In this document: one piece after another, positions 1-64,000 of the stretch
Layout: each line of letters begins with the position of its first letter
Numbering within the stretch: position 1 is the stretch's first letter
NCBI GenBank assembly: GCA_021513695.1
Contig: CP084166.1
Coordinates: forward strand, 608,001-672,000
DNA from: Candidatus Heimdallarchaeum aukensis
GTDB lineage: Archaea; Asgardarchaeota; Heimdallarchaeia; Heimdallarchaeales; Heimdallarchaeaceae
Length of the DNA: 64,000 bases
Direction of reading: 5' to 3'
Notes under the pieces: generated by a model
Seen by the model: only the letters and a program-made list of their open reading frames with translations
Told to the model about the DNA's origin: nothing
The model's database searches: none
Position numbers and translations under genes: made by a program

Positions 1-1
1 T

Positions 2-547
2 ATTTTCAAAATTGTACTTATTGGTGATGGCGCAGTAGGAAAAACTTCTATTAGAATGCAATATATGGGATACGGATTCAATACCAGTCATCTTATGACC
101 CTGGGAGCAGATTTTTCATCTATTGATAAAGAAATTATTCCTAACGAAAAATGGAAATTTCAAATTTGGGATTTAGCAGGACAACAAATGTTTGAACAAG
201 TTCGAGCTCGTTTTTACAAAGGAGCTCAGGGTGCCTTACTTGTCTTTGATATCACTCGCCCTTCCTCTTTTCAAAACCTTCCCATGTGGTTAAACGAATT
301 GTATAAATTCAACGGATCAGGAGTTGTCCCTGTTGTAGTCCTTGCTAATAAGAGTGATTTGAGAGATAGAAAAAGTGTTAAATTCAAACATGTAGAAAAA
401 TATGTTTCTGAATTAAATCTGCGTACCCAACGCTATGGTGTAACTAATTATTGTTTAGAAACAAGTGCCAAGACTGGATTAAACATCGATAGAGCTTTTG
501 AAATTCTCGGGAGAAGCATTCGAGATAAATCAAGCAAAAAAACATAA
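2..547 (+). CDS. Rab/Ras-family small GTPase (5' end cut by window edge)
   Basis: The frame is open from nt 2. Motifs: IFKIVLIGDGAVGKTS (G1 P-loop), TLGADF (switch I), WDLAGQ (G3), LANKSD (G4), ETSAK (G5). YKGAQGALLVFDIT resembles Rab YYRGAxG. There is no C-terminal Cys lipidation motif; the tail is polybasic (KSSKKT). Confidence 0.9.
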   Translation: MFKIVLIGDGAVGKTSIRMQYMGYGFNTSHLMTLGADFSSIDKEIIPNEKWKFQIWDLAGQQMFEQVRARFYKGAQGALLVFDITRPSSFQNLPMWLNELYKFNGSGVVPVVVLANKSDLRDRKSVKFKHVEKYVSELNLRTQRYGVTNYCLETSAKTGLNIDRAFEILGRSIRDKSSKKT

Positions 548-628
548 TACCCAATACATTAATTTTTTATACTTTAAGTGATTCTTTTAAGTATATACTA
601 ATAAACGAAAGATTCTGAGGAAAAACCA

Positions 629-1195
629 ATGCTCACATTTAAGATCCTTTTTATAGGCGATAATAGCGTAGGTAAAACTACTTTATTTAAAAAAATTGTT
701 CAAAATGAAAAAAATAAAGAAAAGATCCCTTCTCTAAAAGCAGAAATAGTAAAAGTTTATCGTACAATCCAAGGAGAAGAAGTAGCTTTTGAACTATATG
801 ATTTACCTGCGAGAGAACTTTTATCATCTCCTCAAAGAACAAAATGGTATTTAGGGACTGATGGAGCGTTTATAGTTTTTGACATTACAAAAGCAGAAAC
901 GTTCAGAAGAGTAACATTCTGGCTAGAACAATTAATAAATTATAACAGAAAAGGGAAGATACCTATAGTATTAGTAGGTAATAAAATAGATATGAGAGAC
1001 AATCCTAATGTGAGAAATAGGACACTAAACCCTATAGATGCTCAAGCTTTCTGTCTTCGACTAAATCGTACATCAGCTAGAGAAGGAATTAATAATGAAT
1101 TCTTCGAAGTCTCAGCAATCTCAGGGAAAGGTTTAACTCAATTACTTGATGCATTAGCTAAAAATATTTATAACCATCACAAAAAAATAAAATAG
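629..1195 (+). CDS. Divergent Ras-superfamily small GTPase with non-canonical G3 (DLPARE)
   Basis: Motifs: FIGDNSVGKTT (G1), GNKIDM (G4), VSAISG (G5). G3 reads YDLPARE instead of DxxGQ. The C-terminus is polybasic (HHKKIK). A GAGG-like motif lies about 10 nt upstream of the ATG. Confidence 0.85.
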   Translation: MLTFKILFIGDNSVGKTTLFKKIVQNEKNKEKIPSLKAEIVKVYRTIQGEEVAFELYDLPARELLSSPQRTKWYLGTDGAFIVFDITKAETFRRVTFWLEQLINYNRKGKIPIVLVGNKIDMRDNPNVRNRTLNPIDAQAFCLRLNRTSAREGINNEFFEVSAISGKGLTQLLDALAKNIYNHHKKIK

Positions 1196-1227
1196 GAAAC
1201 ATAGCTCTACTCGGAGATAAGATTTGA

Positions 1228-1773
1228 ATGTTTTTAGTCGCTCACATTGGATATACTTTATTAACTGCTGAAATACTCGCACACCTATATTATTGGTTGT
1301 TCTTAAAGAAAAAGAATTTGGAGCCTACAGATAGTTGGGGAATAGTTCATTTTGCTTTTCTACCCCTCATAATAGGTGCTCTTGGTCCAGACATTATTGA
1401 TAAATTAATTTCAGAACCTATAACAGGTTATGGCAGGTATATTGGACATTCTATTCCGTTCGCTATATTGATATTTATTTTATTTATAGCCATTTTTTGG
1501 AAGAAACCAACAGTTTATTCAGCTTTGATTCTTGGGTGGATAATGCACATCATTCTGGATACAGCAGGTTTTATTCCCTGGTTTTTCCCTTTTGTAGAAT
1601 ACAACTTTCAATCAAAAACTCAAACATATATTGAGCTTCTTTTTCAACCATATGTTTACAATAACGAAATTGGAGGATTCCTGTGCATACTTTTTCTCGC
1701 AGTTCTTTACTTTAGAAGAGGTTTTACTCTCAGATCTTTTATTCAACATATCTTTACTTTCTCTCCTAAATAA
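1228..1773 (+). CDS. Membrane-bound metal-dependent hydrolase-like protein (YdjM/DUF457-like)
   Basis: Multi-pass hydrophobic protein with conserved-looking polar positions (N-terminal VAHIGY, GPDIIDK, IGHS, MHIILD) as I recall for DUF457. Assigned from memory of the family pattern only. Confidence 0.45.
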   Translation: MFLVAHIGYTLLTAEILAHLYYWLFLKKKNLEPTDSWGIVHFAFLPLIIGALGPDIIDKLISEPITGYGRYIGHSIPFAILIFILFIAIFWKKPTVYSALILGWIMHIILDTAGFIPWFFPFVEYNFQSKTQTYIELLFQPYVYNNEIGGFLCILFLAVLYFRRGFTLRSFIQHIFTFSPK

Positions 1774-1831
1774 TTTGAATAGATTTAAATAGTAGTCCAT
1801 TACTACTATAGTAGTAATAGGGCGATTGAGT

Positions 1832-3067
1832 ATGAAATATTGCACAAAATGTGGAACAAAAACACCAGAAGATGCAGTTTTTTGTTATGTATGTGGAACA
1901 AAAATTGATGATCTATCTGTTGATTTACAAAAATCAACAAAGGACAAAGTAAGCGATCACAGACATTACTATCCTCACTCTTCACAACAAATAGATGATA
2001 AATACTACAAAGATTATACCCACAAAGAACACGTTTTTCTTAAAATCTTAGCTATTGTCTTTATAATTGGAATGATCACTGCTTCTATTTCTTTATTTGC
2101 TGTTTTCAGCTCTTTCAGAATGGATGTCATTGGTACTCAAAATTACTATTTAGAAGAAGCAAACTCTAATGAAGTTTTTCTAAATATTTACAACGGTATT
2201 GGAGACATAGACATTATCTTTACTGATGATACAGACATAATGGTCGAAATAAATGTAATCGTATTAGGCAGAAAAAATGTTGATGAGTCAGAATTTGCGG
2301 AATTTAAAATAAATGATTATGAGAAAAATCTTACCATTGAGTTTGATTCTGGAGAACAAATCTTTTCTTTCTTTAATAAGAAAATTCTTGAATATGATAT
2401 TAGCATTACTTTAAACTCTAAACTAGTTCTATATGCAGATGTTCAGATGGAAACGGGAGACTTTTACTTGGACATCAATTGCCAAACAGCTAATATAAAC
2501 AATTTAAATATTGTAACAAAGACAGGTGATGTTAGCATTTATGCATATTCCACGGAAAATGTAACAATCAACAACGTATATCTAGTTTCCACAACTGGAC
2601 AAATTCAGTTTAGTTTAAGTGATGAAGGAGCAAATTACATCAGCAATGTATTTGCAACCACAACCACAGGAAAAATATTTTTCGATTTTGGTAGGAATAG
2701 TATATACAATGGAAATGAAATAGAACTTACAACAACTACAGGAAAAATAGTCCTATACTGCACTAACATGCAATATTTAGAAAATGTTACTTGGTTAATT
2801 TCTACAAGTACAGGTTCGGTTTATGCAAATATCACTCAAGATTTTATCATTGAAAAACAATTACAAATTTCTTTCTTTATTACAGTTAATACTGGGTCAA
2901 TAGAAATTCTTGCTGAATTCCACGATGATATTGGTTACCTTTTCGAAGCAACAACTGATACTGGAACAATTACAATTCCTGAACAATCTCCAAATTATGA
3001 TACTGCTTTAAACAAGTATTATTTTTCCTTAAGCACTGACACTGGAAACATAATGGCAGAATTGTAA
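1832..3067 (+). CDS. Zinc-ribbon / single-TM / DUF4097-like beta-helical repeat protein
   Basis: N-terminal CTKCGTKTPEDAVFCYVCGTKI zinc ribbon, then one TM (FLKILAIVFIIGMITASISLFAVF). After that come repeated [TS]TG-x-[IV]-x-[FIL] strands (TGDVSIY, TTGQIQF, TTGKIFF, TTGKIVL, STGSVYA, NTGSIEI, DTGTITI, DTGNIMA), typical of DUF4097 putative-adhesin repeats. The track start (TTG 1826) is replaced by the ATG at 1832. Confidence 0.7.
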   Translation: MKYCTKCGTKTPEDAVFCYVCGTKIDDLSVDLQKSTKDKVSDHRHYYPHSSQQIDDKYYKDYTHKEHVFLKILAIVFIIGMITASISLFAVFSSFRMDVIGTQNYYLEEANSNEVFLNIYNGIGDIDIIFTDDTDIMVEINVIVLGRKNVDESEFAEFKINDYEKNLTIEFDSGEQIFSFFNKKILEYDISITLNSKLVLYADVQMETGDFYLDINCQTANINNLNIVTKTGDVSIYAYSTENVTINNVYLVSTTGQIQFSLSDEGANYISNVFATTTTGKIFFDFGRNSIYNGNEIELTTTTGKIVLYCTNMQYLENVTWLISTSTGSVYANITQDFIIEKQLQISFFITVNTGSIEILAEFHDDIGYLFEATTDTGTITIPEQSPNYDTALNKYYFSLSTDTGNIMAEL

Positions 3068-3136
3068 TCTTATGCAGCATTTTTTTCTTTTTTTTGATTA
3101 CAATAAATTAAAAAATGTTCAAAATTAGTTTTTCAT

Positions 3137-4282
3137 ATGACCGATAAATACATTGAACAAATTAGAGAAGATTCTCCTACTTTGAACCAAGTAGCTTTTT
3201 TGAATCATGCGAGCACAGCTCCTTTACATGGAAGAACACAGCAAGCTTTCTATGATTATTTGAATCAATGGTCTAAATACAATTTTACTGAATCAAGAGA
3301 AAAAAGTCAACTCGCTCGTGAAGAATTTGCTAAATTAATTGGAGCTTCAAAAGAAGAAATTCTTTTTACTTCTGATGTTACTCAAGGAACTAATTTAGCA
3401 GTTCACATGTTAGATTATGATGAAAAAAGCAATATTGTCTGCTATTGGAATGATTATGCAGGACAAGTACATAGTGCCCTTTTCTTGCAAAAAAAGAAAA
3501 ATATAGAGTATAGACCTGTTCCAGATCGAGATGGATACATTTATCCTGAGGACTTTGCAGAAAAAATAGACAAAAACACTAAAATTGTTCTTTTGTCTCA
3601 TGTTCAATGGATTACTGGATTTAAGTCTGATATCAAGGAGATAGCTAAAATCGCTCACGAAAACGGTGCAATGATTTTAGTCGATGTAATTCAAAGTTCG
3701 GGTGTTCTCAAGATCGATGTTAGAGATTGGGATATTGATTTTCTTACTTCGGGTGTAGCTAAATGGCTTTTAGGACCTAATCAAACAGGTTTTTTCTATA
3801 TGAGAAAAAGATTCATTGATGAATACGATCCTCCTTTTCCAGGTTACCAAGGAGCAGATTATGGCTCTATTGAGTCTCCTTATTGGAATGTTAAAAAAAT
3901 ACAATACAGAGAAGGGATAGATAAGTTTCAAATTGCAAACATAGGTCCAATGATGTATCAAATTGCCTACGAAGGAATGAAAATAATCACTGATTATGGA
4001 ATAGAAAAAGTAGAGAAAAGAGTTTTAGAACTAACTGCTTATCTTATTAAGAGAATCCAAAATTTAGGCAATTATGAGCTTTTAAGTCCTGTTGAAGATA
4101 AGTATAGAGCTGGGATTGTTAATTTCAAAGTTGATAAAAACATTGAGATAGCCAAAAAACTTGCAGAAGAAAAGATAGTTGTTTCTCCAAGATATGGAGG
4201 AATCAGGATTAGTCCTCATTTCTATAATACAAAGGAAGACTTAGACAAATTTATTGAAAAATTCAAATCTATAAAGAAATAG
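3137..4282 (+). CDS. PLP-dependent aminotransferase class V (cysteine desulfurase / SufS-CsdA-like fold)
   Basis: FLNHASTAP near the N-terminus, LLSHVQWITG, ILVDVIQS, and SGVAKWLLGP (the PLP-lysine context SxxKWL) match class V aminotransferase landmarks. Substrate is not assignable. Confidence 0.75.
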   Translation: MTDKYIEQIREDSPTLNQVAFLNHASTAPLHGRTQQAFYDYLNQWSKYNFTESREKSQLAREEFAKLIGASKEEILFTSDVTQGTNLAVHMLDYDEKSNIVCYWNDYAGQVHSALFLQKKKNIEYRPVPDRDGYIYPEDFAEKIDKNTKIVLLSHVQWITGFKSDIKEIAKIAHENGAMILVDVIQSSGVLKIDVRDWDIDFLTSGVAKWLLGPNQTGFFYMRKRFIDEYDPPFPGYQGADYGSIESPYWNVKKIQYREGIDKFQIANIGPMMYQIAYEGMKIITDYGIEKVEKRVLELTAYLIKRIQNLGNYELLSPVEDKYRAGIVNFKVDKNIEIAKKLAEEKIVVSPRYGGIRISPHFYNTKEDLDKFIEKFKSIKK

Positions 4283-4380
4283 AAGTAGATTATCTCTATC
4301 TTACTTTTTTTGATGCTTACTAATTTTTCTGCCTAAATTTTATATAGTAGTACCATTTTATCCTCTTAATACAAATACAT

Positions 4381-7275
4381 ATGACCAATACGGGTGATTT
4401 AAAAGTGAAAAAAAAGAAACTTGAAGAGCCTGAGGAAGTAAAAGAAGAAGTTTATTGGCATGCGTTAAAAAAAGAAGAAGTCTTTAAGCGCTTGAATACT
4501 TCTGAAAATGGACTTAGCTCTGAAGAAGTCTCAAAAAGACACGAAATATACGGTTTAAACAAGATTGTAATTAAAGAACGTTTTAAAATTCTAAAAATGA
4601 TTATTGAACAATTTCAAGATTTCCTTGTACTCTTACTAGTTGTAGCTGGCACCATAAGTTTAGGTGTAGGTATTTCATATTCTTCTCCTGGAAATATTTC
4701 TACAGAGATCTATGATGCTATTGCCATTTTTGCAATAGTATTACTTAATGCTAGTATAGGATTTGTTCAAGATTACAAGTCTAATCAAGCTTTAGAAAAA
4801 CTAAAAGAGTATTTCGAGCAAGATGTGGTTACTATAAGGAACGGAAAAGAGTTCATTGTTCCTTCTTCAGATCTTGTTCCTGGAGATATAATTGTAATAG
4901 AGGCAGGAGACAAAATCCCAGCAGATTGTAGAATTTTACAATTAAACAATTTAAAAATAGATGAAGCCCCCCTTACTGGAGAATCAAAATCTATAACCAA
5001 GAGCCTAGATCTTGTAGACAAAGATGCAAGAATACACGATAGAAAAAATATGGTTTTTATGGGTACGACTTGTGTTTATGGAAGAGCTAAACTTGTAGTA
5101 GTAAAAACTGGAATGGAAACAGAGATGGGTGAGATCGCCAAACTTACACAAGTTAAAACAGAGATGACTCCTTTACAGAAATCTCTTGATAGGTTTGGTA
5201 AAAGTTTAGGTGCGATAATTCTAGCTTTATCTGCTGTTATTATGATTGTTGAAATTATTTCTGAGATTCATTTTTATGGTTCAGAGAAAACAATCTTCGA
5301 GATTATATTTGAGAGCTTTGAAACCGCTATTGCTTTAGCTATTTCTGCTGTTCCTGAAGGTTTGGCCGCAGCGATAGTTATTACCTTAGCAATAGGAGTT
5401 TCACGTATGGCTAAAAAACGTACAATAGTTTCTAGATTACCAGCGGTTGAAACTTTAGGAAGCGTTAACTACATTTGCTCTGATAAAACAGGAACATTAA
5501 CCAGAAATGAGATGACTGTTAAAGAGATATGGACACCAGATGACAAATATATTGAAGTGGAAGGAAGCGGATATCTAAAAGAAGGAAGATTTATGCAAGA
5601 AGATAAAGTCTTCGATCCTTCAAAATCACCATCGCTAATGAAAGTGTTAGAAATTTCTTATCATTGCAACAATTCTTCTTTGATAAGAAACGGTAATTCT
5701 ATCCAAGTCAGAGGTGACCCTACCGAAGCTGCTCTTCTAGTTGTTGCTGAAAAAGGAGGATTGACTGAAGCTGATAAAAAAGAGAGAATTCATGAACTAT
5801 TTTTTGACAGTGACAGAAAAAGAATGACTACAATCCACAAAGATGGCGAAAAGAATATTGCACTCATGAAAGGTTCTCCACCCATTGTTTTACAAAGATG
5901 TAAATATATTTTAATTAATGGTAAAGTTGAACCTTTAACCGCAGAAATACAAAAGTCTATAGAAGAAGCTAACGTTAACATGTCATCTAAAGCTCTTCGA
6001 GTTTTGGCAATGGCTTACCGCGAGGTTCCTGATGACTTTGACAGAGATGATTATGACTCTATAGAAGTAGATATGATTTTTGTAGGATTAACAGGAATGA
6101 TTGACCCAGCAAGACCAAACGTAAAAGAAGCTATACAAGAGTGCAAAGAAGCTGGTATAACTACAATCATGATTACTGGAGATCAAAAAGAAACTGCTGT
6201 AGCTGTAGCCAAAGAAATAGGAATACTAACTTCTGAAGATGAACTAGTTGTAAATGGAGAAGAATTAGACCTAATGACTGAAGAAGAGTTAGTAGAGAAA
6301 ATAGAGAAAATAAAAGTCTATAGTAGAATGAGTCCCAAAGATAAATACAGAGTGGTCGAGACCTTACAAAAATTAGACAATTTTGTTGCTGTAACTGGAG
6401 ATGGAGTAAATGATGCTCCTGCACTAAAGAAAGCTGATATCGGTGTTGCTATGGGAATCACTGGAACTGATGTAACTAAAGAAGTTGCAGATATGGTTAT
6501 TACAGACGATGCTTTTAACACAATAGTTGATGCAGTAGAAGAAGGAAGAAATATCTTTGCTAACATGAAGCGATTTATAAGATACACTTTAAGTAGTAAT
6601 TTTGATGAATTGTTTGCAGTGTTACTTATTACTTCTTGGTTAGGAGTTTTACCCTTTACCCCCTTACAAATTCTGTTCCTTAACTTATTAACTGATGCCT
6701 TACCAGCTTTAAGTTTATCCTTTGAACCATATGATCCAAAGTTGATGAAGAGACCTCCAAGAGGAAAACATGATTCATTCCTTCGAGAAATGTATTCTTT
6801 CGCAGTTATTTCAGGTATAGTTGCTTTCTTTGCATCTGTTTCAATGTTCTTACTAGTATATTTCCACATGGGTCCTCAAAAGTTCGGTTCAATAGACATC
6901 CCAGAGAACAAGGACCAAATAGTAGCTTATGCCCAATTTATGGCTTTCATTGTAACCCTTACATTTGAATTAGTTTTCGTGTTCATAGCTAGAAATGACA
7001 ACGATGTCAAAGTCTATGAGACTAATCCTTTCAAGAACAAGATGCTCATCTGGGCAGTTATTAGCTCTGTTGTGTTACTTGCCTTAGTAATTTTCATTCC
7101 TGTGCTTCAAAGTATTTTCACTTCGTTCGACAACTATTACTATGTTCCTGATCTGGTAGACTGGGCATGGATAGCTCTCTTCACTGTCGGATTCAATATT
7201 ATTATTGAACTCTTCAGAGAACTTATGATGACAAAGAAGATGAGTAAAATCGCTCACAAAATTGGTTTTGCCTAA
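4381..7275 (+). CDS. P-type ATPase, type IIA (Ca2+-ATPase-like cation pump)
   Basis: Motifs: ICSDKTGTLT (phosphorylation site), LTGES (actuator TGES), MITGDQ, TGDGVNDAPALKKADIG (hinge). M4 is PEGL, M5 is SSNFDE and M6 is NLLTDALPA, resembling SERCA/LMCA1 Ca2+-site residues. The N-terminus is Cation_ATPase_N-like (LSSEEVSKRHEIYGLN). Confidence 0.93.
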   Translation: MTNTGDLKVKKKKLEEPEEVKEEVYWHALKKEEVFKRLNTSENGLSSEEVSKRHEIYGLNKIVIKERFKILKMIIEQFQDFLVLLLVVAGTISLGVGISYSSPGNISTEIYDAIAIFAIVLLNASIGFVQDYKSNQALEKLKEYFEQDVVTIRNGKEFIVPSSDLVPGDIIVIEAGDKIPADCRILQLNNLKIDEAPLTGESKSITKSLDLVDKDARIHDRKNMVFMGTTCVYGRAKLVVVKTGMETEMGEIAKLTQVKTEMTPLQKSLDRFGKSLGAIILALSAVIMIVEIISEIHFYGSEKTIFEIIFESFETAIALAISAVPEGLAAAIVITLAIGVSRMAKKRTIVSRLPAVETLGSVNYICSDKTGTLTRNEMTVKEIWTPDDKYIEVEGSGYLKEGRFMQEDKVFDPSKSPSLMKVLEISYHCNNSSLIRNGNSIQVRGDPTEAALLVVAEKGGLTEADKKERIHELFFDSDRKRMTTIHKDGEKNIALMKGSPPIVLQRCKYILINGKVEPLTAEIQKSIEEANVNMSSKALRVLAMAYREVPDDFDRDDYDSIEVDMIFVGLTGMIDPARPNVKEAIQECKEAGITTIMITGDQKETAVAVAKEIGILTSEDELVVNGEELDLMTEEELVEKIEKIKVYSRMSPKDKYRVVETLQKLDNFVAVTGDGVNDAPALKKADIGVAMGITGTDVTKEVADMVITDDAFNTIVDAVEEGRNIFANMKRFIRYTLSSNFDELFAVLLITSWLGVLPFTPLQILFLNLLTDALPALSLSFEPYDPKLMKRPPRGKHDSFLREMYSFAVISGIVAFFASVSMFLLVYFHMGPQKFGSIDIPENKDQIVAYAQFMAFIVTLTFELVFVFIARNDNDVKVYETNPFKNKMLIWAVISSVVLLALVIFIPVLQSIFTSFDNYYYVPDLVDWAWIALFTVGFNIIIELFRELMMTKKMSKIAHKIGFA

Positions 7276-7469
7276 ATTCTTTTTTCTTTTAATTTTCTTT
7301 AATTTTCTTTAACTTTACTATCTAAAAGATCTTGAAATTCAAAATTCTGCAATTTAATTATTTGAAATGAACTGTTTAACGTTTAAATTAAATAATAAAA
7401 GGGTTTAACCGAATCTATTTATTAACTCTTATATAATAGATGATTCCTTAATTTTCAAGGTATTAAACA

Positions 7470-8513
7470 ATGAATCCTGTCATTGAAATAGAAAATATTG
7501 AGAAAATATATCGTAAAAAAAGTAGAAAAGGTCTATTTAAGCGTGAATTAATAGAAGTTAGGGCTCTTGATAATATTAGTTTTAACGTTGAAGAAGGGAT
7601 TATTTTTTCTCTTCTTGGTCCTAATGGTGCAGGAAAAACTACTTTAATTAAAATTCTTACTACTTTGCTCTTACCCACAGCAGGAAAAGCAAGAATTTTG
7701 GGTTATGATGTTGTTAAAGAGGGAGGAAAAATTAGGAAGCACATTAATGCTATGCTGATGGGAGAGAGAAGTATTTACTGGAAGTTAACAGGTTATCAGA
7801 ATTTAGAGTATTTTGCTTCATTGTATCACATACCTAGAAAAGTTGCAAAAGTTAAAATCGATAAACTATCTGAAAAGTTAGATCTTAGCGATTTTATTAA
7901 TAGAAAAGTGGAAACTTACTCAAGTGGTCAAAAATTTAAGATAGCTTTTGCTAAATCGCTATTAAATGATCCTAAGCTCATTTTTCTAGATGAACCAACT
8001 GCTACTTTAGACCCAAGAGCAGCAAGAGAAGTCAGAGAAATCATTAAACAACTAAATGACGAAGGAACTACTATTTTTCTTACTACACATAATATGAATG
8101 AAGCAGATGAATTATCAGATGAAGTAGCAATTTTGGATTTAGGAAAAATAATCGAAATCGATACCCCTGAGAATCTAAAAGAACAGATTCATACTTCAGA
8201 GAGTATAGTAATCGATGTTCCTTTTATTGAACTAAGAAGTAAAGATAAATTGTTATCTGATATCAGGAGTCTTTCTTTTGTTAGTGATATTGCCTATAGT
8301 CAAGTGGTCAACGGAAACGGGAATAAAGGAGAAGAAAAAACAAAAATAAGGATAACCACTTCAAAAGAGATTAATTTGTCAAATATTGTAAATCTCTTTG
8401 AAAAAAATTCTATTCCTATCTTATCAATTAATCAAGAGAAAATAAGTCTAGAAGATGTATTTCTATCAAAAACAGGAAGATTACTATCAGAGGATACTAG
8501 TAAAAGGGTGTGA
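7470..8513 (+). CDS. ABC transporter ATP-binding protein (ABC-2/DrrA-like) with C-terminal extension
   Basis: Walker A GPNGAGKTT, signature SSGQKFKIAFA, Walker B LIFLDEPT, H-loop TTHNM. The stop overlaps the next gene's start (GTGA). Confidence 0.92.
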   Translation: MNPVIEIENIEKIYRKKSRKGLFKRELIEVRALDNISFNVEEGIIFSLLGPNGAGKTTLIKILTTLLLPTAGKARILGYDVVKEGGKIRKHINAMLMGERSIYWKLTGYQNLEYFASLYHIPRKVAKVKIDKLSEKLDLSDFINRKVETYSSGQKFKIAFAKSLLNDPKLIFLDEPTATLDPRAAREVREIIKQLNDEGTTIFLTTHNMNEADELSDEVAILDLGKIIEIDTPENLKEQIHTSESIVIDVPFIELRSKDKLLSDIRSLSFVSDIAYSQVVNGNGNKGEEKTKIRITTSKEINLSNIVNLFEKNSIPILSINQEKISLEDVFLSKTGRLLSEDTSKRV

Positions 8514-9421
8514 TTCAAATTATTGAGAAACAAGAATCTTTTTCTTATTTTTTCAAGAAAAATCTTATTGTCGTTAAAGGAGTATTTAGACAACAATGGC
8601 AAATAGCAAAGTCTTATCTCTCAAATACTAGTATTGCATTCATTGTACCAATTGTAATGACTGCACTTCCTTTATTACTTATAAGAGCAGTAGGAGTAGA
8701 TGAACAACTTATTGCAGCTAACTTTTTTGGAGGGCATTCTGGGTCTATAAGTGGTTTTATTGCTATCGGGTCTAATATCTGGATGTTAATGCTTGCTATT
8801 CTCTGGGATTTTTCAACTTATTTACGTGATGAGCAAATGACAGGAACACTAGAAACACTACTTATGAGTCCGGCTAAAAGATATTCTATCATCGCTGGAA
8901 GAGCAAGTTTTTCTATCCTTTTTAATGTAATAATAAGCTTTTTTGCAACTATCATCAGTTTATTGATCTTTGCGAGAGATATGCTTTTTGAAATTGGACT
9001 ATTACCATTGTTTTTACTCTTGGTTCTCACTGTGATTGGTTGCTTACCTATGATTGGCCTTTCTTACTTCATTGGTGCATTAGTCCTGAAGTTTAAAGAA
9101 GTTTATTCTTTAGTTAATCTTCTTCAATGGTTTTTTGGTCTTATAATGGGGGTGTATGTTCCAATTACTAGCCTACCTTTGATAGTGAGAGTATTTAGCA
9201 TAATGTTCCCAGCTACATGGAGTGTATCTGATATTAGAGCTATTACTGCAGGTTCTCCACCTATGTTGTTATTATTGGGAATAAAAAATGCAGGATTCCC
9301 TATATTGATAAGCACATTAATAGTTATAGGATTTGCAATCTTTTGGGGAATAATAGGTTTTGTAGTATTTTCAAAATACGAGCTTAAAATCAAGAGAAAT
9401 GAAGGTTTAAGTAAATATTAG
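8510..9421 (+). CDS. ABC-2 type transporter permease
   Basis: Six-TM-like hydrophobic profile. EQMTGTLETLLMSP motif. GTG start overlaps the upstream ATPase stop (translational coupling). Confidence 0.8.
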   Translation: MIQIIEKQESFSYFFKKNLIVVKGVFRQQWQIAKSYLSNTSIAFIVPIVMTALPLLLIRAVGVDEQLIAANFFGGHSGSISGFIAIGSNIWMLMLAILWDFSTYLRDEQMTGTLETLLMSPAKRYSIIAGRASFSILFNVIISFFATIISLLIFARDMLFEIGLLPLFLLLVLTVIGCLPMIGLSYFIGALVLKFKEVYSLVNLLQWFFGLIMGVYVPITSLPLIVRVFSIMFPATWSVSDIRAITAGSPPMLLLLGIKNAGFPILISTLIVIGFAIFWGIIGFVVFSKYELKIKRNEGLSKY

Positions 9422-9432
9422 GAGTTGAAGTT

Positions 9433-10287
9433 ATGGAAAGTTTAGCAAATAAATTCAAGAAAATTAACAATAATATTAATGTTTTAATCAGTCAAATTAA
9501 AAAAGTTATAATTATCCAACTTAACTATCCAATAGACTTTGTTACACAAATATTCACAGCAGTTTTTGTTGGTTTATGGTTCGTCTTTCTTTTCCAGTCA
9601 TTATCTAGTGGAAATGTTTCTGAATCAAGTGATTTTGGAGCTTTTATGGTTTGGGGTTTAGTCGCCTTCTTCTTCTACAGTACAGCTTTATGGTCTATAG
9701 GTAGATTCGTAAGAAGAGAACAATTAACAGGAACTTTGGAATCTATTTGGATTACACCAAATAATAAAAATTGGGTAATTATTTCGAATGGAGTGGGAGA
9801 ATACTTCATTTTTGCTGCTGCAAACCTATTTATAATTACAGCTTTCTCACTTTTTGTTAAAATACCTTTTAACAATCTTGGAATGGGAATAATTATCTTA
9901 TTTTTAGAGTTTGTTCAATCTATTGGATACGGTCTATTTTATGGAGCTCTTGTCTTCAAAATAAAAAATGCTAATGCAATAAGTAACTTAGTACAGTTTG
10001 GTTCTATAATAATATGTGCAGTTTTCTTTCCCTTTAGCGTTTTCCCAGATTGGATGATATGGATATCTCGACTTCATCCTTTTAGTTGGGTAGTTGATTC
10101 TTTAAGATCTAATATGATGGGTAAAGAGCCTGAACTCATAAATAAAGGTATATGGGGACTAACAGCTTTGCAAACAGAGATTGTTATTCAAATTCTGATA
10201 AATATGGCACTTTTAGCTATTGGTCTGCTACTATTCAATTGTGTAAAAAAGAAAGCTTTAGTTGATGGAACTTTATCTCATTATTAG
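9433..10287 (+). CDS. ABC-2 type transporter permease (second subunit)
   Basis: Paralogous motif REQLTGTLESIWITP, multi-TM profile, and the same operon as the two upstream genes. Confidence 0.8.
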   Translation: MESLANKFKKINNNINVLISQIKKVIIIQLNYPIDFVTQIFTAVFVGLWFVFLFQSLSSGNVSESSDFGAFMVWGLVAFFFYSTALWSIGRFVRREQLTGTLESIWITPNNKNWVIISNGVGEYFIFAAANLFIITAFSLFVKIPFNNLGMGIIILFLEFVQSIGYGLFYGALVFKIKNANAISNLVQFGSIIICAVFFPFSVFPDWMIWISRLHPFSWVVDSLRSNMMGKEPELINKGIWGLTALQTEIVIQILINMALLAIGLLLFNCVKKKALVDGTLSHY

Positions 10288-10298
10288 TTCCATCTCAA

Positions 10299-10883
10299 CT
10301 ATTTTCCAAACAACAATCTAATTTTAGTTTCTATTTCTTTAACCTCTTGCTCTTTTCCCTCTTGTGATAAAACTTTTGCGAGAAGTGATAAAATATCCTT
10401 TGAACCAGGGTTTATTTCTATTGCTTTTTTAAGCAAAGTTTCTGCTTTTGCTAGTTCTTTTTTTTCAACTTTTAGTTTAGCTAATTCAAAAAGCGCAGAA
10501 CTGTTTGTACTATCACTTTCTACTGCTTTTGCAAAAGCATTCTCTGCTTCTTCAACATTTTCAAGTTTTAAATAACAGATACCCAAGTTAAACCAAGTTA
10601 TAGTATCGGAATTGTTAATACTGAGAGCCTTGTTATAAAGTTCTAAAGCTTTTTCAAGATCTCCTTTCTTTTCAGTCAAAACTCCTAAGTTAGTTAAACA
10701 TTGAACATAGCTTGGTTCATACTCTAAAGCAGTTTTATAAGCATGAATGGCTTCATCTATTTCTCCTTTTGACTCGAGAATTGCTCCTAGATTAAACCAC
10801 CCAAAAGGATCTGATGGATTTTCTCTTATATATTCCTTAAGATCTTCTATTATTTCGGACATTTCTTCATCCATTTTTATCAC
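10299..10883 (-). CDS. TPR repeat protein
   Basis: Repeated 34-aa units of the W-x-NLG-x-Y-x6-A-x3-Y-x2-AL-x2-P type (WFNLGAILESKGEIDEAIHAYKTALEYEP, etc.). Confidence 0.85.
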   Translation of the reverse strand: MIKMDEEMSEIIEDLKEYIRENPSDPFGWFNLGAILESKGEIDEAIHAYKTALEYEPSYVQCLTNLGVLTEKKGDLEKALELYNKALSINNSDTITWFNLGICYLKLENVEEAENAFAKAVESDSTNSSALFELAKLKVEKKELAKAETLLKKAIEINPGSKDILSLLAKVLSQEGKEQEVKEIETKIRLLFGK

Positions 10884-11000
10884 TGAACTATTGAACTAGG
10901 AGCTTTTCTCTTTTTCTTTTATATATTTTGCCTATATAAATTTAGGTAGTGTCTAGTTTTCTTCCGACAAAAATATTTGTGGGGACTCTAATAGTAAGAT

Positions 11001-11195
11001 ATGAAAACACAAAAACTATCTGCTCTTTTTAAGAGATGCAGAGTCCCCAAAAAAATAATAATAAAAGCTATTTATGAATATATTGGTTCAAAGAATGGTT
11101 TGAAGACAGTAGCATGGAAGAATGGTTTAACGCATCAAACATTATGCTATTGGGTAAAGAAGTTCAGGCTCTTTAGGGAACGTTTAAAAAAATAA
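11001..11195 (+). CDS. Small standalone helix-turn-helix protein (transposase-OrfA-like HTH), uncertain
   Basis: The 64-aa ORF has NGLTHQTLCYWVKKF, resembling the recognition helix plus W-x-K-K/R-F/Y of IS630/IS3-type N-terminal HTH domains. There is no adjacent DDE domain. It could be a remnant or a spurious ORF. Confidence 0.3.
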   Translation: MKTQKLSALFKRCRVPKKIIIKAIYEYIGSKNGLKTVAWKNGLTHQTLCYWVKKFRLFRERLKK

Positions 11196-11312
11196 CTTTT
11201 TGATTCCAATAAACATTTAATACATTACCTTTTTTATTAATGTACAATTAGATTACAACAACAATTAAATATTAGTCATGCATCTAGTTTATTTGGTAAA
11301 AAAGGGGTAGAA

Positions 11313-13883
11313 ATGTCTTCTAAAGATAAAAAACAATCTTCAGAACTAGAAAAAGCGATATTAGAAGCAAAATCAAGATTACAAAAAGTTGTTTCAAAGA
11401 AAGAAGGAAAATATATAAGAAAAAACGAATTAGAAAATGCGATTAATGAAGCTATTAGGAGTTTAAAACCTGTTTCTGAAGAATTAATTAATAAAAAAAT
11501 GAAAAACAGTGCTTTTAAAGAAGAACTATTAAAAGCAAAGTCTGAACTAAAACAAGTAAAACAAGCAAAGAAGAGAGTAACAAAGAACGAAATGGAATTA
11601 GCTATTAAAGAGGCTATTAAAAATCTAAAACCAATAACTGAAAAAGGAAAAAAACAAATGACTTCAAAAGGAGAACTAGAATTAGCCATTTTAGACGCTT
11701 TTTCTAAACTCATAGAAGTTTCAGAAGAAGAGAAAAACTATGCATTAACTAAAAAAGAACTGGAAATAATAATAAGAGATGCAAAGAGTAAATTGAAAAA
11801 AGTGCCAGGAAAAGAACTTAGGCACGCATTATCTAAAAAAGAGATTGAGCACGAACTAAGAGACCTAAAAAGAAAATTAAAACCTGTTCCAGAACAAGTA
11901 AAAGTTCCAGAACTCTCAGTTAAACAACTTAGAACAGCAATTAAAGAAGCAAAAGTAAGATTAAAACCAGTTCCAGAGAATTTAAAAAGCATAAGTTCTA
12001 TCTCAGTGGGAAGATCAATCAAGAAAGAAGGAGAGAAAATAAAAAGGAAACTTCTTCCAATTCCAGGAGACGCAAAAACTTTTGAAATACAAAATATCGA
12101 ACATATTAAACTCTTTTCTGCAGAAAGATTGGATTTCAAGAAGTTCTTAATAAAACTAGAAAAACAGAAACAACAACCACTACTAAAAATAATAATCAAT
12201 CCAAAAACAAAGTTCTGTAAGATAGAATTAATGAACAAAGATAACCCCACTTCTCCATACAACATTACGGCGGGAGGAGATATTTTAGAATTCACATATA
12301 CTTATCGTTTCTTATTTAAACACGGTTACATAAAAATAGAGAATAACTACCCTCTACTCCTTTCAGATAAACAATGGATTGTGTGGTATCTGAGAGAAAA
12401 AATAGAATTAACTTTCGTGGATATAGCCTTTGCAATGGACGAAACAGTAAGAAACGTGAGAAACTTGTTCAATCAAGCAGAAAAAAGAATAAATCAAATA
12501 CTAGACTTCGTTGTAAATGAAGAGCATTACCAGCTAGTTGCAGCACATGCAATGAAAAGAAAAGGAGTAAGAATACAACAGATTGGAGATACAATAATAG
12601 AGCCAAAAATTACAGAAAAATATCTGATTGAACAACAACAACTAGAAGAGCTAACACATATTGAAGAACTTGAAAAGAAAGTAGAAATACCAAGAGAGTG
12701 GGTAATAAAAACAGCTTATAAAATAGAAACACTAAAGGGAGGATATTATCTGTGGAAAGAGTTTCTAGGAGCACTAAACAAAGATTCCCTGTTGATGATA
12801 GAGAACGACAGCTTACCCCACGAAGAAGAATACTTGATAAACGCAATAGGTTTAGGAGGAGAGATAATTCCTGACATCAAGAGCAACTTCAAAAAACTCA
12901 TAGACATATTCTCAGAAGCTCCAGATGAACTAGTAAAAATAGGAGATACAGCCTTTTTCATGGGTTATATGGATAACATTTATTCTAGCCAATTTTGGAA
13001 TATAAGAAACTTCGTTAAAGGAAACAGGAAAAATTGGAAAAAAGATTTCGTAAAAATAGCAATAAAAGCATATTCAAAAGCTCTAGAAAAAATTAACCCA
13101 GCAGTTTATCCTATAAAGTACGGAGTGCTAAAAAACGATTTAGGAGTGTTCTACTTTTTTCTATCAGAACTAGAGCAAACTAAAAAGAATACTCTAGAAG
13201 CAATCAAAAATATGCAAGAAGCAAAAAATGCATTACCTTTAGAATTCTTTAAAACAAAACATAGCGATATATGCTACAATTTAGGACTAGCCCACTTATT
13301 AATTTCAAAAATAGAAAACAAAGAAGAGAACATAAAACAGGCAATTCTAAATTTCAATTTTGCCCTACAAGGAAGAACATTAAGAATGTACCCTCTAAAA
13401 TACGCGATAACGGAAGTAAATCTAGGAATAGTCTACCAAAAACTGGCAGAAATAGAAGAAACGTCATTAAACTGCACACTAAGTATAGAATCTTATAACA
13501 ACGCTCTACGATCAAACACACTAGACATAATGCCCACAGAAGCAGCAATGATATACAACAACATAGGACTAGCTTATTGCACATTATCAAAAGAACAAGA
13601 AACAGAATACAATATTTCACAAGCATTAATAGTACTAAACGATGCTTTAACAATAAGAAATGAAGCACAGTTCCCAGTTGAATACGCAATAACAACAAGT
13701 ATTTTAGGAAAAGCTTACACAATTTTAGCTACAGTCAAAGAAACAAAAAAGAATTACGAAAAAGCTATATCTGCATTTAACAAAGCAATTAGAATATTTA
13801 TCAAGAAATACGAAGATTTCTATCAAGCTATAATTCATGAAAAGGAGAAAATTGAAGAAAAACTAATAGATATTTCACAATAG
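11313..13883 (+). CDS. Multidomain protein: 9x 28-aa helix-LK[KP]V repeats + sigma70-region-4/LuxR-like HTH + TPR_12-like repeats
   Basis: The N-terminal K/E-rich periodic repeats are listed as a separate feature. The centre has LSDKQWIVWYLREKIELTFVDIAFAMDETVRNVRNLFNQAEKRI, which fits the HTH pattern LSxxxxxVxxL...xxxIAxxxxxSxxTVxxxxxxAxxKL. The C-terminus has 5 or more units of the fP-x-xYA-x-T-x-x-NLG-x-x-Y type, as seen in STAND/CHAT-associated TPRs. Confidence 0.85.
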   Translation: MSSKDKKQSSELEKAILEAKSRLQKVVSKKEGKYIRKNELENAINEAIRSLKPVSEELINKKMKNSAFKEELLKAKSELKQVKQAKKRVTKNEMELAIKEAIKNLKPITEKGKKQMTSKGELELAILDAFSKLIEVSEEEKNYALTKKELEIIIRDAKSKLKKVPGKELRHALSKKEIEHELRDLKRKLKPVPEQVKVPELSVKQLRTAIKEAKVRLKPVPENLKSISSISVGRSIKKEGEKIKRKLLPIPGDAKTFEIQNIEHIKLFSAERLDFKKFLIKLEKQKQQPLLKIIINPKTKFCKIELMNKDNPTSPYNITAGGDILEFTYTYRFLFKHGYIKIENNYPLLLSDKQWIVWYLREKIELTFVDIAFAMDETVRNVRNLFNQAEKRINQILDFVVNEEHYQLVAAHAMKRKGVRIQQIGDTIIEPKITEKYLIEQQQLEELTHIEELEKKVEIPREWVIKTAYKIETLKGGYYLWKEFLGALNKDSLLMIENDSLPHEEEYLINAIGLGGEIIPDIKSNFKKLIDIFSEAPDELVKIGDTAFFMGYMDNIYSSQFWNIRNFVKGNRKNWKKDFVKIAIKAYSKALEKINPAVYPIKYGVLKNDLGVFYFFLSELEQTKKNTLEAIKNMQEAKNALPLEFFKTKHSDICYNLGLAHLLISKIENKEENIKQAILNFNFALQGRTLRMYPLKYAITEVNLGIVYQKLAEIEETSLNCTLSIESYNNALRSNTLDIMPTEAAMIYNNIGLAYCTLSKEQETEYNISQALIVLNDALTIRNEAQFPVEYAITTSILGKAYTILATVKETKKNYEKAISAFNKAIRIFIKKYEDFYQAIIHEKEKIEEKLIDISQ
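11340..12065 (+). repeat. Nine tandem 84-nt (28-aa) coding repeats, consensus [KT]K-x-ELE-x-AI-x-EA-x-x-x-LK[PK]V[PS]E
   Basis: The Leu of the terminal L-K-x-V element falls at protein residues 23, 51, 79, 105, 133, 161, 189, 217 and 247 (counted by hand). Spacings are 28, 28, 26, 28, 28, 28, 28, 30. Confidence 0.85.
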
Positions 13884-13983
13884 TTTTTTCTTTCTTCTAT
13901 TTTCAATTTGCTAAATGTTTAATTAGTATACTGAGACAAATTTTAGGTATTTACTTGATTTATTGGTAGTATTTTTACTTATG

Positions 13984-13993
13984 TTTATAAATA
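13984..13993 (+). promoter_or_regulatory. Candidate archaeal TATA box for the gene starting at 14018
   Basis: tttataaata is centred about 30 nt upstream of the ATG. This is weak evidence because the whole window is AT-rich. Confidence 0.3.
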
Positions 13994-14017
13994 AAAAATA
14001 CTATATTTTATTGCAAA

Positions 14018-16018
14018 ATGAAAAGTTTTTTACCTAAATTTCTGCTTAATGAAATCGATCTTTATTTAGATGATTCTCAGAAGTCTATTTTTGAAGAGAA
14101 GGTTAAAAGTATTGTAAGTAATGCTTCTGACTATGATACGATTTCCAAGGACATTACTGCCTTTCTTTTGAATGAAGATTTTACTGATTTAACGACTTAT
14201 GATCAAATGCTTATTCTTGTTTCAATTCTTCTAAATTACTGGAAAAAGGATTATTCTCTTATTTTTAGCATCTATGACAAATTTCATTCTTTTGATTTAC
14301 CTCTTAGCGTTATGATTTGTTTTCTTCTATTTTTTCAAGAATCTTTTGATTTAACCACTTTTAACCTTTGGAGAGAGAAGATAGAAGAGTACATTACAAA
14401 CATTTCTGATTCTACTGAAAAAGAATTTCTTAAAACTGCTATTGAGCAATTTGCTTCTAAGCTTGAGCAAAGGCCTGAGGTTGGTTATCGTTCTATGAAT
14501 CAGCTTATTCGTTCTCTTGAGGAGAATGAGCATATTTCTTATCGATATCCTTTTGTTTTCGAGGCTTTAGAGATTGATCTTATTCAGTACTCTAACATTT
14601 TAGCTGATGAAGTTTTTTCTGAAATCTGGATTGAGTCCGCTAGAAGAAGAGCTGAAGTTATGGAAAACTATGGCATGTTAGTTCAAGTTAACAGCCTTCT
14701 TGCTAGTATTTTAGTTAAAGAGTATCATCTTGAAAAAGCTAAAGAGAAAATTGAGGAGGGGTTAGAGATTGCTAAGAGGATCAATTCTCCTATTTTAGCT
14801 GCTCAAATTGAGTTGAACAAGGCCTTGTTATTGAAGATGCAAGGTAAGTTGGACGAAGCTTTGAAGTTATATGAAAAAATTGCTAAAGTTAAGAATCTTC
14901 CTCAAACTTTTCAATTGGATATTTACAGTAAAATAGGTGAAATTTATCTCAACAAGGACGAGATAGTTAAAGCTGAAGAATACTACCTTAAAGCTCACGA
15001 GATTAATAAGAAACTTAATTTTATCAATCCTCTTGTTGAAATAGTTATAGGTTACATTAACCTGATTTTAGAGAAAGATAAGGGGGAAGCTTTAGATGAG
15101 GGGTTGAAGATTGCTGAAGAACAGTTTGATTTTTCTTCTATTCCTTACTACTACTTCTACAAAGGTATTTATGAGCAACAAAGGGTTAACTTATCCTTAT
15201 CTATTGAATACCTTGAACAAGCTTTGAACTCTTTTGAGCACCAAAAGAACTTTGAGGGTATTGTTTATACTAACGGTGCATTGGCAGAGTCTTATCTTCA
15301 GATTTACAAGCTTCTTCACGATAACAAATATTCTTCTCGGTTCCTCTATTATATTGACAATCTTATTGAAATACTAAAGGAGTTAAACAATCCTTTGTAT
15401 GTTGAAGCAATAAAGACTAAAGCAGGTTACTATTTAGATAAAGGTTTAATTAAAAATGCTGAAGATCTGTTTATTGATGGAATAGAATTTGCTAGGACAC
15501 GAGGATTAAAAGAGGAAGAAATATATCTTAAGGAATCGCTTACTAACAAGAAGAATTTAACAAAAATAACTTTAGAAGGTACTCAAATACTCTTTAGAAA
15601 AATAAGGATGTTCAGCTTTGGTAAGCATAAAACTGTTCCCACCAAATTATACTTACTTTTAGCCATTAATGAAGCTGGAATTCCTTTAGTTTCTCACTCT
15701 TTTACTGAAGAAGAGATGGTAGATGATCTTTTAGTTTCAGGGTTAATTTCAGCTATAATTAATTTCTCTTCTGAAGTTCTAGGAAAAGGAGGAGAAACCT
15801 TACGATCAATAAATCATGAGGGCAAAGCTGTTATAGTAGAGAAAAAGGACAATGTGATGGGTATCTTAGTTGCTGAAGATGAGAATTTCGAGATGAGACT
15901 GGAACTTAGACAGTTTTTGCAGAAAGCGCTTGATAAGTTAGTTTCTGGACTTCCTATTGTCAGAGAAAACGACAGTGAGATTTTTTCTATTATAGAAGAA
16001 GTTTTTGAGAGAAAATAA
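14018..16018 (+). CDS. TPR-like helical repeat protein with C-terminal longin-like alpha/beta module
   Basis: The central region has TPR-like units (e.g. LNKALLLKMQGKLDEALKLYEKIA, IYSKIGEIYLNKDEIVKAEEYYLKAHEI). The C-terminal 125 aa are KLYLLLAINEAGIPLVSHSF..DDLLVSGLISAIINFSSEVLG..TLRSINHEGKAVIVEKKDNVMGILVAED..FEMRLELRQFLQKALDKL. Confidence 0.8.
   Translation: MKSFLPKFLLNEIDLYLDDSQKSIFEEKVKSIVSNASDYDTISKDITAFLLNEDFTDLTTYDQMLILVSILLNYWKKDYSLIFSIYDKFHSFDLPLSVMICFLLFFQESFDLTTFNLWREKIEEYITNISDSTEKEFLKTAIEQFASKLEQRPEVGYRSMNQLIRSLEENEHISYRYPFVFEALEIDLIQYSNILADEVFSEIWIESARRRAEVMENYGMLVQVNSLLASILVKEYHLEKAKEKIEEGLEIAKRINSPILAAQIELNKALLLKMQGKLDEALKLYEKIAKVKNLPQTFQLDIYSKIGEIYLNKDEIVKAEEYYLKAHEINKKLNFINPLVEIVIGYINLILEKDKGEALDEGLKIAEEQFDFSSIPYYYFYKGIYEQQRVNLSLSIEYLEQALNSFEHQKNFEGIVYTNGALAESYLQIYKLLHDNKYSSRFLYYIDNLIEILKELNNPLYVEAIKTKAGYYLDKGLIKNAEDLFIDGIEFARTRGLKEEEIYLKESLTNKKNLTKITLEGTQILFRKIRMFSFGKHKTVPTKLYLLLAINEAGIPLVSHSFTEEEMVDDLLVSGLISAIINFSSEVLGKGGETLRSINHEGKAVIVEKKDNVMGILVAEDENFEMRLELRQFLQKALDKLVSGLPIVRENDSEIFSIIEEVFERK
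15641..16015 (+). other. Longin-like (beta-beta-alpha-beta-beta-beta-alpha) domain, copy 1
   Basis: The order of hydrophobic strand and helix segments, read from the sequence, matches the longin/SNARE-like fold rather than Roadblock (which begins with a helix). It is shared with 25497..25904 and 33719..34033. Confidence 0.5.
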
Positions 16019-16101
16019 AACTAAAATTAAAACTAAAATTGAAATTAAAAGCAAAATTGAAATTATAAAATCAAAGAAGGTAAAAATTAGGAAAAAAGAG
16101 A

Positions 16102-18084
16102 TTAGGAAACTAAAGGTCTAACTTGATACTTTAGTCCTATAATTTTCATTATATCTACTGCATCTTCAATGGTGTTTGCTGATACTTCTAGTTCTTCAAT
16201 TATTTGATCTATATAGAGTATTTCTACTGTACTCATCTTTTCTGTCTCTGGAAGAAGTTTTTCTAGAGCTTTATGATTATTTATGTCTAATTCATGTTCT
16301 ATAGCATGTACATCGTTAAATATTGGATGAGAAGCAAGTGGTTGAATGCATACTACTTCTAATACTTCTACTGCTTTGTCGATCAAGTCGCATAGTAAAT
16401 CACACTCTTTTCTCAAGTATTGGGCAAAATAATCTTCTATTTTCTCTCTTGGAATATAGAGTATTTTCCTTAGAGAGCGTAAGATGTAACCTATCGCTTT
16501 ATCGAGTGTTGTTGTAAGTTTGTAAAAGTGGTAGTCATCTGGAGCAGGTCTAACACTGCTGTACATTACTTGAGTAACCTTAAATACAAGATCATCTGCA
16601 CGCCTTTCTTCTTCTTTTGCTTCCCTCATAAGTTTAATGGCTTGTTCTTTATCGCCATCCAAATATTTCTTAAATGACTGAGCTAGTAAATGAATTGTTT
16701 TCTGTACTTTTTCTGCGTGTTTTATTGAATGAGAGGCTTGCACCCATCCTGGTCTTGTTTCTATTGCTAATATTAAGAATGATAAGCCAAGAATGATTAA
16801 TAGTATTCCACTTACTAAGAAAGGAAATTTGAAGACATTACTAACTACACTATTGCCTAGAAACTGTAATGATTCAAAATTTACTACTAGTCCTGCTAAA
16901 CCGAGTACAAGTAAAGGTCCAGTGAAGTAGCCTGAATCTAAAGATGAGCGATAAACACCTATACTTTTTTCTCTTTTTATTATAGGAACAACATCCTTTG
17001 TTATACTTGGAAGAGAAGGATAATACAGAGAAGTACCTAGTCCAGCAAGCAAAGTTAATAATACTACAACTCCAAAAACATCAGTGAATATAATCAGTAT
17101 AATACTAGATCCAGCAAGAATAAATCCAAGTATCATAGGTGTTTTTCTTCCAATTCTATCGCTTAATTTACCCGTGAAAGGCATACTTATTGACCAAGCT
17201 AAAGTGAAAACTGAGGTGGCTATACCAATTTGTACATTAGAAAAACCGTAAACAGTTGATAATAGGAGCGGAAAAATCAAAACTAGAATACTATCTGTTA
17301 TTCTAGAAATGTGTCCTCCCAAATTTGCTAAGATTAGTGTTGGAACTCTAAAAATATTTTTTGTACTCCATCTACTTTCCACTTTTGTTGCATCCAACAG
17401 TACTGAATCTTTTGTTCCTGCAACCAGATCTGTAGTTTCTACATTCTTAATAAATACAAAACCAAAAGCTAGAGCTGTTCCTGCAATTATTAAAGCAAAG
17501 ATGAAAGTTTCAGCAAAACCTAAGTTATTTGCTATCACACCTGCTAAGAATGAACCTAAACTTGAGCCTAAGTACACTGAAAATTCCATTGAACCCACTG
17601 AAAAAGCTGCTCCTTCGTAACCTGCAATATCAGTGAGTGCTGACATAGTCGAAGTAAAGAGTAAACCTAATCCCCCTCCGATGAAAGCGTTACCTAAAGG
17701 TAAAGCCCATAAGTTTCTTGAAAATGCTAAAGCGAATGAACCACAAAGAAGCAATATTAGTCCTATTCTAATAGTCCATTTTCGTTGATATTTGTCACTA
17801 ATAGATGAGCTAAAGAATCCTGCTATACCTTTAAATAGCCCATAAGCTATTACAGCAGAAGATATTTGGAGAAAAACTATGAAACTTTTTTGGAAATTTT
17901 CTTTTGATTCAAAGAGAGGAAAATCGGTAAATGATTCACCAAAGAGAGAAAGAGAGGTTCTTTGAACACCATAAGCTATACCTGCAAAAAGTAGTACAGT
18001 AATTATTGGTCCCCACTTGGAGATAGACTTTAAAAATGAGAAACTTTCCAGCTTTTTTTCTTTCATTTCCATACAATTATTCAA
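16102..18084 (-). CDS. MFS transporter fused to a C-terminal PhoU_div/DUF47-like helical domain
   Basis: Twelve-TM-like profile with MFS motif A in both halves (SDKYQRKWTIRIG, LSDRIGRKTPMILG). The C-terminal ~210 aa are soluble and helical: KLMREAKEEERRADDLVFKVTQVMYSSVRPAPDDYHFYKLTTTLDKAIGYI, resembling the DUF47 pattern E-x-E-x-x-AD...P-x-D-x-x...L-x-x-x-LD-x-I. Confidence 0.75.
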   Translation of the reverse strand: MNNCMEMKEKKLESFSFLKSISKWGPIITVLLFAGIAYGVQRTSLSLFGESFTDFPLFESKENFQKSFIVFLQISSAVIAYGLFKGIAGFFSSSISDKYQRKWTIRIGLILLLCGSFALAFSRNLWALPLGNAFIGGGLGLLFTSTMSALTDIAGYEGAAFSVGSMEFSVYLGSSLGSFLAGVIANNLGFAETFIFALIIAGTALAFGFVFIKNVETTDLVAGTKDSVLLDATKVESRWSTKNIFRVPTLILANLGGHISRITDSILVLIFPLLLSTVYGFSNVQIGIATSVFTLAWSISMPFTGKLSDRIGRKTPMILGFILAGSSIILIIFTDVFGVVVLLTLLAGLGTSLYYPSLPSITKDVVPIIKREKSIGVYRSSLDSGYFTGPLLVLGLAGLVVNFESLQFLGNSVVSNVFKFPFLVSGILLIILGLSFLILAIETRPGWVQASHSIKHAEKVQKTIHLLAQSFKKYLDGDKEQAIKLMREAKEEERRADDLVFKVTQVMYSSVRPAPDDYHFYKLTTTLDKAIGYILRSLRKILYIPREKIEDYFAQYLRKECDLLCDLIDKAVEVLEVVCIQPLASHPIFNDVHAIEHELDINNHKALEKLLPETEKMSTVEILYIDQIIEELEVSANTIEDAVDIMKIIGLKYQVRPLVS

Positions 18085-18179
18085 AAAAAATAAATAATAA
18101 AGGTTGTTATCTGAATAAAAAGAAAAATCAAAGAAAATGCAATAAATTTAAATTAAAAAATGAGTTTGCCAAATCGGAA

Positions 18180-19007
18180 ATGACGAGACAAAAAAAGAAA
18201 AAGGATTATTTTGTAAAGAAATTCTCTGTTAGCAGACAAATTTTAGCAGATTATAACGATGTCGCAGCTACTTTCCCCAGAGTAAGAGGACATTTAGAAT
18301 ACGACATTACAAATGCAAAGAAAAGAATAGAAGAGATAAAAAAAGTAGATAAGTACGACATTTCTTATACTGCTTGGATTGCAAAATGTATTAGTCGAGC
18401 AGTTAAAGAAGATTTAAGATTCAACTCCTATAGAAAAGGCAGAAAAATCATTGTCTTTGAAAAAATTGATATTAGTATAATCGTGGAAATTACAACTAAA
18501 GAAGGAAAGAAAGTGCCTTTTAACTATGTTATTAGAGATGTAGAGAGTAAAAGTGTAAAGGAGATAACAGAGGAAATACGTGCAGTTCAAAAGAGAAAAA
18601 TAGAAGAGACAGAACAGCTCACAAGAGATAACTCGAGTAAATTTTCTTCTCTTTACTTGCTTATTCCACGCTTTATAAGAAAAATGGTCATAAAATCAAT
18701 TTTGAAGAACCCATTTAAATTAAAGAAACTAATAGGTACAGTAGGTATAACTTCTCTTGGAATGTTCGTTCAAAACTTTGCAGGATGGGCTATTCCTTTT
18801 GCTGACAAAACCTTAAATGTAGCAGTTGGGGGAATGAAAAAAACTGTAGGTCTAGAAAATGGAGAATTAAAAGAAAAAACATTATTGTGTATAACCTTTT
18901 TAGTAGATCATAACCTTATAGATGGAGCGCCAATAGCTAGATTTGTTGCTAGAGTTGGTGATTTAATGAAAGAAGCAACTTTTCTTGAGGATATAAGCAA
19001 ACCTTAA
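18180..19007 (+). CDS. 2-oxoacid dehydrogenase acyltransferase (E2) catalytic-domain-only protein
   Basis: The C-terminal motif LVDHNLIDGAPIARF matches the E2/CAT-fold DHRxxDG active site. There is no lipoyl or E3-binding domain. I moved the start from the track's 18036 to the ATG at 18180 because 18036 would overlap the divergent MFS gene's start. Confidence 0.7.
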   Translation: MTRQKKKKDYFVKKFSVSRQILADYNDVAATFPRVRGHLEYDITNAKKRIEEIKKVDKYDISYTAWIAKCISRAVKEDLRFNSYRKGRKIIVFEKIDISIIVEITTKEGKKVPFNYVIRDVESKSVKEITEEIRAVQKRKIEETEQLTRDNSSKFSSLYLLIPRFIRKMVIKSILKNPFKLKKLIGTVGITSLGMFVQNFAGWAIPFADKTLNVAVGGMKKTVGLENGELKEKTLLCITFLVDHNLIDGAPIARFVARVGDLMKEATFLEDISKP

Positions 19008-19493
19008 TCACCTTCACAACTCTTTTTTTCGAAAATAACAAAACAAATTTTTTTTCTCAATTTCTGAAATTAGCAATCTATACAAAAATTAAAAGAAAAA
19101 GTTATTAAAACAGAAATAAGGTTACAGGTTCTGATAGGAAAATAGAAAAAGACTCTACGTTATTGGAATATTTTCTGTTTAACAAAAATCTACTTTTGAA
19201 AAATAAAGTGTAGTTTTCAAGAAAAACAAAGAGAAGCCTTACAAGAGAACTTTGAATAAAGAACTTCTAAAAATTGTAATCAACTCAAAAAAATCTAATT
19301 CTTTTATTATTTTCTTCAATTTTTATCCTTTTTCTTCATATTCTTAGAGTATATCTCTTCTATCTTGTAAACAATTTTCTTAAAATCTAAGAATTCTATC
19401 TTTCTATTTTAACCATAAGTATTTGTAAAAAAGAAACTTTAATATAAGGATTACCAGATAGAGTAACAGTAACAAACTTGTTAGTGGAGCAGA

Positions 19494-20171
19494 ATGAACA
19501 AACAATATGAAGATGTATTACATTTTAATCAGAAGCAAATATTGGTTCTAAATGAAAAACAAACAGAATTAATTCGTGACCCCCAATACTCTCCTATAAC
19601 AAGAGTTCTTCGTTCTGGTCCTTTAACAGTTCAAGAAATAACTGAAGAATATAACAAACTAATACTCATGAATTGCCAAATTGATAACGAAAATAATGGT
19701 AATTTTGAAAAATTAAAAAGATCAGAGAAATCTATCTATAGATATCTTCGAGATCTTGAGGAATCAGGATTAGTTACTGTAGCTGGTCAAAGAGTCATTT
19801 TTGGTCAAACAGCTACACAAAAGCTATGGTCGAGAACAGCAAAAATTTTTGTTTTTAAAACACAAACTGTTAATTTTTGGAAAACAGAAGAAGGTTTGAA
19901 ATACGCAGAGAAAATTAATGATTTACTGCATATTATTTTTGAAGATTATGACAAAGAGTGTAAATACACCCAGGAGTTATTAATTCGCTTAAATAAAATC
20001 GCTGAAGAATCAATTTTAAATATTTTTACAAAAAATCCCAAGAAAATTGATGAAATAATTGGGGGGTGTGATTTCGAAGATCTAAATCACATTCTTAAAG
20101 AACTTCATCTTTTAATTTTATTACTAAAAAAGGATGAAGTTGAAGCTTTACTACAAAGTTGTTTTGACTAA
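19494..20171 (+). CDS. Winged-helix (ArsR/PadR-like) DNA-binding protein
   Basis: PITRVLRSGPLTVQEITEEYN ... SIYRYLRDLEESGLVTVAGQR is a classic wHTH (H2-turn-H3 plus wing). Confidence 0.6.
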   Translation: MNKQYEDVLHFNQKQILVLNEKQTELIRDPQYSPITRVLRSGPLTVQEITEEYNKLILMNCQIDNENNGNFEKLKRSEKSIYRYLRDLEESGLVTVAGQRVIFGQTATQKLWSRTAKIFVFKTQTVNFWKTEEGLKYAEKINDLLHIIFEDYDKECKYTQELLIRLNKIAEESILNIFTKNPKKIDEIIGGCDFEDLNHILKELHLLILLLKKDEVEALLQSCFD

Positions 20172-20182
20172 TTTGAATTTAT

Positions 20183-22399
20183 TTACCCTAATACTAGTTC
20201 TTTTTCTGGTTTTGACTTCTGTTTAGTCTTTTTTGTATCTATTGTTTTTTTCTCTATTTCTGTATCTTTTTTCTTAACTATATCATCTTTCTGTTGATCT
20301 AGGGATGTTTCTACTTTCTCTTTCTTTTCTTTAATATACTTAGCTTCTTCTACACTTACTTCTTCTGTCTCTTTTGTATCATTTTGTTGTTTTTTCTCTT
20401 TGATTTCTTCTTTAGAAGGAACAACTTTTTTTGAAATCCTCTCTTTTCTAGTATCTTTTGCTTCTTGTCTCGTTTCTTTTTTTACCTTTGTCATTATTTT
20501 AGGTTCTGACTTTTGTTCTTTCTCTTTTTCTAGTTCTTCAACTATTTTAATTTGCATTTCTTTTTTGACTCTTTCATATAAATTGACTGACCAAGGTAAA
20601 TTCTCTTGAATTGAAATATTAGAGAGAGAACGAAGAATCTCTATAACAAATTTTTTCTGTGTTTCCTTGTTACTTGAAAGCTTGTTATATGCATTTGACA
20701 AAATAGAATAAACTTTTTCTTCCTCAGTGTAAAGAAACAACATATTTCTGATTACTGTTGAAAGATCTCTATTTTTCTCAAATTGGAAAATGTTCTTGCA
20801 TATTATATCTTCAAATACTTTTTTAAGGGTAGAATCATTTTTTTCTACTGTTTTTAGATCAAAACAAGTTTGAATACTTTCAATAGTTAAGTTTTGTAAA
20901 GAGTTAGAAATGAAACCCTTTTTTTGATTTAATGTTGTGATTACTCCATTTAGGAAGTTTGTGCTCAAGGTTTCTGCGCAAATAGATAACAGTTCATTTT
21001 TTTGATTAGTAAAAACTAATTCACTCTTTAGATTTTGTAAAATGACTACAACTTCTTCTACATCAAAGTCTCCTGAAATCTTGTTTTTTATTGATTCCTC
21101 TGAAAAGAATACTGAATAATAATAGAATTTTTCACTTAACTCTGATAACGTAGGATCTTTACTTTTATTCATATCTTTTATATTCATTGAAAGTGCAACT
21201 AACAACCCTCGAATAATTTTTTCAAAATCTCTTTTTTCTTCTTCTTTTGAAACTTGGAGTTTAAATAACATTATAATTAGTTTATTGATTTGTAAAAGAA
21301 CTAGTTCTTTTTCTTTTAATGTTAAATCTGATAACTCGGTATCTATTGCAATTACTGATTTATCTAATAAAAAGTTTAGATTTTCTCTTGTCTTTGAATT
21401 AAGTTTGCTTTCTTTACCTAAAGCATGAAAATAAGCAAAAGTGCTAATAGCAAATAAATTAATTCTCTCTTCTAGTCTATTTAAAAAAACTTCAAAGTTT
21501 CTAACTATTTTATCTAATTTTTCTTCAGGTTTATCTTGCTGCTCTAAACCTATTTTAAAGCTATTTAGGTAGTCTATTGAACATTTTGAAGAAAAGATGT
21601 ACAATATTGTTGGATAAAAAGTTAGATATTCAAGGAGCTCTTTCTTAATCAAATTAATGTCAAAGAAATAGTTAGATGCTCCCATTAAAAGTGCAAAATC
21701 AGTAAGAAATTGTGCTTTCTCAATAGGTAAAAATTTTAACAAATCGTTTTCTAAATACTCAAATCGAATGAGTTTTCTTCCGCAAGAAGGGCAAGACTCT
21801 TCATTAACTATTTTTTGTCCACATATTGAGCATAAAACAGTCTTTTTTCTTATTTGTATTCCACATTGATTACAATAATTGCTGTCAGGGTGATTAGAAG
21901 AATCACAGTTTAAACATTTAACAACCTTAAAAGAAGGTTTTTCTTTTCTTTCAAAGTATTCTTCTTTTTGTTCTTGTTCGATACTTGTCTCTTTCTGGTG
22001 AATGTCAAATTTTAAACCACAATATTTACAAAAACGAGCGTTTGGAGGATTAACAGTTTGACAGTTTGAACAAATCAAAATGTTTGGTTCACTTTTTTTC
22101 TCTGTAAATCTTGCACCACATTGGGTACAAAATTTTGCATCAATTTTTTGCATAGATCTACAAAAAGGACAAGCTTTTGTCTGTGAGCTACTTTTATTTT
22201 TCTTGTTTCTTTCATTAGCAAAGTTGTATCCACATTTAGAACAAAACAGAGCTTCATTTCGAACATATTTCTGACAAACAGGACATTGTTTAAGAAGTGT
22301 ATATTCAGTAGGAGTATCGATTTTATTTCCACAGTGAGTACAATAAGAAACTTCTTTTTTATTCAGAAGACCACATCTATTGCACATCTTTTGTATCAT
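20183..22399 (-). CDS. Protein with six N-terminal zinc ribbons, a long helical body and a K/E-rich tail
   Basis: There are six CxxC-x(9-14)-CxxC units in residues 6-208: CNRC..CTHC, CPVC..CSKC, CPFC..CTQC, CSNC..CKYC, CLNC..CNQC, CSIC..CPSC. The C-terminal ~125 aa are dominated by K/E. Confidence 0.8.
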   Translation of the reverse strand: MIQKMCNRCGLLNKKEVSYCTHCGNKIDTPTEYTLLKQCPVCQKYVRNEALFCSKCGYNFANERNKKNKSSSQTKACPFCRSMQKIDAKFCTQCGARFTEKKSEPNILICSNCQTVNPPNARFCKYCGLKFDIHQKETSIEQEQKEEYFERKEKPSFKVVKCLNCDSSNHPDSNYCNQCGIQIRKKTVLCSICGQKIVNEESCPSCGRKLIRFEYLENDLLKFLPIEKAQFLTDFALLMGASNYFFDINLIKKELLEYLTFYPTILYIFSSKCSIDYLNSFKIGLEQQDKPEEKLDKIVRNFEVFLNRLEERINLFAISTFAYFHALGKESKLNSKTRENLNFLLDKSVIAIDTELSDLTLKEKELVLLQINKLIIMLFKLQVSKEEEKRDFEKIIRGLLVALSMNIKDMNKSKDPTLSELSEKFYYYSVFFSEESIKNKISGDFDVEEVVVILQNLKSELVFTNQKNELLSICAETLSTNFLNGVITTLNQKKGFISNSLQNLTIESIQTCFDLKTVEKNDSTLKKVFEDIICKNIFQFEKNRDLSTVIRNMLFLYTEEEKVYSILSNAYNKLSSNKETQKKFVIEILRSLSNISIQENLPWSVNLYERVKKEMQIKIVEELEKEKEQKSEPKIMTKVKKETRQEAKDTRKERISKKVVPSKEEIKEKKQQNDTKETEEVSVEEAKYIKEKKEKVETSLDQQKDDIVKKKDTEIEKKTIDTKKTKQKSKPEKELVLG

Positions 22400-22542
22400 A
22401 GAACCCCAGCGCTAACTTCTATTTAGAAAGTACCATACAAGTATATATAACTAGTTTTTTAAGATTGGATTTAGAATTAGATTTATCACAATTTTTGTTG
22501 TACAATCACTTGTACAAACTATTAATCACGATGTACAAAGTC

Positions 22543-22554
22543 TTTATATAAATA
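22543..22554 (+). promoter_or_regulatory. Candidate archaeal TATA box for the gene starting at 22577
   Basis: tttatataaata is centred about 28 nt upstream of the ATG, which would imply a leaderless or very short-leader transcript. The AT-rich background weakens this call. Confidence 0.3.
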
Positions 22555-22576
22555 GAATGAAATTTCAAAGTAATAT

Positions 22577-24934
22577 ATGAAAAAACGAACGAACATTAAA
22601 AAAATAAATTTCATATTGTTCTTAATTTTTGTTCTTTTTGCAAGTTTTGCAATTGAACATGTTACAATAAAAGCTTCAGATAGCACCAACATAGGAAACC
22701 AGAAACATTTCGTTGATGACAACGCTGAGATCTTAATTATTTCAGATAATGATTTTGTTAAATATGGTTTTCCAGGGGATGGTTCTGTAGATAATCCATA
22801 TATTATCAGCAACCTAGATTTAAATACATCGAAAATGTTTGGTATATTTATTTCTAATGTAAGTTCATATTTTGTAATAGAAAACTGTTTTATTAGATCT
22901 TCTTATTACGGAATATCAGTTAGTGGTCTTGAAGAAAACAGAGCTACTATAAGAAACAATACCTTTTACAAAAGTATTGTAGCTGTTGAAATTAGCCATT
23001 CTCCAGGAATAACAATAATTAACAATAATTTCACTGAAAACAGAGATTATGGGATTTTTATTGAATATTCACCTGATTCCGTTTTGAACTCAAATTACTT
23101 TTTCAAGAATGGCGTGGGTTATTCCGGAAATGGTCTAATTATTAAAGAATCTGAAAATTCAACAATTACCAATAACTCTTTTGTTAGGGATGGTTTAGCT
23201 ATAGAGCCCTCAAATTTTGACATTAAATTGAGCTTATTTAATAATACAGTTAATAATAAACTAATTGGCTACTTCACTAAACAGAACAATATAGTAGTAG
23301 ATCAGTCTATTTATGGTCAAATACTTATCATTGAATGCTCAAATGTTTTTATTTCAAATCAAACGATTTCAGAAACTAATGTTGCTATTTCTGTTTATAA
23401 CTCAAATAGTATACTTATTTCAAATAATACTCTTATGAGCAATGATAAAGGGATTTTCTTATTTCAAACCTATGACTTTGCAATAGAGAGAAACTTTCTA
23501 GAAAATAATTCATTGAATGGATTAGAAATCAACGATTGTACTAAATTCAACATCGTAGATAATGAGATAATCAACAACAGGAAAGGGATTGAGTTATTTA
23601 TTGTCGATGGTTACTCAATTTCTAACATTAATAAGAACACAATTAAGGAGAATTTAGAAGAAGGACTTTCATTAAACACTGTAAATAATTTAAACATAAG
23701 CGAGAATTTCATATACAAAAATTTAGTAGGAATATATGCTTATTATTCTTCTAATGTCTATATAGTTGCTAATTCATTTGAAGTTAATTACCTTTATGCT
23801 ATAACTTTAATGGAAAGTGTAAACAACTTCTATATTTATTATAATCTCTTTGCAACCAATAATCTTGAAAACAAAAACGAATCCCAGTGTTTAGATAATG
23901 GAGTAAATAATCTATGGTACAATCCAGATACAGAAAAAGGAAATTATTGGACAGATCTTAATGACCAAAAGGTTTACTCAATAGGAGGTTCTGCAGGAAG
24001 TATTGATGCATATCCTATGGACCCATTTATAGTCGATTATCCTCCTTTATTTAATTGGCAACTTTACCTGATTCTTCCACTTACTTTAACAACCCTTTTA
24101 TCTGCAGGAGCTTATTTCTTGATCAAAAAAAGAGAAAGAAGAAATTCCAATCTTTCTGATTACAAGAAAGAGCTGAAAAAAGAGAAAGAGTGGGCTAGTG
24201 CTATTACAGAGAAAAAAGATAAAGTAGGTTCTCCAATTAGTAATCTAAACAAACAGATTAGAAAACATTTGGTAAAGAACTTTTCTAAATGGTTTATAGT
24301 AGGTTCAATTTCAGTACTTGTTATTAGCTCTGGATTTTTAGCTTACAAACTTTCGGTCTCTCCTGATAATACTAACCAAAACGGTGCAATGGTAAAATAT
24401 GCCCAAGCTCTTCAACAATCTATTCCTGAAGCTGTCTATATAGAGATTATAGGTAATGCTACATCGGCAATACATGAGAGTTTAATGGATGCACATATTT
24501 ATCGTATAAGCCCCTATCCAGATTTGACTTGGGAAGTTACAGCTAATATTCTCAAATTTGATGATGAAGGAAGAGCTTACCTTGAAGAAATTTCTTTCAC
24601 TCTCGACAGTTATGTAATTGATGAAATCGGACAAAATCTCTTCGAATCTCTCAACAACACCGTGATTTTAGGACATTACGGAGAAAAACCCTACAACGAT
24701 GAAGATACTTACAACATAAATATTAAATGGGGTTTAAGATTTTTCTTGGAAAATACTACAATAATTGAGTTGATTGTACTAGAGAATGGTCTTGTAGTAT
24801 ATGCAAAAGGCTACTGGGTAACTTTTTCTAATTATTCAACAAACATGATCGGAGCTTTAATTATTGGACCAGAATCTGCTTTTGACAATACTATTCGAAT
24901 TCTAAGAGAGATTTTTGAGGAAAATATAAATTAG
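22577..24934 (+). CDS. Secreted/membrane-anchored right-handed parallel beta-helix (PbH1/NosD-like) repeat protein
   Basis: N-terminal signal/anchor (INFILFLIFVLFASFAI). About 15 repeats of roughly 22 aa have N-x-[IF]-x-x-N and G-I-x-[IL] patterns (ISHSPGITIINNNFTENRDYGIFIEYS, etc.). There are many N-x-S/T sequons and two later TM segments that flank a basic loop. Confidence 0.8.
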   Translation: MKKRTNIKKINFILFLIFVLFASFAIEHVTIKASDSTNIGNQKHFVDDNAEILIISDNDFVKYGFPGDGSVDNPYIISNLDLNTSKMFGIFISNVSSYFVIENCFIRSSYYGISVSGLEENRATIRNNTFYKSIVAVEISHSPGITIINNNFTENRDYGIFIEYSPDSVLNSNYFFKNGVGYSGNGLIIKESENSTITNNSFVRDGLAIEPSNFDIKLSLFNNTVNNKLIGYFTKQNNIVVDQSIYGQILIIECSNVFISNQTISETNVAISVYNSNSILISNNTLMSNDKGIFLFQTYDFAIERNFLENNSLNGLEINDCTKFNIVDNEIINNRKGIELFIVDGYSISNINKNTIKENLEEGLSLNTVNNLNISENFIYKNLVGIYAYYSSNVYIVANSFEVNYLYAITLMESVNNFYIYYNLFATNNLENKNESQCLDNGVNNLWYNPDTEKGNYWTDLNDQKVYSIGGSAGSIDAYPMDPFIVDYPPLFNWQLYLILPLTLTTLLSAGAYFLIKKRERRNSNLSDYKKELKKEKEWASAITEKKDKVGSPISNLNKQIRKHLVKNFSKWFIVGSISVLVISSGFLAYKLSVSPDNTNQNGAMVKYAQALQQSIPEAVYIEIIGNATSAIHESLMDAHIYRISPYPDLTWEVTANILKFDDEGRAYLEEISFTLDSYVIDEIGQNLFESLNNTVILGHYGEKPYNDEDTYNINIKWGLRFFLENTTIIELIVLENGLVVYAKGYWVTFSNYSTNMIGALIIGPESAFDNTIRILREIFEENIN

Positions 24935-24946
24935 AAGGTGCGTATA

Positions 24947-25423
24947 ATGAATATTGTGGCAAAAGAGAAACAAGATATCATCGCTGAACTTAACGGAACA
25001 GCGCTACGTATTTTCCTTTTTCTTTTAAAAAACAATGAAATAGGAATACGAGACGCTCAAAGAAAATTAGGCCTTAAGAGTGCTAGCCATGTACAGTACC
25101 ATCTACAAAGATTTGAGCATTTAGGTATAGTGGAAAAGATGCCTAATAGCAGATATTGTCTTACAGAAAAATATTCTGAACTTCGAAGCATAAAACTAGG
25201 TCTTTTAACTGAAATATACATCTACAAAGGTGTTATAATTCCTTCTATTGGTTTTTTTTCTGGTGCTCTATTTACAACATTAATTATTTCTTTAATTTTT
25301 TACTTTCAAGTAAACAAGCTTTCAGGATTTCTAATTAGTATAATCGGAGTCTTTGCTACAGCAGTATATTTTCTAATCCAAGCTATTCAAATACTTAAAA
25401 ACTTTAGAGAGAATGAAAAATAA
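24947..25423 (+). CDS. Membrane-tethered winged-helix protein
   Basis: wHTH (ALRIFLFLLKNNEIGIRDAQRKLGLKSASHVQYHLQRFEHLGIVEK) followed by two TM helices. The ATG at 24947 is preferred; a GTG at 24938 is also possible. It lies immediately downstream of the beta-helix surface protein. Confidence 0.65.
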   Translation: MNIVAKEKQDIIAELNGTALRIFLFLLKNNEIGIRDAQRKLGLKSASHVQYHLQRFEHLGIVEKMPNSRYCLTEKYSELRSIKLGLLTEIYIYKGVIIPSIGFFSGALFTTLIISLIFYFQVNKLSGFLISIIGVFATAVYFLIQAIQILKNFRENEK

Positions 25424-25460
25424 CCACAATATTTGAATTGACCAAACGATAAAAAAATAC

Positions 25461-25490
25461 AAAAAAGAATGAGAAACTTTCTCTTTTTTT
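25461..25490. terminator. Putative bidirectional terminator between convergent genes
   Basis: aaaaaagaatGAGAAactTTCTCttttttt: a 5-bp stem (25471-25475 with 25479-25483) is flanked by an A-run on one side and a T7 run on the other. This gives an oligo-T signal on both strands. Confidence 0.35.
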
Positions 25491-25493
25491 GAA

Positions 25494-27419
25494 TTAATTA
25501 ATATATGTTAGAATGAAAGAATCTTGTATAAGATCTTCTATTTTCTTTTCTTCTATTTTGTCAAAAAACTTACCTGTTTTTGGAATGGAAGTTAGTTTAT
25601 GCCATAATTCCTCGAATTTTCCAATGTTATTAACAAAGTTATCTATCTTTTTATTGGCAGTGAAAGAAGAGCCTTTGAACACATAACAAAAGATTATTCC
25701 TTCCTTGTTTTTGAACGTCAAAAAGTAGTCATGATATTCTACTTGCTTGATTGAACCTTCTGTTGCTAAAACCTCTTTTAATATGTTATTTAAAGCAGAA
25801 AGGAATCCTGAAAATAGAATACTGTCATATTTCTCCTCACTAAAGTTATAACTGTAAAGTGGTATTCCATGTTCATTTAGAATAAGCAACATAACTGGAG
25901 TGTCTTTTTCTATTACTTCGAGTTCGTAGCTAACCCTTTGTATCATCTGCGAAACTAAAGTGTCAACTTGTGTTTTTTCTATTCTTTTCTTTATACTCAC
26001 ATCAGAATTAAGAATTGCTTTCCATTTATTATGTTCTCTTACAATTGAATCATATTCTAAACTTATTTTTTGAGCTAAATTGTCTAATCCTTGAGAAAAA
26101 GCTATCTCCTGCGCTTTTAATAAATCCTCTTGAGCTTCATCAAGATTTAGTTGAATTAGATTAATCTTTCCTTTTAACCAGTAAGCTTCTGCTAAGAGAG
26201 ACCTAGATATTTGCATTTCTGCAATTTTTAATAGCTGAATGTTTATATCCTTTAGTTCATCTATAATTTCGCTTTCATTAAAAATAGTAAGCTCTTCTAG
26301 CAATATTTCAGTAAGGTTTAACATCGCATGAATATTTATCTCATTGTAAATTTCATTCGTTCTAATAATAGAATGAAGAAGAGAGATAGCTTTCGCTTGT
26401 GAAACAAATCTTTTTCGCTCTTTTAATACACTTGCTTCTGTTAGTTTAGCATAAAAACTCAAAAACTTGTTTTTTTCCTTTCTAGATAATTTTTTTAATT
26501 CTTTCAAGTATTCCTGAGCTTTCGATATTTGCCCTAGTAAAATGTGTAACTTAGTCAAATAATAGGTGGATTCAGCTATAATATAGTTAAATTTAACTAA
26601 TTTTGCATAATTTATACTTTTATCGAAAAAATCTAAAGCTAGATTAAACTCTCCTTTACTGAAATAAACGATGCCTATATTATTGAAAACTTGTGAAATT
26701 CCAAAAATATTTTCTTTTTCTTGATAGTTAATTAAAGCATCGTTATATAGTTCAACCGCTTTATTTAGATTTCCTTTTAATCTATAAATCTCACCTATAG
26801 AAATTAAAGTATTGTTAATTATTTGCTTCGAGTTTAAAAATTCACCATAAACAAGACACTCTTCAAAACAAGCAAGGCTTTGATTTAGATTTCCTTTTTG
26901 GGCATTTATTTTTCCTTCTCTATATTTTAAAAAAGCATAAATTTTGGTCTCATTCTTCTCTTTAACTAATTGTAAAGATTTTTTTACTAAATTCAGTGCT
27001 CGTGGTAGATCTTTATAGATAACCAGTAAAGCTTGGCAGAGATTGAAAATGGCATTAACTTCATTTTTATCTTTCTTAATTACCTTTGATTTTGTTTTTT
27101 TGAAGTGTAATAAAATTTCTTCACTTTTTTTGTTTTGTGATAAAAGGAGAGAAAAAACCTCTATCAAATAATAGTAAACATAGAAATCATTAGCCATAAG
27201 TTCTTTCTCATTTTCAAGGTAACTTAAAAGTTGAAGGCCAAATACTTTGCAATCCTCTACTTTACCAAACTCATAAGCTGTTTCAACTTTGTGATTTAAT
27301 AAACTTCTTTTTTCAATTGAAGGTTGTTTTCTCTCTTCTTCATGGTTATTTATTTGGGTAATAATTTCAGAATATTTGGTTGAATCTAGAATTTTTTCGT
27401 TTTCTATGAAATCTATCAC
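25494..27419 (-). CDS. TPR repeat protein with C-terminal longin-like module (paralogue of 14018..16018)
   Basis: Multiple canonical TPRs (e.g. ISIGEIYRLKGNLNKAVELYNDALINY, NNIGIVYFSKGEFNLALDFFDKSINYA). The C-terminus is PVMLLILNEHGIPLYSYNF..DSILFSGFLSALNNILKEVL..GSIKQVEYHDYFLTFKNKEGIIFCYVF. Confidence 0.85.
   Translation of the reverse strand: MIDFIENEKILDSTKYSEIITQINNHEEERKQPSIEKRSLLNHKVETAYEFGKVEDCKVFGLQLLSYLENEKELMANDFYVYYYLIEVFSLLLSQNKKSEEILLHFKKTKSKVIKKDKNEVNAIFNLCQALLVIYKDLPRALNLVKKSLQLVKEKNETKIYAFLKYREGKINAQKGNLNQSLACFEECLVYGEFLNSKQIINNTLISIGEIYRLKGNLNKAVELYNDALINYQEKENIFGISQVFNNIGIVYFSKGEFNLALDFFDKSINYAKLVKFNYIIAESTYYLTKLHILLGQISKAQEYLKELKKLSRKEKNKFLSFYAKLTEASVLKERKRFVSQAKAISLLHSIIRTNEIYNEINIHAMLNLTEILLEELTIFNESEIIDELKDINIQLLKIAEMQISRSLLAEAYWLKGKINLIQLNLDEAQEDLLKAQEIAFSQGLDNLAQKISLEYDSIVREHNKWKAILNSDVSIKKRIEKTQVDTLVSQMIQRVSYELEVIEKDTPVMLLILNEHGIPLYSYNFSEEKYDSILFSGFLSALNNILKEVLATEGSIKQVEYHDYFLTFKNKEGIIFCYVFKGSSFTANKKIDNFVNNIGKFEELWHKLTSIPKTGKFFDKIEEKKIEDLIQDSFILTYIN
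25497..25904 (-). other. Longin-like domain, copy 2
   Basis: It aligns by eye with copy 1: hydrophobic strand + G-I-P-L-x-S/Y-x-x-F, then D-x-(I/L)-L-x-SG-(L/F)-(I/L)-SA-(I/L)-x-N, then G-x-(L/I)-(R/K)-x-(I/V)-x-(H/Y). Confidence 0.5.
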
Positions 27420-27679
27420 CTTAACAAAGAATTTAATAAATTCGCTTCCTTCAACTTAAAGAATATTTCTATTTACGTGCGTGATTTGTATTATAATGAA
27501 ATTATTGATTTTTAAACCTATAACTAAATTATTCTTAAGCTTCTACTTCTCTTTTTTTAATTTGAAAGATTTAAATAGATTCAAGTCACAAAATTACCAA
27601 TAAATTGGAAAAAATAAATAAATGCATCTAAAAATTGGATTTTATTCAGTTAAAAATAGAATTTTAAAGAGTTGATAAG

Positions 27680-30600
27680 ATGAAAAAGAAGACAATAACT
27701 TTGATCTTTATACTGTTAATAATGATTCAAGTATCTTCTTTATTTATAGAAACAGAAGCTTCAAATTACATATATACTCAACTTAAGTGGAGAAAAATAT
27801 CAAGCTACAATTATGGAGAAGCTTCTTTCTTTGACTATGATAAAGACGGAAAATTAGATGTTTTTTTTAAAACAGCAGAAGGCATAGAAATTTACAATCA
27901 TAAAGGAAATCTATTAAAGAAAATTCATGGTTATTTCCAATATACCCCCACAATTACAGACCTAGAAAAAGATGGAGATTTAGAGTTTATTACTCAAAAC
28001 TACTATGGAATAGAAATATACGATTCTACCGGACAATTAAAAGAACAGAACTTAACTTTATATAGTGCCTACGCGAGAATTGTGGTTGCAGACATTAACA
28101 ATGACGGGATACAAGAAATAATTTATCATTCCACAGGTGATATAATATGCTTCAACAATCAATTAGAAGAAATTTGGAGCTATAAATTTGAAAATCCAGA
28201 CTATTATGGAAGTATTTATGATCTCGTAGTTAATTCAGATGCAGATTCTGAAAAAGAAATTGTAGTTTATTATGACAACTCGATTTATCTATTTAATACA
28301 GATGGTGAAAAAAAATGGTCAAAATCCTTACCTTCTGAAGGAATTGTCGCTTATGATTTTAATGATGATGGTATAGATGAAATAATTGGAACCAAATCAT
28401 CAGATTACACAATTTACTCTTTAAACAGTCAAGATGGTTCTGAATTGTGGATTAATGAAATGGCTGTAAACTTAAACCCTTTGCCTATTGACCTTGATCA
28501 AGATGGAATTGTAGAATTAATAGCTCTTTCTACTGATAATGACAAGTCTGAATCTTATATTAATTATATCAATGGAAAAACAGGAGAAGTAGAAGAACAG
28601 GTAACTGTAGATCAAAGATTCTTTACTAATTCATATTACGAATTCTTTCCTGAAACTCCAGCTGTAGGAGATTTTGATGGTAATGGGGTGTTGGACCTTA
28701 TCTTTCTTGCTTTTTCATATGCTTATAGTGTTGCTACACTGATTTATTCTGCAGATGGGTATAGAATAGCAGAATTTGACGAGGGTTCACTAACAACTCC
28801 AACAATTGTTGACCTGGATGGTAATGGAAGAACAGAAATAATGATACGTGATTATTCAGGAATATTCTGCTATGAGGTTACTGGATCAACTTCTGGAAAA
28901 AATATCTGGTATAAAGAAAGAGGAAATATAGCTAATACAATGGTAGTAGATACAGATGGAGACTTGCTAGATGATATAAGCGAAGAATTTTATGGTTCAG
29001 ATAAAGGAAAAGAAGATACTGACGGTGATACCCTTTTAGACGGAATAGAGATAATTGGTTCTGGTTCTTCACCTATAAAACAAGACACTGATGGAGATGG
29101 TTTAACAGATGATGTTGAATATGAATTAGGTTTCAACCCAAGATTAAATGACTTAGATTTGGATTATGATGATGATAGTTTAACCAATTATGATGAAGTA
29201 TTTGTTTATTCAACAAATCCTATGTCTAATGATACAGATAACGATTTACTACTTGATAATGAAGAAATTAATACTTATGGAACGTCTCCAACAAACAACG
29301 ACACAGATGCAGATGGTGTTATTGATGGAGAAGAAGTACATACTTACGGAACATCACCATTAGATAATGATTCAGATGACGATGGAATGGAAGACGGATA
29401 TGAAGTCTTATACAACTTAGATCCTCTTGTAAATGATAGTTATGGAGATATTGACTCAGATGGTTTGTTAAATATTGAAGAGTTTACATACAATTCAAAC
29501 AGTTCAAATGTAGACACAGATAATGACACAATTTCAGATGGTGATGAAGTTCATACTTATGGAACGTCTCCAACAAACAATGATTCTGATGGAGATAATC
29601 TCACAGATAATGAAGAAATTTATACTTATGGAACGTCTCCAACAAACAACGACACAGACGCAGATATTATGTGGGATGGTTGGGAGATTGAATATGGATT
29701 TAATCCCTTAATCGACGATGGAGATGAAGATTTAGATTCTGACGGTCTTTCCAATGCTGAAGAATTTATTTATTCAACAGAGCCTAACAATACTGACTCA
29801 GATTCTGACCAACTCCTTGATGGAGAAGAAGTACATACTTATGGAACAGACCCTGCTAAAATTGATAGTGACGAGGATGAGCTTACTGATTATGAAGAAG
29901 TTATAGTTTATACAACAAATCCTGTGTCTAACGATACTGATAATGACTTAATGGGTGATTATTATGAGGTTAATCATGGTTTAAACCCCCTTGTAAACGA
30001 TACTTTAGGCGATCTTGACAATGATACTCTAACAAATTATGAAGAATTTTTACTTGGTACTTTACCTAATAACAATGATACTGATGGAGATGGAATGAGT
30101 GATGGTTTTGAGTATCAATATGGACTAATTTTAACTGACAATGATTCTTCATTGGACAAGGATAAGGATGGTTTATCTAACCTTGACGAATTTTTACATA
30201 ATACCAACCCTCTCTCTAATGATACTGATGGAGATGGAATGTTTGATGGTTTTGAAGTGCAATATAACCTTAACCCAAATTTAAATGATTCTGCAGGAGA
30301 CCCTGATGCTGATGGAATATCAAATATTGATGAAATGAAATATGGTTCATCACCAATTAGCTCTGATACAGACAGTGACCGTCTAACCGATCCTGAAGAG
30401 ATATTCATCTATCACTCTAATCCTGCAATAAAAGATACAGATGGAGATGGTTTAGAAGATGGAGAAGAAGTACTTGATTTTGGTACAAGCCCAACTAACG
30501 AGGATACAGACGGGGACACTCTTAGTGACTATGTAGAGATTTATGTTTTCCTCACTGACCCAACAGACCCTGATACAGATAACGATGGAATGAATGATGG

Positions 30601-31624
30601 AGAAGAAATAGAAATAGGAAAAGATCCGCTTACTAAAAACTACTACACACCACTTTCTAAACTTCTACTTATATTGCCTATTGTTGGAGGAATAGTCCTC
30701 TTTGGTGGCTTAATATATGGAGCTATGATTTTTTCTAAGAAAATTAAAGAGAGAAAGCGTAAAGAGATAGTAGAAAAAGAGATTCTGTTGCTTAAATCTG
30801 AGCATCTAAATTTAGATGACAGGATAAACATTCTAGCAAAAAAAGAATCTATTTTTACTGATAAAATCACTTTTCGCTCTTTGGTTGATGTGACTAAACT
30901 CTATTTCAACTTTCTTGCAAAATTTGACGATAAATACACTTTAATTACTAAATTCAAAGAAGTTGGTAATCTTCAGGAATGGAATGAAGTGAAGGAGAAA
31001 GCTTTTTCATCCTTTGAACGGCTATTAAATACAATAAAAGACAATCTCCATTCCTTTGACATAAACGACATAATAAAGAATCAGTATCCTTCACTAATAA
31101 ATCTTGAAAAGAAAGGCGAACTAACAGCAAAAGAACTCTTACAAGTTCATTCTGATGGAAAAGATTTACACCTCTATGTTGAAGAATTCAAAAAATATCT
31201 AAAGATTTTACTAAGAAGATTGAACGCTTTAGAATCTCTCTTTTCAACTAAAGATGAGCTTTTGGATATTGTTGCTTCAAGTTCAATTATTACTGCTCTA
31301 AAAGAAAAAGATTCATTAATTACTCAACTAGAGAGGAACGAGATCAAATATGTTCGAGAAAAAATAAATGCAGAAAATCATTGTATTTACTGTGGTATTC
31401 AACTACATGATGATGCTAAAACATGTTCAAACTGCCAACGCACTCTTCCTTCTTGCCCTATTTGTAAAAATACTTTCAGATTCTTTGATGAAGTCTATAC
31501 TTGTCCCGAATGCTTTTCAAAGATTCATAAAGATGAACTGGAGATTTGGTTAGGAGATAAAGGAACTTGTCCTAAATGTAACAAATCTATTACTTTATAC
31601 AACTTAGATGTTGAAATAATCTAA
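27680..31624 (+). CDS. Giant type-I membrane protein: FG-GAP/integrin-alpha-like propeller + thrombospondin-type-3-like Ca-binding repeats + TM + coiled-coil + Cys-rich zinc module
   Basis: Signal peptide (ITLIFILLIMIQVSS). Seven or more D-x-[DN]-x-DG-x-x-[DE] FG-GAP-type loops (DYDKDGKLDV, DLEKDGDLEF, DINNDGIQEI, DFNDDGIDEI, DLDQDGIVEL, DFDGNGVLDL, DLDGNGRTEI). About 25 D-[TS]-D-x-D-x-[LMI]-x-D-x-x-E repeats. TM is LLLILPIVGGIVLFGGLIYGAMIF. The C-terminal zinc module is listed separately. Confidence 0.9.
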   Translation: MKKKTITLIFILLIMIQVSSLFIETEASNYIYTQLKWRKISSYNYGEASFFDYDKDGKLDVFFKTAEGIEIYNHKGNLLKKIHGYFQYTPTITDLEKDGDLEFITQNYYGIEIYDSTGQLKEQNLTLYSAYARIVVADINNDGIQEIIYHSTGDIICFNNQLEEIWSYKFENPDYYGSIYDLVVNSDADSEKEIVVYYDNSIYLFNTDGEKKWSKSLPSEGIVAYDFNDDGIDEIIGTKSSDYTIYSLNSQDGSELWINEMAVNLNPLPIDLDQDGIVELIALSTDNDKSESYINYINGKTGEVEEQVTVDQRFFTNSYYEFFPETPAVGDFDGNGVLDLIFLAFSYAYSVATLIYSADGYRIAEFDEGSLTTPTIVDLDGNGRTEIMIRDYSGIFCYEVTGSTSGKNIWYKERGNIANTMVVDTDGDLLDDISEEFYGSDKGKEDTDGDTLLDGIEIIGSGSSPIKQDTDGDGLTDDVEYELGFNPRLNDLDLDYDDDSLTNYDEVFVYSTNPMSNDTDNDLLLDNEEINTYGTSPTNNDTDADGVIDGEEVHTYGTSPLDNDSDDDGMEDGYEVLYNLDPLVNDSYGDIDSDGLLNIEEFTYNSNSSNVDTDNDTISDGDEVHTYGTSPTNNDSDGDNLTDNEEIYTYGTSPTNNDTDADIMWDGWEIEYGFNPLIDDGDEDLDSDGLSNAEEFIYSTEPNNTDSDSDQLLDGEEVHTYGTDPAKIDSDEDELTDYEEVIVYTTNPVSNDTDNDLMGDYYEVNHGLNPLVNDTLGDLDNDTLTNYEEFLLGTLPNNNDTDGDGMSDGFEYQYGLILTDNDSSLDKDKDGLSNLDEFLHNTNPLSNDTDGDGMFDGFEVQYNLNPNLNDSAGDPDADGISNIDEMKYGSSPISSDTDSDRLTDPEEIFIYHSNPAIKDTDGDGLEDGEEVLDFGTSPTNEDTDGDTLSDYVEIYVFLTDPTDPDTDNDGMNDGEEIEIGKDPLTKNYYTPLSKLLLILPIVGGIVLFGGLIYGAMIFSKKIKERKRKEIVEKEILLLKSEHLNLDDRINILAKKESIFTDKITFRSLVDVTKLYFNFLAKFDDKYTLITKFKEVGNLQEWNEVKEKAFSSFERLLNTIKDNLHSFDINDIIKNQYPSLINLEKKGELTAKELLQVHSDGKDLHLYVEEFKKYLKILLRRLNALESLFSTKDELLDIVASSSIITALKEKDSLITQLERNEIKYVREKINAENHCIYCGIQLHDDAKTCSNCQRTLPSCPICKNTFRFFDEVYTCPECFSKIHKDELEIWLGDKGTCPKCNKSITLYNLDVEII
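27800..28930 (+). other. FG-GAP (integrin-alpha-like) beta-propeller region
   Basis: Periodic Ca-binding loops as listed for the parent CDS. Boundaries are approximate. Confidence 0.6.
28949..30640 (+). repeat. Thrombospondin type 3-like calcium-binding repeat array (coding)
   Basis: Repeated DTDGDGLxDGxE / NDTDNDxLxDxxE units. It includes three 28-nt identical DNA copies at 29271, 29553 and 29622. Confidence 0.8.
31382..31600 (+). other. Cytoplasmic Cys-rich zinc-binding module (zinc ribbon + RING-like element)
   Basis: CIYC-x11-CSNC is followed by CPIC-x12-CPEC-x4-H-x13-CPKC. The segment IHKDELEIWLGDKGTCPKC resembles the C-terminal half of RING-H2 fingers (H..C/x..WL....CPxC). Confidence 0.5.
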
Positions 31625-31722
31625 CTTTTTCTTTTCTTTTATAGGTTTTATTACTTTCAGTTACCTCTCTCTCTGTTACTGAAAATAGGTAAATATTTAA
31701 CCTTAAAAAACTAATAACTCTT

Positions 31723-32745
31723 ATGCCTATCAAATTCGATTTTTCTGCTTATTATGCGTTTAAAGAATTAATAAAAAAGAAAGTAGGAAAAGAAAAAATC
31801 AACAAAGAGTTAGAAGAATTATTTTCGATAAAAGGATATGAGCTATTATTTGAACGAGAGTATAACAAAGAATTTTTCTCAAATGTATTTAAATTTGTCC
31901 TATATCCTGAATTAGCTGAAGTTACAGAGAAAAATCAACTAAAAAGATATGAAAGGTACATTAATCATTTTAATAATATTATTTCTATTCAAGAACAAAT
32001 CGATGAAGGAATTGAGAGCATAAAAAAACAAACTAGTAAATTTCAATCTAACATCACAAATAGAGCTTTCTCTCTTCTTCCATTTGTTAAAGAACAAGAT
32101 ATTTCTGTTTTCATCACTGTTTTTGATATTGATGCAAGAGGAGTAAAAGGTAATAACATTGTAATTGACCCTGTTTTTTGTTCTCATACAGAAAGCTTTG
32201 CAGCAATTTTAGCTCATGAATTACACCATGTTTACAGAAACAAACTTCTTTGCTTTGATTCATCAAAAATAAAAGATGAAGATAAAGAACTTATATGGTT
32301 ATTGGATCAACTTCAAGGAGAAGGAGTAGCAGACCAAATAGACAAAGAATATTTTATTTTTTCAAAAGAAAAAACCGTTTTTCCTAATGAATATGTGACA
32401 CAGTTTACACATGCTTTTAACTCAGCACGAGAAACAATTTCTTTAATCAATAATTATATCGAAAAAGTTTCTACAGCAGATAACTCTAACGAAAAGAGAG
32501 AGATATTGAAAGAAATGCGTGGTAAAATTCCTTTAGGAGGACATCCTACAGGTTTTTACATGACAATGATTATTATTAAAGAAATGCTTTATGATAATCT
32601 AATCAAAGATGTAGGTAACCCTTTTGCATTTATCAGGCTTTATAACCAAGCAGCTTCTAGAGATAGAGAACCTTTGCCTATTTTTTCTAACAAGTCTCTA
32701 GAATACCTTAACAAGCTAGAAGAAGAATACTGCATAAAAACTTGA
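31723..32745 (+). CDS. Putative zinc metallopeptidase-like protein (HExxH)
   Basis: There is a single HELHH motif (AAILAHELHHVYRN), with a downstream acidic QGEGVAD as a possible third ligand. Nothing else is recognisable. No signal peptide. Confidence 0.4.
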   Translation: MPIKFDFSAYYAFKELIKKKVGKEKINKELEELFSIKGYELLFEREYNKEFFSNVFKFVLYPELAEVTEKNQLKRYERYINHFNNIISIQEQIDEGIESIKKQTSKFQSNITNRAFSLLPFVKEQDISVFITVFDIDARGVKGNNIVIDPVFCSHTESFAAILAHELHHVYRNKLLCFDSSKIKDEDKELIWLLDQLQGEGVADQIDKEYFIFSKEKTVFPNEYVTQFTHAFNSARETISLINNYIEKVSTADNSNEKREILKEMRGKIPLGGHPTGFYMTMIIIKEMLYDNLIKDVGNPFAFIRLYNQAASRDREPLPIFSNKSLEYLNKLEEEYCIKT

Positions 32746-32825
32746 ACTATCGATATTTTCTTTTTTATTATACAATAAAGAGTAAAAAGAATAGGTTTTT
32801 ATTTTGCTATTGTTTTTTATTTTCA

Positions 32826-33389
32826 ATGAGTTCTAAAGACACAAATGATGTTTTATCAAAGCTTGTTGATAATTTTTTAAGTAAAGTTGGAGATGAGAAT
32901 CCACTTGATTTAGTAAACTATTTACTCAACAATGGTAAAAAAGAAGGTTCATTTAACTTAGATCTAGCAAGAAACTTCTTACATATACTAGAGAAACACT
33001 CTAAAAAAGATATGAATAGCGCTTGGAAATTGGCGCTAAAACTTGCCCAATTCCCTTTTGAAAAAATACCAGATGAGAGTAAAGATAATTATGATTTCAT
33101 CATTTTCTTGGGTACATGGAGTTTGGGTTTGATTGCAGGGTTAAATCCAGCTTACTTAGAATTGGCTACTCCTATAATTCAATCTCTAGCCAATGACCCA
33201 AAAACAAAAAAGGCAATCAAACAAGCAAAAAAGGGTATAAATCGTGCAATTGCTAATACAAAAGAAGAAAAAGAGAAAGTACTTCTGAAAACAAAAGAAA
33301 TTATTGACAAATTAAGTTTTCAGGAAAAAATAGAAGATAAAACAAATAAGTTTATTTCTAGATTTAAGAAAAAAGAAAAGAAAAAATAA
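32826..33389 (+). CDS. Hypothetical helical protein with K-rich tail
   Basis: I moved the ORF start to the ATG at 32826; the track's upstream extension is F/Y/C-rich junk that overlaps the previous gene's end. No recognisable motifs. Confidence 0.5.
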   Translation: MSSKDTNDVLSKLVDNFLSKVGDENPLDLVNYLLNNGKKEGSFNLDLARNFLHILEKHSKKDMNSAWKLALKLAQFPFEKIPDESKDNYDFIIFLGTWSLGLIAGLNPAYLELATPIIQSLANDPKTKKAIKQAKKGINRAIANTKEEKEKVLLKTKEIIDKLSFQEKIEDKTNKFISRFKKKEKKK

Positions 33390-33433
33390 TTGAGAATAGA
33401 TAATTGAATAACTTAAAAACTAGTTATACTATA

Positions 33434-36400
33434 TCATTTTTTTATTTCTAAATAGCCTAAATTGTAAAGAATTTGGAGATAAGATAGAGTTTTTCCTCTT
33501 TCTATGTCATCTTCAATTTTATTAATTAACTCTTCAATGAGGAAAAAGTCATTTTTATTCAGATATTTTTCTAGTTGTTTTTCTAAATACTTGCTTTGCT
33601 TAATTTTTTTAGAATCTCTAACTTTTATGGGGTTCTTCATCCATAAGTAAAGAAATGAGTTACATTTTTCTATAATTTCCTCCTTTTTACCATTAAATAC
33701 AGATGGATCCCCATTCCAACCTTCCGCATAGCTGTGAAAATTAGCTTCAAACCAAAGAATAATTGATTGAATGCTTAAATCTATGTCTAAAGTAATATCA
33801 GTTTCTGAAAACACATAAATCACAAAATGATCAGTTCGTGCGCTAGTCACTACAAAATTTTGATATTGAATCTTTCTTATATCTCCGGAACCTTTCTCTG
33901 TTAATTCATTTCCTATTGAAGAAATTGCTTGAAAGAAGCCTGATATAAGTGTTGAATCTCTTTGGAAGTCTGAACCCAAATCCACTTCAAAAATAGAAAT
34001 GGATGTTTCTTGATGGACAATTATTATCTTTTTTATTGAGTTAATCTTTAAATAATCATTATATGTAGAAATGTAAAATTCATTTGCTTTTCTTTTCCTA
34101 ATAACAAGCAAATAGAAAATTAGGAAAGCAATAGAAGAGGTTAGAATTGGTAAAATTATAAATAATAACATTTTTACTAAAAATAAATATGGATCTTTCC
34201 CATTTGGTGAATTAGGATTTGTAGGAGAGGGGGGAGATGTAGGAGTAACAGGATTAACAATTAGTTTAAAACCTAAAGTGATTTCAGAAGAGGAGGTATT
34301 AAGTTTAAAGTTTTCTTTTGTAATTTCTAAATCTAGAGAAAAGTTCCCTGATTGTATTCCTAATTTTGAGATATTTAAGGAAATATTTGTGTATTCATCA
34401 GTATTGATTACATTATAATATTCTGATAAGACTGTAATTCCATTCATTTTAATCTTTATATTTTCGCTAAATATAGGAATGATATTTTTATCATTGTCAG
34501 TTTCATTTGTAATCCTAAATGAAATATTTGCTATCAAATTCTGTTCTAATACAAACTCATTTTCTAAAGGATATAAGAGAGAGAAACCCATTTTGAAAAA
34601 GATTCTTAAGTAAATTGTCTTTGATTGATTATGATAATAAGAACTATTAAAAATAATGTCTATTGACTGAATTCCTACAGGAGAACTCAGAGAAACATTG
34701 GTGAAATAATAGTCTCCTAAATAAGAAAATTCTCCATTCGTCTTCCAGCTTGTATTAAACAGAATCTTTTCATTACTGATATATGTGAAAGAATAATTTG
34801 AATTCAGATTAGAAAGAGAGTAAATCCAACTTCTTATTGATAATTTCTCTCCACTAAATCGTTCCACAAGTGTTTCATTTGTCCAATTATCAGAAAAAGA
34901 TTCTACTTGCCATATAGTTTCAAGTCTTGCATAAGCTTTAACCTCTACACTTTTAGTTAGAAAACCAACTTCAGTCCCATTTTTCCAGTAAACAAAGATA
35001 GTCCATTCTCCAGGTGTATCAGAATTTTCAAATGAAGGATCGAGAGTAATATTTGTATAGAATTGATTATTCGATGAATCTAAACTACCAATAGTTGTAT
35101 AGCTAGAATTGTCAATATATTTTAATAAAGAAGAGATATTTGCTTTTATTGGGCTAATTTCTCCGTTTGGATTAAATAATGTAAAATTGATTATTCCAGA
35201 GCTTTCATTGTTTAACAAACTAGTGGAAAGATCTAGTTTAGAACCTTCATAACCATAAAAGTAATTATCTCCTTTTATCCAATATCCGAGATTGATTTCA
35301 TTTTGATCACTAGAAAAAACAGTAAGGCTGGTAACATAGTTAGGACTAGTTGTTTGTAAAGTAAAGTTACAAGCTTCTAAAGAATTATTAAGTTGAAGTC
35401 TATAGATATTATTTAATTTTAAGGTTGAGAGAGAGAAAGTTTTATTCATAACAGTTCGAGCATCATTAACAGACCAATCTTCTTGTGAAAAAATATCGAT
35501 TACTCTCTCGAATAGGAAGTAGGAAGTCACATTTGCTGAAGGCAGTTCCCAAAATATTTCCCAGTTAATTTCTCTTTCAGTAGTTTCATTACTTACACTA
35601 TAGAAAGAAATAGCATCCATGTCTCTGTAAAAAAGATAAGTGTTATTTATCTCTAAAATAATTGAAGTATTTGCTGTGACTACTTGAACACCAGAATTAG
35701 AAAGAGGGCTATTAAAAGATAAAATTTGTTCTCCATTAACTTGTAAATATAGTTCAAGAGGATTATTGAATAAAAGGTTATTTCCATTTTCGTCTGTTGG
35801 ACATATATCCACTATCAAAGACAAATCAAAAGAAGCTACAAATGGTTGCCAACCTCCGCTTTCTTCAAAATAAAAAGTTTTTCCATCATCAGAAGCCTTT
35901 CTTCCTCTCCAGATGAAAGAACTATCGCTACTATTGTCTATAATTGATAAATTAGCAACTAAAAAATATTGGCCTTTCTCTAATACTGTGGGGTTAAATT
36001 CATAATATGAAAAACTTCCTCCTAATAAGTTGTAATTTGATTCATTAAAAGGATTAGACAAAGCTTCAGTAAGAATATGATTCATATCAGGATATCCTGT
36101 CTGATTAGCCTTAACAACAAATAGATCAAGAGAATTATTTCCTAATCCTGTACCATAATCTACTTCTAAACTTATATTTATTCCATAAAACATTGCGTGA
36201 TCCCAAAAAATTTCAAATTCTTGAGCAAGCCCTATATAATCGAAATAAGAGATTGTACCATCAGTTTTCAAGTCGTCTCCCTCTATTACGTAGAAGTCTC
36301 TAATCCCTTCTATTTTTTCAATCATTAGTGTTAGGTCTTCATTAGGAAAATCGGATATTGGTTCGATAACAAAACTATTAGATCGTGAATTAGCTAAATC

Positions 36401-36667
36401 TAAAGTAAGATTCTCATATTGAGAAGTGATTATTGTGTCATAAACTGACAAATTTTTGCCTTTATCTGAAATAGAATTTATCTGAATATTATTTATAAAG
36501 ACAAGGTTTTCATCTATGTTTGTGGGTGAATAGTCTGTTTTGGGAGTAAAATTATTTTCTTTCATCTTTGAATTGAAAAAGTTTCCTTTTAAGGTAGAAA
36601 AAGGTAAAAGTATGGCAATAATAAAGAACACAATAAATAATACTTTTTTCCTTTTTACACCTTGCAA
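33434..36667 (-). CDS. Giant surface protein (signal anchor, ~800-aa N-glycosylation-sequon-rich ectodomain, Pro-rich stalk, TM) with cytoplasmic longin-like module
   Basis: N-terminal anchor VLFIVFFIIAILLPF. Dozens of N-x-S/T sequons. Stalk PVTPTSPPSPTNPNSPNG. TM LLFIILPILTSSIAFLIFYLLVI followed by RKRK (positive-inside). The cytoplasmic tail is IIIVHQETSISIFEVDL..STLISGFFQAISSIGNEL..IRKIQYQNFVVTSARTDHFVIYVF. Confidence 0.85.
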   Translation of the reverse strand: MQGVKRKKVLFIVFFIIAILLPFSTLKGNFFNSKMKENNFTPKTDYSPTNIDENLVFINNIQINSISDKGKNLSVYDTIITSQYENLTLDLANSRSNSFVIEPISDFPNEDLTLMIEKIEGIRDFYVIEGDDLKTDGTISYFDYIGLAQEFEIFWDHAMFYGINISLEVDYGTGLGNNSLDLFVVKANQTGYPDMNHILTEALSNPFNESNYNLLGGSFSYYEFNPTVLEKGQYFLVANLSIIDNSSDSSFIWRGRKASDDGKTFYFEESGGWQPFVASFDLSLIVDICPTDENGNNLLFNNPLELYLQVNGEQILSFNSPLSNSGVQVVTANTSIILEINNTYLFYRDMDAISFYSVSNETTEREINWEIFWELPSANVTSYFLFERVIDIFSQEDWSVNDARTVMNKTFSLSTLKLNNIYRLQLNNSLEACNFTLQTTSPNYVTSLTVFSSDQNEINLGYWIKGDNYFYGYEGSKLDLSTSLLNNESSGIINFTLFNPNGEISPIKANISSLLKYIDNSSYTTIGSLDSSNNQFYTNITLDPSFENSDTPGEWTIFVYWKNGTEVGFLTKSVEVKAYARLETIWQVESFSDNWTNETLVERFSGEKLSIRSWIYSLSNLNSNYSFTYISNEKILFNTSWKTNGEFSYLGDYYFTNVSLSSPVGIQSIDIIFNSSYYHNQSKTIYLRIFFKMGFSLLYPLENEFVLEQNLIANISFRITNETDNDKNIIPIFSENIKIKMNGITVLSEYYNVINTDEYTNISLNISKLGIQSGNFSLDLEITKENFKLNTSSSEITLGFKLIVNPVTPTSPPSPTNPNSPNGKDPYLFLVKMLLFIILPILTSSIAFLIFYLLVIRKRKANEFYISTYNDYLKINSIKKIIIVHQETSISIFEVDLGSDFQRDSTLISGFFQAISSIGNELTEKGSGDIRKIQYQNFVVTSARTDHFVIYVFSETDITLDIDLSIQSIILWFEANFHSYAEGWNGDPSVFNGKKEEIIEKCNSFLYLWMKNPIKVRDSKKIKQSKYLEKQLEKYLNKNDFFLIEELINKIEDDIERGKTLSYLQILYNLGYLEIKK
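33719..34033 (-). other. Longin-like domain, copy 3 (cytoplasmic tail of surface protein)
   Basis: It has the same strand-strand-helix(SGF-x-x-AI)-strand-strand-strand layout as copies 1 and 2. Confidence 0.45.
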
Positions 36668-36811
36668 TAAGAAGTCCTCTTTCTAATTTTATTGAGAGTT
36701 TTTTTTTCATTTTACTTAAATATTTTGTATAAATTAAAGTAATTAAAATTCTCTTTAAATAAAAAAAAGCAAAAAGAAAAAACATGATTAAGAAAGAAGT
36801 AAAAAATGAAT

Positions 36812-37975
36812 TCACAATAACCTTTCTTTTAATCTAAAAATAGCTTCTTCTAATGTCTCAATTTTTTGCGAGAAAGAAAATCTAACATAGTTACAGACTA
36901 TATTTTCATCATTTTCGGTGTGATAAAAACTTGAGCCTGGAACTACAGCAACACCTTTGTTTTTTACTAAGAAATCAGCAAAATCTGTGTCTCTCGTTTT
37001 AAAATTACTAATATCTGAAAACATATAATATGCGCCTTTAGGAATAATGGTTTTGAAACCTAGCTCATTTAATGATTTACTCAAGTAGTCTCTATTTTTT
37101 TGATATCTTTTTACTAGTTGGGAGAAATAGTCATCTTTAAGATCAAATGCTTTAATAGCAGCTTCTTGTAAAATTGAAGGAGCACAAACAGTCAGATAAT
37201 CGTGAACTTTTCTTATTCCTTTCATTAGTTTCTTTTCTGCAGCTACATAACCTATTCTCCATCCTGTAATTGAAAAAGTCTTACTAAAACCACTTATTGT
37301 TATTGTTCTTTCCTCCATCCCGGGAATACTTCCGAGACTTATGTGTTTTTCACCATCGTAGATGATATATTCGTAAATTTCATCTGTAATGGCGATAATA
37401 TCGTTATCTATACAAATGTCTGCAATAAGTTTCATTTCTTTAGAAGAAAATACTTTTCCTGAAGGATTATGGGGAGAATTGACAATTATAGCTTTAGTTT
37501 TTTTAGTTATTTCTTCTTTTAGTTTCTCTTCATCTATCGAAAAATCTTCTTGTTTCAATTGAACATATTTAGGTACTCCTTCTGCAATGTGTGTAATAGG
37601 AGTATAATTTTCGTACCAAGGTTCAAAAATAATCACTTCATCTGCAGGATTAAGAATAGAAAGAATACTACTACTTATTCCTTCACTAGCCCCACAACAA
37701 ACTGTTATTTCATCTTCGGGATCAACCTCTATTCCATTGTATCCTCTCAATTTTTCACTGATTTTCTCTCTTAAATTATAATTACCATAAGTTATAGAAT
37801 ACTGATGTTCTTTTTTTTCAATAGCTTCTATTATACCTTCAATAAGCTCTTGAGGGGGTTCAAAATCAGGCATGCCTTGAGAGAGGTTAATTGCTTGGTT
37901 GACTATAGCCTTTCTAGTCATTTCACGGATAGTGCTCTCTTCAAAACCTTCAAGTTTTTTGGCAAATTTAAGCAT
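36812..37975 (-). CDS. Aminotransferase class I/II (KAT/YbdL methionine-aminotransferase-like subfamily)
   Basis: INLSQGMPDFEPP (subfamily N-terminal motif), NSPHNPSG, ITDEIYE, SGFSKTFSITGWRIGY (PLP lysine), and RFSF near the C-terminus. Confidence 0.88.
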   Translation of the reverse strand: MLKFAKKLEGFEESTIREMTRKAIVNQAINLSQGMPDFEPPQELIEGIIEAIEKKEHQYSITYGNYNLREKISEKLRGYNGIEVDPEDEITVCCGASEGISSSILSILNPADEVIIFEPWYENYTPITHIAEGVPKYVQLKQEDFSIDEEKLKEEITKKTKAIIVNSPHNPSGKVFSSKEMKLIADICIDNDIIAITDEIYEYIIYDGEKHISLGSIPGMEERTITISGFSKTFSITGWRIGYVAAEKKLMKGIRKVHDYLTVCAPSILQEAAIKAFDLKDDYFSQLVKRYQKNRDYLSKSLNELGFKTIIPKGAYYMFSDISNFKTRDTDFADFLVKNKGVAVVPGSSFYHTENDENIVCNYVRFSFSQKIETLEEAIFRLKERLL

Positions 37976-38047
37976 GAACTCTTTTAGTGCTAATTTATTA
38001 AAACTCTTTTCTTAGTTTTTAAAAAGTAATAGTAATAGTAAAAAAGT

Positions 38048-38953
38048 TCAGTCAGTAATGGTAATAAACTCAATTTTCTCAATATTTAGGAATCCAAGTT
38101 GAGATAATTCATTTACAATTGTGATAAAATCCTCAAAAGATATATTTTTTGCTAATTTCTGTTGATATACATCAAGTAAGGTTTTATGTTGATTACCAAT
38201 ACAATGAGTGATTATTTTTTCATAATTTGAAAAATTCTTAAAAGTTAATGTATCAATGATATTGTTCCATTGTCTTCTAAAAACAGAATAAAATTTCAGT
38301 GTTGAATGAGGATAAGCACTTTTAGCATGAAGTATTAAATCTAATTCTAAAATTTCATCAGTTGAAGGATTTTTTTCTAAATTGGGGTCTAAATATAAGA
38401 TTAGGTAAGAAAGCATTTCTTCATCTAGAAGAATAATTGCTTCCAAGATTGAAGCTAGTTTAGATAACCATTCTTTAGCTCTCTCTAATTCTATTTGTTT
38501 ATTTATTTGAGCTTTAATATCAATGTAACCAAGTTCTGAATTTGATTCTACTTCTACACCTTGACTTCCATCTAAAACAAATTTCGATTGTCTTAATCTA
38601 TCATTTATTTCAATTGTTTTTAGGTTCTTTCCTTTAAAACTCTTTAATTTAGAAATTTTTTTAGTAGAGAGATCAACTTTTTGTGGAGTTGGAATATTAA
38701 AAGAGGTTATTTGTTCAGTTCTTGCATCAGTGCCTAGTTTAACTGGAACTTGTGATCTTACAGTCAGACTTTTATCAACATATAAAATAATAGCATTTAA
38801 TTTTGAATCAGCACAGTTGTGCAAGTCTACATATTCTGTATATCCTTTAGAATCTACCTCAGAATGAAGAGTAGGATCAACGTAAATTACTCTTGTTTTT
38901 CGGCAGAGGTTGCACTCATATTCAATTTTTACTTTTTTATTATGAATAGTCAA
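38048..38953 (-). CDS. Hypothetical protein (possible N-terminal CxxC...HxC metal site, C-terminal winged-helix-like end)
   Basis: Long ORF with normal composition. Has CNLC-x27-HNC. No family recognised. Confidence 0.55.
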   Translation of the reverse strand: MTIHNKKVKIEYECNLCRKTRVIYVDPTLHSEVDSKGYTEYVDLHNCADSKLNAIILYVDKSLTVRSQVPVKLGTDARTEQITSFNIPTPQKVDLSTKKISKLKSFKGKNLKTIEINDRLRQSKFVLDGSQGVEVESNSELGYIDIKAQINKQIELERAKEWLSKLASILEAIILLDEEMLSYLILYLDPNLEKNPSTDEILELDLILHAKSAYPHSTLKFYSVFRRQWNNIIDTLTFKNFSNYEKIITHCIGNQHKTLLDVYQQKLAKNISFEDFITIVNELSQLGFLNIEKIEFITITD

Positions 38954-39051
38954 ATATATCCAAACCCCAGTGTATATTAAATCTATCTTTCAAAAAGATT
39001 TTATAAATCTTACTAGAGATTCTGAAAGTCCTAACGTGTAACTTTTTTCAA

Positions 39052-39930
39052 CTATAATTTACGAACAGTATTTTTTGTTATCTTTTCTTCTATGAAATTT
39101 ACAAGCAATTTTTCTAACTCTTTTCTTTTTTTTGCCAAAACAAAAACTCCGTTTCCTAGCATTATCTGACCTACATATAATTCAGAATAATCTTTGGATT
39201 GTTCTACTATCTCTTTTACTTTTGCTGTTTCCAAACCACATTTTTCAGTAAAGAATTGTATGTTCTTGGCAAAGACTGAAACAGAAGGATTTGCATATAA
39301 TTTGGACAGAACTTTTTTTCCAGCATTGATAATATTTTTCTTTTTTTCAGCATTTCGTATTATATCTTTAGTTTTTAGAGGACCAAAAGCTTTAGTAGCA
39401 ATAATATATTTCTCATCTTCAATCAAAGGTTCTGTTATTCCTATTCCCGGAGCTCCTTCTTTTCTTCGTAGCTCCCACCCAGCTTGATAAAGACCTATTA
39501 TATCTCCCAACCCTCCTCCTTCTTCTACTTCTGCAATGTGAGCTATCTGGAATATTTTTTCTTTAGATAAACCTAGATCGAAGAAATCATTTAAACAAAA
39601 AGATAAACTTAAAGCTCCTGCTGCACTTGCTCCAAATCCAGAAGAAAGGGGAACTTCAAAGGTATGAAACACATTTATATCTAGAAACTGTTTTTCTACT
39701 TTTAATAACTTGGCGAACTGAGTAAGTACATTTTCACTTACTTTTGCATCTTTTTTTTCAACTTCATCAAAATAAACATGATTTCCATCTTCTGAATGCT
39801 CAACTTCAGTTATTATTCCACGATTTATTGAAAAACCTGCTCCCTTCGACCCTACATATAAAGGGTTAGTTTGTTCATCACATATTTCAAATATTCCCGT
39901 AATATGTCCAGCTACCCAGTATTTTACCAA
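39052..39930 (-). CDS. Pantoate kinase (archaeal CoA pathway, GHMP kinase family)
   Basis: GHMP motif II PLSSGFGASAAGALSLS and an N-terminal AGHITGIF as I recall for COG1829 pantoate kinases. The ~290-aa size fits. It lies immediately downstream of, and co-oriented with, ketopantoate reductase. Confidence 0.65.
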   Translation of the reverse strand: MVKYWVAGHITGIFEICDEQTNPLYVGSKGAGFSINRGIITEVEHSEDGNHVYFDEVEKKDAKVSENVLTQFAKLLKVEKQFLDINVFHTFEVPLSSGFGASAAGALSLSFCLNDFFDLGLSKEKIFQIAHIAEVEEGGGLGDIIGLYQAGWELRRKEGAPGIGITEPLIEDEKYIIATKAFGPLKTKDIIRNAEKKKNIINAGKKVLSKLYANPSVSVFAKNIQFFTEKCGLETAKVKEIVEQSKDYSELYVGQIMLGNGVFVLAKKRKELEKLLVNFIEEKITKNTVRKL

Positions 39931-39969
39931 ATCCTATCAGTCCCTAATTATTGTATTTTCTTTAATTGC

Positions 39970-40977
39970 TTATAATTTTACTACCGATTGAATAGCCTTC
40001 AATTCTATAGTTGCTTGTTCTCTTGTTGTTTTCTTCGATTCCAGCTCAATTATTAAGTTTACTAAATAGTTATTCAGAGGTAAAGTTAATCCTAGATTTT
40101 GTCCTAAACGAATTATTGCCCCATTTATACTATCAATCTCTGTTTTTACCCCCTTATTGATATCTTGAAGCATACTGCAATAGTTTGCAGAAGTTACATT
40201 AATTACTTCAAGAACTTTCTTGTAAGCTTCTTCGAAAGATATTTCAACAAATTCTTGTGCGACAGGAAGAATCTCTTTTATTAACCCTTTAACAACCTTT
40301 AACAAAAATTCATTTTCTTTTATTTTTCCATTTCTAATTCCTAAAATTGCTCCAATGGGGTTTATACATGAATTAACAATAGCTTTCATCCATACATCTT
40401 TTTGGATATTTTTTGATATTTCACATTCTAACCCTGATTTGCTTAATATCTCTTTCCAAAGAAGTATATTTGTTTGATCAGAATGATTAACAGGTCCAAT
40501 AAAAGTTTGACCTTTGGCTGTTTCTTCAATTATATTACCATCTTTTCTGTTTGAACCTATAGAAGAAACGGCTCTAGTAATTTTCCATTTAGGATTAGCT
40601 TTAACGTAAAATTTTTCATTTTCTAGTCCATTTTGAAAAATAAGAATAGAAGCATTTTCTAACAATACTTCTGCTAAATATGGAGCAAGAATTTTATTAT
40701 TATAACTTTTTGTGGCTACAATACACTTTGAAATTTTTCCTTTAAACTTTTCAGGCAAATTAGAAAAAACAGTAGGATAATAACGTTTTGGTGCAATGTT
40801 TTCTGATAGTTTCACTGATATTCCTTTTTCTAGTGCAAGTTGAGTTCCTCTTTCTGAAGTTAGACTAATACATTTGAAAATACCTAAAGAATCAATCCGT
40901 ACATAAAGAACGCTTCCGATTGCTCCAAGTCCTGCAACTAAAAGTAAAGGTTTGTTACTCACAGATATATAATTCAA
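39970..40977 (-). CDS. panE: 2-dehydropantoate 2-reductase (ketopantoate reductase)
   Basis: N-terminal Rossmann motif VAGLGAIGS, then FQNGLENE, VWMKAIVNSCINPIGAI, and SMLQDINKGVKTEIDSINGAI. These are all hallmark PanE/ApbA segments. Confidence 0.85.
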   Translation of the reverse strand: MNYISVSNKPLLLVAGLGAIGSVLYVRIDSLGIFKCISLTSERGTQLALEKGISVKLSENIAPKRYYPTVFSNLPEKFKGKISKCIVATKSYNNKILAPYLAEVLLENASILIFQNGLENEKFYVKANPKWKITRAVSSIGSNRKDGNIIEETAKGQTFIGPVNHSDQTNILLWKEILSKSGLECEISKNIQKDVWMKAIVNSCINPIGAILGIRNGKIKENEFLLKVVKGLIKEILPVAQEFVEISFEEAYKKVLEVINVTSANYCSMLQDINKGVKTEIDSINGAIIRLGQNLGLTLPLNNYLVNLIIELESKKTTREQATIELKAIQSVVKL

Positions 40978-41023
40978 TACATAATAAAAAATTTTTATTT
41001 AGATACTAAATATTAGTGAGAGA

Positions 41024-43123
41024 ATGAGTAATACTGACAAAAAAATAGAGATTTTTAATAATCTTTTTTTAAAAATCAAAAAACAGATAATAGATAACCA
41101 GAGCAGTTCTAAACTTAAATTTGATGAAAGAGAAGTATTACTCAACTCATTTATTGTCTCAATAAAAACTCTTCTTATCAAAGAAATGTTTCTTAAGGAA
41201 GAAAAAGTTGAGATAGAAAAAAAAATTAATTTGAATTACTTTTTCATAGAATTAGATAATATCTTTAGAGAAATATTTACCGATGGCTCTTTCCGAAAAG
41301 CTGATTTAGAAATCATTAGAGAAAAATCAATACAACAACTGATTTTACAATACTTAGAAAGCAAAGACTCGATAATTATTGATTTAGCAGGAAAGGATTT
41401 ATTCTCTCAAATATATGAAACTGCCCTCAACAAAAATGAAAAAGATCAACTAGGCTTATTTTATACTCCTGAAATTATCGTTAATTATATCCTAAATTTA
41501 GTAAATTATAAGACTGATTCAGAAATTGTAAACAAAAAGATACTTGATCCAAGCTGTGGTTCAGGAAGTTTTCTAGTCAAATCTGTAAATAGGTTATTAC
41601 AAGCGTTAAAGAAAGAAAATTTAGAAGAAAGTGAAATTCTATACAAGATAAGAAATGCTGTTTTTGGTATAGACATTGATCCTATAGCTGTTTTTCTTTC
41701 TAAAACTAATATCCTATTCCAGATTTTTCCTTTATTTATCACCCTCTACAAAAAAAGAACTTTGACACAATTTCCTCCTTTGCATGTTTATTGTTTTGAT
41801 TCTCTAAACAAAAAAAGTAGAAATAAAGATACAACTTCTTTTAAGATTATTAATAGAGAAAAAGAGTTTACCTCAGGTTTTGATTTTATTGTTGGAAATC
41901 CTCCTTATATTGAATCTAAAAAAATGGATATTGAAACAAAGAAAAAATGTATAGAGAACTTTCCTGAAATTTGTAAAGGAGCTTTTGATATATACATCTG
42001 TTTTATTCAACTTGGTTTAGACTTACTTAGTGTAAATGGAAAGTTAGGTTTTATTATTCCAAACAAATTTCTTTCTGCTAACTATTCTAAAGCACTAAGA
42101 AAGAAGATTATCTATGAATTTGACATTCTACATCTAGTAGACCTTTCTTCTTCAAATATTTTTAAAAATGCAAGTGTTTATCCTATAATTATTTCAATTA
42201 AAAAAAGGAAATCTAAATCCGAAGGCATAAAAAATAACTTTTTGATAAGTAAAGTAGAAGGACAAATTACGAATATTGAGGAAATCAAAGGAATACCAAT
42301 AAATCAATCTTTTTTCAAAAAAACTGTTAATAACTTTATTTTTTCTTTTCCAAATGATTTAGACGAAGCAGAACTTGTAAAACGTTTAATTATGACTAGC
42401 CCTTTTAAACTTGGAGAATTCCTTAAGATTAGCTGGTCAGTTTCTTTCCATAGAAAAGGATTAAGAGAACAATTTGTTTTTACTAAAAATGTTGATGGTA
42501 ACTTTAGAAAAATTTTAGGTGGAAAGAAGTTTGGAGGAAATTCTGAAGTCAAAAGATATTTGATACAATGGGATGGTCATTGGATTGACTACAATAGAGA
42601 AAAAGCAAAAAGACTGAATAATCCCTTTCCTCCATTAAGTTTATTTAACAATGAAAAAATAATCATCTGTCAAAATAGCAAAAGAATTCGAGCTGTTCTA
42701 GACAAAGAAGGTTTCATTTGCAAAGATATTTTCTTTGTAGCTAAAATTACTCCAAAGACGCTAAATACAAGTCTAAATTATGAAGTGATATTATCTGTAA
42801 TTAATAGTAAACTAATGAGCTATTTATACGATAGAATTTTTTCTAGTACTCACGTTTCAGGAAGATATTTACACTATTTACCAACTTATTTACATTCACT
42901 TCCTTTTCCTAAACTGTCTGAAATAGAAAAAAAACAGTTACATGAGCTCACGAAGAAAATAATGAAAAAAGAGATAACAGAAAAGGATTTTATTAAAATA
43001 GATAAAGAAATTGATAAGATAATTTACAATGCATTTGGATTAGAAAATCATGAAATAGAAATAGTAGAAAAATATGTTTCATCGTATATGTCTTTAAAAA
43101 AATTAAAGGATATAAGAAAATAA
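41024..43123 (+). CDS. N6-adenine DNA methyltransferase, Eco57I/TaqI-like (gamma class) with C-terminal target-recognition domain
   Basis: LGLFYTPEIIVNYIL (motif X), ILDPSCGSGSFLV (motif I), FGIDIDPIAV, FDFIVGNPPYI (motif IV, NPPY). I recognised no PD-(D/E)xK nuclease motif and there is no neighbouring restriction gene. Confidence 0.85.
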   Translation: MSNTDKKIEIFNNLFLKIKKQIIDNQSSSKLKFDEREVLLNSFIVSIKTLLIKEMFLKEEKVEIEKKINLNYFFIELDNIFREIFTDGSFRKADLEIIREKSIQQLILQYLESKDSIIIDLAGKDLFSQIYETALNKNEKDQLGLFYTPEIIVNYILNLVNYKTDSEIVNKKILDPSCGSGSFLVKSVNRLLQALKKENLEESEILYKIRNAVFGIDIDPIAVFLSKTNILFQIFPLFITLYKKRTLTQFPPLHVYCFDSLNKKSRNKDTTSFKIINREKEFTSGFDFIVGNPPYIESKKMDIETKKKCIENFPEICKGAFDIYICFIQLGLDLLSVNGKLGFIIPNKFLSANYSKALRKKIIYEFDILHLVDLSSSNIFKNASVYPIIISIKKRKSKSEGIKNNFLISKVEGQITNIEEIKGIPINQSFFKKTVNNFIFSFPNDLDEAELVKRLIMTSPFKLGEFLKISWSVSFHRKGLREQFVFTKNVDGNFRKILGGKKFGGNSEVKRYLIQWDGHWIDYNREKAKRLNNPFPPLSLFNNEKIIICQNSKRIRAVLDKEGFICKDIFFVAKITPKTLNTSLNYEVILSVINSKLMSYLYDRIFSSTHVSGRYLHYLPTYLHSLPFPKLSEIEKKQLHELTKKIMKKEITEKDFIKIDKEIDKIIYNAFGLENHEIEIVEKYVSSYMSLKKLKDIRK

Positions 43124-43321
43124 CAGTTAACTGTTGTATAAGCTAATTTCTGCTTATAATGCAAAAATTCTATCTGATTATTTTTCAATGTCCTATCGTT
43201 ACTTATAATTTAAAAAGGTAAAAAATTAAAGGATTAAATGATTATTTCTCAAAATTAAAAAAAAGAGAAATAAATTATAAAAGAGTATTAACTCATATCT
43301 TTGTTTACTTTCTCTGTAACT

Positions 43322-43817
43322 TTATCTAAAACTCCTACCTATTAGTTTATCTTTATTATATAGCTCTATTTCTTCTTTGACAGTAAGTGGGCTTTCTTGT
43401 GATAAATCTTGTTTATTTATAAGAATTAACAATGGTTTTCTGCTATCCACTATTAAAAACATGTAATCCAAAGAAAAAACGAGAAACTTCAAACGCATCA
43501 CTTTCAGATGAAGGTTTTATTGTTCCATCAATAACATAAATAACTGCATCGGCTTGAGTTACTCCTAAAGCCAACAGACTTTCCCGATAAAGTTCTTGTC
43601 CTCCTACATCGATAGCTGATAACTCCCAATCAGCAATTTTTATAGGTTGTTACCTAATATCTATCCCAAGAGTAGTACGTGGATCATCTAACACTGATTT
43701 TCCCGTCTCTAACTATCTAACAAGAGTAGTTTTTCCCGCACCAAAAGCTCATAATAATACAATATTTGCTTCTTTAGAAATATTTTTCTTTAAAAAAATG
43801 CTTCCTAACCAACTCAT
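43322..43817 (-). pseudogene. Arf/Sar-family small GTPase pseudogene (3 in-frame stops + at least 1 frameshift)
   Basis: Hand translation of the minus strand gives MSWLGSIFLKKNISKEANIVLL*AFGAGKTTLVR*LETGKSVLDDPRTTLGIDIR*QPIKIADWELSAIDVGGQELYRESLLALGVTQADAVIYVIDG. After a frame change near a T6 run it continues ..VDSRKPLLILINKQDLSQESPLTVKEEIELYNKDKLIGRSFR*. P-loop GAGKTT, Arf-type DVGGQ and NKQD are present. Stops are TGA (43749-43751), TAG (43713-43715) and TAA (43650-43652). Confidence 0.8.
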
Positions 43818-43939
43818 TAAGCTCAGCTAAAAATTTAATCACTATTTTAAAAACATTCTTTCTTTCCAAATCACTAGTTTATCTGTTGTTTCATTTATTT
43901 CGGAAAAAGTTAAAATCATAAAAATATAAATTGTAATTA

Positions 43940-45670
43940 ATGTCAAAAAACCAAAGTAACTTAGATACTAATCTTAAACAAAAGAAAGAGCTGAATAGCG
44001 AAAAAAAGAAATCTACAAAAAAGAATAGTAAAAACAAAGAAAAATGGTATATTAGATGGTCATTCAACATTTTATCAGTTTTTTTTGCAATTATCTCATT
44101 GATTGGTAGTTTTATTTTACTAATTTACGACATTTTTGTTCCTCGAACATTAAGAGAACTAGTTCCGATTTTGAATATGTTTAGAAAATATATCTTAATT
44201 GCAGCAGAACTTTTTTCGGGTAAAAAAAGCAAAGAAGTAGCAGAAGTTGTTTCAGAGCTAGAAGAGATAAAAATGAAAGAAGAAAAAATAATGAAGAACT
44301 ATCCTATTCGTCGAGGAATAGGAGAGGCTATTAACCTTGGTCTTCATCCCGTAATCATTTTTGCTATTCCAACAGCAATATGGGGAAAAAATCTTCATCA
44401 ATTGTTTGAAAGTTGGGGAATACCTGTTTCATTAGGCATATTATTGTTTGGAACAGGTCTATTATGTATTTCTTGGATAGCTACCATATTTGGGCCTATT
44501 TACGCATTATTTCATGAGTGCAGTATCTTTATGCTCAAAAGAGGGTCTTATCGTTGGGCAGAATTTTTTCAAGATTTAGAGAACCTTTTTGCTTTACCTT
44601 ATTACACTGCGAGGTCTAGTTTCAGCATTCTTGATGCTCCACCTATCTCTGCTGAAACTCTTGAAGAATTCAAGCTTGATATAATGGATGACATCGGACA
44701 AATAAAAAATAGAATTGCAGATATTCTTTCTCTTGATGCCACTCAAGTTCCAGAAAGATCAAAACAAATGTTACAAGAATTGCTAATCGAAACTCAACAA
44801 TCACTAGGTTCTATTAACATATCTGAAATAAAAGAAGTAACAGCAAGACAATTTGCACTCCTTATTTGGAATAAAGAAGGATCAATGTTCCCATGGAGGA
44901 GAAATGAAGCTCTAGAAGAATTTGCGAAGAAAAACAACATGTCTGTAAAGGAAGCAAAAAAAACTATTCAACTCATTGCAAAGAAAGCAGTTGAAGGATT
45001 TACTTCTAAAGACTTGTATTTTAGTATAATGATAACTGGAGCTTTAAAAGGAATTGCTGAACTAGAAGAAAAATATAAACAATTCATGAGTGATATAGAA
45101 TATACTTCTACTGCACTTTCACTTTCTTTAGGGGCACAACAATACATCATAGATACTTTTACAGAAAAACCATTCTACAAGAAATTACTTAAGGTTCTTG
45201 TAGATAGTTTTATAGCACTATTCTTACCTTATATAATGTTACTTGTTGTTATTTTCAAATACTTTAAACATGTAGTAGGCCAAACGATAAGAAATATTGT
45301 TAGCATTAAAGACTTAAAAAAGAAGAAAATATTTAGGAACAAGATAAAAGAAATTAAAGAAACACTTTACAGTTCTTATCATTCAATAGGAGATTCAAAA
45401 TTTAGCCTAAAAGAGACCTTTGACATAGATTTTGGAGAATTTTTCAAAAAACTCGGTAAATTTTTCGTAAAAGTTCTACTTTTAGTTCCTCTCCTATTTT
45501 GGAGTCTAATAAAGGCTATCTACATAAGAATACAAAAGTTGTTGAGAAGAAGAACGGAAGAGGAAAAGAACAAGAGAAAGTTTGAGAAAGAATTAGCAAC
45601 AAAAACTTTAGTAGCAATGTACGAAGAACTCTATGAAAAAATTGTTTTAAGCAACTTGTACTATACATAG
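43940..45670 (+). CDS. Hypothetical multi-pass membrane protein with K-rich N-terminus
   Basis: Several TM segments (ILSVFFAIISLIGSFILLIY, PVIIFAIPTAIW, GILLFGTGLLCISWIATIFGPIYAL, ALFLPYIMLLVVIF, VLLLVPLLFWSLI) are separated by helical soluble regions. No family recognised. Confidence 0.6.
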   Translation: MSKNQSNLDTNLKQKKELNSEKKKSTKKNSKNKEKWYIRWSFNILSVFFAIISLIGSFILLIYDIFVPRTLRELVPILNMFRKYILIAAELFSGKKSKEVAEVVSELEEIKMKEEKIMKNYPIRRGIGEAINLGLHPVIIFAIPTAIWGKNLHQLFESWGIPVSLGILLFGTGLLCISWIATIFGPIYALFHECSIFMLKRGSYRWAEFFQDLENLFALPYYTARSSFSILDAPPISAETLEEFKLDIMDDIGQIKNRIADILSLDATQVPERSKQMLQELLIETQQSLGSINISEIKEVTARQFALLIWNKEGSMFPWRRNEALEEFAKKNNMSVKEAKKTIQLIAKKAVEGFTSKDLYFSIMITGALKGIAELEEKYKQFMSDIEYTSTALSLSLGAQQYIIDTFTEKPFYKKLLKVLVDSFIALFLPYIMLLVVIFKYFKHVVGQTIRNIVSIKDLKKKKIFRNKIKEIKETLYSSYHSIGDSKFSLKETFDIDFGEFFKKLGKFFVKVLLLVPLLFWSLIKAIYIRIQKLLRRRTEEEKNKRKFEKELATKTLVAMYEELYEKIVLSNLYYT

Positions 45671-45676
45671 GATTTA

Positions 45677-46645
45677 CTAATCTGGAAGAAAGTCAGGGTG
45701 ATAAACAAGTTTATCCAGATCTCTAGGTGGAGCGTGAGCTAAAAATCCATCTTGATAAGCCAGAGGGTAAAAAGTTCGTACTCTAGAATAAAGTGTAGGA
45801 TAATCAATTATCATTACAATTTTGTTCTCTTGTGTAAGTAATTTTAGCAATGAAGTAACTTCTTCAATCACATTTTTAGGTCGTTTGATATTATTTAGAA
45901 AATAGACATCTTCTCTACCTATCCCATCTATTGCTTGCCTGTATTCATCGCTTTCAAGCAGAACTTCACCATTTTGAGGAATAACTAAAAAGCTTGGTTT
46001 CTTTGATTTTGCGTATTTACTGATTGAAATAACAAAATCAATCATTTCTTCTTTAGCTGTTGGTCTTTCATCTTCATAATACTCAAAAGCGTCTATAATG
46101 TCTAAATAACAACCGTCAAAACCTGCTGCAATAATTCTATCTAAATAACTTTCATTTGTTCCAAAAATAATCCTCTGCCATTCAGGATTCCAATATTTAA
46201 CTTTATAATTGCCCTCCCAATCAGGATTCTCAACATCTAGCCATTCAGGAGCATTATCATCAGGTATTCCATCATTATCTACATCCCAGCTATTATCCCA
46301 ATAAAAACGGTATGTTTCAGCTTCTCCTATACTCATATAACTGAGAAGTATTTTCTTTTCATTTCCTTCTCTCATGTATGAAACTTGACTATTATTATAT
46401 TCTAGTTCTTCACTTCCGTCTGCAGAGTAATCAATGATAATAAGGTCGTACTTGGAATTTGAAATTTCTTCAATGTCAATATTTTGAAGCTGATAGGCAA
46501 AATCATTAACAATAAATCCATTAACATTAAATTGTGGGGGGTTTTGAGTTTCCATATTGGGAAAATAGAAGAAATAAAAGTACAAACTTGTAATTATTAA
46601 AGAAAAAACAATTAAAAATATTAAAAATATGAAACGTTTTTTCAC
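45677..46645 (-). CDS. MJ1477/TM1410-family putative glycoside hydrolase (GH114 endo-alpha-1,4-polygalactosaminidase-like TIM barrel), membrane-anchored
   Basis: N-terminal anchor. YDLIIIDYS, LSYMSIGEAE, WNPEWQRII, GFDGCYLDIIDAFEY and QNG match my memory of the Glyco_hydro_114-like family pattern. Confidence 0.55.
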   Translation of the reverse strand: MKKRFIFLIFLIVFSLIITSLYFYFFYFPNMETQNPPQFNVNGFIVNDFAYQLQNIDIEEISNSKYDLIIIDYSADGSEELEYNNSQVSYMREGNEKKILLSYMSIGEAETYRFYWDNSWDVDNDGIPDDNAPEWLDVENPDWEGNYKVKYWNPEWQRIIFGTNESYLDRIIAAGFDGCYLDIIDAFEYYEDERPTAKEEMIDFVISISKYAKSKKPSFLVIPQNGEVLLESDEYRQAIDGIGREDVYFLNNIKRPKNVIEEVTSLLKLLTQENKIVMIIDYPTLYSRVRTFYPLAYQDGFLAHAPPRDLDKLVYHPDFLPD

Positions 46646-46720
46646 ATGTGTGATATAGCTATTATCCTTTATTAGTTTTGAGAATGATTTTTATAGATTA
46701 ATTAATCCTCCAGTTAAAAG

Positions 46721-48052
46721 CTACTCCTCCGTCCTCAGATTCTCAACTTCTTCTGTCTCATAATTTCCTTCTTTTATAAATAGAAGAAAGAATGTACCTA
46801 TAAAATAGATAGATCCTGTAATGTAAAAAGCTAATTGGAAATTGAAGGGTTTATCGTATTTGTTTAGAATAACTCCTCCAATAGGTTGACTAATACTGTT
46901 AAAGGCTGTAAAAGCTAAAGCGTCAATAGCACTAAAAGTTGCTCTTTGACTAGAAGGTAAGAGATCCATTACTATAGCATTAATTAAAGGCCACCCAGCA
47001 TTCATAAAAGCCTGTCTAAGAATGTAGATAACAAGTACAACAGAGAAGGGAGGAATAAAAGCAAATCCAAAAATAAGAACTACAGCAATAAACTCTAAAA
47101 AGAAAACTGCTTTAGCACGACCAAATTTCTTAGCAAATCTTAAAGCAATGGCTGAAAGAATAGCAGTTATTAATGGAGCTAAAGAGAATATAAGTGTAAG
47201 TTCAGAAATTGTTCGACCATAAATTGCTTCAAAAAAGCGTGGAAGAAAAGGAATAGATATACCAGCTCCAAAAGCAATTAGAAAATCTGCTAGTACGATT
47301 ATTAAAGGAGTTCTATAGAATGATAATTTTTCTCTAAAGGTTTTACAGTTTTTATATTTAGATAAAATTAAAGCGTCTTTTTTCTTTTCTTCCAATATCT
47401 CTTTAGTCTCAATTTGACCTTTAGAGTGAATAGACCTTTTATCGTGAATAAAGAAACCTAAAAATGCTGCAAAGATTATTACTGAAGCATAGATTTTAAT
47501 CACAGGAAGAATAACTTCTTCAGAATAAAGATCACCTAAATACCTGTAGATAAAGAAACCTACAACACCACCAATAGCTGTACATAACTGTTGAATAATA
47601 GACATAATCGTAAAAATCTTTGTTCGTGTACCTTTAGTTGTACAATCAGCAACTAAAGCTGACCCTGCAGGCATCATTAAAGAATTAGCTAAAGCAAAAA
47701 GGAATTGAATTACATATAGATAGGTCAAAGAATTAGCAAAAAAGTAGATTATCATCCCAGCTATGAAAAGAAAATTTGAAATCCAGATGAAGGCATCTCT
47801 TCTCCATCTATCAGAAAGAATACCAGAGACAATTAATCCTATAATTCCTACTAAACTAGTTGTTCCAAAAATCAATCCTACATCTATGTCTGTACCTCCC
47901 CATACATACACTAAAAAGAGCGTAGCTATATAGAAAGGAGTTTGAACTAATGAATAAATTGCAAATGCTCCAAAATATAGTTTCAAATTCAGGTTTAAGT
48001 TCTTTAATAATGAGATTTGTGCTCTGATATTCGCCCCTATCATAGTCTCCAA
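46721..48052 (-). CDS. MFS transporter
   Basis: Twelve-TM-like profile. Motif A-like GILSDRWRRDAFI. Confidence 0.8.
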   Translation of the reverse strand: METMIGANIRAQISLLKNLNLNLKLYFGAFAIYSLVQTPFYIATLFLVYVWGGTDIDVGLIFGTTSLVGIIGLIVSGILSDRWRRDAFIWISNFLFIAGMIIYFFANSLTYLYVIQFLFALANSLMMPAGSALVADCTTKGTRTKIFTIMSIIQQLCTAIGGVVGFFIYRYLGDLYSEEVILPVIKIYASVIIFAAFLGFFIHDKRSIHSKGQIETKEILEEKKKDALILSKYKNCKTFREKLSFYRTPLIIVLADFLIAFGAGISIPFLPRFFEAIYGRTISELTLIFSLAPLITAILSAIALRFAKKFGRAKAVFFLEFIAVVLIFGFAFIPPFSVVLVIYILRQAFMNAGWPLINAIVMDLLPSSQRATFSAIDALAFTAFNSISQPIGGVILNKYDKPFNFQLAFYITGSIYFIGTFFLLFIKEGNYETEEVENLRTEE

Positions 48053-48170
48053 CTCTTCGTTTATATAAATTTTTTAATGAATATAAAAACGTGTGTTAAT
48101 ACGAATAGTTTGACTATTAAACCAATCAATTAAAGCTAACAATTAAAAATATACAAATTTCAAAAAAATT

Positions 48171-48329
48171 CTACCTCTCTAACCAAATTTCTAAAGCTTC
48201 ACGTATCGTATCAAGAGCATCCTCAATATTTTCTGCGACTAGATCTCTTCTTTCTAAAAATGGACTGCTAATAAATAGAATATTATCTTCATCTTTTGAT
48301 ATCAGAATTGGTAATTCTTTTAATTGCAT
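48171..48329 (-). CDS. HicB-like (UPF0150) small protein, 52 aa, below the ORF-track cutoff
   Basis: Hand translation gives MQLKELPILISKDEDNILFISSPFLERRDLVAENIEDALDTIREALEIWLER*. It follows the HicB N-terminal-domain pattern (V-I-x-K-D-E-D-G-x-(Y/F)-x-A.. P-x-L.. G-x-T-x-E-E-A-x-x-N-x-x-E-A-(I/L)-E-x-x-L-E). No HicA partner is seen. Confidence 0.4.
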   Translation of the reverse strand: MQLKELPILISKDEDNILFISSPFLERRDLVAENIEDALDTIREALEIWLER

Positions 48330-48436
48330 AACATTTGTATTGTATGAAGATATTTAAACCTAAAACCAGTTACTCTTTTTCGGATAACCAAACTTAAATA
48401 TTGTTACCGTTTTTGCTGAATTGACGAGGAATTAAA

Positions 48437-49525
48437 ATGGATTCAAGAAAAGGAGATAAAATTTATGGACCTATAATTGTTTCTGCAGCAAATGCAGCAA
48501 GATCTTTTGATGCACCAGTAAGATATCCTCTATTGTTCAACTCTCCAGACGTCTTTGTAAAACCAATGGCTATGCCCAGAGCTTCTTCTTTCATTACTTT
48601 AATTGAGCATTTTCTAGGATTGTTAATTTTATTACCAATTCTTCTAATAAAAAGAGGAACAAAGCAAGTTTTTGGTGTTTTCAAGGAGTTTGATAGAAGA
48701 GACTGGATTTCTTTAATTTTCATTTCTGCTGGTGGTTCAGCTTTAGGGTTATTTTTCTTCCTAATTTCATTGGGATTAGGAAACCCTACAGTAGCGATAT
48801 TAATTCAAAAATCTCAACCACTCATAACACTGATTTTTGCAATTTTTATATTAAAAGAGAAACCAAGTCTACGTTTCTACGTTGTTCTTCTATTAGCAAT
48901 AACTGGTATTGGTCTGATAGCTTGGCCAGATATTTCAAAAAGTGTTCAAACTCTAGAGTTTACAGGACTAATTGCCATTCTTTGCTCACTTTTAGCAGCT
49001 GTTTTTTGGGGTGGTAGCACAGTTTTTGGAAGAATATTAACAAAAAAAGTTGATTATTGGAATTTAACCCTATTTAGGTATATTGGAGGATTTTTCTTTT
49101 TATTGGTCTTCAATATTTTTACTTTCACCTATAACTCAACCTATTTTGGGCTGCTTACACAAAAAATAAATGTTTTTGGACATTATGTGGATGGGTCATT
49201 TGTTCCTTTAGATTGGCAGTGGATAGGAATCCTTTGTATTCTCTACGCAGCTATACTTACTGGAGGAGTGCTTCCTTTAGCTCTCTATTATTTTGGTCTC
49301 ACAAGGTCCAAAGCTTCAGTAGCAGGGCTGGCAGAACTAGCTTTCCCTATTCTATCGATATTTATTAATTATTATTTCTTGGGATTTGGGTTAGAACCAA
49401 TACAAATTGTAGGAGCAATAATATTATTAGCAAGCGTTTCAACACTATCTTACATTAATGCTAAAGAGTTTGAACGAGATCAACAAATTCTTTTAGAAAA
49501 AGATAGAATGAAAGAAAAAAATTAA
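48437..49525 (+). CDS. EamA/DMT-superfamily transporter
   Basis: Ten-TM-like profile with two EamA-like halves (SAGGSALGLFFFLISLGLGNPTVAILIQKSQPLITLIFAIFILKEKP ; ...LALYYFGLTRSKASVAGLAELAFPILSIFINYYFLGFGLEPIQIVGAIILLASV). The true start may be internal. Confidence 0.75.
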   Translation: MDSRKGDKIYGPIIVSAANAARSFDAPVRYPLLFNSPDVFVKPMAMPRASSFITLIEHFLGLLILLPILLIKRGTKQVFGVFKEFDRRDWISLIFISAGGSALGLFFFLISLGLGNPTVAILIQKSQPLITLIFAIFILKEKPSLRFYVVLLLAITGIGLIAWPDISKSVQTLEFTGLIAILCSLLAAVFWGGSTVFGRILTKKVDYWNLTLFRYIGGFFFLLVFNIFTFTYNSTYFGLLTQKINVFGHYVDGSFVPLDWQWIGILCILYAAILTGGVLPLALYYFGLTRSKASVAGLAELAFPILSIFINYYFLGFGLEPIQIVGAIILLASVSTLSYINAKEFERDQQILLEKDRMKEKN

Positions 49526-49582
49526 ACTATTTCTTCTCTCTTTTTCCCTTAACTTTTTTTAGGAGAACATTATTGGAAAAGT

Positions 49583-50578
49583 ATGGAAATAATTCCGTTG
49601 GCATGTGAATCATTAGGAACTAGATCTTTTTCTCATTTAGTCATAACAGAAGATGTGAAAATATTAATTGACCCTTCAGTTTCTCTTGCACCTAGAAGAT
49701 TTAGACTCAACCCTCACCCTTTAGAGATAGCAGCATCGTGGATTTCGAGAGAAACAATCCTGAAAGCAGTATCTTTGAGTGAAATAATTATACAAACACA
49801 TTATCATGCAGATCATTTTACTCTACCAGAACGCAGAATCTATGAGTTTACTAACAAAAATGTTTTTGAAAAGATTTATTCTAAAGAAAAGACAATTTAT
49901 GCTAAAGATCCAGAAAATAATATTAATTATAATCAAAAAAGAAGAGCAAAATATCTTTGGAAAACAAAAAAGAGAAAATTGTTCGAAGCTGAAGGGATTT
50001 CTTTCCAAATCGGAAATACGAGAATAAAGTTTTCTGAAGCTGTTCCACATAATATTGATGAAAGATTAGGTTTTGTTTTTGAAACAGTAATTGACGATGG
50101 AAAAACAAAGTATCTCTACACTTCAGATGTTAGTGGGCCTGTTTCAGAAAAAGCAACAGAGTTTATATTAAACGAAGAACCAGATATTTTAGTTCTAGAT
50201 GGCCCCACATATTATCATCCTAGGGTTTCTAAAAAAGAAAAAGAGATAGCATTCAAAAACCTAAATATAATAGTAGAATCAATAGAAGAAATTTATATCG
50301 AACATCACTTTTTAAGGAAAAAAAATTGGAAAGAAAAACTAGAAAAAGAAGTTGAAACCAAGCTTCCTGCTTTTAGCCAAATAATCAATTTAGAACCAAT
50401 TATATTAGAAGCTATGAGAAAAGAACTTTTTAAAGAAATAGAAGTTCAAGAAGAATTTTATTCTTTACTTGAACAAGGATTAGTTAATACTGATTTTTAT
50501 CTTAAAATACTAAAAGAGAACAACATAGATACTTATTGGCAAAAAATTAGAAAAAAAATAGAGAAATATTGTTGTTAA
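49583..50578 (+). CDS. Metallo-beta-lactamase-fold hydrolase, archaeal UPF0282/COG2248-like
   Basis: MEIIPLACESLGTRSFSHLVITEDVKILIDPSVSLAPRRFRLNPHP matches the UPF0282 N-terminus as I recall it. Has the HYHADH (HxHxDH) metal motif. Confidence 0.7.
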   Translation: MEIIPLACESLGTRSFSHLVITEDVKILIDPSVSLAPRRFRLNPHPLEIAASWISRETILKAVSLSEIIIQTHYHADHFTLPERRIYEFTNKNVFEKIYSKEKTIYAKDPENNINYNQKRRAKYLWKTKKRKLFEAEGISFQIGNTRIKFSEAVPHNIDERLGFVFETVIDDGKTKYLYTSDVSGPVSEKATEFILNEEPDILVLDGPTYYHPRVSKKEKEIAFKNLNIIVESIEEIYIEHHFLRKKNWKEKLEKEVETKLPAFSQIINLEPIILEAMRKELFKEIEVQEEFYSLLEQGLVNTDFYLKILKENNIDTYWQKIRKKIEKYCC

Positions 50579-50583
50579 AAAGG

Positions 50584-52170
50584 TTAAATTTTAGGCTCTA
50601 ATATTTCTCCTTTCGGATATTTTATGATATAGGAAATATTGATCTTTTCTTCTTTTCCTGGTTCAATAGATATTTTCCACTCCAACACTCCTTGATTCTG
50701 CTTTCTAGGTTCTGGAGAGATTTCCTTAGTGATTACCTCAATATTTGGATCTTGGGGATATGGAATTCGCTCTATTACTTTTAGTTCAGCTTTTTCTTCA
50801 ATTTGATTCTTAATTTTTATTTGATAGTGGAAGTCTATTTGTTCTTTTCCTTTAGTAATTCCTGCTTTTGCTACTTCTCGTTTGAGCAACTTTCTTTCTA
50901 TCTTCAAATCATAGCTTTCAATTAAACCAACAGTAAATTCATCTTTAGGATGGATTAAATCCAAGTGACTCTGACTAATAAATTCTCCATCAATGAAAAC
51001 TTTAGCATCTCCTTCCAATAAAAATTGATCTTCATTCTTTAATTTGTGAGTTAGAATAAGCTTTTCATCGAGAGAGCTCCAATAATACTGCTTTTCTACT
51101 TTTACTTTAAAGCTATCCAAGTACAAAGTTTTAGGTGTTTTTCCTGAAGGAATGTCATGCTTTCCACTAAGTTCAAACCTTTGGTGTCCTACTACACTTG
51201 TACTCTTAGCAGTTTCAACATAAAGATCGTCTAATTCTGCTTCAGGTACAGGAGCTGGAGCTGGCTTCATCAATTCTTTTTCAGCAATAGCCATAGCTTT
51301 AGGTCTCATAGCTCTTTTAACGCCATAATCTTGTTTCTTTACTCTAGATGCACTTACAGGATATACAGGTTCATATAAATAGAGGTATAAAGGATCAACT
51401 TCTTCAATTGAGATGGGTTTCCGATTAGCAGTAGAAATTGTAACTTTGGTCTTATCCCAATCAATTCTAGTCCTATTATAGACTTTAGCTAATCGTTGTA
51501 TTAGTGCTTCACCTTTAGTTAGTTCAATCATGTAAACAGGAGTCCATGAAGCTTGAGACACAGTATAGCTTAATTCTAATTCTATTTCACAATCTTCTTG
51601 AGCATCTAAAATAATATTTATCTCGTAAAACTCATTTTCAAGATATTGCATCTGATTCTTTTTTTCTTTTAGAGAATTAAGCAACTTATTTAATTCTATA
51701 ATTTCGTGCTCTAATTGAATTTTTTTAGCATTCTCAGCCTCTATTTGACTTTGATAGAAAGAATAATACTCTCGAAAATCATCAACAGTTTTATTCTTAA
51801 TCATTCCATAGCGACCAAATCCTTCTGCAATACTCTTAATGGTAGTTGTAAGGGCGTTAATTGAAACCTTCAAAGATTCTAACCTTAAGTTCCTCTGTTC
51901 GATTTCTTTTTCTGTCTTCAAGATTTCTTTCTCAATTTCAATTAAATTTTCTTCATCTCTATAGATGTGCTGGAGAACAGGAGAAATATCAACAAGTTTA
52001 ACTTTACCAGTCCCTCTAACTTTTATAGAATCCTCATCTAAAAACTCAGATAATTCAGTAACAGTTAAAGTTTGCTCGCCTTTTACTAATTTAACCTTTT
52101 TCTGTCTTGTAATTAAAGCTCCATCAGTTAAAACAGTTACTTCTTTGATTGGAAGAGTTATTTTCTTCAT
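50584..52170 (-). CDS. DUF4139/DUF4140 (TIGR02231, 'mucoidy inhibitor A'-like) protein
   Basis: The N-terminus, EVTVLTDGALITRQKKVKLVKGEQTLTVTELSEFLDEDSIKVRGTG, is typical of DUF4140. A coiled-coil segment follows, then a large beta-rich C-terminal domain. Confidence 0.6.
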   Translation of the reverse strand: MKKITLPIKEVTVLTDGALITRQKKVKLVKGEQTLTVTELSEFLDEDSIKVRGTGKVKLVDISPVLQHIYRDEENLIEIEKEILKTEKEIEQRNLRLESLKVSINALTTTIKSIAEGFGRYGMIKNKTVDDFREYYSFYQSQIEAENAKKIQLEHEIIELNKLLNSLKEKKNQMQYLENEFYEINIILDAQEDCEIELELSYTVSQASWTPVYMIELTKGEALIQRLAKVYNRTRIDWDKTKVTISTANRKPISIEEVDPLYLYLYEPVYPVSASRVKKQDYGVKRAMRPKAMAIAEKELMKPAPAPVPEAELDDLYVETAKSTSVVGHQRFELSGKHDIPSGKTPKTLYLDSFKVKVEKQYYWSSLDEKLILTHKLKNEDQFLLEGDAKVFIDGEFISQSHLDLIHPKDEFTVGLIESYDLKIERKLLKREVAKAGITKGKEQIDFHYQIKIKNQIEEKAELKVIERIPYPQDPNIEVITKEISPEPRKQNQGVLEWKISIEPGKEEKINISYIIKYPKGEILEPKI

Positions 52171-52246
52171 AAATTAAACTTTAATTCAAAGTAAATAAAA
52201 GTATTGTAGAGAGAAAGAAAAAATCAATTAATTCTTTCTTTAATTC

Positions 52247-53026
52247 CTATTCTTCTGTTGTTGAAAGACCACCTAAGAAAGTAGAAATAAACTGAATAAA
52301 TCTTTCTTCTTCAGGAACACCCTCTTCATCCATCTCTTTCAAGAACTCTTTTTGTAGTTCTGTAACTTTCCTGTAAAAGTCTCTAACTGTTTCTGCTAAT
52401 TTTATTACATGTGCAAATTTAGATAGTTTAATTGTTCTAACAATCAAAGATGTCTCTGAACGTGGATATTTGAAATGCTCTTTCAAGTAATCCAACCCTT
52501 TTTTCTCTAGAGTTTCTTTTACTTTGAATTCAATATCAATTAGTTCATTTGCTATAGATGTCTCAATATTATGAATAAAAGAAAGATATTGCTTAAACGA
52601 TTGTGAAAATGATTTTTCTCCTTCACTTTTTAACAACTTTTCCAATATTTCTTTTTCTATTTCTCTTTCAGATAATTCTTTGTATTTTTTCAATTTCTTG
52701 TCAAAATCACTTTCTTCTTTTACATAATCTTCAATATTCTTTCGATATAAAGAAGCAATGTTTTCTTCTAATCTGTAAAATTTGCCCCATGATGAAGCAG
52801 TTTTTTCAGCATCTACTTCAACCATATTATCATCAAGTAACTGTTTTAAATACCTTAATGTAGTCGTTTCAGGTTTTCCTATCAAAGTGCTTAACTTCTT
52901 TAGATTCAAAGATCCATACCAACTTAAAGCTGTAATTATCGCAAATTTGTTTGGATCATCGACCCACAATTTTTCGTATTTTTCTTCAATTTCCTTGATT
53001 TTTTCTTCTTCAGCCATTCTTTTCAA
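52247..53026 (-). CDS. Winged-helix DNA-binding protein with long helical C-terminal region
   Basis: FAIITALSWYGSLNLKKLSTLIGKPETTTLRYLKQLLDDNMVEV is an ArsR/TrmB-like wHTH. Confidence 0.55.
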   Translation of the reverse strand: MKRMAEEEKIKEIEEKYEKLWVDDPNKFAIITALSWYGSLNLKKLSTLIGKPETTTLRYLKQLLDDNMVEVDAEKTASSWGKFYRLEENIASLYRKNIEDYVKEESDFDKKLKKYKELSEREIEKEILEKLLKSEGEKSFSQSFKQYLSFIHNIETSIANELIDIEFKVKETLEKKGLDYLKEHFKYPRSETSLIVRTIKLSKFAHVIKLAETVRDFYRKVTELQKEFLKEMDEEGVPEEERFIQFISTFLGGLSTTEE

Positions 53027-53297
53027 TTAAATGTTTGTTCAAACATATATAATTTTTTCCATTGTGAAATTATTTCCATTATAACAATATATTTATATAC
53101 CAGTTTGGCATAATTATCACAACAGAAAAAATTCCAATTTGGAATTAATTCATAGGTGGTGAGAAAAAAATGAAAGAAAGAAGGAAAAGAGAAAACAGAA
53201 TTAGAGAGACAAATAACACAATATGGACATTTAATGGTCACTTTTGTTCAGTAAGTTCTTCAAGAGTGAACAATCAAAGAATAAATAGGGATCAACG

Positions 53298-54710
53298 ATG
53301 AGTCTAGAGGAAGAAAATATAACTAAAAAACCTAGAGCAATATCATTGCTGAAAAGTTGGGACTTTTCAGCTCTCTTTTTTGGTGGCTTTATAAATAATG
53401 TTGGGTCATATTTTACTTTCATTGGAATAGTCTTCTTTGCATTGGAATTAACAAAAGATCTTCCAAAAGAAGTAGCTACACAGGAAGTAGCACTCATATC
53501 TACTTTTACCTTGATTCCGATGCTTTTACTTGGCCCTATTGGCGGAGCAATAGCTGACAGAATTGATAGAAAGAAAATATTGTATTTAGCTGATTTACTT
53601 GGAGGATTGGCAGCATTTAGTCTATTTTTTTCAAATAAGATATGGCATCTCTATATCTTTAGTATAGTTAATGCTGCAGTAAGGCAATTTTTCTACCCTG
53701 CTAAACAAGCTTCATTGCCAAAAATCGTGAAACGAGAACAATTACTGAGTGCAAATGGCTTTATACAGTCTACTCAACAATTATCGAGAATTATAGGGCC
53801 ATTAGCTGCAGGATTTACAGTAGCTGCTTTTGGGCTAAAGATCGCCTTCCTTGTTGATGGAGTTTCTTATCTGATTTCAAGTATAATGATTATGACAATC
53901 CGTACTGACTTAAGACCTAAAAAGAATGGAGAAAGTATTACTATCAGCAACGTTTTCACTGACCTTAAAGACGGTTTTAAAATGGTAATAACCGACAATA
54001 TTCTTCGATTTATAATAATAATATTCTTCTTCACAATACTAGCAATTGGGTTCTTGGATCCATTATTTGTTCCTTATATTGACTTTGAATTTGGATTGGG
54101 TGAAAGAGACTTTGGTATATTAATGAGTTTTTCAGCAGTAAGTGGAATAATATCAGCTTTGCTTATTTCAGCCAAAAAACAGATGAAACGAAAGATTATG
54201 TTTATGCTTGTTACAATCGTGATACTTGGAACAATGACGACAATTATTGGTATAGCACCTTATATACCTGGAAGCATAATATGGCTATTTGCAGGATTTT
54301 CATTAATTGGGATGATTAATGTAGGTTTCAATGTTCCTTTCAGCACTTTACTTCAAAAAATCGTAAGAAATGAACATTTAGGAAAAATAAGCGGAATCAT
54401 CGACACTGTACTAACTATTGCATCACTACTAGCGAGTGTTTTTGCAGTCATTCTAGCTAGATATATTTCGATAAGTACAATATTTATGATTGTTTCTGCA
54501 GTAATAATCGCTGCAGGAATTCTAGGATTGTTCCTTAATAAGGTAAATCAATATGACAAAATTGCAATGAAGAGAGAAAAACAGATGACTGAAGAATTAG
54601 CTAAAGAAGAAAGAGAAATTTCAGATAGTCAAATAACCAATAAGATAGAAGAAGGTTATTCAGATAATGTTAATCCTTATCCAATAACAGAGCCAGCTCA
54701 TTATGATTGA
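53298..54710 (+). CDS. MFS transporter (EntS/MFS_3-like) with acidic C-terminal tail
   Basis: Twelve-TM-like profile. GPIGGAIADRIDRKKILY is MFS motif A. Confidence 0.8.
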   Translation: MSLEEENITKKPRAISLLKSWDFSALFFGGFINNVGSYFTFIGIVFFALELTKDLPKEVATQEVALISTFTLIPMLLLGPIGGAIADRIDRKKILYLADLLGGLAAFSLFFSNKIWHLYIFSIVNAAVRQFFYPAKQASLPKIVKREQLLSANGFIQSTQQLSRIIGPLAAGFTVAAFGLKIAFLVDGVSYLISSIMIMTIRTDLRPKKNGESITISNVFTDLKDGFKMVITDNILRFIIIIFFFTILAIGFLDPLFVPYIDFEFGLGERDFGILMSFSAVSGIISALLISAKKQMKRKIMFMLVTIVILGTMTTIIGIAPYIPGSIIWLFAGFSLIGMINVGFNVPFSTLLQKIVRNEHLGKISGIIDTVLTIASLLASVFAVILARYISISTIFMIVSAVIIAAGILGLFLNKVNQYDKIAMKREKQMTEELAKEEREISDSQITNKIEEGYSDNVNPYPITEPAHYD

Positions 54711-54750
54711 GAATTCTTCATTAAATTTTTTACCCTTTTTTTGCTCTTTA

Positions 54751-55975
54751 TATAGTACTTCCGCAATAACTTAGACTCTCTCACCTCCATACAAACTTGA
54801 ACGTAAACACCTCAAGGTGAAATAGAGAGTAACAGGTCTTGAGCGTTTCAAGAGCGGTTTGTCAGACGGGGGAGTGAAAAAAGGAGGGATAACAGAAGAG
54901 CGAAAACAGACATATAAAGCGAGGACGAGAAGAGAAAAACAAAGATACAAGAACCTGACGGTGGCATTATTCGTAGTTGTAGAAACACTAATACTCTTGA
55001 GAAGACGGTAGGACGTCTCTATACCCCACCGATGACAATAATCGTAGATCTGTTGCTCTGAAGAGATATGCCAACTGATACAAACAAACCAGTCTTTCCG
55101 CTTTGGGAGCCAATAAGCATGCAACATAACTTCTGTAGTTAGTTTCACCTTGTCCACTTTTCATAGTGTAAGGAACAGAAGTTATTTTACCTGTTTTAGG
55201 AAAGGTTTCCAGGTATGACCTAATCTTCTTATTTTTCCGTGCCCCAATGACGAAAGGAATAGTGTATTCTTGTAGTAGTTTCACTACTTCAACAGAATAA
55301 AAACCTCTATCTGCATACAACACCTTTATGCTCCTGTTTTTAAGACTAAACTTGTTGAAGAGCGATTCTAATAGTCCCTCTTTAGAATCAAAAGTTGACA
55401 CGGTAAATGCACCTAAAGGAAGAGCACCATAAGATGATTTAACTGTTGACACCGTGATATATCGATAAAATCATTCATTTTTATACTGGTGAATATACTC
55501 ATCTCTTCTTTTCCCATAATATCGTATGTCCATCGTGTCTACTGCTAGTATTAATGGACTCTTTATTTTCTTCTTTCTTTTCAATAGTTCCCCACACTGC
55601 TGAAATGAAGAGATGAAAACCTCTGATATGCCGTTTATATCCAATTTGTTCAAGTGATAACGTATTGTATCTCCGTCTTTAGTCGAAAATTGTTCAGCTG
55701 ACTGCTCGATAGATGTTTGTTCCACCACTGCTCCCAAGACGGTCTTCTTAACCTCTTCTTTTGTTTCCCCTCTTTTCCTCTGTCCTTTGTGTGGAAAATC
55801 CATCTTTCTTATCCAGTGACAAACTTTTATACTTGTTTTCCTATCTTCTCTTGTGGGTTGAAAGCGTTTTTCTAAAAAACTTTTGACCGATTTTAATAAG
55901 CTGAAGTTAGAATTGTTCATATTATTATTGTCGGGCTTTCAACCCATAACTTTTACGATAATTCGGAAGTACTAT
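54751..55975 (-). mobile_element. Insertion sequence (IS4-superfamily DDE type), decayed, ~1.2 kb
   Basis: Perfect 12-bp terminal inverted repeats: atagtacttccg at 54752..54763 and cggaagtactat at 55964..55975. They enclose the broken transposase. The interior is visibly more G+C-rich than the flanks. It is inserted in the intergenic space between the MFS gene and the TPR gene. Confidence 0.75.
54771..55920 (-). pseudogene. DDE transposase, disrupted by one in-frame TGA and one +1 frameshift
   Basis: The track ORFs 55471..55920 and 54988..55452 share a frame and are separated only by a TGA at 55471-55473. The third piece (54771..55157) is reached by a 1-nt shift at the run ATGAAAAGTGG (~55150). 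Catalytic landmarks: LAVDTMDIRYYG (D), VLYADRGFYS (D), YDYCHRWGIETSYRLLK (Y-x2-R-x3-E-x6-K). Confidence 0.8.
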
Positions 55976-56019
55976 TATATAAAAAAAATTTAAATATTAA
56001 ATATTTAAAATATTGTAGA

Positions 56020-57513
56020 TTGCTTTCGCCATATACTAAAGAATTCCTGAAACAGTTTAGAGATTCTCCAAAAAAAACTATTAACAAATTAAAGTCTAAA
56101 TTATCAAAAACAGAAAATGCAATAGATAAAATAAATATTCTCTTAACTTTATCCTTTTTTTGTATATCACAGGGTAATTTTCTCGAATCTTTAGAATATG
56201 CTAAAAAAGCTTTAGATCTCTCAAGGAAAGAGAAGGATGTATTTTTAGAAATACAATCTTTTTTGTTAATTGCAGAAGCTTATTTCTTCCTTGGTAAGCT
56301 AGATATAGCTTCTCAAAATATTGAATTAATTGAAATCTTACTGCATGAAGATGCCTTTAAAGACGAGAAAAACCTTTATACTGAACTTCTTGCTCATTTA
56401 TGTAAAATTAAGGGGAACATTTCTTTTAGCAAGAGAGAATATAGTAATGCACTTGATTTGTATAAAAAATGTAGTAAATTGTACAAAAAAATAGATAATA
56501 AAGAAGCTGAAGCAAAAATACTTTCTAATCTAGGTGTAGTAAACCAAAATATAGGGAAATATGATCAAGCAATCAGCTATCTTAACCAAGCAAAAGAAAT
56601 TTATGAAGAAGTTGATGATCATAGAGGAATTGGAATCTGTTTAAACAACATTGCAGAAGTTTATAGAATTCAACATAAATATAAAAAAGCTATTGAATAC
56701 TATAAACAATCTTTAGAAATTGGTACAAATAGAAATAGCAATTTTATTAGTTTTCTTGCTTATTTTAACCTAGGTTTAACTTACATGACTATACAAGATT
56801 ACAATAAAGCAAAAATGTATTTTGAAAATAGTGTGAAATTGTGTAATGAAATAGGAAATACTAGTTATCTAGCAATGTCATATTTTTATTTAGGAAGAAT
56901 AATGGTTAATCTATTAGATTCAAAAAATGTATCTAACTTCATTTTAGAATTAGAGGAACAAGTGTCTATCCACAATTCATCTGAACTAAAATATGTTCAT
57001 AAGATTTTACTAGCTTTACTCAAATTAAATTCTGGAAAGAGGATAGAAAGATGTAAAGCAATAAAAATATTTGATGACTTACTCAATACTGAAACAAATA
57101 TCCAAGAATTCTATTTCTACACAGGAATACAACTTTGTAATTTTTTCTTTGATGAATTATATGCTTTTGAAAAAGAAGAAATATTGGATGAGTTAAACAG
57201 TTTCTTCAATCAAATTTTAGAAAAAATTAATGAACATGAGGATTTCATTCTGGGATTACAAATTGTCCTATTATACATCCATTTTCTAGCTTTGGTAGAT
57301 GAGAGAACAACGATGAATAATTATTACAATAGGACAAGAAAGATGCTTAATAATAAGAATTTAACAAATTTCGAGAAAATAATGGAAGAATATTGGAAAA
57401 TTATTCAAGAAGCAATTGAAGATATAAATTGGAGAGATTACACAATTAAAGAGAGAATGGAATTACTTGGTATTAAAGAACTATTAGAAAACATAATAGA
57501 AAGATTTGTTTAG
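56020..57513 (+). CDS. TPR repeat protein
   Basis: Canonical TPRs (LSNLGVVNQNIGKYDQAISYLNQAKEIYEE, LNNIAEVYRIQHKYKKAIEYYKQSLEI, YFNLGLTYMTIQDYNKAKMYFENSVKL). The TTG start comes from the track and is uncertain. Confidence 0.8.
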   Translation: MLSPYTKEFLKQFRDSPKKTINKLKSKLSKTENAIDKINILLTLSFFCISQGNFLESLEYAKKALDLSRKEKDVFLEIQSFLLIAEAYFFLGKLDIASQNIELIEILLHEDAFKDEKNLYTELLAHLCKIKGNISFSKREYSNALDLYKKCSKLYKKIDNKEAEAKILSNLGVVNQNIGKYDQAISYLNQAKEIYEEVDDHRGIGICLNNIAEVYRIQHKYKKAIEYYKQSLEIGTNRNSNFISFLAYFNLGLTYMTIQDYNKAKMYFENSVKLCNEIGNTSYLAMSYFYLGRIMVNLLDSKNVSNFILELEEQVSIHNSSELKYVHKILLALLKLNSGKRIERCKAIKIFDDLLNTETNIQEFYFYTGIQLCNFFFDELYAFEKEEILDELNSFFNQILEKINEHEDFILGLQIVLLYIHFLALVDERTTMNNYYNRTRKMLNNKNLTNFEKIMEEYWKIIQEAIEDINWRDYTIKERMELLGIKELLENIIERFV

Positions 57514-57564
57514 CTTATCTACTATTTTTTGGCAAATATATTAATGAAAAAGAATTTATCTTTA

Positions 57565-58395
57565 TTATTTGAGTTTTTTGCTCAATAGCCAGTAATTATT
57601 CAGTAATTGAATCAGTTCTTCATAAACTTCCTGCATTTCTTTATTAGCTCCAATAATAGGTAATTCAATATTTAGTTGATGCTTATCTGAAAAATAGTTA
57701 AAGTATAAATCGTCAAATATTGAAATATCCATTCTAAAATACTCAAAATCTATTAAAGAAACTTGATTTCCATTCACAATTATATTCAAAGGCACTAAGT
57801 CCCCGTGTATATAACTAACTTTCAATCCTTCAATCTGTAAATTCTCATATAAATTCTTCAATTTATTTTCTAATTTTGGAATTTTTGCAGACATATACTC
57901 AGGAACATTTAGATTCATTTTTTCATAATTATCAAAAACTCTAAAATAAAAGGATTGTAACTTTGAAAATTGTTTTTTAGCTTTCTTAATTTTTTTGTTA
58001 GTATAACCATGAATAAAATCAATAGTCTTTCGAAGTTCTTCTTCTATGTTCTTTCTTTCTTCATTTGTTAGGTTTGTTATTTCCTTTCCTATAATGTAAT
58101 TATAACAAAGAATTTTAGAATTATCAGTCCAAATTAATTTTGGAGCAATTTTTCCTCCAAAGAGCTCTAAAGCTCTTTTTTCGTTTTGAAGTCTTTTTTC
58201 AGCAGGAATAGCTTGATCTTTTTCATAAATCTTACAAACTGCAATGGGAGAATTATCTTTTGATTCTATCAAAAACTTTGTATTAGATAGACCTTTTTCC
58301 ATTTTCTGCCATTTTAGCTTTACTGAAGAACTGAGATGAAAATAATTTCTGATTCTTTTATTTATTTTTTCTATTTGTTTTTCTGATAAAATCAT
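57565..58395 (-). CDS. APH/choline-kinase-fold small-molecule kinase, proposed thiamine kinase (ThiK-like) from context
   Basis: Brenner motif YIHGDLVPLNIIV and Mg-binding LIDFEY. It is ~276 aa, like E. coli ThiK. Its ATG overlaps the stop of the upstream ABC ATPase (ATGA), making it the last gene of the thiB-thiP operon. Confidence 0.55.
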   Translation of the reverse strand: MILSEKQIEKINKRIRNYFHLSSSVKLKWQKMEKGLSNTKFLIESKDNSPIAVCKIYEKDQAIPAEKRLQNEKRALELFGGKIAPKLIWTDNSKILCYNYIIGKEITNLTNEERKNIEEELRKTIDFIHGYTNKKIKKAKKQFSKLQSFYFRVFDNYEKMNLNVPEYMSAKIPKLENKLKNLYENLQIEGLKVSYIHGDLVPLNIIVNGNQVSLIDFEYFRMDISIFDDLYFNYFSDKHQLNIELPIIGANKEMQEVYEELIQLLNNYWLLSKKLK

Positions 58396-59489
58396 AGCAA
58401 AACCACTTTTTCTGAAGCAATTTCAAGGGTTACATTTTGATTCGTTTTTAGATAGTTAACAAGTTCTTTATTTTCTGTGTCTACTTTTAGATATTCTATA
58501 TTTTCTCCTTGTATTTCAACCACTATTCTAAAAAGACTTTTTCCTATTTCAATTACTGATTTTATTATTCCTTTCTTAATTACACTTTCTTTTTCTTCAC
58601 TTAACTTCTTTTCTATTGTTGATATTTTAATTTCAGTGGGAGGAATTTTTATTCCAGTAATCTTTTTCCTTCTCTGCGTATCTGATAACGGTATTTTCAT
58701 TTGCCCAATTGTTGTATCTACTATAACAAAATTATCATTCTCTTTATTAATAGAATAGAATGAAACAGGAAATACGTTTAGACTCCCCATTATTTTTGCA
58801 GTGAGATAATTTAATGGCTTTCTATCTACTTCTATTATTTTTCCTATTTGTTGTACTTTTCCATCATACATTATCGCTACTCTATCTCCAATTAATCTTG
58901 CTTCTTCTTGGTTATGGGTAACATACAGTGTAGTAGTTTCTGTTTCTTTCTGGATTCTTCTAATTGTTAAAGCAAGAGCTTCTCTTCCTGAAGCATCGAT
59001 ACTCGAGAGGGGTTCATCTAAAAGAAGTATTTTGGGGTTAGTTACCATGCTTCTTGCTAAAGCCACTCTTTGTTTCTGCCCTCCACTTATTTCATGGGGA
59101 TATCGATCTAGTAAATCTTTAATTTCTGTAAGGTTCACTATCCACTCTAATTTCTCTTTAATCTGTTCTCTAGGTAGCTTTTTTGCTTTTAAACCAAAAA
59201 TAACATTATCTTTTACTTTCATATGAGGAAAGAGTATTTGTCCTTGAGGAACATAACCGATATTTCTTTTCTGAGGTGAAAGGTTTGAAATATCAACACC
59301 ATCAACAAAAATGCGCCCTGTTTCATGTTCTAAGATTCCAGCTATAACTTTCAACAATGATGTTTTTCCACAGCCAGATTCACCTAAAATGACTACTAAT
59401 TCTCCTGATTCTACTTCGAGACATAGATTGTCCAATATGTATTTTCTCTGATATCGCATTGAAAGATCTTTGATTTCTAACTTTGTCAT
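58392..59489 (-). CDS. ABC transporter ATP-binding protein with C-terminal TOBE-like domain (thiamine importer ATPase by context)
   Basis: Walker A GESGCGKTS, Q-loop YVPQG, signature ISGGQKQRVALARS, Walker B LLLDEPLS, H-loop YVTHN. It is longer than E. coli ThiQ, so it is PotA/FbpC-like in architecture. Confidence 0.9.
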   Translation of the reverse strand: MTKLEIKDLSMRYQRKYILDNLCLEVESGELVVILGESGCGKTSLLKVIAGILEHETGRIFVDGVDISNLSPQKRNIGYVPQGQILFPHMKVKDNVIFGLKAKKLPREQIKEKLEWIVNLTEIKDLLDRYPHEISGGQKQRVALARSMVTNPKILLLDEPLSSIDASGREALALTIRRIQKETETTTLYVTHNQEEARLIGDRVAIMYDGKVQQIGKIIEVDRKPLNYLTAKIMGSLNVFPVSFYSINKENDNFVIVDTTIGQMKIPLSDTQRRKKITGIKIPPTEIKISTIEKKLSEEKESVIKKGIIKSVIEIGKSLFRIVVEIQGENIEYLKVDTENKELVNYLKTNQNVTLEIASEKVVLL

Positions 59490-59495
59490 TTATTT

Positions 59496-61265
59496 CTACA
59501 CCTTCAACTCTATATCACCAAGTTTCTGAATTATGAGAAACGATAGCACAGTAAGAATTATCAATATAGTTGCCATTGTAGCAGGGAGTTGTATCGTCTG
59601 TGATATAATAAGCTTGTAAATTGCAATAGACAATGTACCAAAACTTCCACGAACTAAAAAGTTTGTTGCTCCAAATTCTCCTAAACTTATAGCAAAAGAG
59701 AATATTCCTCCAACAATTAAACTCTTCCCAATTAGAGGAAATTCAATTTTTTTGAAAATGAAGAATCTTGAAGCTCCTAAAGTAGAAGCAACGTTTAACA
59801 TTTCCACATCGATTCTATTATAAGCTGCAAGAATAGAACGAGTGGCAAAGGGTATGCTAATTAACACATGAGAGAGTATAATCAAAATCCATACATAGTT
59901 TAGATAAACTTCTGTTGTCCTATACTTCAAAAATAGCCCTAAAGCTAGTGTGATTGAAGAAGTGGCCATAGGTAAAATTATCAAGTAAGAAATGAAGTTT
60001 TCAACTATTGATTGTTTATAATTTCTCAATTTATTATATCGAATTCGCAGAATTAGAACTATCAATAACGAAAAGAATAGAGTTATTATTGTTGCTGAAA
60101 AAGAAAAGATAATCGTATTAATAAACATTCTAAATGGAGAATTTCCGAGAATGGCCATATATTCTGAAGAAAGAAGAGTAAGATATCCCCATAGAGGAGA
60201 AATACCTTTAGTGTATGGAATGAAAGATTCAATGATTACTGCGATCATTGGAGAAAAACTAAAAAGCATTACAAATAGTGTAATTAAACTCAAAAAAATA
60301 AAACTAATTTTTTCCTTTAAGGGGGTGTTTTTTAATTTAATAGGTTTAGGTTTTATTCCTTTTTCTTTTCCTCTAGCCATTTGTCTTGTTTTATTTTCAA
60401 AAAATAGGTAAATAATTATTATCAGGGTATTGATTAATAGTTGTATTATAGCTAGCGAAGAACCTTCTGTGAATTTTAGAGAATTCTTTATCAGTTTATA
60501 GATTCTTACTTCAAGAGTTTGGTATTTTACTTCTCCCAGATATAATACTATAGCAAAACTATTGAAACAATATATAAAAACTAGTAGAGCAGCAGAAACA
60601 ATAAAATTGATTAGTTGAGGAAAAACTATTTTTCTAAAGATTGTAAAGTTTTTTACACCTAAAGTCTTAGAAACTTCAACTTGTTCATAATCTAGGTTCA
60701 TCCAAGCAGGAATCATTAATCTAATTATTACTGATAAGTTATAGAAAACATGAGCTGCAATAATTCCTTCTACTGTTCCAAAAATTTTAAACAATGATCT
60801 ATCAGTCTGAAAGACTGTCTTCCATACACTATTCAACCAGCCGTTTTCTCCATAGGTTATTATAAAACCCAAAAGAACAACTATTGGTGGTAAAACAAAA
60901 GGAACTGTTAATAAGTTTATAACTAGATCTTTTCCTTTAAACTTATATTGTGCAAAAAAATAGCTCACTGGAAGTCCAAAAACTAAACAAATAATTGTTG
61001 AAATTAATGCTTGATTAAAACTAAAAGATAAAAATCTGATATTACTTGATTGAGTAACTGTGCTCCAAAAAACAGAAAAAACACTTTCGTCTCCTATTTC
61101 TCCATTTTTTTGAAAAGCATAAGAAAGAATTTTAAATAAAGGTAAATAAAAGAAAGAAAGAAGAAAAGAGAACAAAGCAATAAGAGCTAGTACCATGACC
61201 GCTCTTTCAACTTGTTTGTCAATATTTCTTTCCATTCTTCTTCTAAATGACAGTAAAATAATCAC
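59496..61265 (-). CDS. thiP: Thiamine ABC transporter permease (duplicated 6+6 TM, ThiP/FbpB-type)
   Basis: Two tandem ABC type-1 transmembrane domains, each with an EAA-like loop (VEVSKTLGVKNFTIFRKIVFPQL ; VEMLNVASTLGASRFFIFKKIEFPLI). An alternative ATG start lies at 61235. Confidence 0.8.
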   Translation of the reverse strand: MIILLSFRRRMERNIDKQVERAVMVLALIALFSFLLSFFYLPLFKILSYAFQKNGEIGDESVFSVFWSTVTQSSNIRFLSFSFNQALISTIICLVFGLPVSYFFAQYKFKGKDLVINLLTVPFVLPPIVVLLGFIITYGENGWLNSVWKTVFQTDRSLFKIFGTVEGIIAAHVFYNLSVIIRLMIPAWMNLDYEQVEVSKTLGVKNFTIFRKIVFPQLINFIVSAALLVFIYCFNSFAIVLYLGEVKYQTLEVRIYKLIKNSLKFTEGSSLAIIQLLINTLIIIIYLFFENKTRQMARGKEKGIKPKPIKLKNTPLKEKISFIFLSLITLFVMLFSFSPMIAVIIESFIPYTKGISPLWGYLTLLSSEYMAILGNSPFRMFINTIIFSFSATIITLFFSLLIVLILRIRYNKLRNYKQSIVENFISYLIILPMATSSITLALGLFLKYRTTEVYLNYVWILIILSHVLISIPFATRSILAAYNRIDVEMLNVASTLGASRFFIFKKIEFPLIGKSLIVGGIFSFAISLGEFGATNFLVRGSFGTLSIAIYKLIISQTIQLPATMATILIILTVLSFLIIQKLGDIELKV

Positions 61266-61266
61266 C

Positions 61267-62514
61267 TTATCTATTTTTCTTCTTTGTGATAATGTATGCT
61301 AGTGAAACGAAGCTCAAAGACAATATAATGAAACTAAATGTAGTGTAATCAGTTTTCTTCGTGCCTTCGATTATCACTGTTTCCCAATCAGTTTTCCACA
61401 TATCTAAGTTGTCATGCATAACAGTGGGTGAGATTATATCATTCAGTATATCCACATCATCAGGGTTTATAGCTGCATTTAGGAAACATTCAGGAACATT
61501 AGCATTTTTATTCGCAGGATACATCCATTGATTAAGAGGAATTTGATCTTGTAATTCTGTACTTAAAAACCAATCTATGAACTTCTTAGCGTTTTCTTCA
61601 TGAGGAGCATTATTAACAAGCCCTATCCCCTCAATTTGTAACCATGCGTTATTCTTTCCTTGTTCATGTGTAACAATAGCCTTAGAAGGTTGCTCTACTC
61701 CTGGTCCTACTCCCCATTGAGGGTGACAAACATCATAAGCAGGACTTGTTCCATAGCTTATCATAATCGGCCTATCCTCTGATTCAGAATAATAGATGTC
61801 AAAAGCTGCCCCCCAACTAGGAGCAATTCGAAGATCATCAGAAGTCATTCTCCACCAATCTCTCCAATCTTGATCTAACAAACCATTTAGATTTATTTTT
61901 GGGTCTCCATAAACAGCTATCGTCCATAGAAGAAAACCTAACCCAGGAGAGCTTAGTGTTGGATCCTCAACTACAAGTTTCTTATCCAAGTCATTTTCAA
62001 TTATTCCTTCTAATGTTAAGTCTTCAAGAGCAGGTGTAGAAGTTGTGTTTATTCTACTTCTGTCATACCATAAAGCAATAATTCCGTAATCATAAGGTAA
62101 AACATATTTTTCTGGATCTAAATTTTGAACGAGTTCAGAAGATATATTTACTAAAGTAGGTGATTCATAAGATTGCAATATTCCTTCATCTTTTGCAGTG
62201 TGAATTAGTACATTGTCGATTCCTATTAAAACATCAGCAACAGGATTCTCTTTTTCGAGAGAAGCTTGAGTTACAATTGTATTTGCATCCTCCAATAAAA
62301 CTAGCTTTATCTTCTCTTTTGGGATACCACTATAATTTGCAAAAGCTCCTATATAGTCAAAACCAGGGTCAGCAAGCAAGGACTCGTAAGTATAAATGAT
62401 CAGATCATAATCTTCAGCATTAATATTAGTATGTCCATCAACTAAACTACCGTTATAAAACAAAGTAAAAACTAACATTATACAAATTACCAAATTCTTA
62501 TTTTTTAGTTTCAT
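61267..62514 (-). CDS. thiB: Thiamine/TPP-binding ABC substrate-binding protein with C-terminal TM anchor
   Basis: It matches E. coli ThiB/TbpA segments as I remember them. YTYESLLADPGFD matches YTYDSFAADWGPG. VLLEDANT matches VALEDGVS. ADVLIGIDNVLIHTA matches ADVVLGLDNNLLDAA. DPTLSSPGLGFLLW matches DPRTSTPGLGLLLW. SYGTSPAY matches SYTTSPAY. NQWMYPAN matches GNWMYPVA. It has an N-terminal signal sequence and a C-terminal hydrophobic anchor + KKKNR. Confidence 0.8.
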   Translation of the reverse strand: MKLKNKNLVICIMLVFTLFYNGSLVDGHTNINAEDYDLIIYTYESLLADPGFDYIGAFANYSGIPKEKIKLVLLEDANTIVTQASLEKENPVADVLIGIDNVLIHTAKDEGILQSYESPTLVNISSELVQNLDPEKYVLPYDYGIIALWYDRSRINTTSTPALEDLTLEGIIENDLDKKLVVEDPTLSSPGLGFLLWTIAVYGDPKINLNGLLDQDWRDWWRMTSDDLRIAPSWGAAFDIYYSESEDRPIMISYGTSPAYDVCHPQWGVGPGVEQPSKAIVTHEQGKNNAWLQIEGIGLVNNAPHEENAKKFIDWFLSTELQDQIPLNQWMYPANKNANVPECFLNAAINPDDVDILNDIISPTVMHDNLDMWKTDWETVIIEGTKKTDYTTFSFIILSLSFVSLAYIITKKKNR

Positions 62515-62630
62515 GTTTTAACCTTCTGATCTCTATTTAAAAAATATATGCTCCCTCTATATATCCCCTATATGAGATTGTTCGACAAAAAGCGGAAAAA
62601 TATAAATAATTAGTCAAAGAATAAAAATCT

Positions 62631-62921
62631 ATGTCAAAATCGTTTAAACTTCCTCCATATAAAAAAGAAGCAAGTTGTACGCAATTTTGCCTAGTAAGAC
62701 CAATAATGAATATTGTATACGGTATAGTTGCATTTTTCGTTTTGGCCATTTATGGGATAATAATAGGAATCACTTCTTTCATAAACTGTTTCACAGTAGT
62801 ATGTACAAAATCGAGATGGGAAACTCATTACAACGTTGTGGCTAAATTAGCTTATTGGTCAGCTCACTTTAGTATGTATTTATCAAACGCTACAGATGAT
62901 ACTCCACCTTTATGCCCATAA
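62631..62921 (+). CDS. Small 2-TM membrane protein (DUF4389-like), uncertain
   Basis: The 96-aa ORF has a central hydrophobic hairpin and a C-terminal segment W-x-x-H-x-x-V-x-x-L-x-Y-W...Y-L-S-N-A-T-D-x-x-P-P that is reminiscent of DUF4389. Coding is plausible but unverified. Confidence 0.4.
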   Translation: MSKSFKLPPYKKEASCTQFCLVRPIMNIVYGIVAFFVLAIYGIIIGITSFINCFTVVCTKSRWETHYNVVAKLAYWSAHFSMYLSNATDDTPPLCP

Positions 62922-62973
62922 ACCTTTTTTTATTTTTTCTAAATATTTAAAATAGATAGTTATAGTGTATCTT

Positions 62974-63666
62974 ATGCGAGATTTAATCAAAGAAGAAATT
63001 GAAAGCCCCTATCTTGATGATGAAATTCATTTAAACAAACTCACTCCTTTACATGTATATTGGGAGCTAATTAAAATTTCAGCTTGGAAAAACTTTGCTC
63101 ATCATCCGACTTGTAGTGTATATAAAAATCATTATTTTAATATTGGGGGTTTAAAACTCTGCGTTGGTTGTACAAGTCTATACTCTGCTTTAATAATAGA
63201 AATAATTCTTTATTTTGTTTATAGTAGCTTTTTTGTCAACTACATTGTTTATGTAACAATCATTGGCTTAATTGGATTTAGTGTTGCAGTAATTCAATAT
63301 TTCATTAAACCAGAAAATAAATGGATAAAAGCGATGTTTAGGTTTATTTTGGGAATAGGAATAGGTAGTTATTTAATAATTGTTCTTATAACACCAAGAT
63401 GGTGGTTACAACTAATTCTGGGTTCAATTCTTATTTTAAGTGGAGCATTATATAACATTATGAGAGGAAAAGCAAATGTTCAATACTGTGACATATGTCC
63501 TTTACACAATGCAGAGCCTTACTGTGATCCATTTGAAAATACCAGGATAAAAGCAGAAAAAATACATAAAATTGTTGACGATCAAATCAGAATAATTCAA
63601 GAAAAAAAGGCAGAAAAGTGGCGAATGAAACAGGAAAAAAAGATTGAAAAAGATAAAGAAGAATAA
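62974..63666 (+). CDS. Hypothetical membrane protein with Cys/His clusters and K/E-rich tail
   Basis: HHPTCSVY...CVGCT precedes four TM segments, and CDICPLHNAEPYCD follows them. The ATG at 62974 is preferred over the track's GTG at 62965. Confidence 0.55.
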   Translation: MRDLIKEEIESPYLDDEIHLNKLTPLHVYWELIKISAWKNFAHHPTCSVYKNHYFNIGGLKLCVGCTSLYSALIIEIILYFVYSSFFVNYIVYVTIIGLIGFSVAVIQYFIKPENKWIKAMFRFILGIGIGSYLIIVLITPRWWLQLILGSILILSGALYNIMRGKANVQYCDICPLHNAEPYCDPFENTRIKAEKIHKIVDDQIRIIQEKKAEKWRMKQEKKIEKDKEE

Positions 63667-63687
63667 ATTTACTTATTTCACTTTTTC

Positions 63688-64000
63688 CTAATCACTCATT
63701 CGATCTTTAACTGTTATCAATGCTAATACAAAGAAAATTATTATCATTCCTGTTAGGATAACAAAATCTAACCATAGCTCTTTAAATCCCCAACCTTTCA
63801 GCATTATTCCCTTTATGATATTTACTCCATAAGTTAGAGGAAAGACGAATGAAAGGGGTTCAAGCCAATCAGGAAGACTGTAAATGGGTATTAACATTCC
63901 ACTAACTGCCATTCCAGGAATGACAATAATAGGCGTAAATTGAATTGCTTGGAACTCATTTTCTGCATAGTTAGAGAGAAATAGAGATAAAAAGATATGA
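63688..64000 (-). CDS. ABC-2 type transporter permease, C-terminal part (5' end beyond window)
   Basis: The minus-strand frame stays open from 63912 to the window end, with no tta/cta/tca triplets in frame. The translation ..FQAIQFTPIIVIPGMAVSGMLIPIYSLPDWLEPLSFVFPLTYGVNIIKG.. is typical of an ABC-2 permease C-terminus. Confidence 0.75.
   Translation of the reverse strand, partial: HIFLSLFLSNYAENEFQAIQFTPIIVIPGMAVSGMLIPIYSLPDWLEPLSFVFPLTYGVNIIKGIMLKGWGFKELWLDFVILTGMIIIFFVLALITVKDRMSD

What the first reader, a model, noticed from the sequence alone, without database searches (positions are those of the whole stretch)
800..817. Small GTPase naturally carrying Ras G60A/Q61R-equivalent substitutions in G3
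In the GTPase at 629..1195, G1 (GDNSVGKT), G4 (NKID) and G5 (SAI) are intact, so nucleotide binding is expected. G3 reads D58-L-P-A-R-E where Ras-superfamily proteins have D-x-x-G-Q-E. In Ras, the Gly is needed for the GTP-driven switch II change and the Gln is the catalytic residue; Q61R is a classic GTPase-dead oncogenic change. The adjacent paralogue (2..547) has the canonical WDLAGQ. The pair could be one cycling GTPase and one constitutively GTP-locked or pseudo-GTPase partner.
Basis: partly seen in the sequence, partly recalled or inferred. Interest (0 to 1): 0.5.

Follow-up and report, generated by a model that had tools for sequence, protein, structure and literature searches.

The report
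Archaeal small GTPase with rewired switch
A Heimdall-group (Asgard) archaeon carries a small Ras-like GTPase that has lost the three residues normally needed to sense and hydrolyse GTP, yet it is conserved under strong selection and sits beside a normal sister GTPase and a membrane hydrolase, so it is probably a working non-standard GTPase, not a broken gene.

Summary
Bases 800..817 encode D58-L-P-A61-R62-E63 in a 188-aa Ras-family protein ("B", 629..1195) that keeps intact G1, G4 and G5 motifs.

It is not strain-specific decay:
- B defines a sharply separated orthogroup found only in Heimdallarchaeaceae.
- The G3 motif across the group is D-[LFI]-P-[GAR]-[RK]-E. A basic residue replaces the catalytic Gln in every member.
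- Gly60 has been lost in three separate branches. The switch-I Thr is Ser or Ala throughout.
- dN/dS is 0.03-0.06.

In B, conservation has moved from the switch face to the alpha3/alpha4 face. The upstream paralogue A keeps every motif invariant in the same genomes.

B is nearly always followed, 12-120 nt downstream, by a YdjM-family metal-dependent membrane hydrolase. It is usually preceded by A.

My best reading is a nucleotide-binding, hydrolysis-impaired, non-canonical GTPase (pseudoGTPase class ii/iii-like) that acts as a fixed partner of the membrane protein and/or of A. The main rival is that Arg62 is a working gamma-phosphate sensor or catalytic residue, as R1398 is in LRRK2.

No biochemistry or complex prediction was possible.

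Verdict: new variant of a known kind, moderate interest.

The parts
2..547 (+). GTPase A: canonical Ras-family paralogue (GDGAVGKT, switch-I MTLGADF, WDLAGQ, NKSD, ETSAKT). About 6 N-terminal residues are cut off by the window edge.
   Evidence: Pfam Ras 4e-40. The full-length orthologue is in L005. All G motifs are invariant in 9 genomes. Identity between genomes is 73-85%.
548..628 (+). Conserved A-B intergenic element. It holds a T6 run, two TATA-like boxes, two near-palindromic CTTT(T)AAGT motifs, and a GAGG ribosome-binding site at 616..619. It is probably B's own promoter and operator.
   Evidence: It is 93% identical to the Ca. H. endolithica PR6 locus, while fourfold-degenerate sites of the flanking genes are 43-73% identical. 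About 52 consecutive bases are invariant. The function is inferred only.
629..1195 (+). GTPase B: 188-aa single-domain Ras-superfamily protein with non-canonical switch residues. This is the subject of the finding.
   Evidence: The AF2 model has pLDDT 92. Foldseek finds Rab, Ras and Ran structures at E about 1e-14. dN/dS is 0.03-0.06.
656..679 (+). G1 / P-loop, G10-D-N-S-V-G-K-T17. GxxxxGK[ST] is kept. The Ras-12 and Ras-13 positions are variable and often bulky (N, T, P, V, Y).
731..733 (+). Ser35, the switch-I Thr35 equivalent. It is Ser or Ala in every orthologue.
800..817 (+). G3 motif D58-L-P-A61-R62-E63 (family pattern D-[LFI]-P-[GAR]-[RK]-E).
980..991 (+). G4 motif N118-K-I-D121, the guanine-specificity motif. 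N, K and D are invariant.
1019..1072 (+). B-specific near-invariant blocks R131-T-L-N-P-I-D137 and R144-L-N-R-T148, on helix alpha4 and its N-terminal cap. This is a candidate constitutive interaction surface.
1112..1117 (+). G5 motif S162-A163. It is invariant except in one clade, which has S-T.
1228..1773 (+). YdjM-family (PF04307) polytopic membrane protein. Invariant residues are H6, E15, G-P-D55-x-I-D58-K, H74, H107 and D111. It is a putative metal-dependent hydrolase and the conserved downstream neighbour of B.
   Evidence: Pfam YdjM 3e-12, 46.6 bits against a cut-off of 29. Alignment. Adjacent to B. Weak similarity to Zn-dependent phospholipase C.

Best explanation
Gene 629..1195 encodes a functional, selected, non-canonical small GTPase specific to Heimdallarchaeaceae. 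It most likely arose as a fast-evolving offshoot of the A-type Asgard GTPases.

At the base of the group the catalytic Gln was replaced by Arg/Lys. After that, the two canonical gamma-phosphate 'spring' residues became dispensable. Thr35 became Ser or Ala. Gly60 was lost in three separate branches.

The guanine-nucleotide pocket (G1, G4, G5 and the Mg-linked Asp58) was kept.

I infer that B binds guanine nucleotide more or less permanently. It would have very slow hydrolysis or none, no GAP-type arginine-finger regulation, and no classical switch-I/II effector cycle.

I also infer that it works as a stable regulatory or adaptor subunit, using its conserved alpha3/alpha4 face to bind the co-encoded YdjM-family membrane hydrolase and/or the canonical paralogue A. 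A would then supply the real on/off switching.

Shown here:
- the residues;
- their conservation and the selection on them;
- the shift of constraint away from the switch face;
- the gene linkage.

Inferred only:
- the nucleotide state;
- the lack of hydrolysis;
- the physical partners.
For: 1. Conservation. The orthologues form a clade that scores 150-413 bits to B, while the best non-member scores about 93 bits. Only two representatives and one fragment exist among 1.84 billion representative proteins. G3 across the clade reads DLPARE, DFPRRE, DIPGRE, DIPGKE or DIPAKE.

2. Selection. dN/dS is 0.03-0.06. The Ala61 codon varies synonymously (GCG, GCA, GCT) while the residue is kept.

3. Nucleotide pocket. 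GxxxxGK[ST], D58 and NKxD are invariant, and G5 SA is kept in all members but the L081/L083 clade, which has S-T.

4. Shift of constraint. Mean pairwise column identity over the same 8 genomes is:
- switch I: 0.45 in B, 0.88 in A;
- alpha1: 0.30 in B, 0.74 in A;
- G5 region: 0.53 in B, 0.97 in A;
- beta4-alpha3: 0.66 in B, 0.64 in A;
- alpha4 plus insert: 0.61 in B, 0.54 in A.
The blocks RTLNPID and RLNRT are nearly invariant in B.

5. Known effect of the same changes in Ras. H-Ras T35S and G60A mutants mainly adopt the open 'state 1' and have drastically impaired intrinsic GTPase activity (PMC4867591).

6. Linkage. YdjM lies directly downstream of B in 6 of the 7 lineages where that region is on the contig, with a gap of 12-120 nt. 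No YdjM homologue lies beside any of the roughly 60 other GTPase loci fetched. B and YdjM diverge at similar rates (44-66% and 42-68% identity), while A is at 73-85%.

7. Precedent. Recognised pseudoGTPase classes include nucleotide binders without catalysis (Rnd) and proteins with divergent G motifs and residual catalysis (RGK) (PMC5593906; PMC11733253).
Against: - No biochemical data exist, and no complex model could be run.
- The strict retention of a basic residue at position 62 and of Glu63 argues that the site is used, not merely dead.
- In LRRK2, Arg at this position promotes hydrolysis.
- RGK proteins with similarly degenerate motifs still hydrolyse GTP.
- One lineage (L011) lacks YdjM next to B.
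- One clade lacks A upstream.
- The conserved A-B intergenic element suggests that A and B are not one simple operon.
- The AF2 model cannot show the nucleotide state.
Confidence: 0.5

Rival explanations
1. B is a fully working, cycling GTPase that uses a different chemistry. The invariant Arg/Lys62 acts in cis as a gamma-phosphate sensor and catalytic residue, as proposed for R1398 of the LRRK2 ROC domain. It would replace both Gln61 and the Thr35/Gly60 sensors. The motif changes would then be a rewiring, not a loss.
For: A basic residue is present at this position in all 14 orthologues examined, and Pro60 and Glu63 are invariant. A merely dead site would be expected to drift.

A 2026 Research Square preprint on LRRK2 reports that R1398, the Q61 equivalent, is modelled to contact the gamma-phosphate. 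It also reports that R1398H and R1398A lower kcat and weaken GTP-state binding (PMC13345514).

The more basal-looking members still read D-x-P-G-R-E, with Gly retained. B also matches Pfam Roc at 2e-17.
Against: - Two lineages have Lys instead of Arg.
- Gly60 was lost three times and Thr35 is lost everywhere.
- In H-Ras each of these changes alone drastically lowers GTPase activity.
- Switch I is the least conserved part of B, which is unexpected for a protein that signals through a nucleotide-dependent switch.
- B has no COR domain or other dimerisation module like the one ROC uses.
Confidence: 0.3
2. A and B form an obligate heterodimer of one cycling and one locked GTPase. This is the reader's idea, and it is functionally like RagA/B-RagC/D or hydrolysing/non-hydrolysing septin pairs. 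YdjM would be only a bystander neighbour.
For: A lies directly upstream of B in the window and in L001, L002, L004, L005, L007, L011, L014, L081 and L083. The A and B trees are congruent, so the two genes have been inherited together. A is among B's best non-self matches.
Against: - In the most widely sampled B clade (P0008 cluster, 18 members) the upstream gene is an Arf-like 303-aa GTPase, not A.
- Neither protein has a roadblock or other C-terminal dimerisation domain.
- A strongly conserved intergenic element with TATA-like boxes separates A from B.
- No interaction evidence of any kind could be obtained.
Confidence: 0.25
3. B no longer binds nucleotide at all. It would be a class i pseudoGTPase, a pure scaffold like CENP-M or AAGAB.
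For: Three catalytic or switch positions are degenerate. Class i pseudoGTPases exist from bacteria to humans.
Against: GxxxxGK[ST], Asp58 and NKxD are invariant, and SA is nearly so, across about 40-60% sequence divergence. Class i examples lack these motifs.
Confidence: 0.05
4. The motif is strain-specific decay, a sequencing error, or a pseudogene.
For: None found.
Against: The same motif is present in independent assemblies from NCBI, JGI, ENA and Logan. The reading frame is intact. dN/dS is 0.03-0.06. The Ala codon varies synonymously.
Confidence: 0.01

Closest known systems
LRRK2 ROC domain (Arg1398 at the Ras Gln61 position)
   Same: It is a Ras-like G domain with a naturally occurring Arg in place of the catalytic Gln. 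Basal B members keep Gly before the Arg, which I believe matches LRRK2 (from my own knowledge). B matches Pfam Roc. In LRRK2 the Arg is proposed to sense the gamma-phosphate and help catalysis.
   Different: - B is a free-standing 188-aa protein with no COR, kinase or repeat domains.
- B also lacks the switch-I Thr and, in this window, Gly60.
- Some members have Lys.
- The origin is independent (archaeal, family-restricted).
- The cited preprint found Arg at this position only in LRRK2 among the 20 Roco proteins it compared, and states that classical Ras-family GTPases keep Gln there.
RGK family (Rad, Gem/Kir, Rem, Rem2); pseudoGTPase class iii
   Same: These are Ras-superfamily proteins that diverge at several G motifs. 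They bind nucleotide, do not undergo the normal conformational switch, and regulate a membrane protein complex. That their G3 lacks Gly60 and Gln61 is from my own knowledge.
   Different: - The motifs differ.
- RGK proteins have long N- and C-terminal extensions and are metazoan.
- There is no specific sequence relationship. B's best PDB matches are Rab, Ran and Ras.
Rnd1-3 / RhoH; pseudoGTPase class ii
   Same: They have an intact nucleotide pocket, a degenerate switch-II/catalytic region, and are permanently GTP-bound without hydrolysis.
   Different: They belong to the Rho family and have the Rho insert and a prenylated C-terminus. They keep Thr35 and Gly60 (own knowledge). B's nucleotide state is unknown.
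H-Ras T35S, G60A and Q61R laboratory or oncogenic mutants
   Same: B naturally combines the equivalents of all three. T35S and G60A drive Ras into the open 'state 1' with drastically impaired GTPase activity.
   Different: Those are single mutations in a protein optimised for switching. B has had long co-adaptation, with an invariant Pro60 and Glu63 and a changed alpha3/alpha4 surface. Mutant phenotypes need not transfer.
Asgard Rab-like, Rag-like and Arf-like small GTPases (Tran et al. 2024; Vargova et al. 2024)
   Same: Same superfamily and the same phylum-level source. B shares with many of them the longer spacing between G4 and G5.
   Different: The text passages I searched in those papers do not mention non-canonical G3 motifs. 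Tran et al. report that in the Loki-group strain MK-D1 (not a Heimdall genome) small GTPases are generally not in operons with roadblock, longin or TRAPPC3 genes. B has a fixed gene neighbourhood.

Membership tests
Ras superfamily small GTPase (Pfam PF00071 / TIGR00231) | Profile match above the curated cut-off, and a G-domain fold | tested here: met
   Pfam Ras 91.3 bits against a cut-off of 21.6. TIGR00231 73.5 bits against 42.5. AF2 pLDDT 92. Foldseek matches to Rab, Ras and Ran structures at E about 1e-14, probability 1.00, TM 0.7-0.8.
Ras superfamily small GTPase | G1 GxxxxGK[ST], G4 [NT]KxD, G5 SA[KL]-like | tested here: met
   GDNSVGKT, NKID and SAI. G1 and G4 are invariant in the orthogroup, and G5 SA is kept in all but the L081/L083 clade (S-T).
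Ras superfamily small GTPase | G2 conserved Thr (Ras Thr35) | tested here: not met
   Ser35 in the window. Ser or Ala in all orthologues.
Ras superfamily small GTPase | G3 DxxGQ (Gly60 and catalytic Gln61) | tested here: not met
   DLPAR here. The family pattern is D-x-P-[GAR]-[RK].
Rab family (the name NCBI gives to orthologue P0002) | C-terminal Cys prenylation motif | tested here: not met
   The protein ends ...NIYNHHKKIK with no Cys. RabF/RabSF motifs were not tested. The 'Rab' name is an automatic annotation.
ROCO proteins (Roc-COR) | Roc G domain followed by a COR domain in the same polypeptide | tested here: not met
   B is a 188-aa single domain. There is a Pfam Roc hit but no COR, and the next gene is YdjM.
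Rag/Gtr heterodimeric GTPases | C-terminal roadblock dimerisation domain | tested here: not met
   Neither A (about 187 aa) nor B (188 aa) has sequence beyond the G domain. Only A gives a Gtr1_RagA hit, over its G domain.
PseudoGTPase class ii (binds nucleotide, no catalysis) | Retains nucleotide binding | tested here: inconclusive
   The sequence motifs for binding are intact. Binding itself was not measured.
PseudoGTPase class ii (binds nucleotide, no catalysis) | No GTP hydrolysis | not testable with these tools
   Needs an enzyme assay. The substitutions predict impairment by analogy with H-Ras. LRRK2 and RGK show that this inference can fail.
YdjM family (PF04307), for the partner gene 1228..1773 | Profile match above the curated cut-off, with conserved His/Asp residues | tested here: met
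   46.6 bits against a cut-off of 29. H6, D55, D58, H74, H107 and D111 are invariant in 14 sequences. Hydrolase activity was not tested.

The most novel reading that the evidence does not exclude
B is a permanently GTP-loaded regulatory subunit of a membrane-embedded hydrolase related to zinc phospholipase C (the YdjM protein). Arg/Lys62 would be an independently evolved, LRRK2-like gamma-phosphate clamp, and the canonical paralogue A would be the upstream switch. That would be an archaeal small-GTPase-to-lipid-hydrolase module in the closest known relatives of eukaryotes. It would also be the first Asgard small GTPase whose membrane partner can be read from gene order.
Probability: 0.15. Interest if true: 0.7.

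Novelty: new variant of a known kind. Interest (0 to 1): 0.42.

Why it matters
Asgard archaea encode large sets of Ras-like GTPases, which are central to ideas about how eukaryotic membrane trafficking began. Almost none has a known partner. One structural survey notes that gene order in the Loki-group strain MK-D1 rarely helps to find one.

This locus offers a conserved three-gene arrangement: a canonical GTPase, a rewired GTPase, and a membrane hydrolase. That gives concrete, testable partner predictions.

It is also a natural experiment. A Ras-like protein has lived for a long time with the equivalents of T35S, G60A and Q61R. It independently reaches the Arg-for-Gln solution that a 2026 preprint found only in LRRK2 among the 20 Roco proteins it compared.

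The limits are real. The family is confined to one archaeal family, and nothing about its biochemistry is known.

Tried and rejected
- **A-B heterodimer prediction.** I tried a linker-fused, paired alignment and then a read-through of the window.
- **Species-representative genomes.** The scan returned only one locus, Ca. Heimdallarchaeum endolithica PR6. Most orthologues came from the metagenome scan and from exact-protein look-ups.
- **Literature on YdjM/DUF457.** The top hit was a word-start match to 'DUF4579' in a CRISPR Cap1 paper and is irrelevant. No functional study of the family was found.
- **YdjM against PDB by sequence.** No match at E up to 1.
- **The G4-G5 insert shared by A and B as proof of tandem duplication.** Rejected. 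The same longer spacing is common among the other top-scoring GTPases.
- **Other GTPase paralogues in the window.** None besides A and B.
- **tRNA and Rfam scans of the window.** Nothing found.
- **Papers mentioning both Asgard and pseudoGTPase.** None in the searchable library.

Full report
**1. The observation**

The ORF 629..1195 (+) starts at an ATG, 9 nt after a GAGG ribosome-binding site, and encodes 188 aa. It is a Ras-family G domain:
- Pfam Ras 6e-26, Roc 2e-17, Arf 4e-14.
- TIGR00231 above its cut-off.

Bases 800..817 read gat tta cct gcg aga gaa, which is D58-L-P-A61-R62-E63. HMMER alignments to RabA1a and Rab35 put DLPARE on DTAGQE. So A61 corresponds to Ras Gly60 and R62 to Ras Gln61.

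The upstream ORF 2..547 is cut by the window edge. It is a canonical paralogue with GDGAVGKT, MTLGADF, WDLAGQ, NKSD and ETSAKT.

The switch-I Thr35 equivalent is Ser35 (I-P-S-L-K against Rab I-T-T-I-G). The Ras Gly12 and Tyr32 equivalents are Asn12 and Lys32.

An AF2 model is confident (pLDDT 92, pTM 0.89). It has a Rab/Ras/Ran-like fold, and its lowest confidence is in residues 61-70, the switch II region.

**2. Is it conserved or is it decay?**

A word-indexed search of 5.8 billion proteins found relatives at 98, 63, 61 and 50% identity by BLASTP (64, 62 and 49% in the MAFFT alignment). All read DLPARE or DFPRRE. One is annotated as coming from Candidatus Heimdallarchaeaceae.

An exhaustive profile search of 1.84 billion representative proteins found only two representatives and one fragment of the group. 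After those, scores drop to generic small GTPases. Window B scores 150-413 bits to group members, and the best non-member scores about 93 bits.

Further members came from three sources:
- a metagenome scan;
- exact-protein look-ups;
- a search that started from the downstream gene.

The closest complete genome is Ca. Heimdallarchaeum endolithica PR6, at 96% amino-acid identity in the tblastn match. The window probably comes from a sister species of that genus. That is my inference from the divergence values.

The G3 motif in 14 orthologues is:

| Motif | Where |
|---|---|
| DLPARE | Heimdallarchaeum clade, L001, L002 |
| DFPRRE | L004, L015 |
| DIPGRE | L012, L013, L078, L014; the 18-member P0008 cluster |
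| DIPGKE | L011 |
| DIPAKE | L081, L083 |

So Asp, Pro, a basic residue at the Gln61 position, and Glu are universal in the group. Gly60 is retained in some lineages.

On a neighbour-joining tree, Gly60 is replaced in three separate branches: Ala twice and Arg once. Each replacement is one nucleotide step from GGN. The switch-I position is Ser or Ala in every member.

dN/dS for B is 0.03-0.06 between the window and two close relatives, the same range as A and the downstream gene. The Ala61 codon differs synonymously between lineages (GCG, GCA, GCT).

This is a selected state, not decay.

**3. Where the constraint lies**

I compared A and B over the same eight genomes, using mean pairwise column identity.

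| Region | B | A |
|---|---|---|
| P-loop | 0.61 | 0.88 |
| alpha1 | 0.30 | 0.74 |
| switch I | 0.45 | 0.88 |
| switch II | 0.53 | 0.78 |
| G5 region | 0.53 | 0.97 |
| beta4-alpha3 | 0.66 | 0.64 |
| beta5/G4 | 0.81 | 0.84 |
| alpha4 plus insert | 0.61 | 0.54 |

A is most conserved in the P-loop, switch I, switch II and G5. That is the signature of a working switch that must fit regulators and effectors.

B is least conserved in alpha1 and switch I. It is as conserved as A, or more so, in beta4-alpha3, beta5/G4 and alpha4 plus the following insert. Two blocks in that last region are nearly invariant: R131-T-L-N-P-I-D137 and R144-L-N-R-T148.

The Ras-12 and Ras-13 positions of B's P-loop are variable and often bulky (N, T, P, V, Y). 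In Ras such residues would obstruct a GAP arginine finger (own knowledge). A has an invariant Gly-Ala there.

Overall, A is 73-85% identical between these genomes, and B is 44-66%.

**4. Neighbourhood**

The following loci all show the order A, then B, then a YdjM-family (PF04307) membrane protein, usually followed by a class-V aminotransferase and a P-type ATPase: the window, L001, L002, L004, L005, L007, L008, L081/L082 and L083.

In the P0008 clade (L012, L013, L078/L079), B and YdjM are adjacent. There the upstream gene is an Arf-like 303-aa GTPase instead of A. L011 has A and B but no YdjM.

B is therefore followed by YdjM in 6 of the 7 lineages where the downstream region is on the contig. 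The gap is 12-120 nt. None of the roughly 60 other GTPase loci fetched has a YdjM homologue.

The YdjM subfamily is also confined to Heimdallarchaeaceae in the search. It diverges at about the same rate as B, at 42-68% identity.

Its invariant residues are H6, E15, G-P-D55-x-I-D58-K, H74, H107 and D111. These fit the 'metal-dependent hydrolase' label that NCBI gives it.

Two weak signals hint at a relationship to the zinc phospholipase C superfamily. They prove nothing.
- Five of 14 members give sub-threshold Pfam Zn_dep_PLPC hits over the His/Asp region.

The A-B spacer (548..628) is 93-95% identical between species whose fourfold-degenerate sites are only 43-73% identical. It contains about 52 invariant bases, including a T6 run, TATA-like boxes and two CTTT(T)AAGT near-palindromes.

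I read this as a separate, regulated promoter for B, with B and YdjM co-transcribed. This is inference.

**5. How it most likely works**

What is shown:
- The nucleotide-pocket motifs are kept.
- The three residues that canonical small GTPases use to sense the gamma-phosphate and position the catalytic water are replaced.
- The replacement is old and selected.
- The switch face is no longer the conserved face.
- The gene is linked to a membrane protein and usually to a canonical paralogue.

Established knowledge:
- H-Ras T35S and G60A each favour the open 'state 1' and drastically lower intrinsic GTPase activity (PMC4867591).
- Proteins of this kind are classed as pseudoGTPases. Class ii binds nucleotide without catalysis (Rnd). 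Class iii has divergent motifs but residual catalysis (RGK) (PMC5593906; PMC11733253).

My best explanation (confidence about 0.5) is that B is a nucleotide-bound GTPase with slow or no hydrolysis that does not switch in the classical way. It would serve as a stable subunit, bound through its alpha3/alpha4 face to YdjM and/or A. A would provide the switching.

The main rival (about 0.3) is that Arg/Lys62 is a working cis gamma-phosphate sensor and catalytic residue. This is what a 2026 preprint proposes for LRRK2 R1398 (PMC13345514). The invariance of the basic residue and of Glu63 favours some direct role at the nucleotide. The Lys variants, the repeated loss of Gly60 and the poorly conserved switch I argue against a full classical cycle.

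The two readings overlap. Arg62 could clamp the gamma-phosphate and so stabilise a long-lived GTP state.

The other readings are weaker:
It is weakened by the clade that lacks A upstream.
- A protein that binds no nucleotide is unlikely.
- Decay is excluded.

**6. Comparison with known systems**

B is a member of the Ras superfamily by profile and by fold. It fails two defining motifs, G2 Thr and G3 DxxGQ.

It is not a member of these families:
- Rab in the strict sense, because it has no prenylation Cys.
- ROCO, because it has no COR domain.
- Rag, because it has no roadblock domain.

It resembles LRRK2 ROC in the Arg-for-Gln change. It resembles RGK and Rnd proteins in being a motif-degenerate nucleotide binder. 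It resembles the H-Ras T35S/G60A/Q61R mutants residue for residue.

The passages I searched in two recent Asgard GTPase papers do not mention such motifs. No paper in the searchable library combines 'Asgard' with 'pseudoGTPase'.

An unrelated single-domain GTPase (P0105, DIAARE) shows that the Ala-Arg pair has arisen at least once elsewhere.

**7. Verdict**

This is a new, narrowly distributed variant of the known class of atypical or pseudo small GTPases. The useful new fact is its fixed gene neighbourhood.

Interest is moderate, at 0.42. It would rise if B proves to regulate the membrane hydrolase.

Noticed in passing
window 548..628: The spacer between the two GTPase genes is 93-95% identical across species whose silent sites are only 43-73% identical. 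About 52 bases are invariant, including a T6 run, two TATA-like boxes and two CTTT(T)AAGT near-palindromes. It is probably a regulated archaeal promoter/operator for B.
   Followed up: partly
[not shown]
   Followed up: partly
L001 2690..3889; L078 6771..7028: One lineage has two tandem YdjM copies (63% identical) after B. Another has a short second YdjM-like fragment downstream.
   Followed up: no
L080 4001..4525 (protein P0105): An unrelated 174-aa small GTPase reads WDIAARE, the same Gly-to-Ala and Gln-to-Arg pair, but it keeps the switch-I Thr and has no YdjM neighbour. This looks like an independent origin of the motif.
   Followed up: partly
proteins P0036, P0053, P0025: Multi-G-domain proteins, some with C-terminal CC prenylation motifs and so probably eukaryotic, combine canonical DTAGQ domains with a degenerate domain reading DLPAGK, DLPAKS or DMPKKE. 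This is a fused version of the 'normal plus degenerate G domain' theme.
   Followed up: no
L078 1..4909; L012 624..1595: In the DIPGRE clade the genes upstream of B are Arf-like GTPases of about 300 aa. They carry a roughly 125-aa C-terminal extension with no Pfam match. Three such genes cluster in L078.
   Followed up: partly
window 1826..3067: A 413-aa protein with an N-terminal zinc ribbon and a hydrophobic, probably membrane-spanning stretch sits between YdjM and the aminotransferase. It is there only in the closest relatives (window, L005) and is absent from that position in L001, L004, L078 and L081.
   Followed up: no
window 16102..18084 (-): A 660-aa protein gives both an MFS transporter match and a C-terminal PhoU_div (DUF47) match, which is an unusual fusion.
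   Followed up: no
window 33434..36667 (-); 43940..45670 (+): Two large ORFs (1077 aa and 576 aa) have no Pfam match at E up to 1e-5.
   Followed up: no
window 41024..43123 (+); 27680..31624 (+): The first ORF is an Eco57I/MmeI-like methyltransferase with a TaqI-like specificity domain, probably a type IIG restriction-modification enzyme. The second is a 1314-aa protein with FG-GAP and bacterial TSP3 repeats. The window also holds several TPR proteins. No tRNA or Rfam RNA was found anywhere in the 64 kb.
   Followed up: no

Follow-up and report, generated by a model that had tools for sequence, protein, structure and literature searches.

Three proteins encoded in a 64,000-nt stretch of the genome of Candidatus Heimdallarchaeum aukensis (CP084166.1, positions 608,001 to 672,000, forward strand; hereafter the window), a Heimdall-group Asgard archaeon, have a longin domain in common: two are tetratricopeptide repeat (TPR) scaffolds and the third is a cell-surface protein. 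Eukaryotic Rab/Arf/Rag regulators and vesicle adaptors are built around longin domains, and the family bears on how such longin-based GTPase and adaptor machines arose from Asgard precursors; here, a single longin type is carried by TPR scaffolds in the cytosol and, on their cytoplasmic side, by surface and membrane proteins. The first TPR-longin protein (w1 type; 666 aa) is an ORF with an ATG start at 14018..16018 on the plus strand, stop codon included, and its last ~125 residues (aa 544-666; 15647..16015, same strand) make up the domain. The second (w2 type; 641 aa) is translated from 25494..27419 on the minus strand, with a domain at aa 509-641 (25497..25895, minus strand) located by BLASTP and independent profiles. 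The surface protein (1077 aa; 33434..36667, minus strand) carries its copy (w3 type) at aa 878-1012 (33632..34036, minus strand), placed there by BLASTP and profile matches.

The original prediction held that this module recurs three times in the window and that it ends the second, paralogous TPR protein, and both points stood. The C-termini of the two TPR proteins align by BLASTP over 89 aa (30% identity, E 6e-9), and the module of the first matches aa ~904-957 of the surface protein (E 2e-4). Two independent profiles were built, which removes circularity from the case for kinship: one from TPR-class modules (59, all from other organisms, with close relatives and all membrane-class members left out), the other from 28 membrane-class modules. 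The TPR-class profile matches the surface-protein copy at E 7e-12, while the membrane-class profile matches both TPR proteins of the window at about 1e-20 and the surface-protein module at 1e-42; the module of the second TPR-longin protein gives E 2e-43 and 2e-20 with independent profiles. In profile searches of the 239 ORFs of the window, the module is present in these three only.

The signature proposed for the three copies (G-I-P-L...L-x-SG-[LF]) turned out to be a true family signature when 119 modules were aligned. G554 is conserved in 109/119 modules and G575 and A579 in 113/119 each, with [YF]558, F562, D569, L572, [SG]574, [FL]576, I580, F583 and E586 as further signature positions. 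The most conserved stretch is the start of helix alpha-1, D-x-x-L-[IV]-[SG]-G-[FL]-[LI]-x-A-I-x-x-F-x-x-E, where the 119 modules conserve core-facing residues together with a face of small residues (S/G574, G575, T/S578 and A579), as expected of a helix-helix interface.

In their predicted fold, the last ~125 residues of the first TPR-longin protein are a genuine longin domain, a member of the SNARE-like superfamily. An AlphaFold2 model based on a 9-sequence alignment (pLDDT 57, first two strands unformed) was left out of fold searches; with a 53-sequence alignment the model reached pLDDT 86.9 and pTM 0.83, in the order bb-a-bbb-a-a. Its five-stranded antiparallel sheet (b1 544-551, b2 556-561, b3 597-600, b4 603-610, b5 613-619) and helices (a1 570-588, a2 624-642, a3 653-664) follow the longin order, beta-beta-alpha-beta-beta-beta-alpha-alpha, and agree strand for strand with the beta-beta-alpha-beta-beta-beta-alpha parse made earlier from the letters, to which the model adds the third helix (aa 653-664). 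The Foldseek comparison proposed with that parse returned MON1A, COPI, AP sigma and TRAPPC1 as top matches; the similarity to solved longins extends over the whole domain, and by shape its predicted structure comes nearest to the longins of the TRAPP core and to the first longin of Mon1/Fuzzy.

Could the module instead be a Roadblock/LC7 (MglB-like) domain, acting like MglB or the LAMTOR subunits? Roadblock/LC7 domains are alpha-beta-beta-alpha-beta-beta-beta, opening with a helix and closing with no more than one. In the model beta-1 comes first and two helices close the domain, as PMC10933270 describes for longins in distinction from Roadblock; the C-terminal helix is kept across the family (F663 in 93/118 modules), and some members (P0009, P0020 and P0095) start with Met right at beta-1. 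Foldseek TM values are 0.65-0.73 for TRAPP longins versus 0.51-0.59 for Ragulator Roadblocks, and the alignments span 110-121 residues for longins but just 88-99 for Roadblocks. Among 53 diverse modules, Robl_LC7 is matched by 2/53 and Fuz_longin_1 by ten times more members. The Roadblock identity is therefore highly improbable, and the earlier choice of a longin/SNARE-like fold over Roadblock was borne out.

In sequence, the signal from named longin families is consistent across the module family. The copy of the first TPR-longin protein is below threshold for every Pfam longin family (Fuz_longin_1, 14.8 bits; cut-off 26.1), the second scores 14.6 bits with the same model over aa 510-582 (cut-off 26.1), and the ortholog P0010 reaches 25.6 bits against that cut-off of 26.1. 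Among the 53 diverse modules, Fuz_longin_1 is matched by 19/53 (best 1.1e-6) and Intu_longin_1 by 4/53, and no unrelated Pfam family recurs. Searches of PDB sequences with the family profiles were not significant on their own (MON1A, E 1.1-1.9; BET5, E 0.086): an aminotransferase came first (E 0.0042), BET5 was the second match and the best longin, in the correct register, and the C-terminal helices drew spurious matches to de-novo helical bundles. A search of NCBIfam returned nothing relevant to the TPR-longin proteins.

Both soluble proteins score above curated thresholds of TPR models. In the first, TPR_2 (31.0 bits; cut-off 27) and TPR_1 (28.3; cut-off 27.8) match at aa ~228-340, TPR_12 also matches, and TPR_MalT does so below threshold; aa 228-340 are thus the Pfam-supported repeats of a TPR/MalT-like solenoid at aa ~228-500 (14699..15517, plus strand), the remainder to ~500 being helical by homology. 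The second matches TPR_12 at 57.4 bits (cut-off 30.1) and TPR_MalT at 45.0 bits (cut-off 45). STAND/MalT-type NTPases have a P-loop NTPase domain N-terminal to a MalT-like TPR region. We rejected this identity for the TPR-longin proteins because the Walker A motif is lacking from both window proteins and from the Heimdall paralogs; nor is there an NTPase Pfam match in the window proteins or in related long soluble members. The exact sequence of the first TPR-longin protein is also found on Logan contigs in unchanged context, and full-length orthologs occur in Ca. Heimdallarchaeum endolithica PR6 (88% identity) and in 12 other Heimdall MAGs (43% identity). The gene upstream (11313..13883) was considered as a degenerate tandem paralog and dismissed, as BLASTP showed no resemblance to any of the TPR-longin proteins.

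The surface protein is built of an N-terminal hydrophobic signal or anchor, an ectodomain of ~790 aa that bears 35 N-x-S/T sequons, a transmembrane (TM) segment at aa 827-856 (34100..34189, minus strand; from hydropathy and sequence), the cytoplasmic longin and a winged-helix-like tail. RKRK follows the TM segment, which by the positive-inside rule makes the C-terminus cytoplasmic. The original prediction of the module as the tail of this protein thus holds as to its cytoplasmic side; the very end, however, is a further ~65 aa (aa 1013-1077; 33437..33631, minus strand) which have no Pfam match and which look like a winged helix from their sequence pattern. A near-identical protein is present in the public collection (P0014), membrane-class members keep a tail of 70-85 aa with the same pattern, and, among the 159 best-scoring family members, some 20 have, like the surface protein, a TM segment ~45 aa ahead of the module.

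Whether queried with the module itself or with profiles of 5 or 53 sequences, word-indexed searches found only 5-9 proteins; an exhaustive profile search of representative clusters (50% identity) was needed, and at E<=1e-3 it gave 2,894 representatives. Every named protein among them is from Asgard archaea; on these sequence matches the module family appears large, uncharacterised and, as far as sampled so far, confined to that group. In databases its members bear no other name than “hypothetical protein” or “tetratricopeptide repeat protein.” Four architectures predominate: TPR + C-terminal longin; surface domain, TM segment, longin and winged-helix-like tail; multi-pass membrane region + longin; and longin + Roadblock-like. 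TPR-longin proteins have one module each, behind an N-terminal 530 aa that are TPR or helical; among 70 related long soluble members, TPR_12 is matched by 67/70, TPR_MalT by 60/70 and the alpha-SNAP family by 19/70 of the TPR regions. Sub-families of the module track architecture across the 119 aligned copies: that of the second TPR-longin protein falls in the largest (62/119), nearly all TPR proteins, and that of the surface protein in one of 16 members which all have the TM segment and tail. In 10/12 Heimdall MAG loci, two or three TPR-longin paralogs follow one another in the same direction, spaced 20-75 bp apart, and the ortholog of the first TPR-longin gene closes the row; in the genus Heimdallarchaeum there is no tandem, and 9.5 kb separates the two TPR-longin genes, which are on opposite strands.

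The TPR-longin fusion had been put forward as undescribed, and this was right in part. Our literature search found no description of a TPR + C-terminal longin family or of a TM-longin-winged-helix family (asCOG names being outside the comparison), but longin expansions in Asgard archaea are published, as are fusions to GTPases, two-component domains, Vps28-C and the adaptin appendage, with accessory domains of the TPR, Ig-like and HTH/PCI types (10.1101/2020.10.19.343400; PMC10936438; PMC10933270). Longin expansion and fusion in this group are thus already known, and what we found no description of is the TPR + C-terminal longin architecture.

A link to small GTPases was sought in the gene neighborhoods. 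The window was said to encode Rab-like and Arf-like GTPases; the first holds and the second does not, since both genes at 2..1195, one at 2..547 and the other at 629..1195, score best as Ras/Rab-like (108 and 91 bits, versus 42 and 53 as Arf-like). They lie 13 kb from the first TPR-longin gene, not in an operon with it, and are separated from it by unrelated genes for YdjM, an aminotransferase, a P-type ATPase and an ABC transporter. Asgard genomes carry dozens of small GTPases, and co-occurrence with the module in one window therefore says little. The proposal that the module is a small-GTPase regulator or adaptor found no backing in synteny: +-8 kb around the ortholog was found to contain no gene for a Ras-like GTPase in any of 38 related loci (Heimdall, Thor and Promethearchaeota), and an operon of TPR-longin genes with small GTPases was discarded on this ground. 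An EF-Tu-family GTPase downstream in the Thor loci was also set aside as evidence of a link; it is of the translation-factor type, is absent from the Heimdall loci and the window, and is treated as lineage synteny.

We consider it on balance probable that the family, whose domain is carried by cytosolic TPR solenoids, by single-pass surface proteins with a tail beyond their cytoplasmic module and by multi-pass membrane proteins, is a pairing platform which joins TPR scaffolds and membrane proteins and docks a GTPase or another partner. To our knowledge, all characterised longin and Roadblock proteins pair with a second longin through the alpha-1 helix and the sheet edge, and by analogy the module would do the same. 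Such pairing would link one TPR scaffold with another and with longin-tailed membrane proteins, the two-longin platform would probably serve as a docking surface for a small GTPase or other partner, and the TPR solenoid could offer binding sites for further proteins. Any effect on a GTPase could be that of a GEF, a GAP or a plain scaffold. Closely spaced co-directional paralogs are the typical layout for subunits of one complex, and the tandem TPR-longin genes in 10/12 loci thus indirectly support pairing. Longin/Roadblock dimers are conserved small-GTPase platforms from bacteria to eukaryotes, as Levine et al. (2013) are summarised in PMC10933270. The more specific scheme, in which the paralogs, a three-gene tandem in most Heimdall genomes, form a longin hetero-oligomer that docks on the longin-winged-helix tails of surface and membrane proteins and recruits or regulates Rab/Arf-like GTPases, is in our judgment quite unlikely.

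Two other readings of the architecture were weighed. The family might be a signaling or sensor output module unrelated to GTPases, with TM receptors that carry a DNA- or partner-binding tail, TPR-longin proteins as their cytosolic partners, and a longin that serves for oligomerisation only or binds a small ligand as do related GAF/PAS-like folds. A receptor-like layout of ectodomain, one TM segment, module and HTH-like tail is seen in about 20 of the top matches, MalT-like TPR regions are typical of prokaryotic signaling proteins, the 38 loci have no GTPase linkage, and Asgard longin fusions to two-component domains are documented (10.1101/2020.10.19.343400). Yet the longin carriers have no kinase, receiver or nucleotide-binding domain and no Walker A motif, the winged-helix assignment of the tail comes from sequence pattern only, and all nearest structural relatives are trafficking or GTPase-platform longins; we regard this reading as an unlikely, though appreciable, possibility. 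That the TPR-longin paralogs are a proto-adaptor or coat, an adaptor-like heteromer which reads the cytoplasmic tails of surface proteins, is very unlikely. A solenoid with a longin is the build of the AP/COPI-F adaptor halves (large subunit + sigma/mu longin), sets of three tandem paralogs occur in Heimdall MAGs, and alpha-SNAP matches recur in the TPR regions; however, TRAPP and Mon1 longins outscore adaptor longins, the sole recurrent sequence signal is Fuz_longin_1 rather than Clat_adaptor_s, adaptor solenoids are HEAT/ARM-like and their longins separate polypeptides, the TPR matches to SNAP/RPN7 reflect generic repeat similarity, and there is no appendage or mu-homology domain.

On the hetero-oligomer scheme, held above to be quite unlikely, a prokaryotic “solenoid + longin” machine would stand near the root of TRAPP/Mon1-Ccz1-type GEFs or of AP/COPI adaptor cores, and surface proteins, cargo-like, would have been coupled to GTPase switches before endomembranes. 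If the module only dimerises, the family still marks domain shuffling among Asgard signature proteins and current views are unchanged. The candidates are clonable, with two soluble and one receptor-like protein in one genome plus three-gene tandems in sister lineages, and suit tests of heterotypic longin pairing, of binding to membrane-protein tails and of action on small GTPases.

Several known systems share the fold. The tri-longin Rab GEFs form an obligate heterodimer through their first longin domains and catalyze nucleotide exchange on Rab. These GEFs (Mon1-Ccz1, CPLANE and BLOC-3; pairs Mon1-Ccz1, Fuzzy-Inturned and HPS1-HPS4), whose Mon1/Fuzzy/HPS1 subunits have the PF19036 domain as their first longin, have three consecutive longins per subunit, whereas the TPR-longin proteins have one, with a TPR solenoid N-terminal to it. 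The FLCN/NPRL2/SMCR8 GAPs and their Asgard “GP-motif” relatives have the longin fold in common with the module, as well as a conserved glycine in the beta1-beta2 turn, often with a proline one residue on (G-[LI]-P). GAP longins are defined by a GP motif in the beta1-beta2 loop and an arginine finger (PMC12290439); unlike them, the module lacks an adjacent G-P (the motif reads G-x-P, with Pro556 in 51/119 only) and an arginine finger (no Arg column is invariant in the 119 modules; the best has Arg in 64/119, at a position where the window copy has Ser), and no DENN or NPRL C-terminal domain follows, which takes FLCN-type GAP longins out of consideration. Published Asgard longin and Roadblock proteins include the asCOG Roadblock/LC7 superfamily, GTPase-longin fusions, Vps28-C/adaptin-appendage/longin proteins and the Loki Roadblock-Longin structure 8yqg. 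Identity with the Vps28-C/adaptin-associated longins (PMC10936438) was discarded, as neither domain is among the 25 most frequent Pfam families of 70 TPR-class members. Among the closest in shape is the TRAPP core (TRAPPC1/Bet5, TRAPPC4/Trs23; sybindin family), with no significant sequence match (Sybindin in 2/53 modules, at E of at least 0.03; BET5 as above); TRAPP longins are stand-alone subunits of ~140-220 aa flanked by Bet3-family subunits, whereas the module described here ends a TPR protein of 640-670 aa or follows a TM segment.

The gene at 14018..16018 (+) starts with ATG and is called as an open reading frame for a 666-aa product, in a window with a G+C content of about 30%. Its tetratricopeptide repeats (TPRs; aa ~228-340) score over the Pfam threshold and no other Pfam model matches the protein above threshold; weak matches to Fuz_longin_1, which models the first longin domain in FUZ/MON1/HPS1, were obtained with its C-terminus (14.8 bits, cut-off 26.1) and, independently, with that of a second TPR protein at 25494..27419 (-) (14.6 bits, same cut-off). 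Over their last ~125 aa, the two proteins are related by BLASTP (E 6e-9), and this module also aligns with aa ~904-957 of the 1077-aa surface protein at 33434..36667 (-) (E 2e-4). As a guard against circularity, two profiles were made with sequences from other organisms: one from 59 modules of TPR-type proteins, leaving out near relatives and all membrane-type members, and one from 28 membrane-type modules. The TPR-type profile found the surface-protein copy (E 7e-12) and the membrane-type profile found both TPR proteins (~1e-20). Only these three of the 239 ORFs in the window score with either profile, and since both independent profiles pick out the same three, the three-fold recurrence claimed in the original prediction is confirmed, with a copy number of exactly three. 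The module does end the protein at 25494..27419, as had been claimed, but in the class of the surface protein, whose cytoplasmic tail it was thought to form, a further ~75 aa come after it.

The module very probably has a longin fold, judging from its predicted structure. AlphaFold2 with a 9-sequence alignment gave a poor model (pLDDT 57). An exhaustive profile search over 1.84 billion representative proteins returned 2,894 matches at E<=1e-3, of which 334 reach E<=1e-10; with an alignment of 53 diverse modules, the model of aa 536-666 reached pLDDT 86.9 and pTM 0.83. Strands at residues 544-551 and 556-561 are followed by a helix at 570-588 (alpha-1), strands at 597-600, 603-610 and 613-619, and helices at 624-642 and 653-664; in the model this is the longin order, and it reproduces the secondary structure initially read from the sequence, with a third helix added. 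Longin and Roadblock domains are distinguished by the N-terminal helix (PMC10933270). Some family members, such as P0020 from the representative collection, have the first strand starting at Met, and conservation extends to the last helix (F663 in 93 of 118), so the domain is complete without an N-terminal helix and, by this distinction, very probably a longin, as first proposed; assignment to Roadblock is highly improbable. Fuz_longin_1 is matched by 19 of the 53 diverse modules (best 1.1e-6), Intu_longin_1 by four, and Sybindin and Robl_LC7 by two each, with no unrelated family recurring among these Pfam matches. An ortholog with 43% identity scores 25.6 bits against the longin model, slightly below the cut-off of 26.1, and sequence searches of the PDB gave nothing significant among longins (BET5, E 0.086 in the correct register; MON1A, E ~1).

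One longin domain type is found on three kinds of carrier, and in tandem paralogs in sister lineages. In a survey of the top 159 of the 2,894 family matches, 85 are soluble proteins of 450-820 aa that end in the module; 70 of these were scanned, and TPR_12 was found in 67 and a MalT-like TPR region in 60. About 20 have a transmembrane (TM) segment ~45 aa ahead of the module and a ~75-aa tail behind it, which has a conserved pattern, no Pfam match, and reads like a winged helix. Some TM-class members are surface proteins of 1,000-2,774 aa, two of which, both lacking the tail, contain bacterial Ig-like domains. In ~6 others the module sits at the C-terminus of a multi-pass membrane protein, and in three it is combined with a Roadblock-like domain. 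When 119 modules were clustered, the sub-families followed architecture; of the three window copies, one belongs to a large TPR cluster with 62 members, one to a “TM + tail” cluster with 16 and one to a small TPR cluster with 4. All 11 cluster members with an organism name come from Heimdall-, Loki- or Helarchaeota and are annotated as “hypothetical protein” or “tetratricopeptide repeat protein”; no NCBIfam model represents the family. The signature of the aligned modules (G554, [YF]558, F562, D569, L572, [SG]574, G575, [FL]576, A579, I580, F583, E586, I598, numbered as in 14018..16018) contains the motif originally predicted; arginine is invariant at no position, and only 43% of members have the proline of the G-x-P turn motif.

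Three metagenomic proteins of 246-249 aa (P0009, P0020 and P0095) have two domains: the longin module from Met1, then ~115 aa without a Pfam match that could be read as a Roadblock, from a helix, two strands, a second helix and three strands. This layout resembles the solved Loki Roadblock-Longin protein 8yqg. Among the 70 TPR-longin proteins of one alignment, matches beyond the generic TPR models include RPN7 (PCI-associated; 30 proteins) and alpha-SNAP (19 proteins; best 2.8e-17), probably through generic repeat similarity.

Over its full length, the 14018..16018 product has 88% identity to a protein encoded by Ca. Heimdallarchaeum endolithica PR6 (complete genome) and 43% to proteins in 12 other Heimdall MAGs; identity is 24-30% over TPR + module in ~23 Thor and Promethearchaeota MAGs. 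These identities place the source of the window close to H. endolithica. Of the 12 more distant Heimdall loci, 10 carry a co-directional row of two or three genes for TPR-longin paralogs of ~670-700 aa each, spaced by 20-75 bp, and the row ends with the ortholog; in the genus Heimdallarchaeum the set is dispersed, the genes at 14018 and 25494 lying on opposite strands. Most non-Heimdallarchaeum Heimdall MAGs have such a tight tandem, usually of three genes, sometimes two (L004-L015; e.g. L005 3210..9458). Convergent and downstream of it in 12/12 loci is a gene for a ~625-aa signal-peptide protein without a Pfam match, and in eight an Eco57I-like methylase is upstream and divergent; the window encodes such a methylase at 41024..43123. 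Near the tandem at four Heimdall loci (e.g. L004 1081..1593 (-)) is a 171-aa ORF without a Pfam match; it contains “LVCSIFDEEIGPVVIY”, which looks like the GP motif of FLCN/NPRL2-type longins (PMC12290439). An MFS_1 transporter fused to PhoU_div (DUF47), at 16102..18084 (-) in the window, recurs 2-5 kb downstream of the TPR-longin ortholog, on the opposite strand, at no fewer than eight Heimdall MAG loci and in H. endolithica.

The window also encodes a 497-aa TPR-only protein at 56020..57513 (+) (TPR_12, 130 bits), which aligns over aa 94-495 with the TPR region of 25494..27419 (BLASTP E 3e-13) but lacks the longin module, a paralog in which this domain was lost or never present. Just upstream, at 54988..55920 (-), two ORFs (154 and 149 aa) lie side by side, neither with a Pfam match. 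An 856-aa repeat protein (11313..13883 (+)), encoded on the same strand as the TPR-longin gene at 14018..16018 and 134 bp upstream of it, has about eight N-terminal repeats of ~28 aa (K-x-E-L-E-x-A-I-x-E-A-x-x-x-L-K-P-V) and a TPR-like C-terminus; BLASTP shows no similarity to the TPR-longin proteins, and homologs were found only in the Heimdallarchaeum loci (L001-L003). Double zinc ribbons (DZR) are present in several window proteins (20183..22399 (-), 27680..31624 (+) and 1826..3067 (+)). One, a 1314-aa FG-GAP/TSP3-repeat protein with DZR at its C-terminus, adjoins a beta-helix/NosD protein (22577..24934) and is a further case in which a large surface protein carries a small module on its cytoplasmic side.

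Of the Rab-like and Arf-like GTPases predicted in the window, the Rab-like type stands and the Arf-like does not: both GTPases at 2..1195 score best as Ras/Rab-like. Between them and the TPR-longin gene lie YdjM, an aminotransferase, a P-type ATPase, an ABC transporter and the 856-aa repeat protein. Neither phmmer with the window GTPases as queries nor a G1/G3/G4 motif scan detected a Ras-like small GTPase in the surrounding 8 kb at any of 38 related loci; a small-GTPase-regulator role for the TPR-longin proteins is putative, with no genomic support. At 19 Thor and Promethearchaeota loci of Thor type (L018-L040, e.g. L026 9030..10691), the next gene downstream on the same strand encodes an EF-Tu-family GTPase of 554 aa, in which GTP_EFTU and domains 2 and 3 follow an N-terminal extension of ~120 aa. 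Neither the Heimdall loci nor the window has this gene, and it was treated as lineage synteny, not as support for a link to small GTPases.

Pairs of characterised longin and Roadblock domains form a platform for a small GTPase or other partner (PMC10933270). By analogy, the module may pair with a second longin, and the pair would be a platform where a small GTPase or other partner sits; TPR solenoids would be arms binding cargo or partners, and the longin-tailed surface and membrane proteins docking sites at the membrane. We lean slightly towards this explanation as a whole. The tandem paralogs fit longin pairing, as does the first half of alpha-1, which is conserved all round its circumference, including a small-residue face (S/G574, G575, T/S578, A579). 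Direct involvement of a GTPase, by regulation (GEF or GAP) or mere recruitment, is a more tentative and somewhat doubtful proposal. It is unlikely that the receptor-like TM-longin-winged-helix proteins and TPR partners serve GTPase-independent signalling or oligomerisation, and an adaptor-like assembly of solenoid and longin is quite improbable.

There is ample literature on the expansion of longin and Roadblock domains in Asgard archaea. The first Loki genome was reported to have 41 longin-like domains (PMC4917890), and the Roadblock/LC7 superfamily comprises 130 asCOGs, most of its multidomain architectures not being found in eukaryotes (10.1101/2020.10.19.343400). GTPase-longin fusions are known, GTPase genes generally lying outside operons of Roadblock or longin genes (PMC10933270), and longins are found alongside Vps28-C and adaptin appendage domains, TPR, Ig-like and HTH/PCI being accessory domains (PMC10936438). 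The TPR-longin family differs from these last proteins in having no ESCRT-related domains among its frequent Pfam matches. The view that the TPR-longin fusion is not a described family is borne out insofar as we found no publication on a family with TPRs and a C-terminal longin, the asCOG tables being outside this comparison, but expansions and fusions of Asgard longins have already been published. The fold of the module family and the expansion to which it belongs are thus both known, while its architectures are widespread but uncharacterised.

Follow-up and report, generated by a model that had tools for sequence, protein, structure and literature searches.

The 14-kb interval at positions 22577-36667 of the window, as we call the whole 64-kb stretch of DNA that was analyzed, raises the question of whether its seven contiguous genes work together as one system. 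The species shares the Asgard genus Heimdallarchaeum with Ca. Heimdallarchaeum endolithica, and the initial annotation of its sequence had read these genes as a cell-surface sensing/adhesion module wired to cytosolic small-GTPase-type machinery. All seven ORFs were confirmed (Table 1), and where little housekeeping content had been reported between them, none was found; the observation itself is confirmed, while the interpretation built on it is partly supported.

Table 1. Genes and mapped domains of the interval, with one related gene located elsewhere in the window
Feature	Position in window	Strand	Evidence or remark
PbH1 surface protein, 785 aa	22577-24934	+	Pfam Beta_helix E 2.5e-31, NosD E 5.6e-30
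Possible wHTH-2TM protein, 161 aa	24938-25423	+	sub-threshold HTH matches; two C-terminal TM segments
TPR-longin protein, soluble, 641 aa	25494-27419	-	Pfam TPR_12, TPR_MalT
C-terminal longin domain of 641-aa protein (predicted), aa 502-605	25605-25916	-	
FG-GAP/TSP3 surface protein, 1314 aa	27680-31624	+	Pfam FG-GAP_3, TSP3_bac above threshold
DUF5700 putative zinc peptidase, 340 aa	31723-32745	+	Pfam PF18958 E 5e-42
Small protein, ~187 aa	32826-33389 (ORF possibly from TTG 32742)	+	no family
Ectodomain-TM-longin surface protein, single-pass, 1077 aa	33434-36667	-	no Pfam match
TM segment of 1077-aa protein, aa 833-853	34109-34171	-	
Longin domain of 1077-aa protein (modelled), aa 877-985	33713-34039	-	
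Winged-helix-like C-terminus of 1077-aa protein, aa 1021-1077	33437-33607	-	
Second TPR + longin protein, 666 aa, outside interval	14018-16018	+	Pfam TPR; longin-profile match E 2e-30

Gene content and transcriptional organization

The 785-aa protein, whose beta-helix had been correctly recognized, is predicted to comprise a signal peptide, a PbH1/NosD right-handed beta-helix (~aa 75-490) and, by hydropathy, two TM segments (TM1, 498-516; TM2, 572-590), with a 55-aa basic loop between TM1 and TM2 as its only cytoplasmic part and a C-terminal domain of ~195 aa, without family match, that is extracellular by predicted topology. Compared with the congeneric genome PR6, identity is 80% in the C-terminal domain, 55% in the cytoplasmic loop and 37% in TM1, the loop being among the least conserved segments of the protein and only TM1 lower. 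The gene for the 161-aa protein lies directly downstream, as originally described, and since it starts 3-12 nt past the PbH1 stop both genes probably share one transcript. Its product has two TM segments (99-117 and 132-150; hydropathy), but the wHTH part of the earlier assignment appears only in sub-threshold matches, to LexA_DNA_bind (E 1.5e-4, 21.9 bits against a cut-off of 23.7), HTH_28 (18.3 against 25) and TIGR00498 (16.9 bits), and a word-indexed homologue search returned three relatives, at genus level only. Beta-helix proteins also occur near ectodomain-TM-longin genes at the related loci L003/L010, L006, L008, L013 and L037.

The 1314-aa protein has a single-pass layout with a signal peptide, an FG-GAP beta-propeller (~aa 28-420), TSP3-type repeats (424-970; ~24 Ca-binding DxDxD repeats) and a TM segment (995-1013), followed on the cytoplasmic side by a helical segment of ~210 aa and a C-terminal double zinc ribbon or RING-like module. 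With an FG-GAP_3 score of 43.1 bits (cut-off 26.9) and DxDxDG loops at residues 52, 138, 226 and 271, its sequence corresponds to a predicted integrin-alpha-like FG-GAP propeller adhesin. The FG-GAP and TSP3 parts of the earlier description stand, whereas the DZR and zf-RING_2 matches in its proposed zinc finger are sub-threshold. The tail is 75-82% identical to that of PR6, and the combination of TM, cytoplasmic coiled segment and zinc-ribbon/RING-like tail was seen only in the congeneric orthologues (L002 and L007); a word-indexed search with the tail returned nothing and is uninformative, since it also missed these known orthologues of 75% identity. The DUF5700 product, annotated initially as an HExxH protein, carries HELHH at residue 165 and is devoid of signal peptide and TM segment by hydropathy. 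Orthologues of the ~187-aa protein align from M29, the one in L002 being 88% identical from residue 29, and no match to this protein was found in Pfam or NCBIfam. Most likely, the PbH1/wHTH-2TM pair, the FG-GAP/TSP3/zinc-ribbon protein and the DUF5700 peptidase perform independent functions at the surface or cell periphery and are mere neighbors.

Judged from gene orientation and spacing, the interval comprises four or more transcription units, with genes on either strand. Gene ends converge at 25423/25494 and 33389/33434, the TPR-longin and FG-GAP genes form a divergent pair (27419/27680) with a 260-bp spacer between them, and co-oriented sets are restricted to PbH1 and wHTH-2TM and possibly to FG-GAP, DUF5700 (98 nt 3' of the FG-GAP gene, same strand) and the ~187-aa gene (~80 nt further). 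As a set, the seven genes lack the co-orientation and close spacing of an operon. The GC content inside the interval (0.26-0.33, against 0.25-0.35 window-wide) does not differ from that of the flanks, searches for a tRNA gene, an Rfam match and flanking repeats found none, and long repeats are confined to the internal TSP3 units. On these grounds, and given the colinearity in congeners, a mobile or horizontally acquired island was dismissed, and the word island applies to gene content only. The interval is neither an operon, a mobile island nor a conserved multi-gene system; it is a series of genes, separately transcribed, that encode surface and membrane-associated proteins and are inherited as ordinary chromosomal synteny, and is not to be handled as a single system.

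The longin-fold domain and its family

The one real molecular thread of the interval is a longin-fold domain, carried on the tail of the 1077-aa protein and by two TPR proteins. In the 641-aa protein it follows a MalT-like TPR array (~aa 130-442). In the 1077-aa protein the TM segment is preceded by a signal peptide, an all-beta ectodomain of tandem Ig-like sandwiches (aa 60-805) and a Pro/Ser/Thr linker, and followed by a juxtamembrane helix, the longin domain and the winged-helix-like C-terminus, for which weak PDB matches to the RPA32 winged helix (E about 1) are the sole sequence hint. Hydropathy agrees with the signal-peptide and TM topologies proposed earlier for the surface proteins, and so does the density of N-glycosylation sequons, which per 100 aa amounts to 1.9-4.4 in ectodomains versus 0-0.3 in cytoplasmic tails. 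By its C-terminal domain, the 666-aa protein is paralogous to the 641-aa protein (phmmer E 1.8e-10), and the window contains three copies of the longin domain, one beyond the interval. Longin domains are the best-conserved parts of their proteins, with 91-93% identity to the PR6 orthologues (91% for the 641-aa protein) compared with 64% for the ectodomain. Consequently, the cytoplasmic segments cannot be regarded as unconserved linkers in the 1077-aa and the FG-GAP protein, two of the large three; a non-trivial cytoplasmic part had been ascribed to each, and in the PbH1 protein it amounts to the short and poorly kept loop.

The AF2 model of the longin domain (pLDDT 90.8, pTM 0.86) displays a beta-beta-alpha-beta-beta-beta-alpha-alpha core, and independent Foldseek matches were obtained with AP2 sigma, Trs23/Bet5, MON1A-CCZ1 and Fuzzy/Inturned. 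As modelled, the domain has the dimensions of the longin superfamily (~120-140 residues) and superposes on solved longin domains, and the assignment of the cytoplasmic and TPR-linked domain to this predicted fold, necessarily a guess in the initial annotation, holds. In searches with curated longin models none scored above threshold, Fuz_longin_1 alone giving sub-threshold matches (E 0.004/17.7 bits for the 641-aa protein, 0.07/13.8 and 0.002/18.8 in further matches; cut-off 26.1). Likewise, stand-alone family members had no Pfam match above threshold, and a PDB sequence-profile search gave nothing significant, haemagglutinin coiled coils appearing at E >= 0.1. The TPR-type and TM-type domains are homologous to each other (hhalign 98.2%, E 3e-14, with alignments without common sequences), which bears out the name TPR-longin for the 641-aa protein. 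A large Asgard family is marked by this domain, with members observed in Heimdall, Loki and Hel lineages (Lokiarchaeum ossiferum, Lokiarchaeota and Helarchaeota among them); an exhaustive HMMER search gave ~1,700 cluster representatives at E <= 1e-3, of which 188 reach E <= 1e-10. Members occur behind the single TM of large ectodomains, behind TPR arrays or other scaffolds, and alone; in long proteins the TM is typically 30-60 residues N-terminal of the longin domain, and partner domains include PCI, DDRGK/UFL1-like winged helices, BBS-like propellers and a helicase, with no GTPase domains.

Gene neighborhoods and the pairing of longin proteins

The genome scan used a seven-sequence alignment of the longin family as query. 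The order of the seven genes is kept only in L002 and L007 (PR6), both congeneric, where the housekeeping flanks (ApbA, GHMP kinase, MTase and others) are equally colinear; gene-order conservation within the genus is therefore uninformative, and co-occurrence beyond general colinearity was not observed. Orthologues of the ectodomain-TM-longin or TPR-longin proteins at 29-40% identity have different neighbors, and none of the FG-GAP/Zn, DUF5700, 187-aa and wHTH-2TM genes was present beside the distant orthologues examined. Thus, we consider it highly improbable that all seven genes form one sensing/adhesion module, in which three receptors would act through the TPR-longin adaptor on small GTPases and the wHTH-2TM protein would provide a transcriptional output. 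Contiguity without intervening housekeeping genes, an order preserved in two congeneric genomes, conserved cytoplasmic tails, the modelled longin fold, the divergent arrangement of TPR-longin and FG-GAP at the 260-bp spacer, and beta-helix and TSP3 surface proteins within 10 kb of ectodomain-TM-longin homologues in L003/L010, L006, L008 and L013 all argue for such a module, but they are opposed by the number and orientation of the transcription units, the equally colinear flanks, the missing neighbors of distant orthologues, the genus-level range of wHTH-2TM relatives, the short and poorly conserved PbH1 loop, and the lack of a GTPase gene in ~0.5 Mb of related loci.

What is conserved in other Heimdall lineages is a two-gene module, in which a soluble stand-alone longin-wH gene is followed by an ectodomain-TM-longin-wH gene, often in tandem arrays. 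The soluble gene is located directly upstream of the membrane-anchored one, on the same strand, in six Heimdall MAGs (L010/L003, L008, L012, L028, L019 and L025). A TPR+longin gene is found ~6 kb from an ectodomain-TM-longin gene in three lineages, namely the genus of the window, L013 and the clade of L004 and L018, which count as one lineage since they are colinear throughout. The 640-aa TPR protein of L004 was considered as an orthologue of the TPR-longin protein and rejected by BLAST, and the profile identifies it as another TPR+longin protein. This proximity could be due to chance or residual synteny, given that the family is multi-copy, that the genes in between are housekeeping genes varying by lineage, that L004 and L018 are colinear, and that three other loci of TPR-longin orthologues have no ectodomain-TM-longin gene. 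A coincidence in Asgard genomes rich in large surface and longin proteins, with no interaction between the two longin proteins of the interval, must be weighed, and we judge it somewhat unlikely: three copies in one 64-kb window, one outside the interval, the varying intervening genes, and TPR-longin orthologue loci without an ectodomain-TM-longin gene within reach (L038 and L039) are what it would predict, whereas the recurrence of TPR+longin genes within ~6 kb in three lineages, and above all the immediate same-strand succession of a soluble and an anchored longin-wH gene in six MAGs, which far exceeds the expectation from copy number, are not. Pairing is thus a real theme of the longin family, though it is not shown for the locus of the window. 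The best overall explanation, to which we give about an even chance, combines an ordinary gene neighborhood, an Asgard longin family, and the pairing of anchored with soluble longin proteins.

By analogy with eukaryotic longin pairs (Bet5/Trs23 in TRAPP, Mon1/Ccz1, AP sigma/mu), we hypothesize that the membrane-anchored longin tail would dimerize with a soluble longin protein. In Heimdallarchaeum this partner might plausibly be one of the TPR-longin proteins, a pairing of TM-anchored with TPR-fused longin domains that we infer purely by analogy. Such a pair could form a platform beneath the surface protein and recruit a further partner, with the TPR array as scaffold, and a small GTPase would, again by analogy, be the obvious candidate recruit.

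Longin domains assemble into platforms, as homodimers or heterodimers, and binding to small GTPases is a feature of many of them; for the proteins studied here, the putative link to small GTPases is drawn solely from the behavior of eukaryotic longins. No Ras-superfamily GTPase gene was detected within 10 kb of ~35 related loci by tblastn with the two Ras-like proteins of the window (E <= 0.1, 494 kb), a scan in which the positive control worked, and genomic context consequently gives a GTPase partner no support. The longin-wH tails might instead be unrelated to GTPases: they would be modules for oligomerization or anchoring, by which a surface lattice or adhesin layer is ordered from within or linked to cytoskeleton, ESCRT or UFM1-type machinery, or else tags for sorting or quality control, with soluble longin-wH proteins as cross-linkers. 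We regard this as unlikely, even if the ectodomain resembles the tandem Ig arrays of S-layer proteins (Sap), adhesins (SiiE) and cell-adhesion molecules, the tandem paralogue arrays with soluble partners in other Heimdall genomes are what lattice components would lead one to expect, the family fusions listed above include no GTPase domain, GTPase genes are absent close by, and some eukaryotic longins, such as SNAREs and AP sigma/mu, work without a GEF or GAP role (summarized in PMC10933270). In fact, the GEF longins Bet5/Trs23 and Mon1/Ccz1 are among the closest structural matches, and Asgard GTPase genes are reported generally not to share operons with genes for roadblock or longin proteins (PMC10933270), so that their missing linkage is weak evidence. 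Quite improbable, in our estimate, is the opposite proposal of widespread Asgard single-pass receptors whose longin-wH tails would join soluble longin proteins, stand-alone or TPR-fused, in a platform of the TRAPP/Mon1-Ccz1 type, placed immediately under an Ig-like, adhesin-like extracellular domain, for the recruitment or regulation of small GTPases, the present locus being one instance with TPR-longin as partner; if true, a prokaryotic pathway from receptor through longin platform to GTPase would be older than eukaryotic trafficking and adaptor logic.

Relation to known systems

Longin/roadblock proteins and small GTPases rank among the Asgard eukaryotic signature proteins that are discussed most. 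Asgard surveys list ~130 roadblock/longin asCOGs and many multidomain fusions specific to Asgard archaea, among them fusions of longin to TPR, Ig-like and HTH/PCI domains (Liu et al., bioRxiv 10.1101/2020.10.19.343400; Tran et al., PMC10933270; Makarova et al., PMC11188069), and the Asgard longin/roadblock proteins already described (PDB 8yqg, 9jue, 7yh1) belong to the same superfamily and phylum as those of the window. In the open-access literature text we found neither an account of an architecture composed of large ectodomain, single TM, longin and wH nor one in which it is paired with soluble longin-wH genes beside it, and an earlier description is possible. A longin domain joined directly to large extracellular proteins at their inner end, and encoded in many cases beside soluble longin genes, offers concrete and testable protein pairs, namely the 1077-aa tail with TPR-longin and the tail with stand-alone longin-wH, and these provide a route to asking whether Asgard longins already served as membrane-proximal platforms.

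The 1314-aa protein shares an FG-GAP propeller and long TSP3 Ca-binding arrays with the gliding/adhesion proteins CglD and MtsD of Myxococcus and with proteins that have integrin alpha-type FG-GAP propellers. In NCBIfam, CglD (E 1e-27, 96 bits against a cut-off of 400) and MtsD (E 5e-20, 71 against 800), matched in their TSP3 regions, score far below the family cut-offs, so the likeness is at repeat level only, and in contrast to these systems its TM, coiled segment and zinc-ribbon/RING-like tail were seen only in the congeners L002 and L007. The longin domain has only 5-20% sequence identity to TRAPP Bet5/Trs23 (TRAPPC1/C4), Mon1-Ccz1, Fuzzy-Inturned, the AP/COPI sigma, mu, zeta and delta N-terminal domains and the SNARE longins Sec22b, VAMP7 and Ykt6. 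Unlike in any of the longin proteins matched, it follows a signal peptide, an ~800-aa extracellular region and a TM and is itself followed by a winged-helix-like module, and in comparison with their platforms GTPase binding is here only putative, by analogy. In the SRP receptor the TM anchor is carried by the SR-beta GTPase and the SRX longin protein (alpha) is soluble, whereas here it is the longin domain itself that is anchored, with no known GTPase partner.

Genes of the interval and their organization

All seven open reading frames of the interval 22577-36667, singled out in the initial annotation as a cell-surface module, were found at their proposed positions. In Pfam the PbH1 protein matched Beta_helix/NosD, the 641-aa protein TPR and MalT-like repeats, and the HExxH protein DUF5700 (E 5e-42; HELHH at residue 165), in agreement with the assignments made from sequence; likewise, hydropathy reproduced the signal peptide and the one or two TM segments of each of the three large proteins. 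Other assignments held in part: the 1314-aa protein displayed FG-GAP_3 and TSP3_bac matches above threshold, but its double zinc ribbon and RING-like matches were below it, and the 161-aa protein has two clear TM segments, whereas all its HTH matches were below threshold. The small protein, for which no family was matched, probably starts at M29. N-glycosylation sequons amount to 1.9-4.4 per 100 aa in the predicted ectodomains versus 0-0.3 in the tails.

The view of these genes as a single module was not confirmed, as they are distributed over at least four transcription units and conservation of their order was seen nowhere beyond the genus. The first unit comprises the PbH1 and wHTH-2TM genes (3-12 nt spacing), and the second, convergent with it and divergent from the third, the TPR-longin gene on the opposite strand; the FG-GAP gene, which may be followed by those for DUF5700 and the small protein, constitutes the third. 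The fourth is the 1077-aa gene, which runs convergently to the third unit from the minus strand and has an aminotransferase gene upstream of it. Among marks of a mobile island, no tRNA gene, Rfam match, compositional shift or flanking repeats were found in the interval, and GC content is about 30% throughout the window. A second TPR and longin protein (666 aa) is encoded beyond the interval, and therefore the longin theme is wider than this stretch; just upstream of its gene lies that of an 856-aa protein with C-terminal TPR repeats. The surroundings also encode an MFS transporter with a fused C-terminal PhoU_div (DUF47) domain, an unusual pairing, and a 738-aa protein in which double zinc ribbons, four or more in number, are the only domains recognised, whose gene is divergent from the PbH1 gene over a 177-bp spacer and one of whose ribbons resembles the zinc ribbon in the FG-GAP tail.

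Coordinates of the features discussed, in the window or in related loci (L-numbers)
Feature	Locus	Position	Strand
Ras-family GTPases, tandem	window	2-547; 629-1195	+
856-aa protein, TPR	window	11313-13883	+
666-aa TPR-longin	window	14018-16018	+
MFS-PhoU_div	window	16102-18084	-
738-aa zinc-ribbon protein	window	20183-22399	-
PbH1 protein	window	22577-24934	+
wHTH-2TM, 161 aa	window	24938-25423	+
641-aa TPR-longin	window	25494-27419	-
FG-GAP, 1314 aa	window	27680-31624	+
DUF5700	window	31723-32745	+
Small protein (from M29)	window	32826-33389	+
1077-aa protein	window	33434-36667	-
1077-aa N-terminus	window	36565-36667	-
Aminotransferase	window	36812-37975	-
Decayed GTPase	window	43322-43720	-
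Site matching aminotransferase	L007	9742-10001	
Decayed GTPase orthologue	L007	2947-3273	
Soluble/anchored module	L003/L010	9188-20751	
Soluble/anchored module	L008	8218-14018	
Soluble/anchored module	L012	6616-14423	
Soluble/anchored module	L028	1963-9451	
Soluble/anchored module	L019	5070-9405	
Soluble/anchored module	L025	841-4163	

Conservation across related loci

The whole gene order is retained in two congeneric genomes, L002 and Candidatus Heimdallarchaeum endolithica PR6 (L007). The flanks, encoding a ketopantoate reductase, a GHMP kinase, an Eco57I-type methylase and a membrane protein, are also colinear there with similar identities, and since they are as colinear as the interval itself, the order in these genomes reflects general colinearity. 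The window and L002 share a class I/II aminotransferase gene that adjoins the 1077-aa gene on its upstream side; PR6 lacks it at the matching site, a minor rearrangement where the interval ends. More distant proteins of the 1077-aa type, with a large ectodomain, one TM helix and a cytoplasmic longin tail (ecto-TM-longin), are encoded at L003, L004, L006 and 30 genome loci (L007-L036), the orthologues being 29-36% identical; these loci belong to Heimdall MAGs, barring six weak matches (21-27% identity) from Thorarchaeota, Promethearchaeota and unclassified archaeal MAGs. PR6 excepted, none of them has a gene for the FG-GAP/zinc, DUF5700, small or wHTH-2TM protein nearby, and no ecto-TM-longin gene lies within reach of the TPR-longin orthologues (37-40% identity; L005/L039, L037, L038). 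Relatives of the wHTH-2TM protein are found at genus level only, and a search with the FG-GAP tail, which gave zero matches and missed even known orthologues, is uninformative. Beta-helix proteins are encoded less than 10 kb away in L003/L010, L006, L008, L013 and L037, and TSP3 proteins in L006, both being raw occurrences uncorrected for background density. The genes of the interval other than the longin ones are most likely independent.

A GenBank protein from 'Candidatus Heimdallarchaeaceae archaeon' shares 99% identity with the 1077-aa protein, and the orthologue in the complete PR6 genome (CP084167.1) shares 66%, which assigns the window to a congener of this Asgard species. The GenBank model (P0001, 1043 aa) begins at M35 and thereby loses the hydrophobic signal peptide, which is retained in the TTG-initiated ORF and in the orthologues P0002, P0015 and P0020. 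Region-by-region identity to the PR6 orthologues reaches 93% in the longin domain of the 1077-aa protein versus 64% in its ectodomain, 91% in the longin domain of the 641-aa TPR protein and 75-82% in the cytoplasmic tail of the FG-GAP protein, which establishes a strong constraint on the longin tail; in the PbH1 protein, the 55-aa cytoplasmic loop (55%) is among the least conserved segments, only TM1 (37%) being lower. Based on these values, the possibility that the cytoplasmic parts are unconserved linkers is refuted for two of the three large proteins and is roughly true of the third.

The longin domain and its recurring gene pairs

Neither proposed longin region was matched by a Pfam model above threshold; Fuz_longin_1, at the C-terminus of the TPR protein (E 0.004), was the single match and fell below it. 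The longin assignment, which did not pass this test against curated sequence models, is sustained at the level of predicted structure. An AlphaFold2 model of residues 852-1077 of the 1077-aa protein, built from a 38-sequence alignment (pLDDT 90.8, pTM 0.86), displays a juxtamembrane helix, a beta-beta-alpha-beta-beta-beta-alpha-alpha domain and a small winged-helix-like module (wH). Its structural matches are delta-COP, AP-4 mu and AP-5 sigma, Mon1 and Ccz1, and Sec22b and VAMP7, with Roadblock/MglB proteins scoring slightly lower; an independent check with Foldseek returned AP2 sigma, Trs23/Bet5, MON1A-CCZ1 and Fuzzy/Inturned. The homology of the tails is likewise established, the longin regions of the 641-aa and 1077-aa proteins and the C-terminus of the 666-aa protein being mutually related. 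In fact, TPR-type and TM-type alignments with no sequence in common matched each other in a profile-profile comparison (98.2% probability, E 3e-14), and therefore the longin fold assignment extends to the TPR proteins. In the full-length model of the 1077-aa protein (pLDDT 79; 85-90 over residues 60-805), an all-beta chain of Ig-like sandwiches leads through a Pro/Ser/Thr linker into the TM helix, which the longin-wH tail follows. Foldseek matched the ectodomain to the Ig arrays of titin and NCAM, to the S-layer protein Sap of Bacillus, to the adhesin SiiE and to macroglobulin domains; as modelled, it is of a generic adhesin-like or S-layer-like kind and points to no particular ligand.

An exhaustive HMMER search with a six-sequence alignment of the longin domain recovered 1,700 cluster representatives with E values up to 1e-3, 188 of them reaching 1e-10 or better, and the family is also seen in Lokiarchaeum ossiferum, other Lokiarchaeota and Helarchaeota. 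In members from outside the window the domain is fused to PCI, DDRGK/UFL1-like winged helices, BBS2/BBS7-like propellers, a DEAD-box helicase and a prenyltransferase toroid (P0073, P0078, P0106, P0119, P0131), and further to polytopic membrane domains and zinc fingers, a range that fits earlier surveys reporting numerous Asgard-specific longin fusions (bioRxiv 10.1101/2020.10.19.343400; PMC11188069). Six-frame profile searches of the related loci established a recurrent adjacency in other Heimdall lineages, in which a soluble stand-alone longin-wH gene (~220 aa) is directly followed by a co-oriented ectodomain-TM-longin-wH gene, frequently in tandem arrays. The soluble genes are of two types, with a canonical or a divergent/degenerate alpha1 helix motif, and in six MAGs they alternate with two or three tandem anchored paralogues. 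Neither this anchored architecture nor its pairing with soluble genes is described in the open-access literature searched. In three lineages, namely the genus of the window, L013 and the L004/L018 clade, a distance of about 6 kb separates TPR-longin from ecto-TM-longin genes; this closeness is only suggestive, because the longin family is multi-copy, the intervening genes are housekeeping and lineage-dependent, and L004 and L018 are colinear along their whole length. The longin thread is real, and constitutes a family-level lead of moderate interest.

Small GTPases and a putative longin platform

The initial annotation had tentatively wired the interval to small-GTPase-type machinery, a link to which gene context lends no positive support. 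The window opens with two intact Ras-family genes in tandem, 28% identical to one another and separated from the interval by 21 kb. A decayed Ras/Arf-like gene (motifs GAGKTT, DVGGQE and NKQD; two in-frame stop codons and a frameshift) sits 6.6 kb past the interval, in the 0.8-kb gap between the genes for an Eco57I-like methylase and a 576-aa membrane protein, and its PR6 orthologue is a truncated 108-aa ORF. A tblastn search (E <= 0.1; the positive control worked) of 494 kb from about 35 related loci detected no Ras-superfamily gene within 10 kb of any of them, but this is weak evidence, because the genes for Asgard GTPases and those for roadblock or longin proteins are, as a general pattern, not organized in common operons (PMC10933270).

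We hypothesize that the anchored longin-wH tail may dimerise with a soluble longin protein, in Heimdallarchaeum plausibly a TPR-longin protein, whose TPR array would act as a scaffold. The dimer could constitute a membrane-proximal platform that recruits an additional partner, for which a small GTPase is a candidate, and would be comparable to the longin pairs of TRAPP, Mon1-Ccz1 and the AP complexes.
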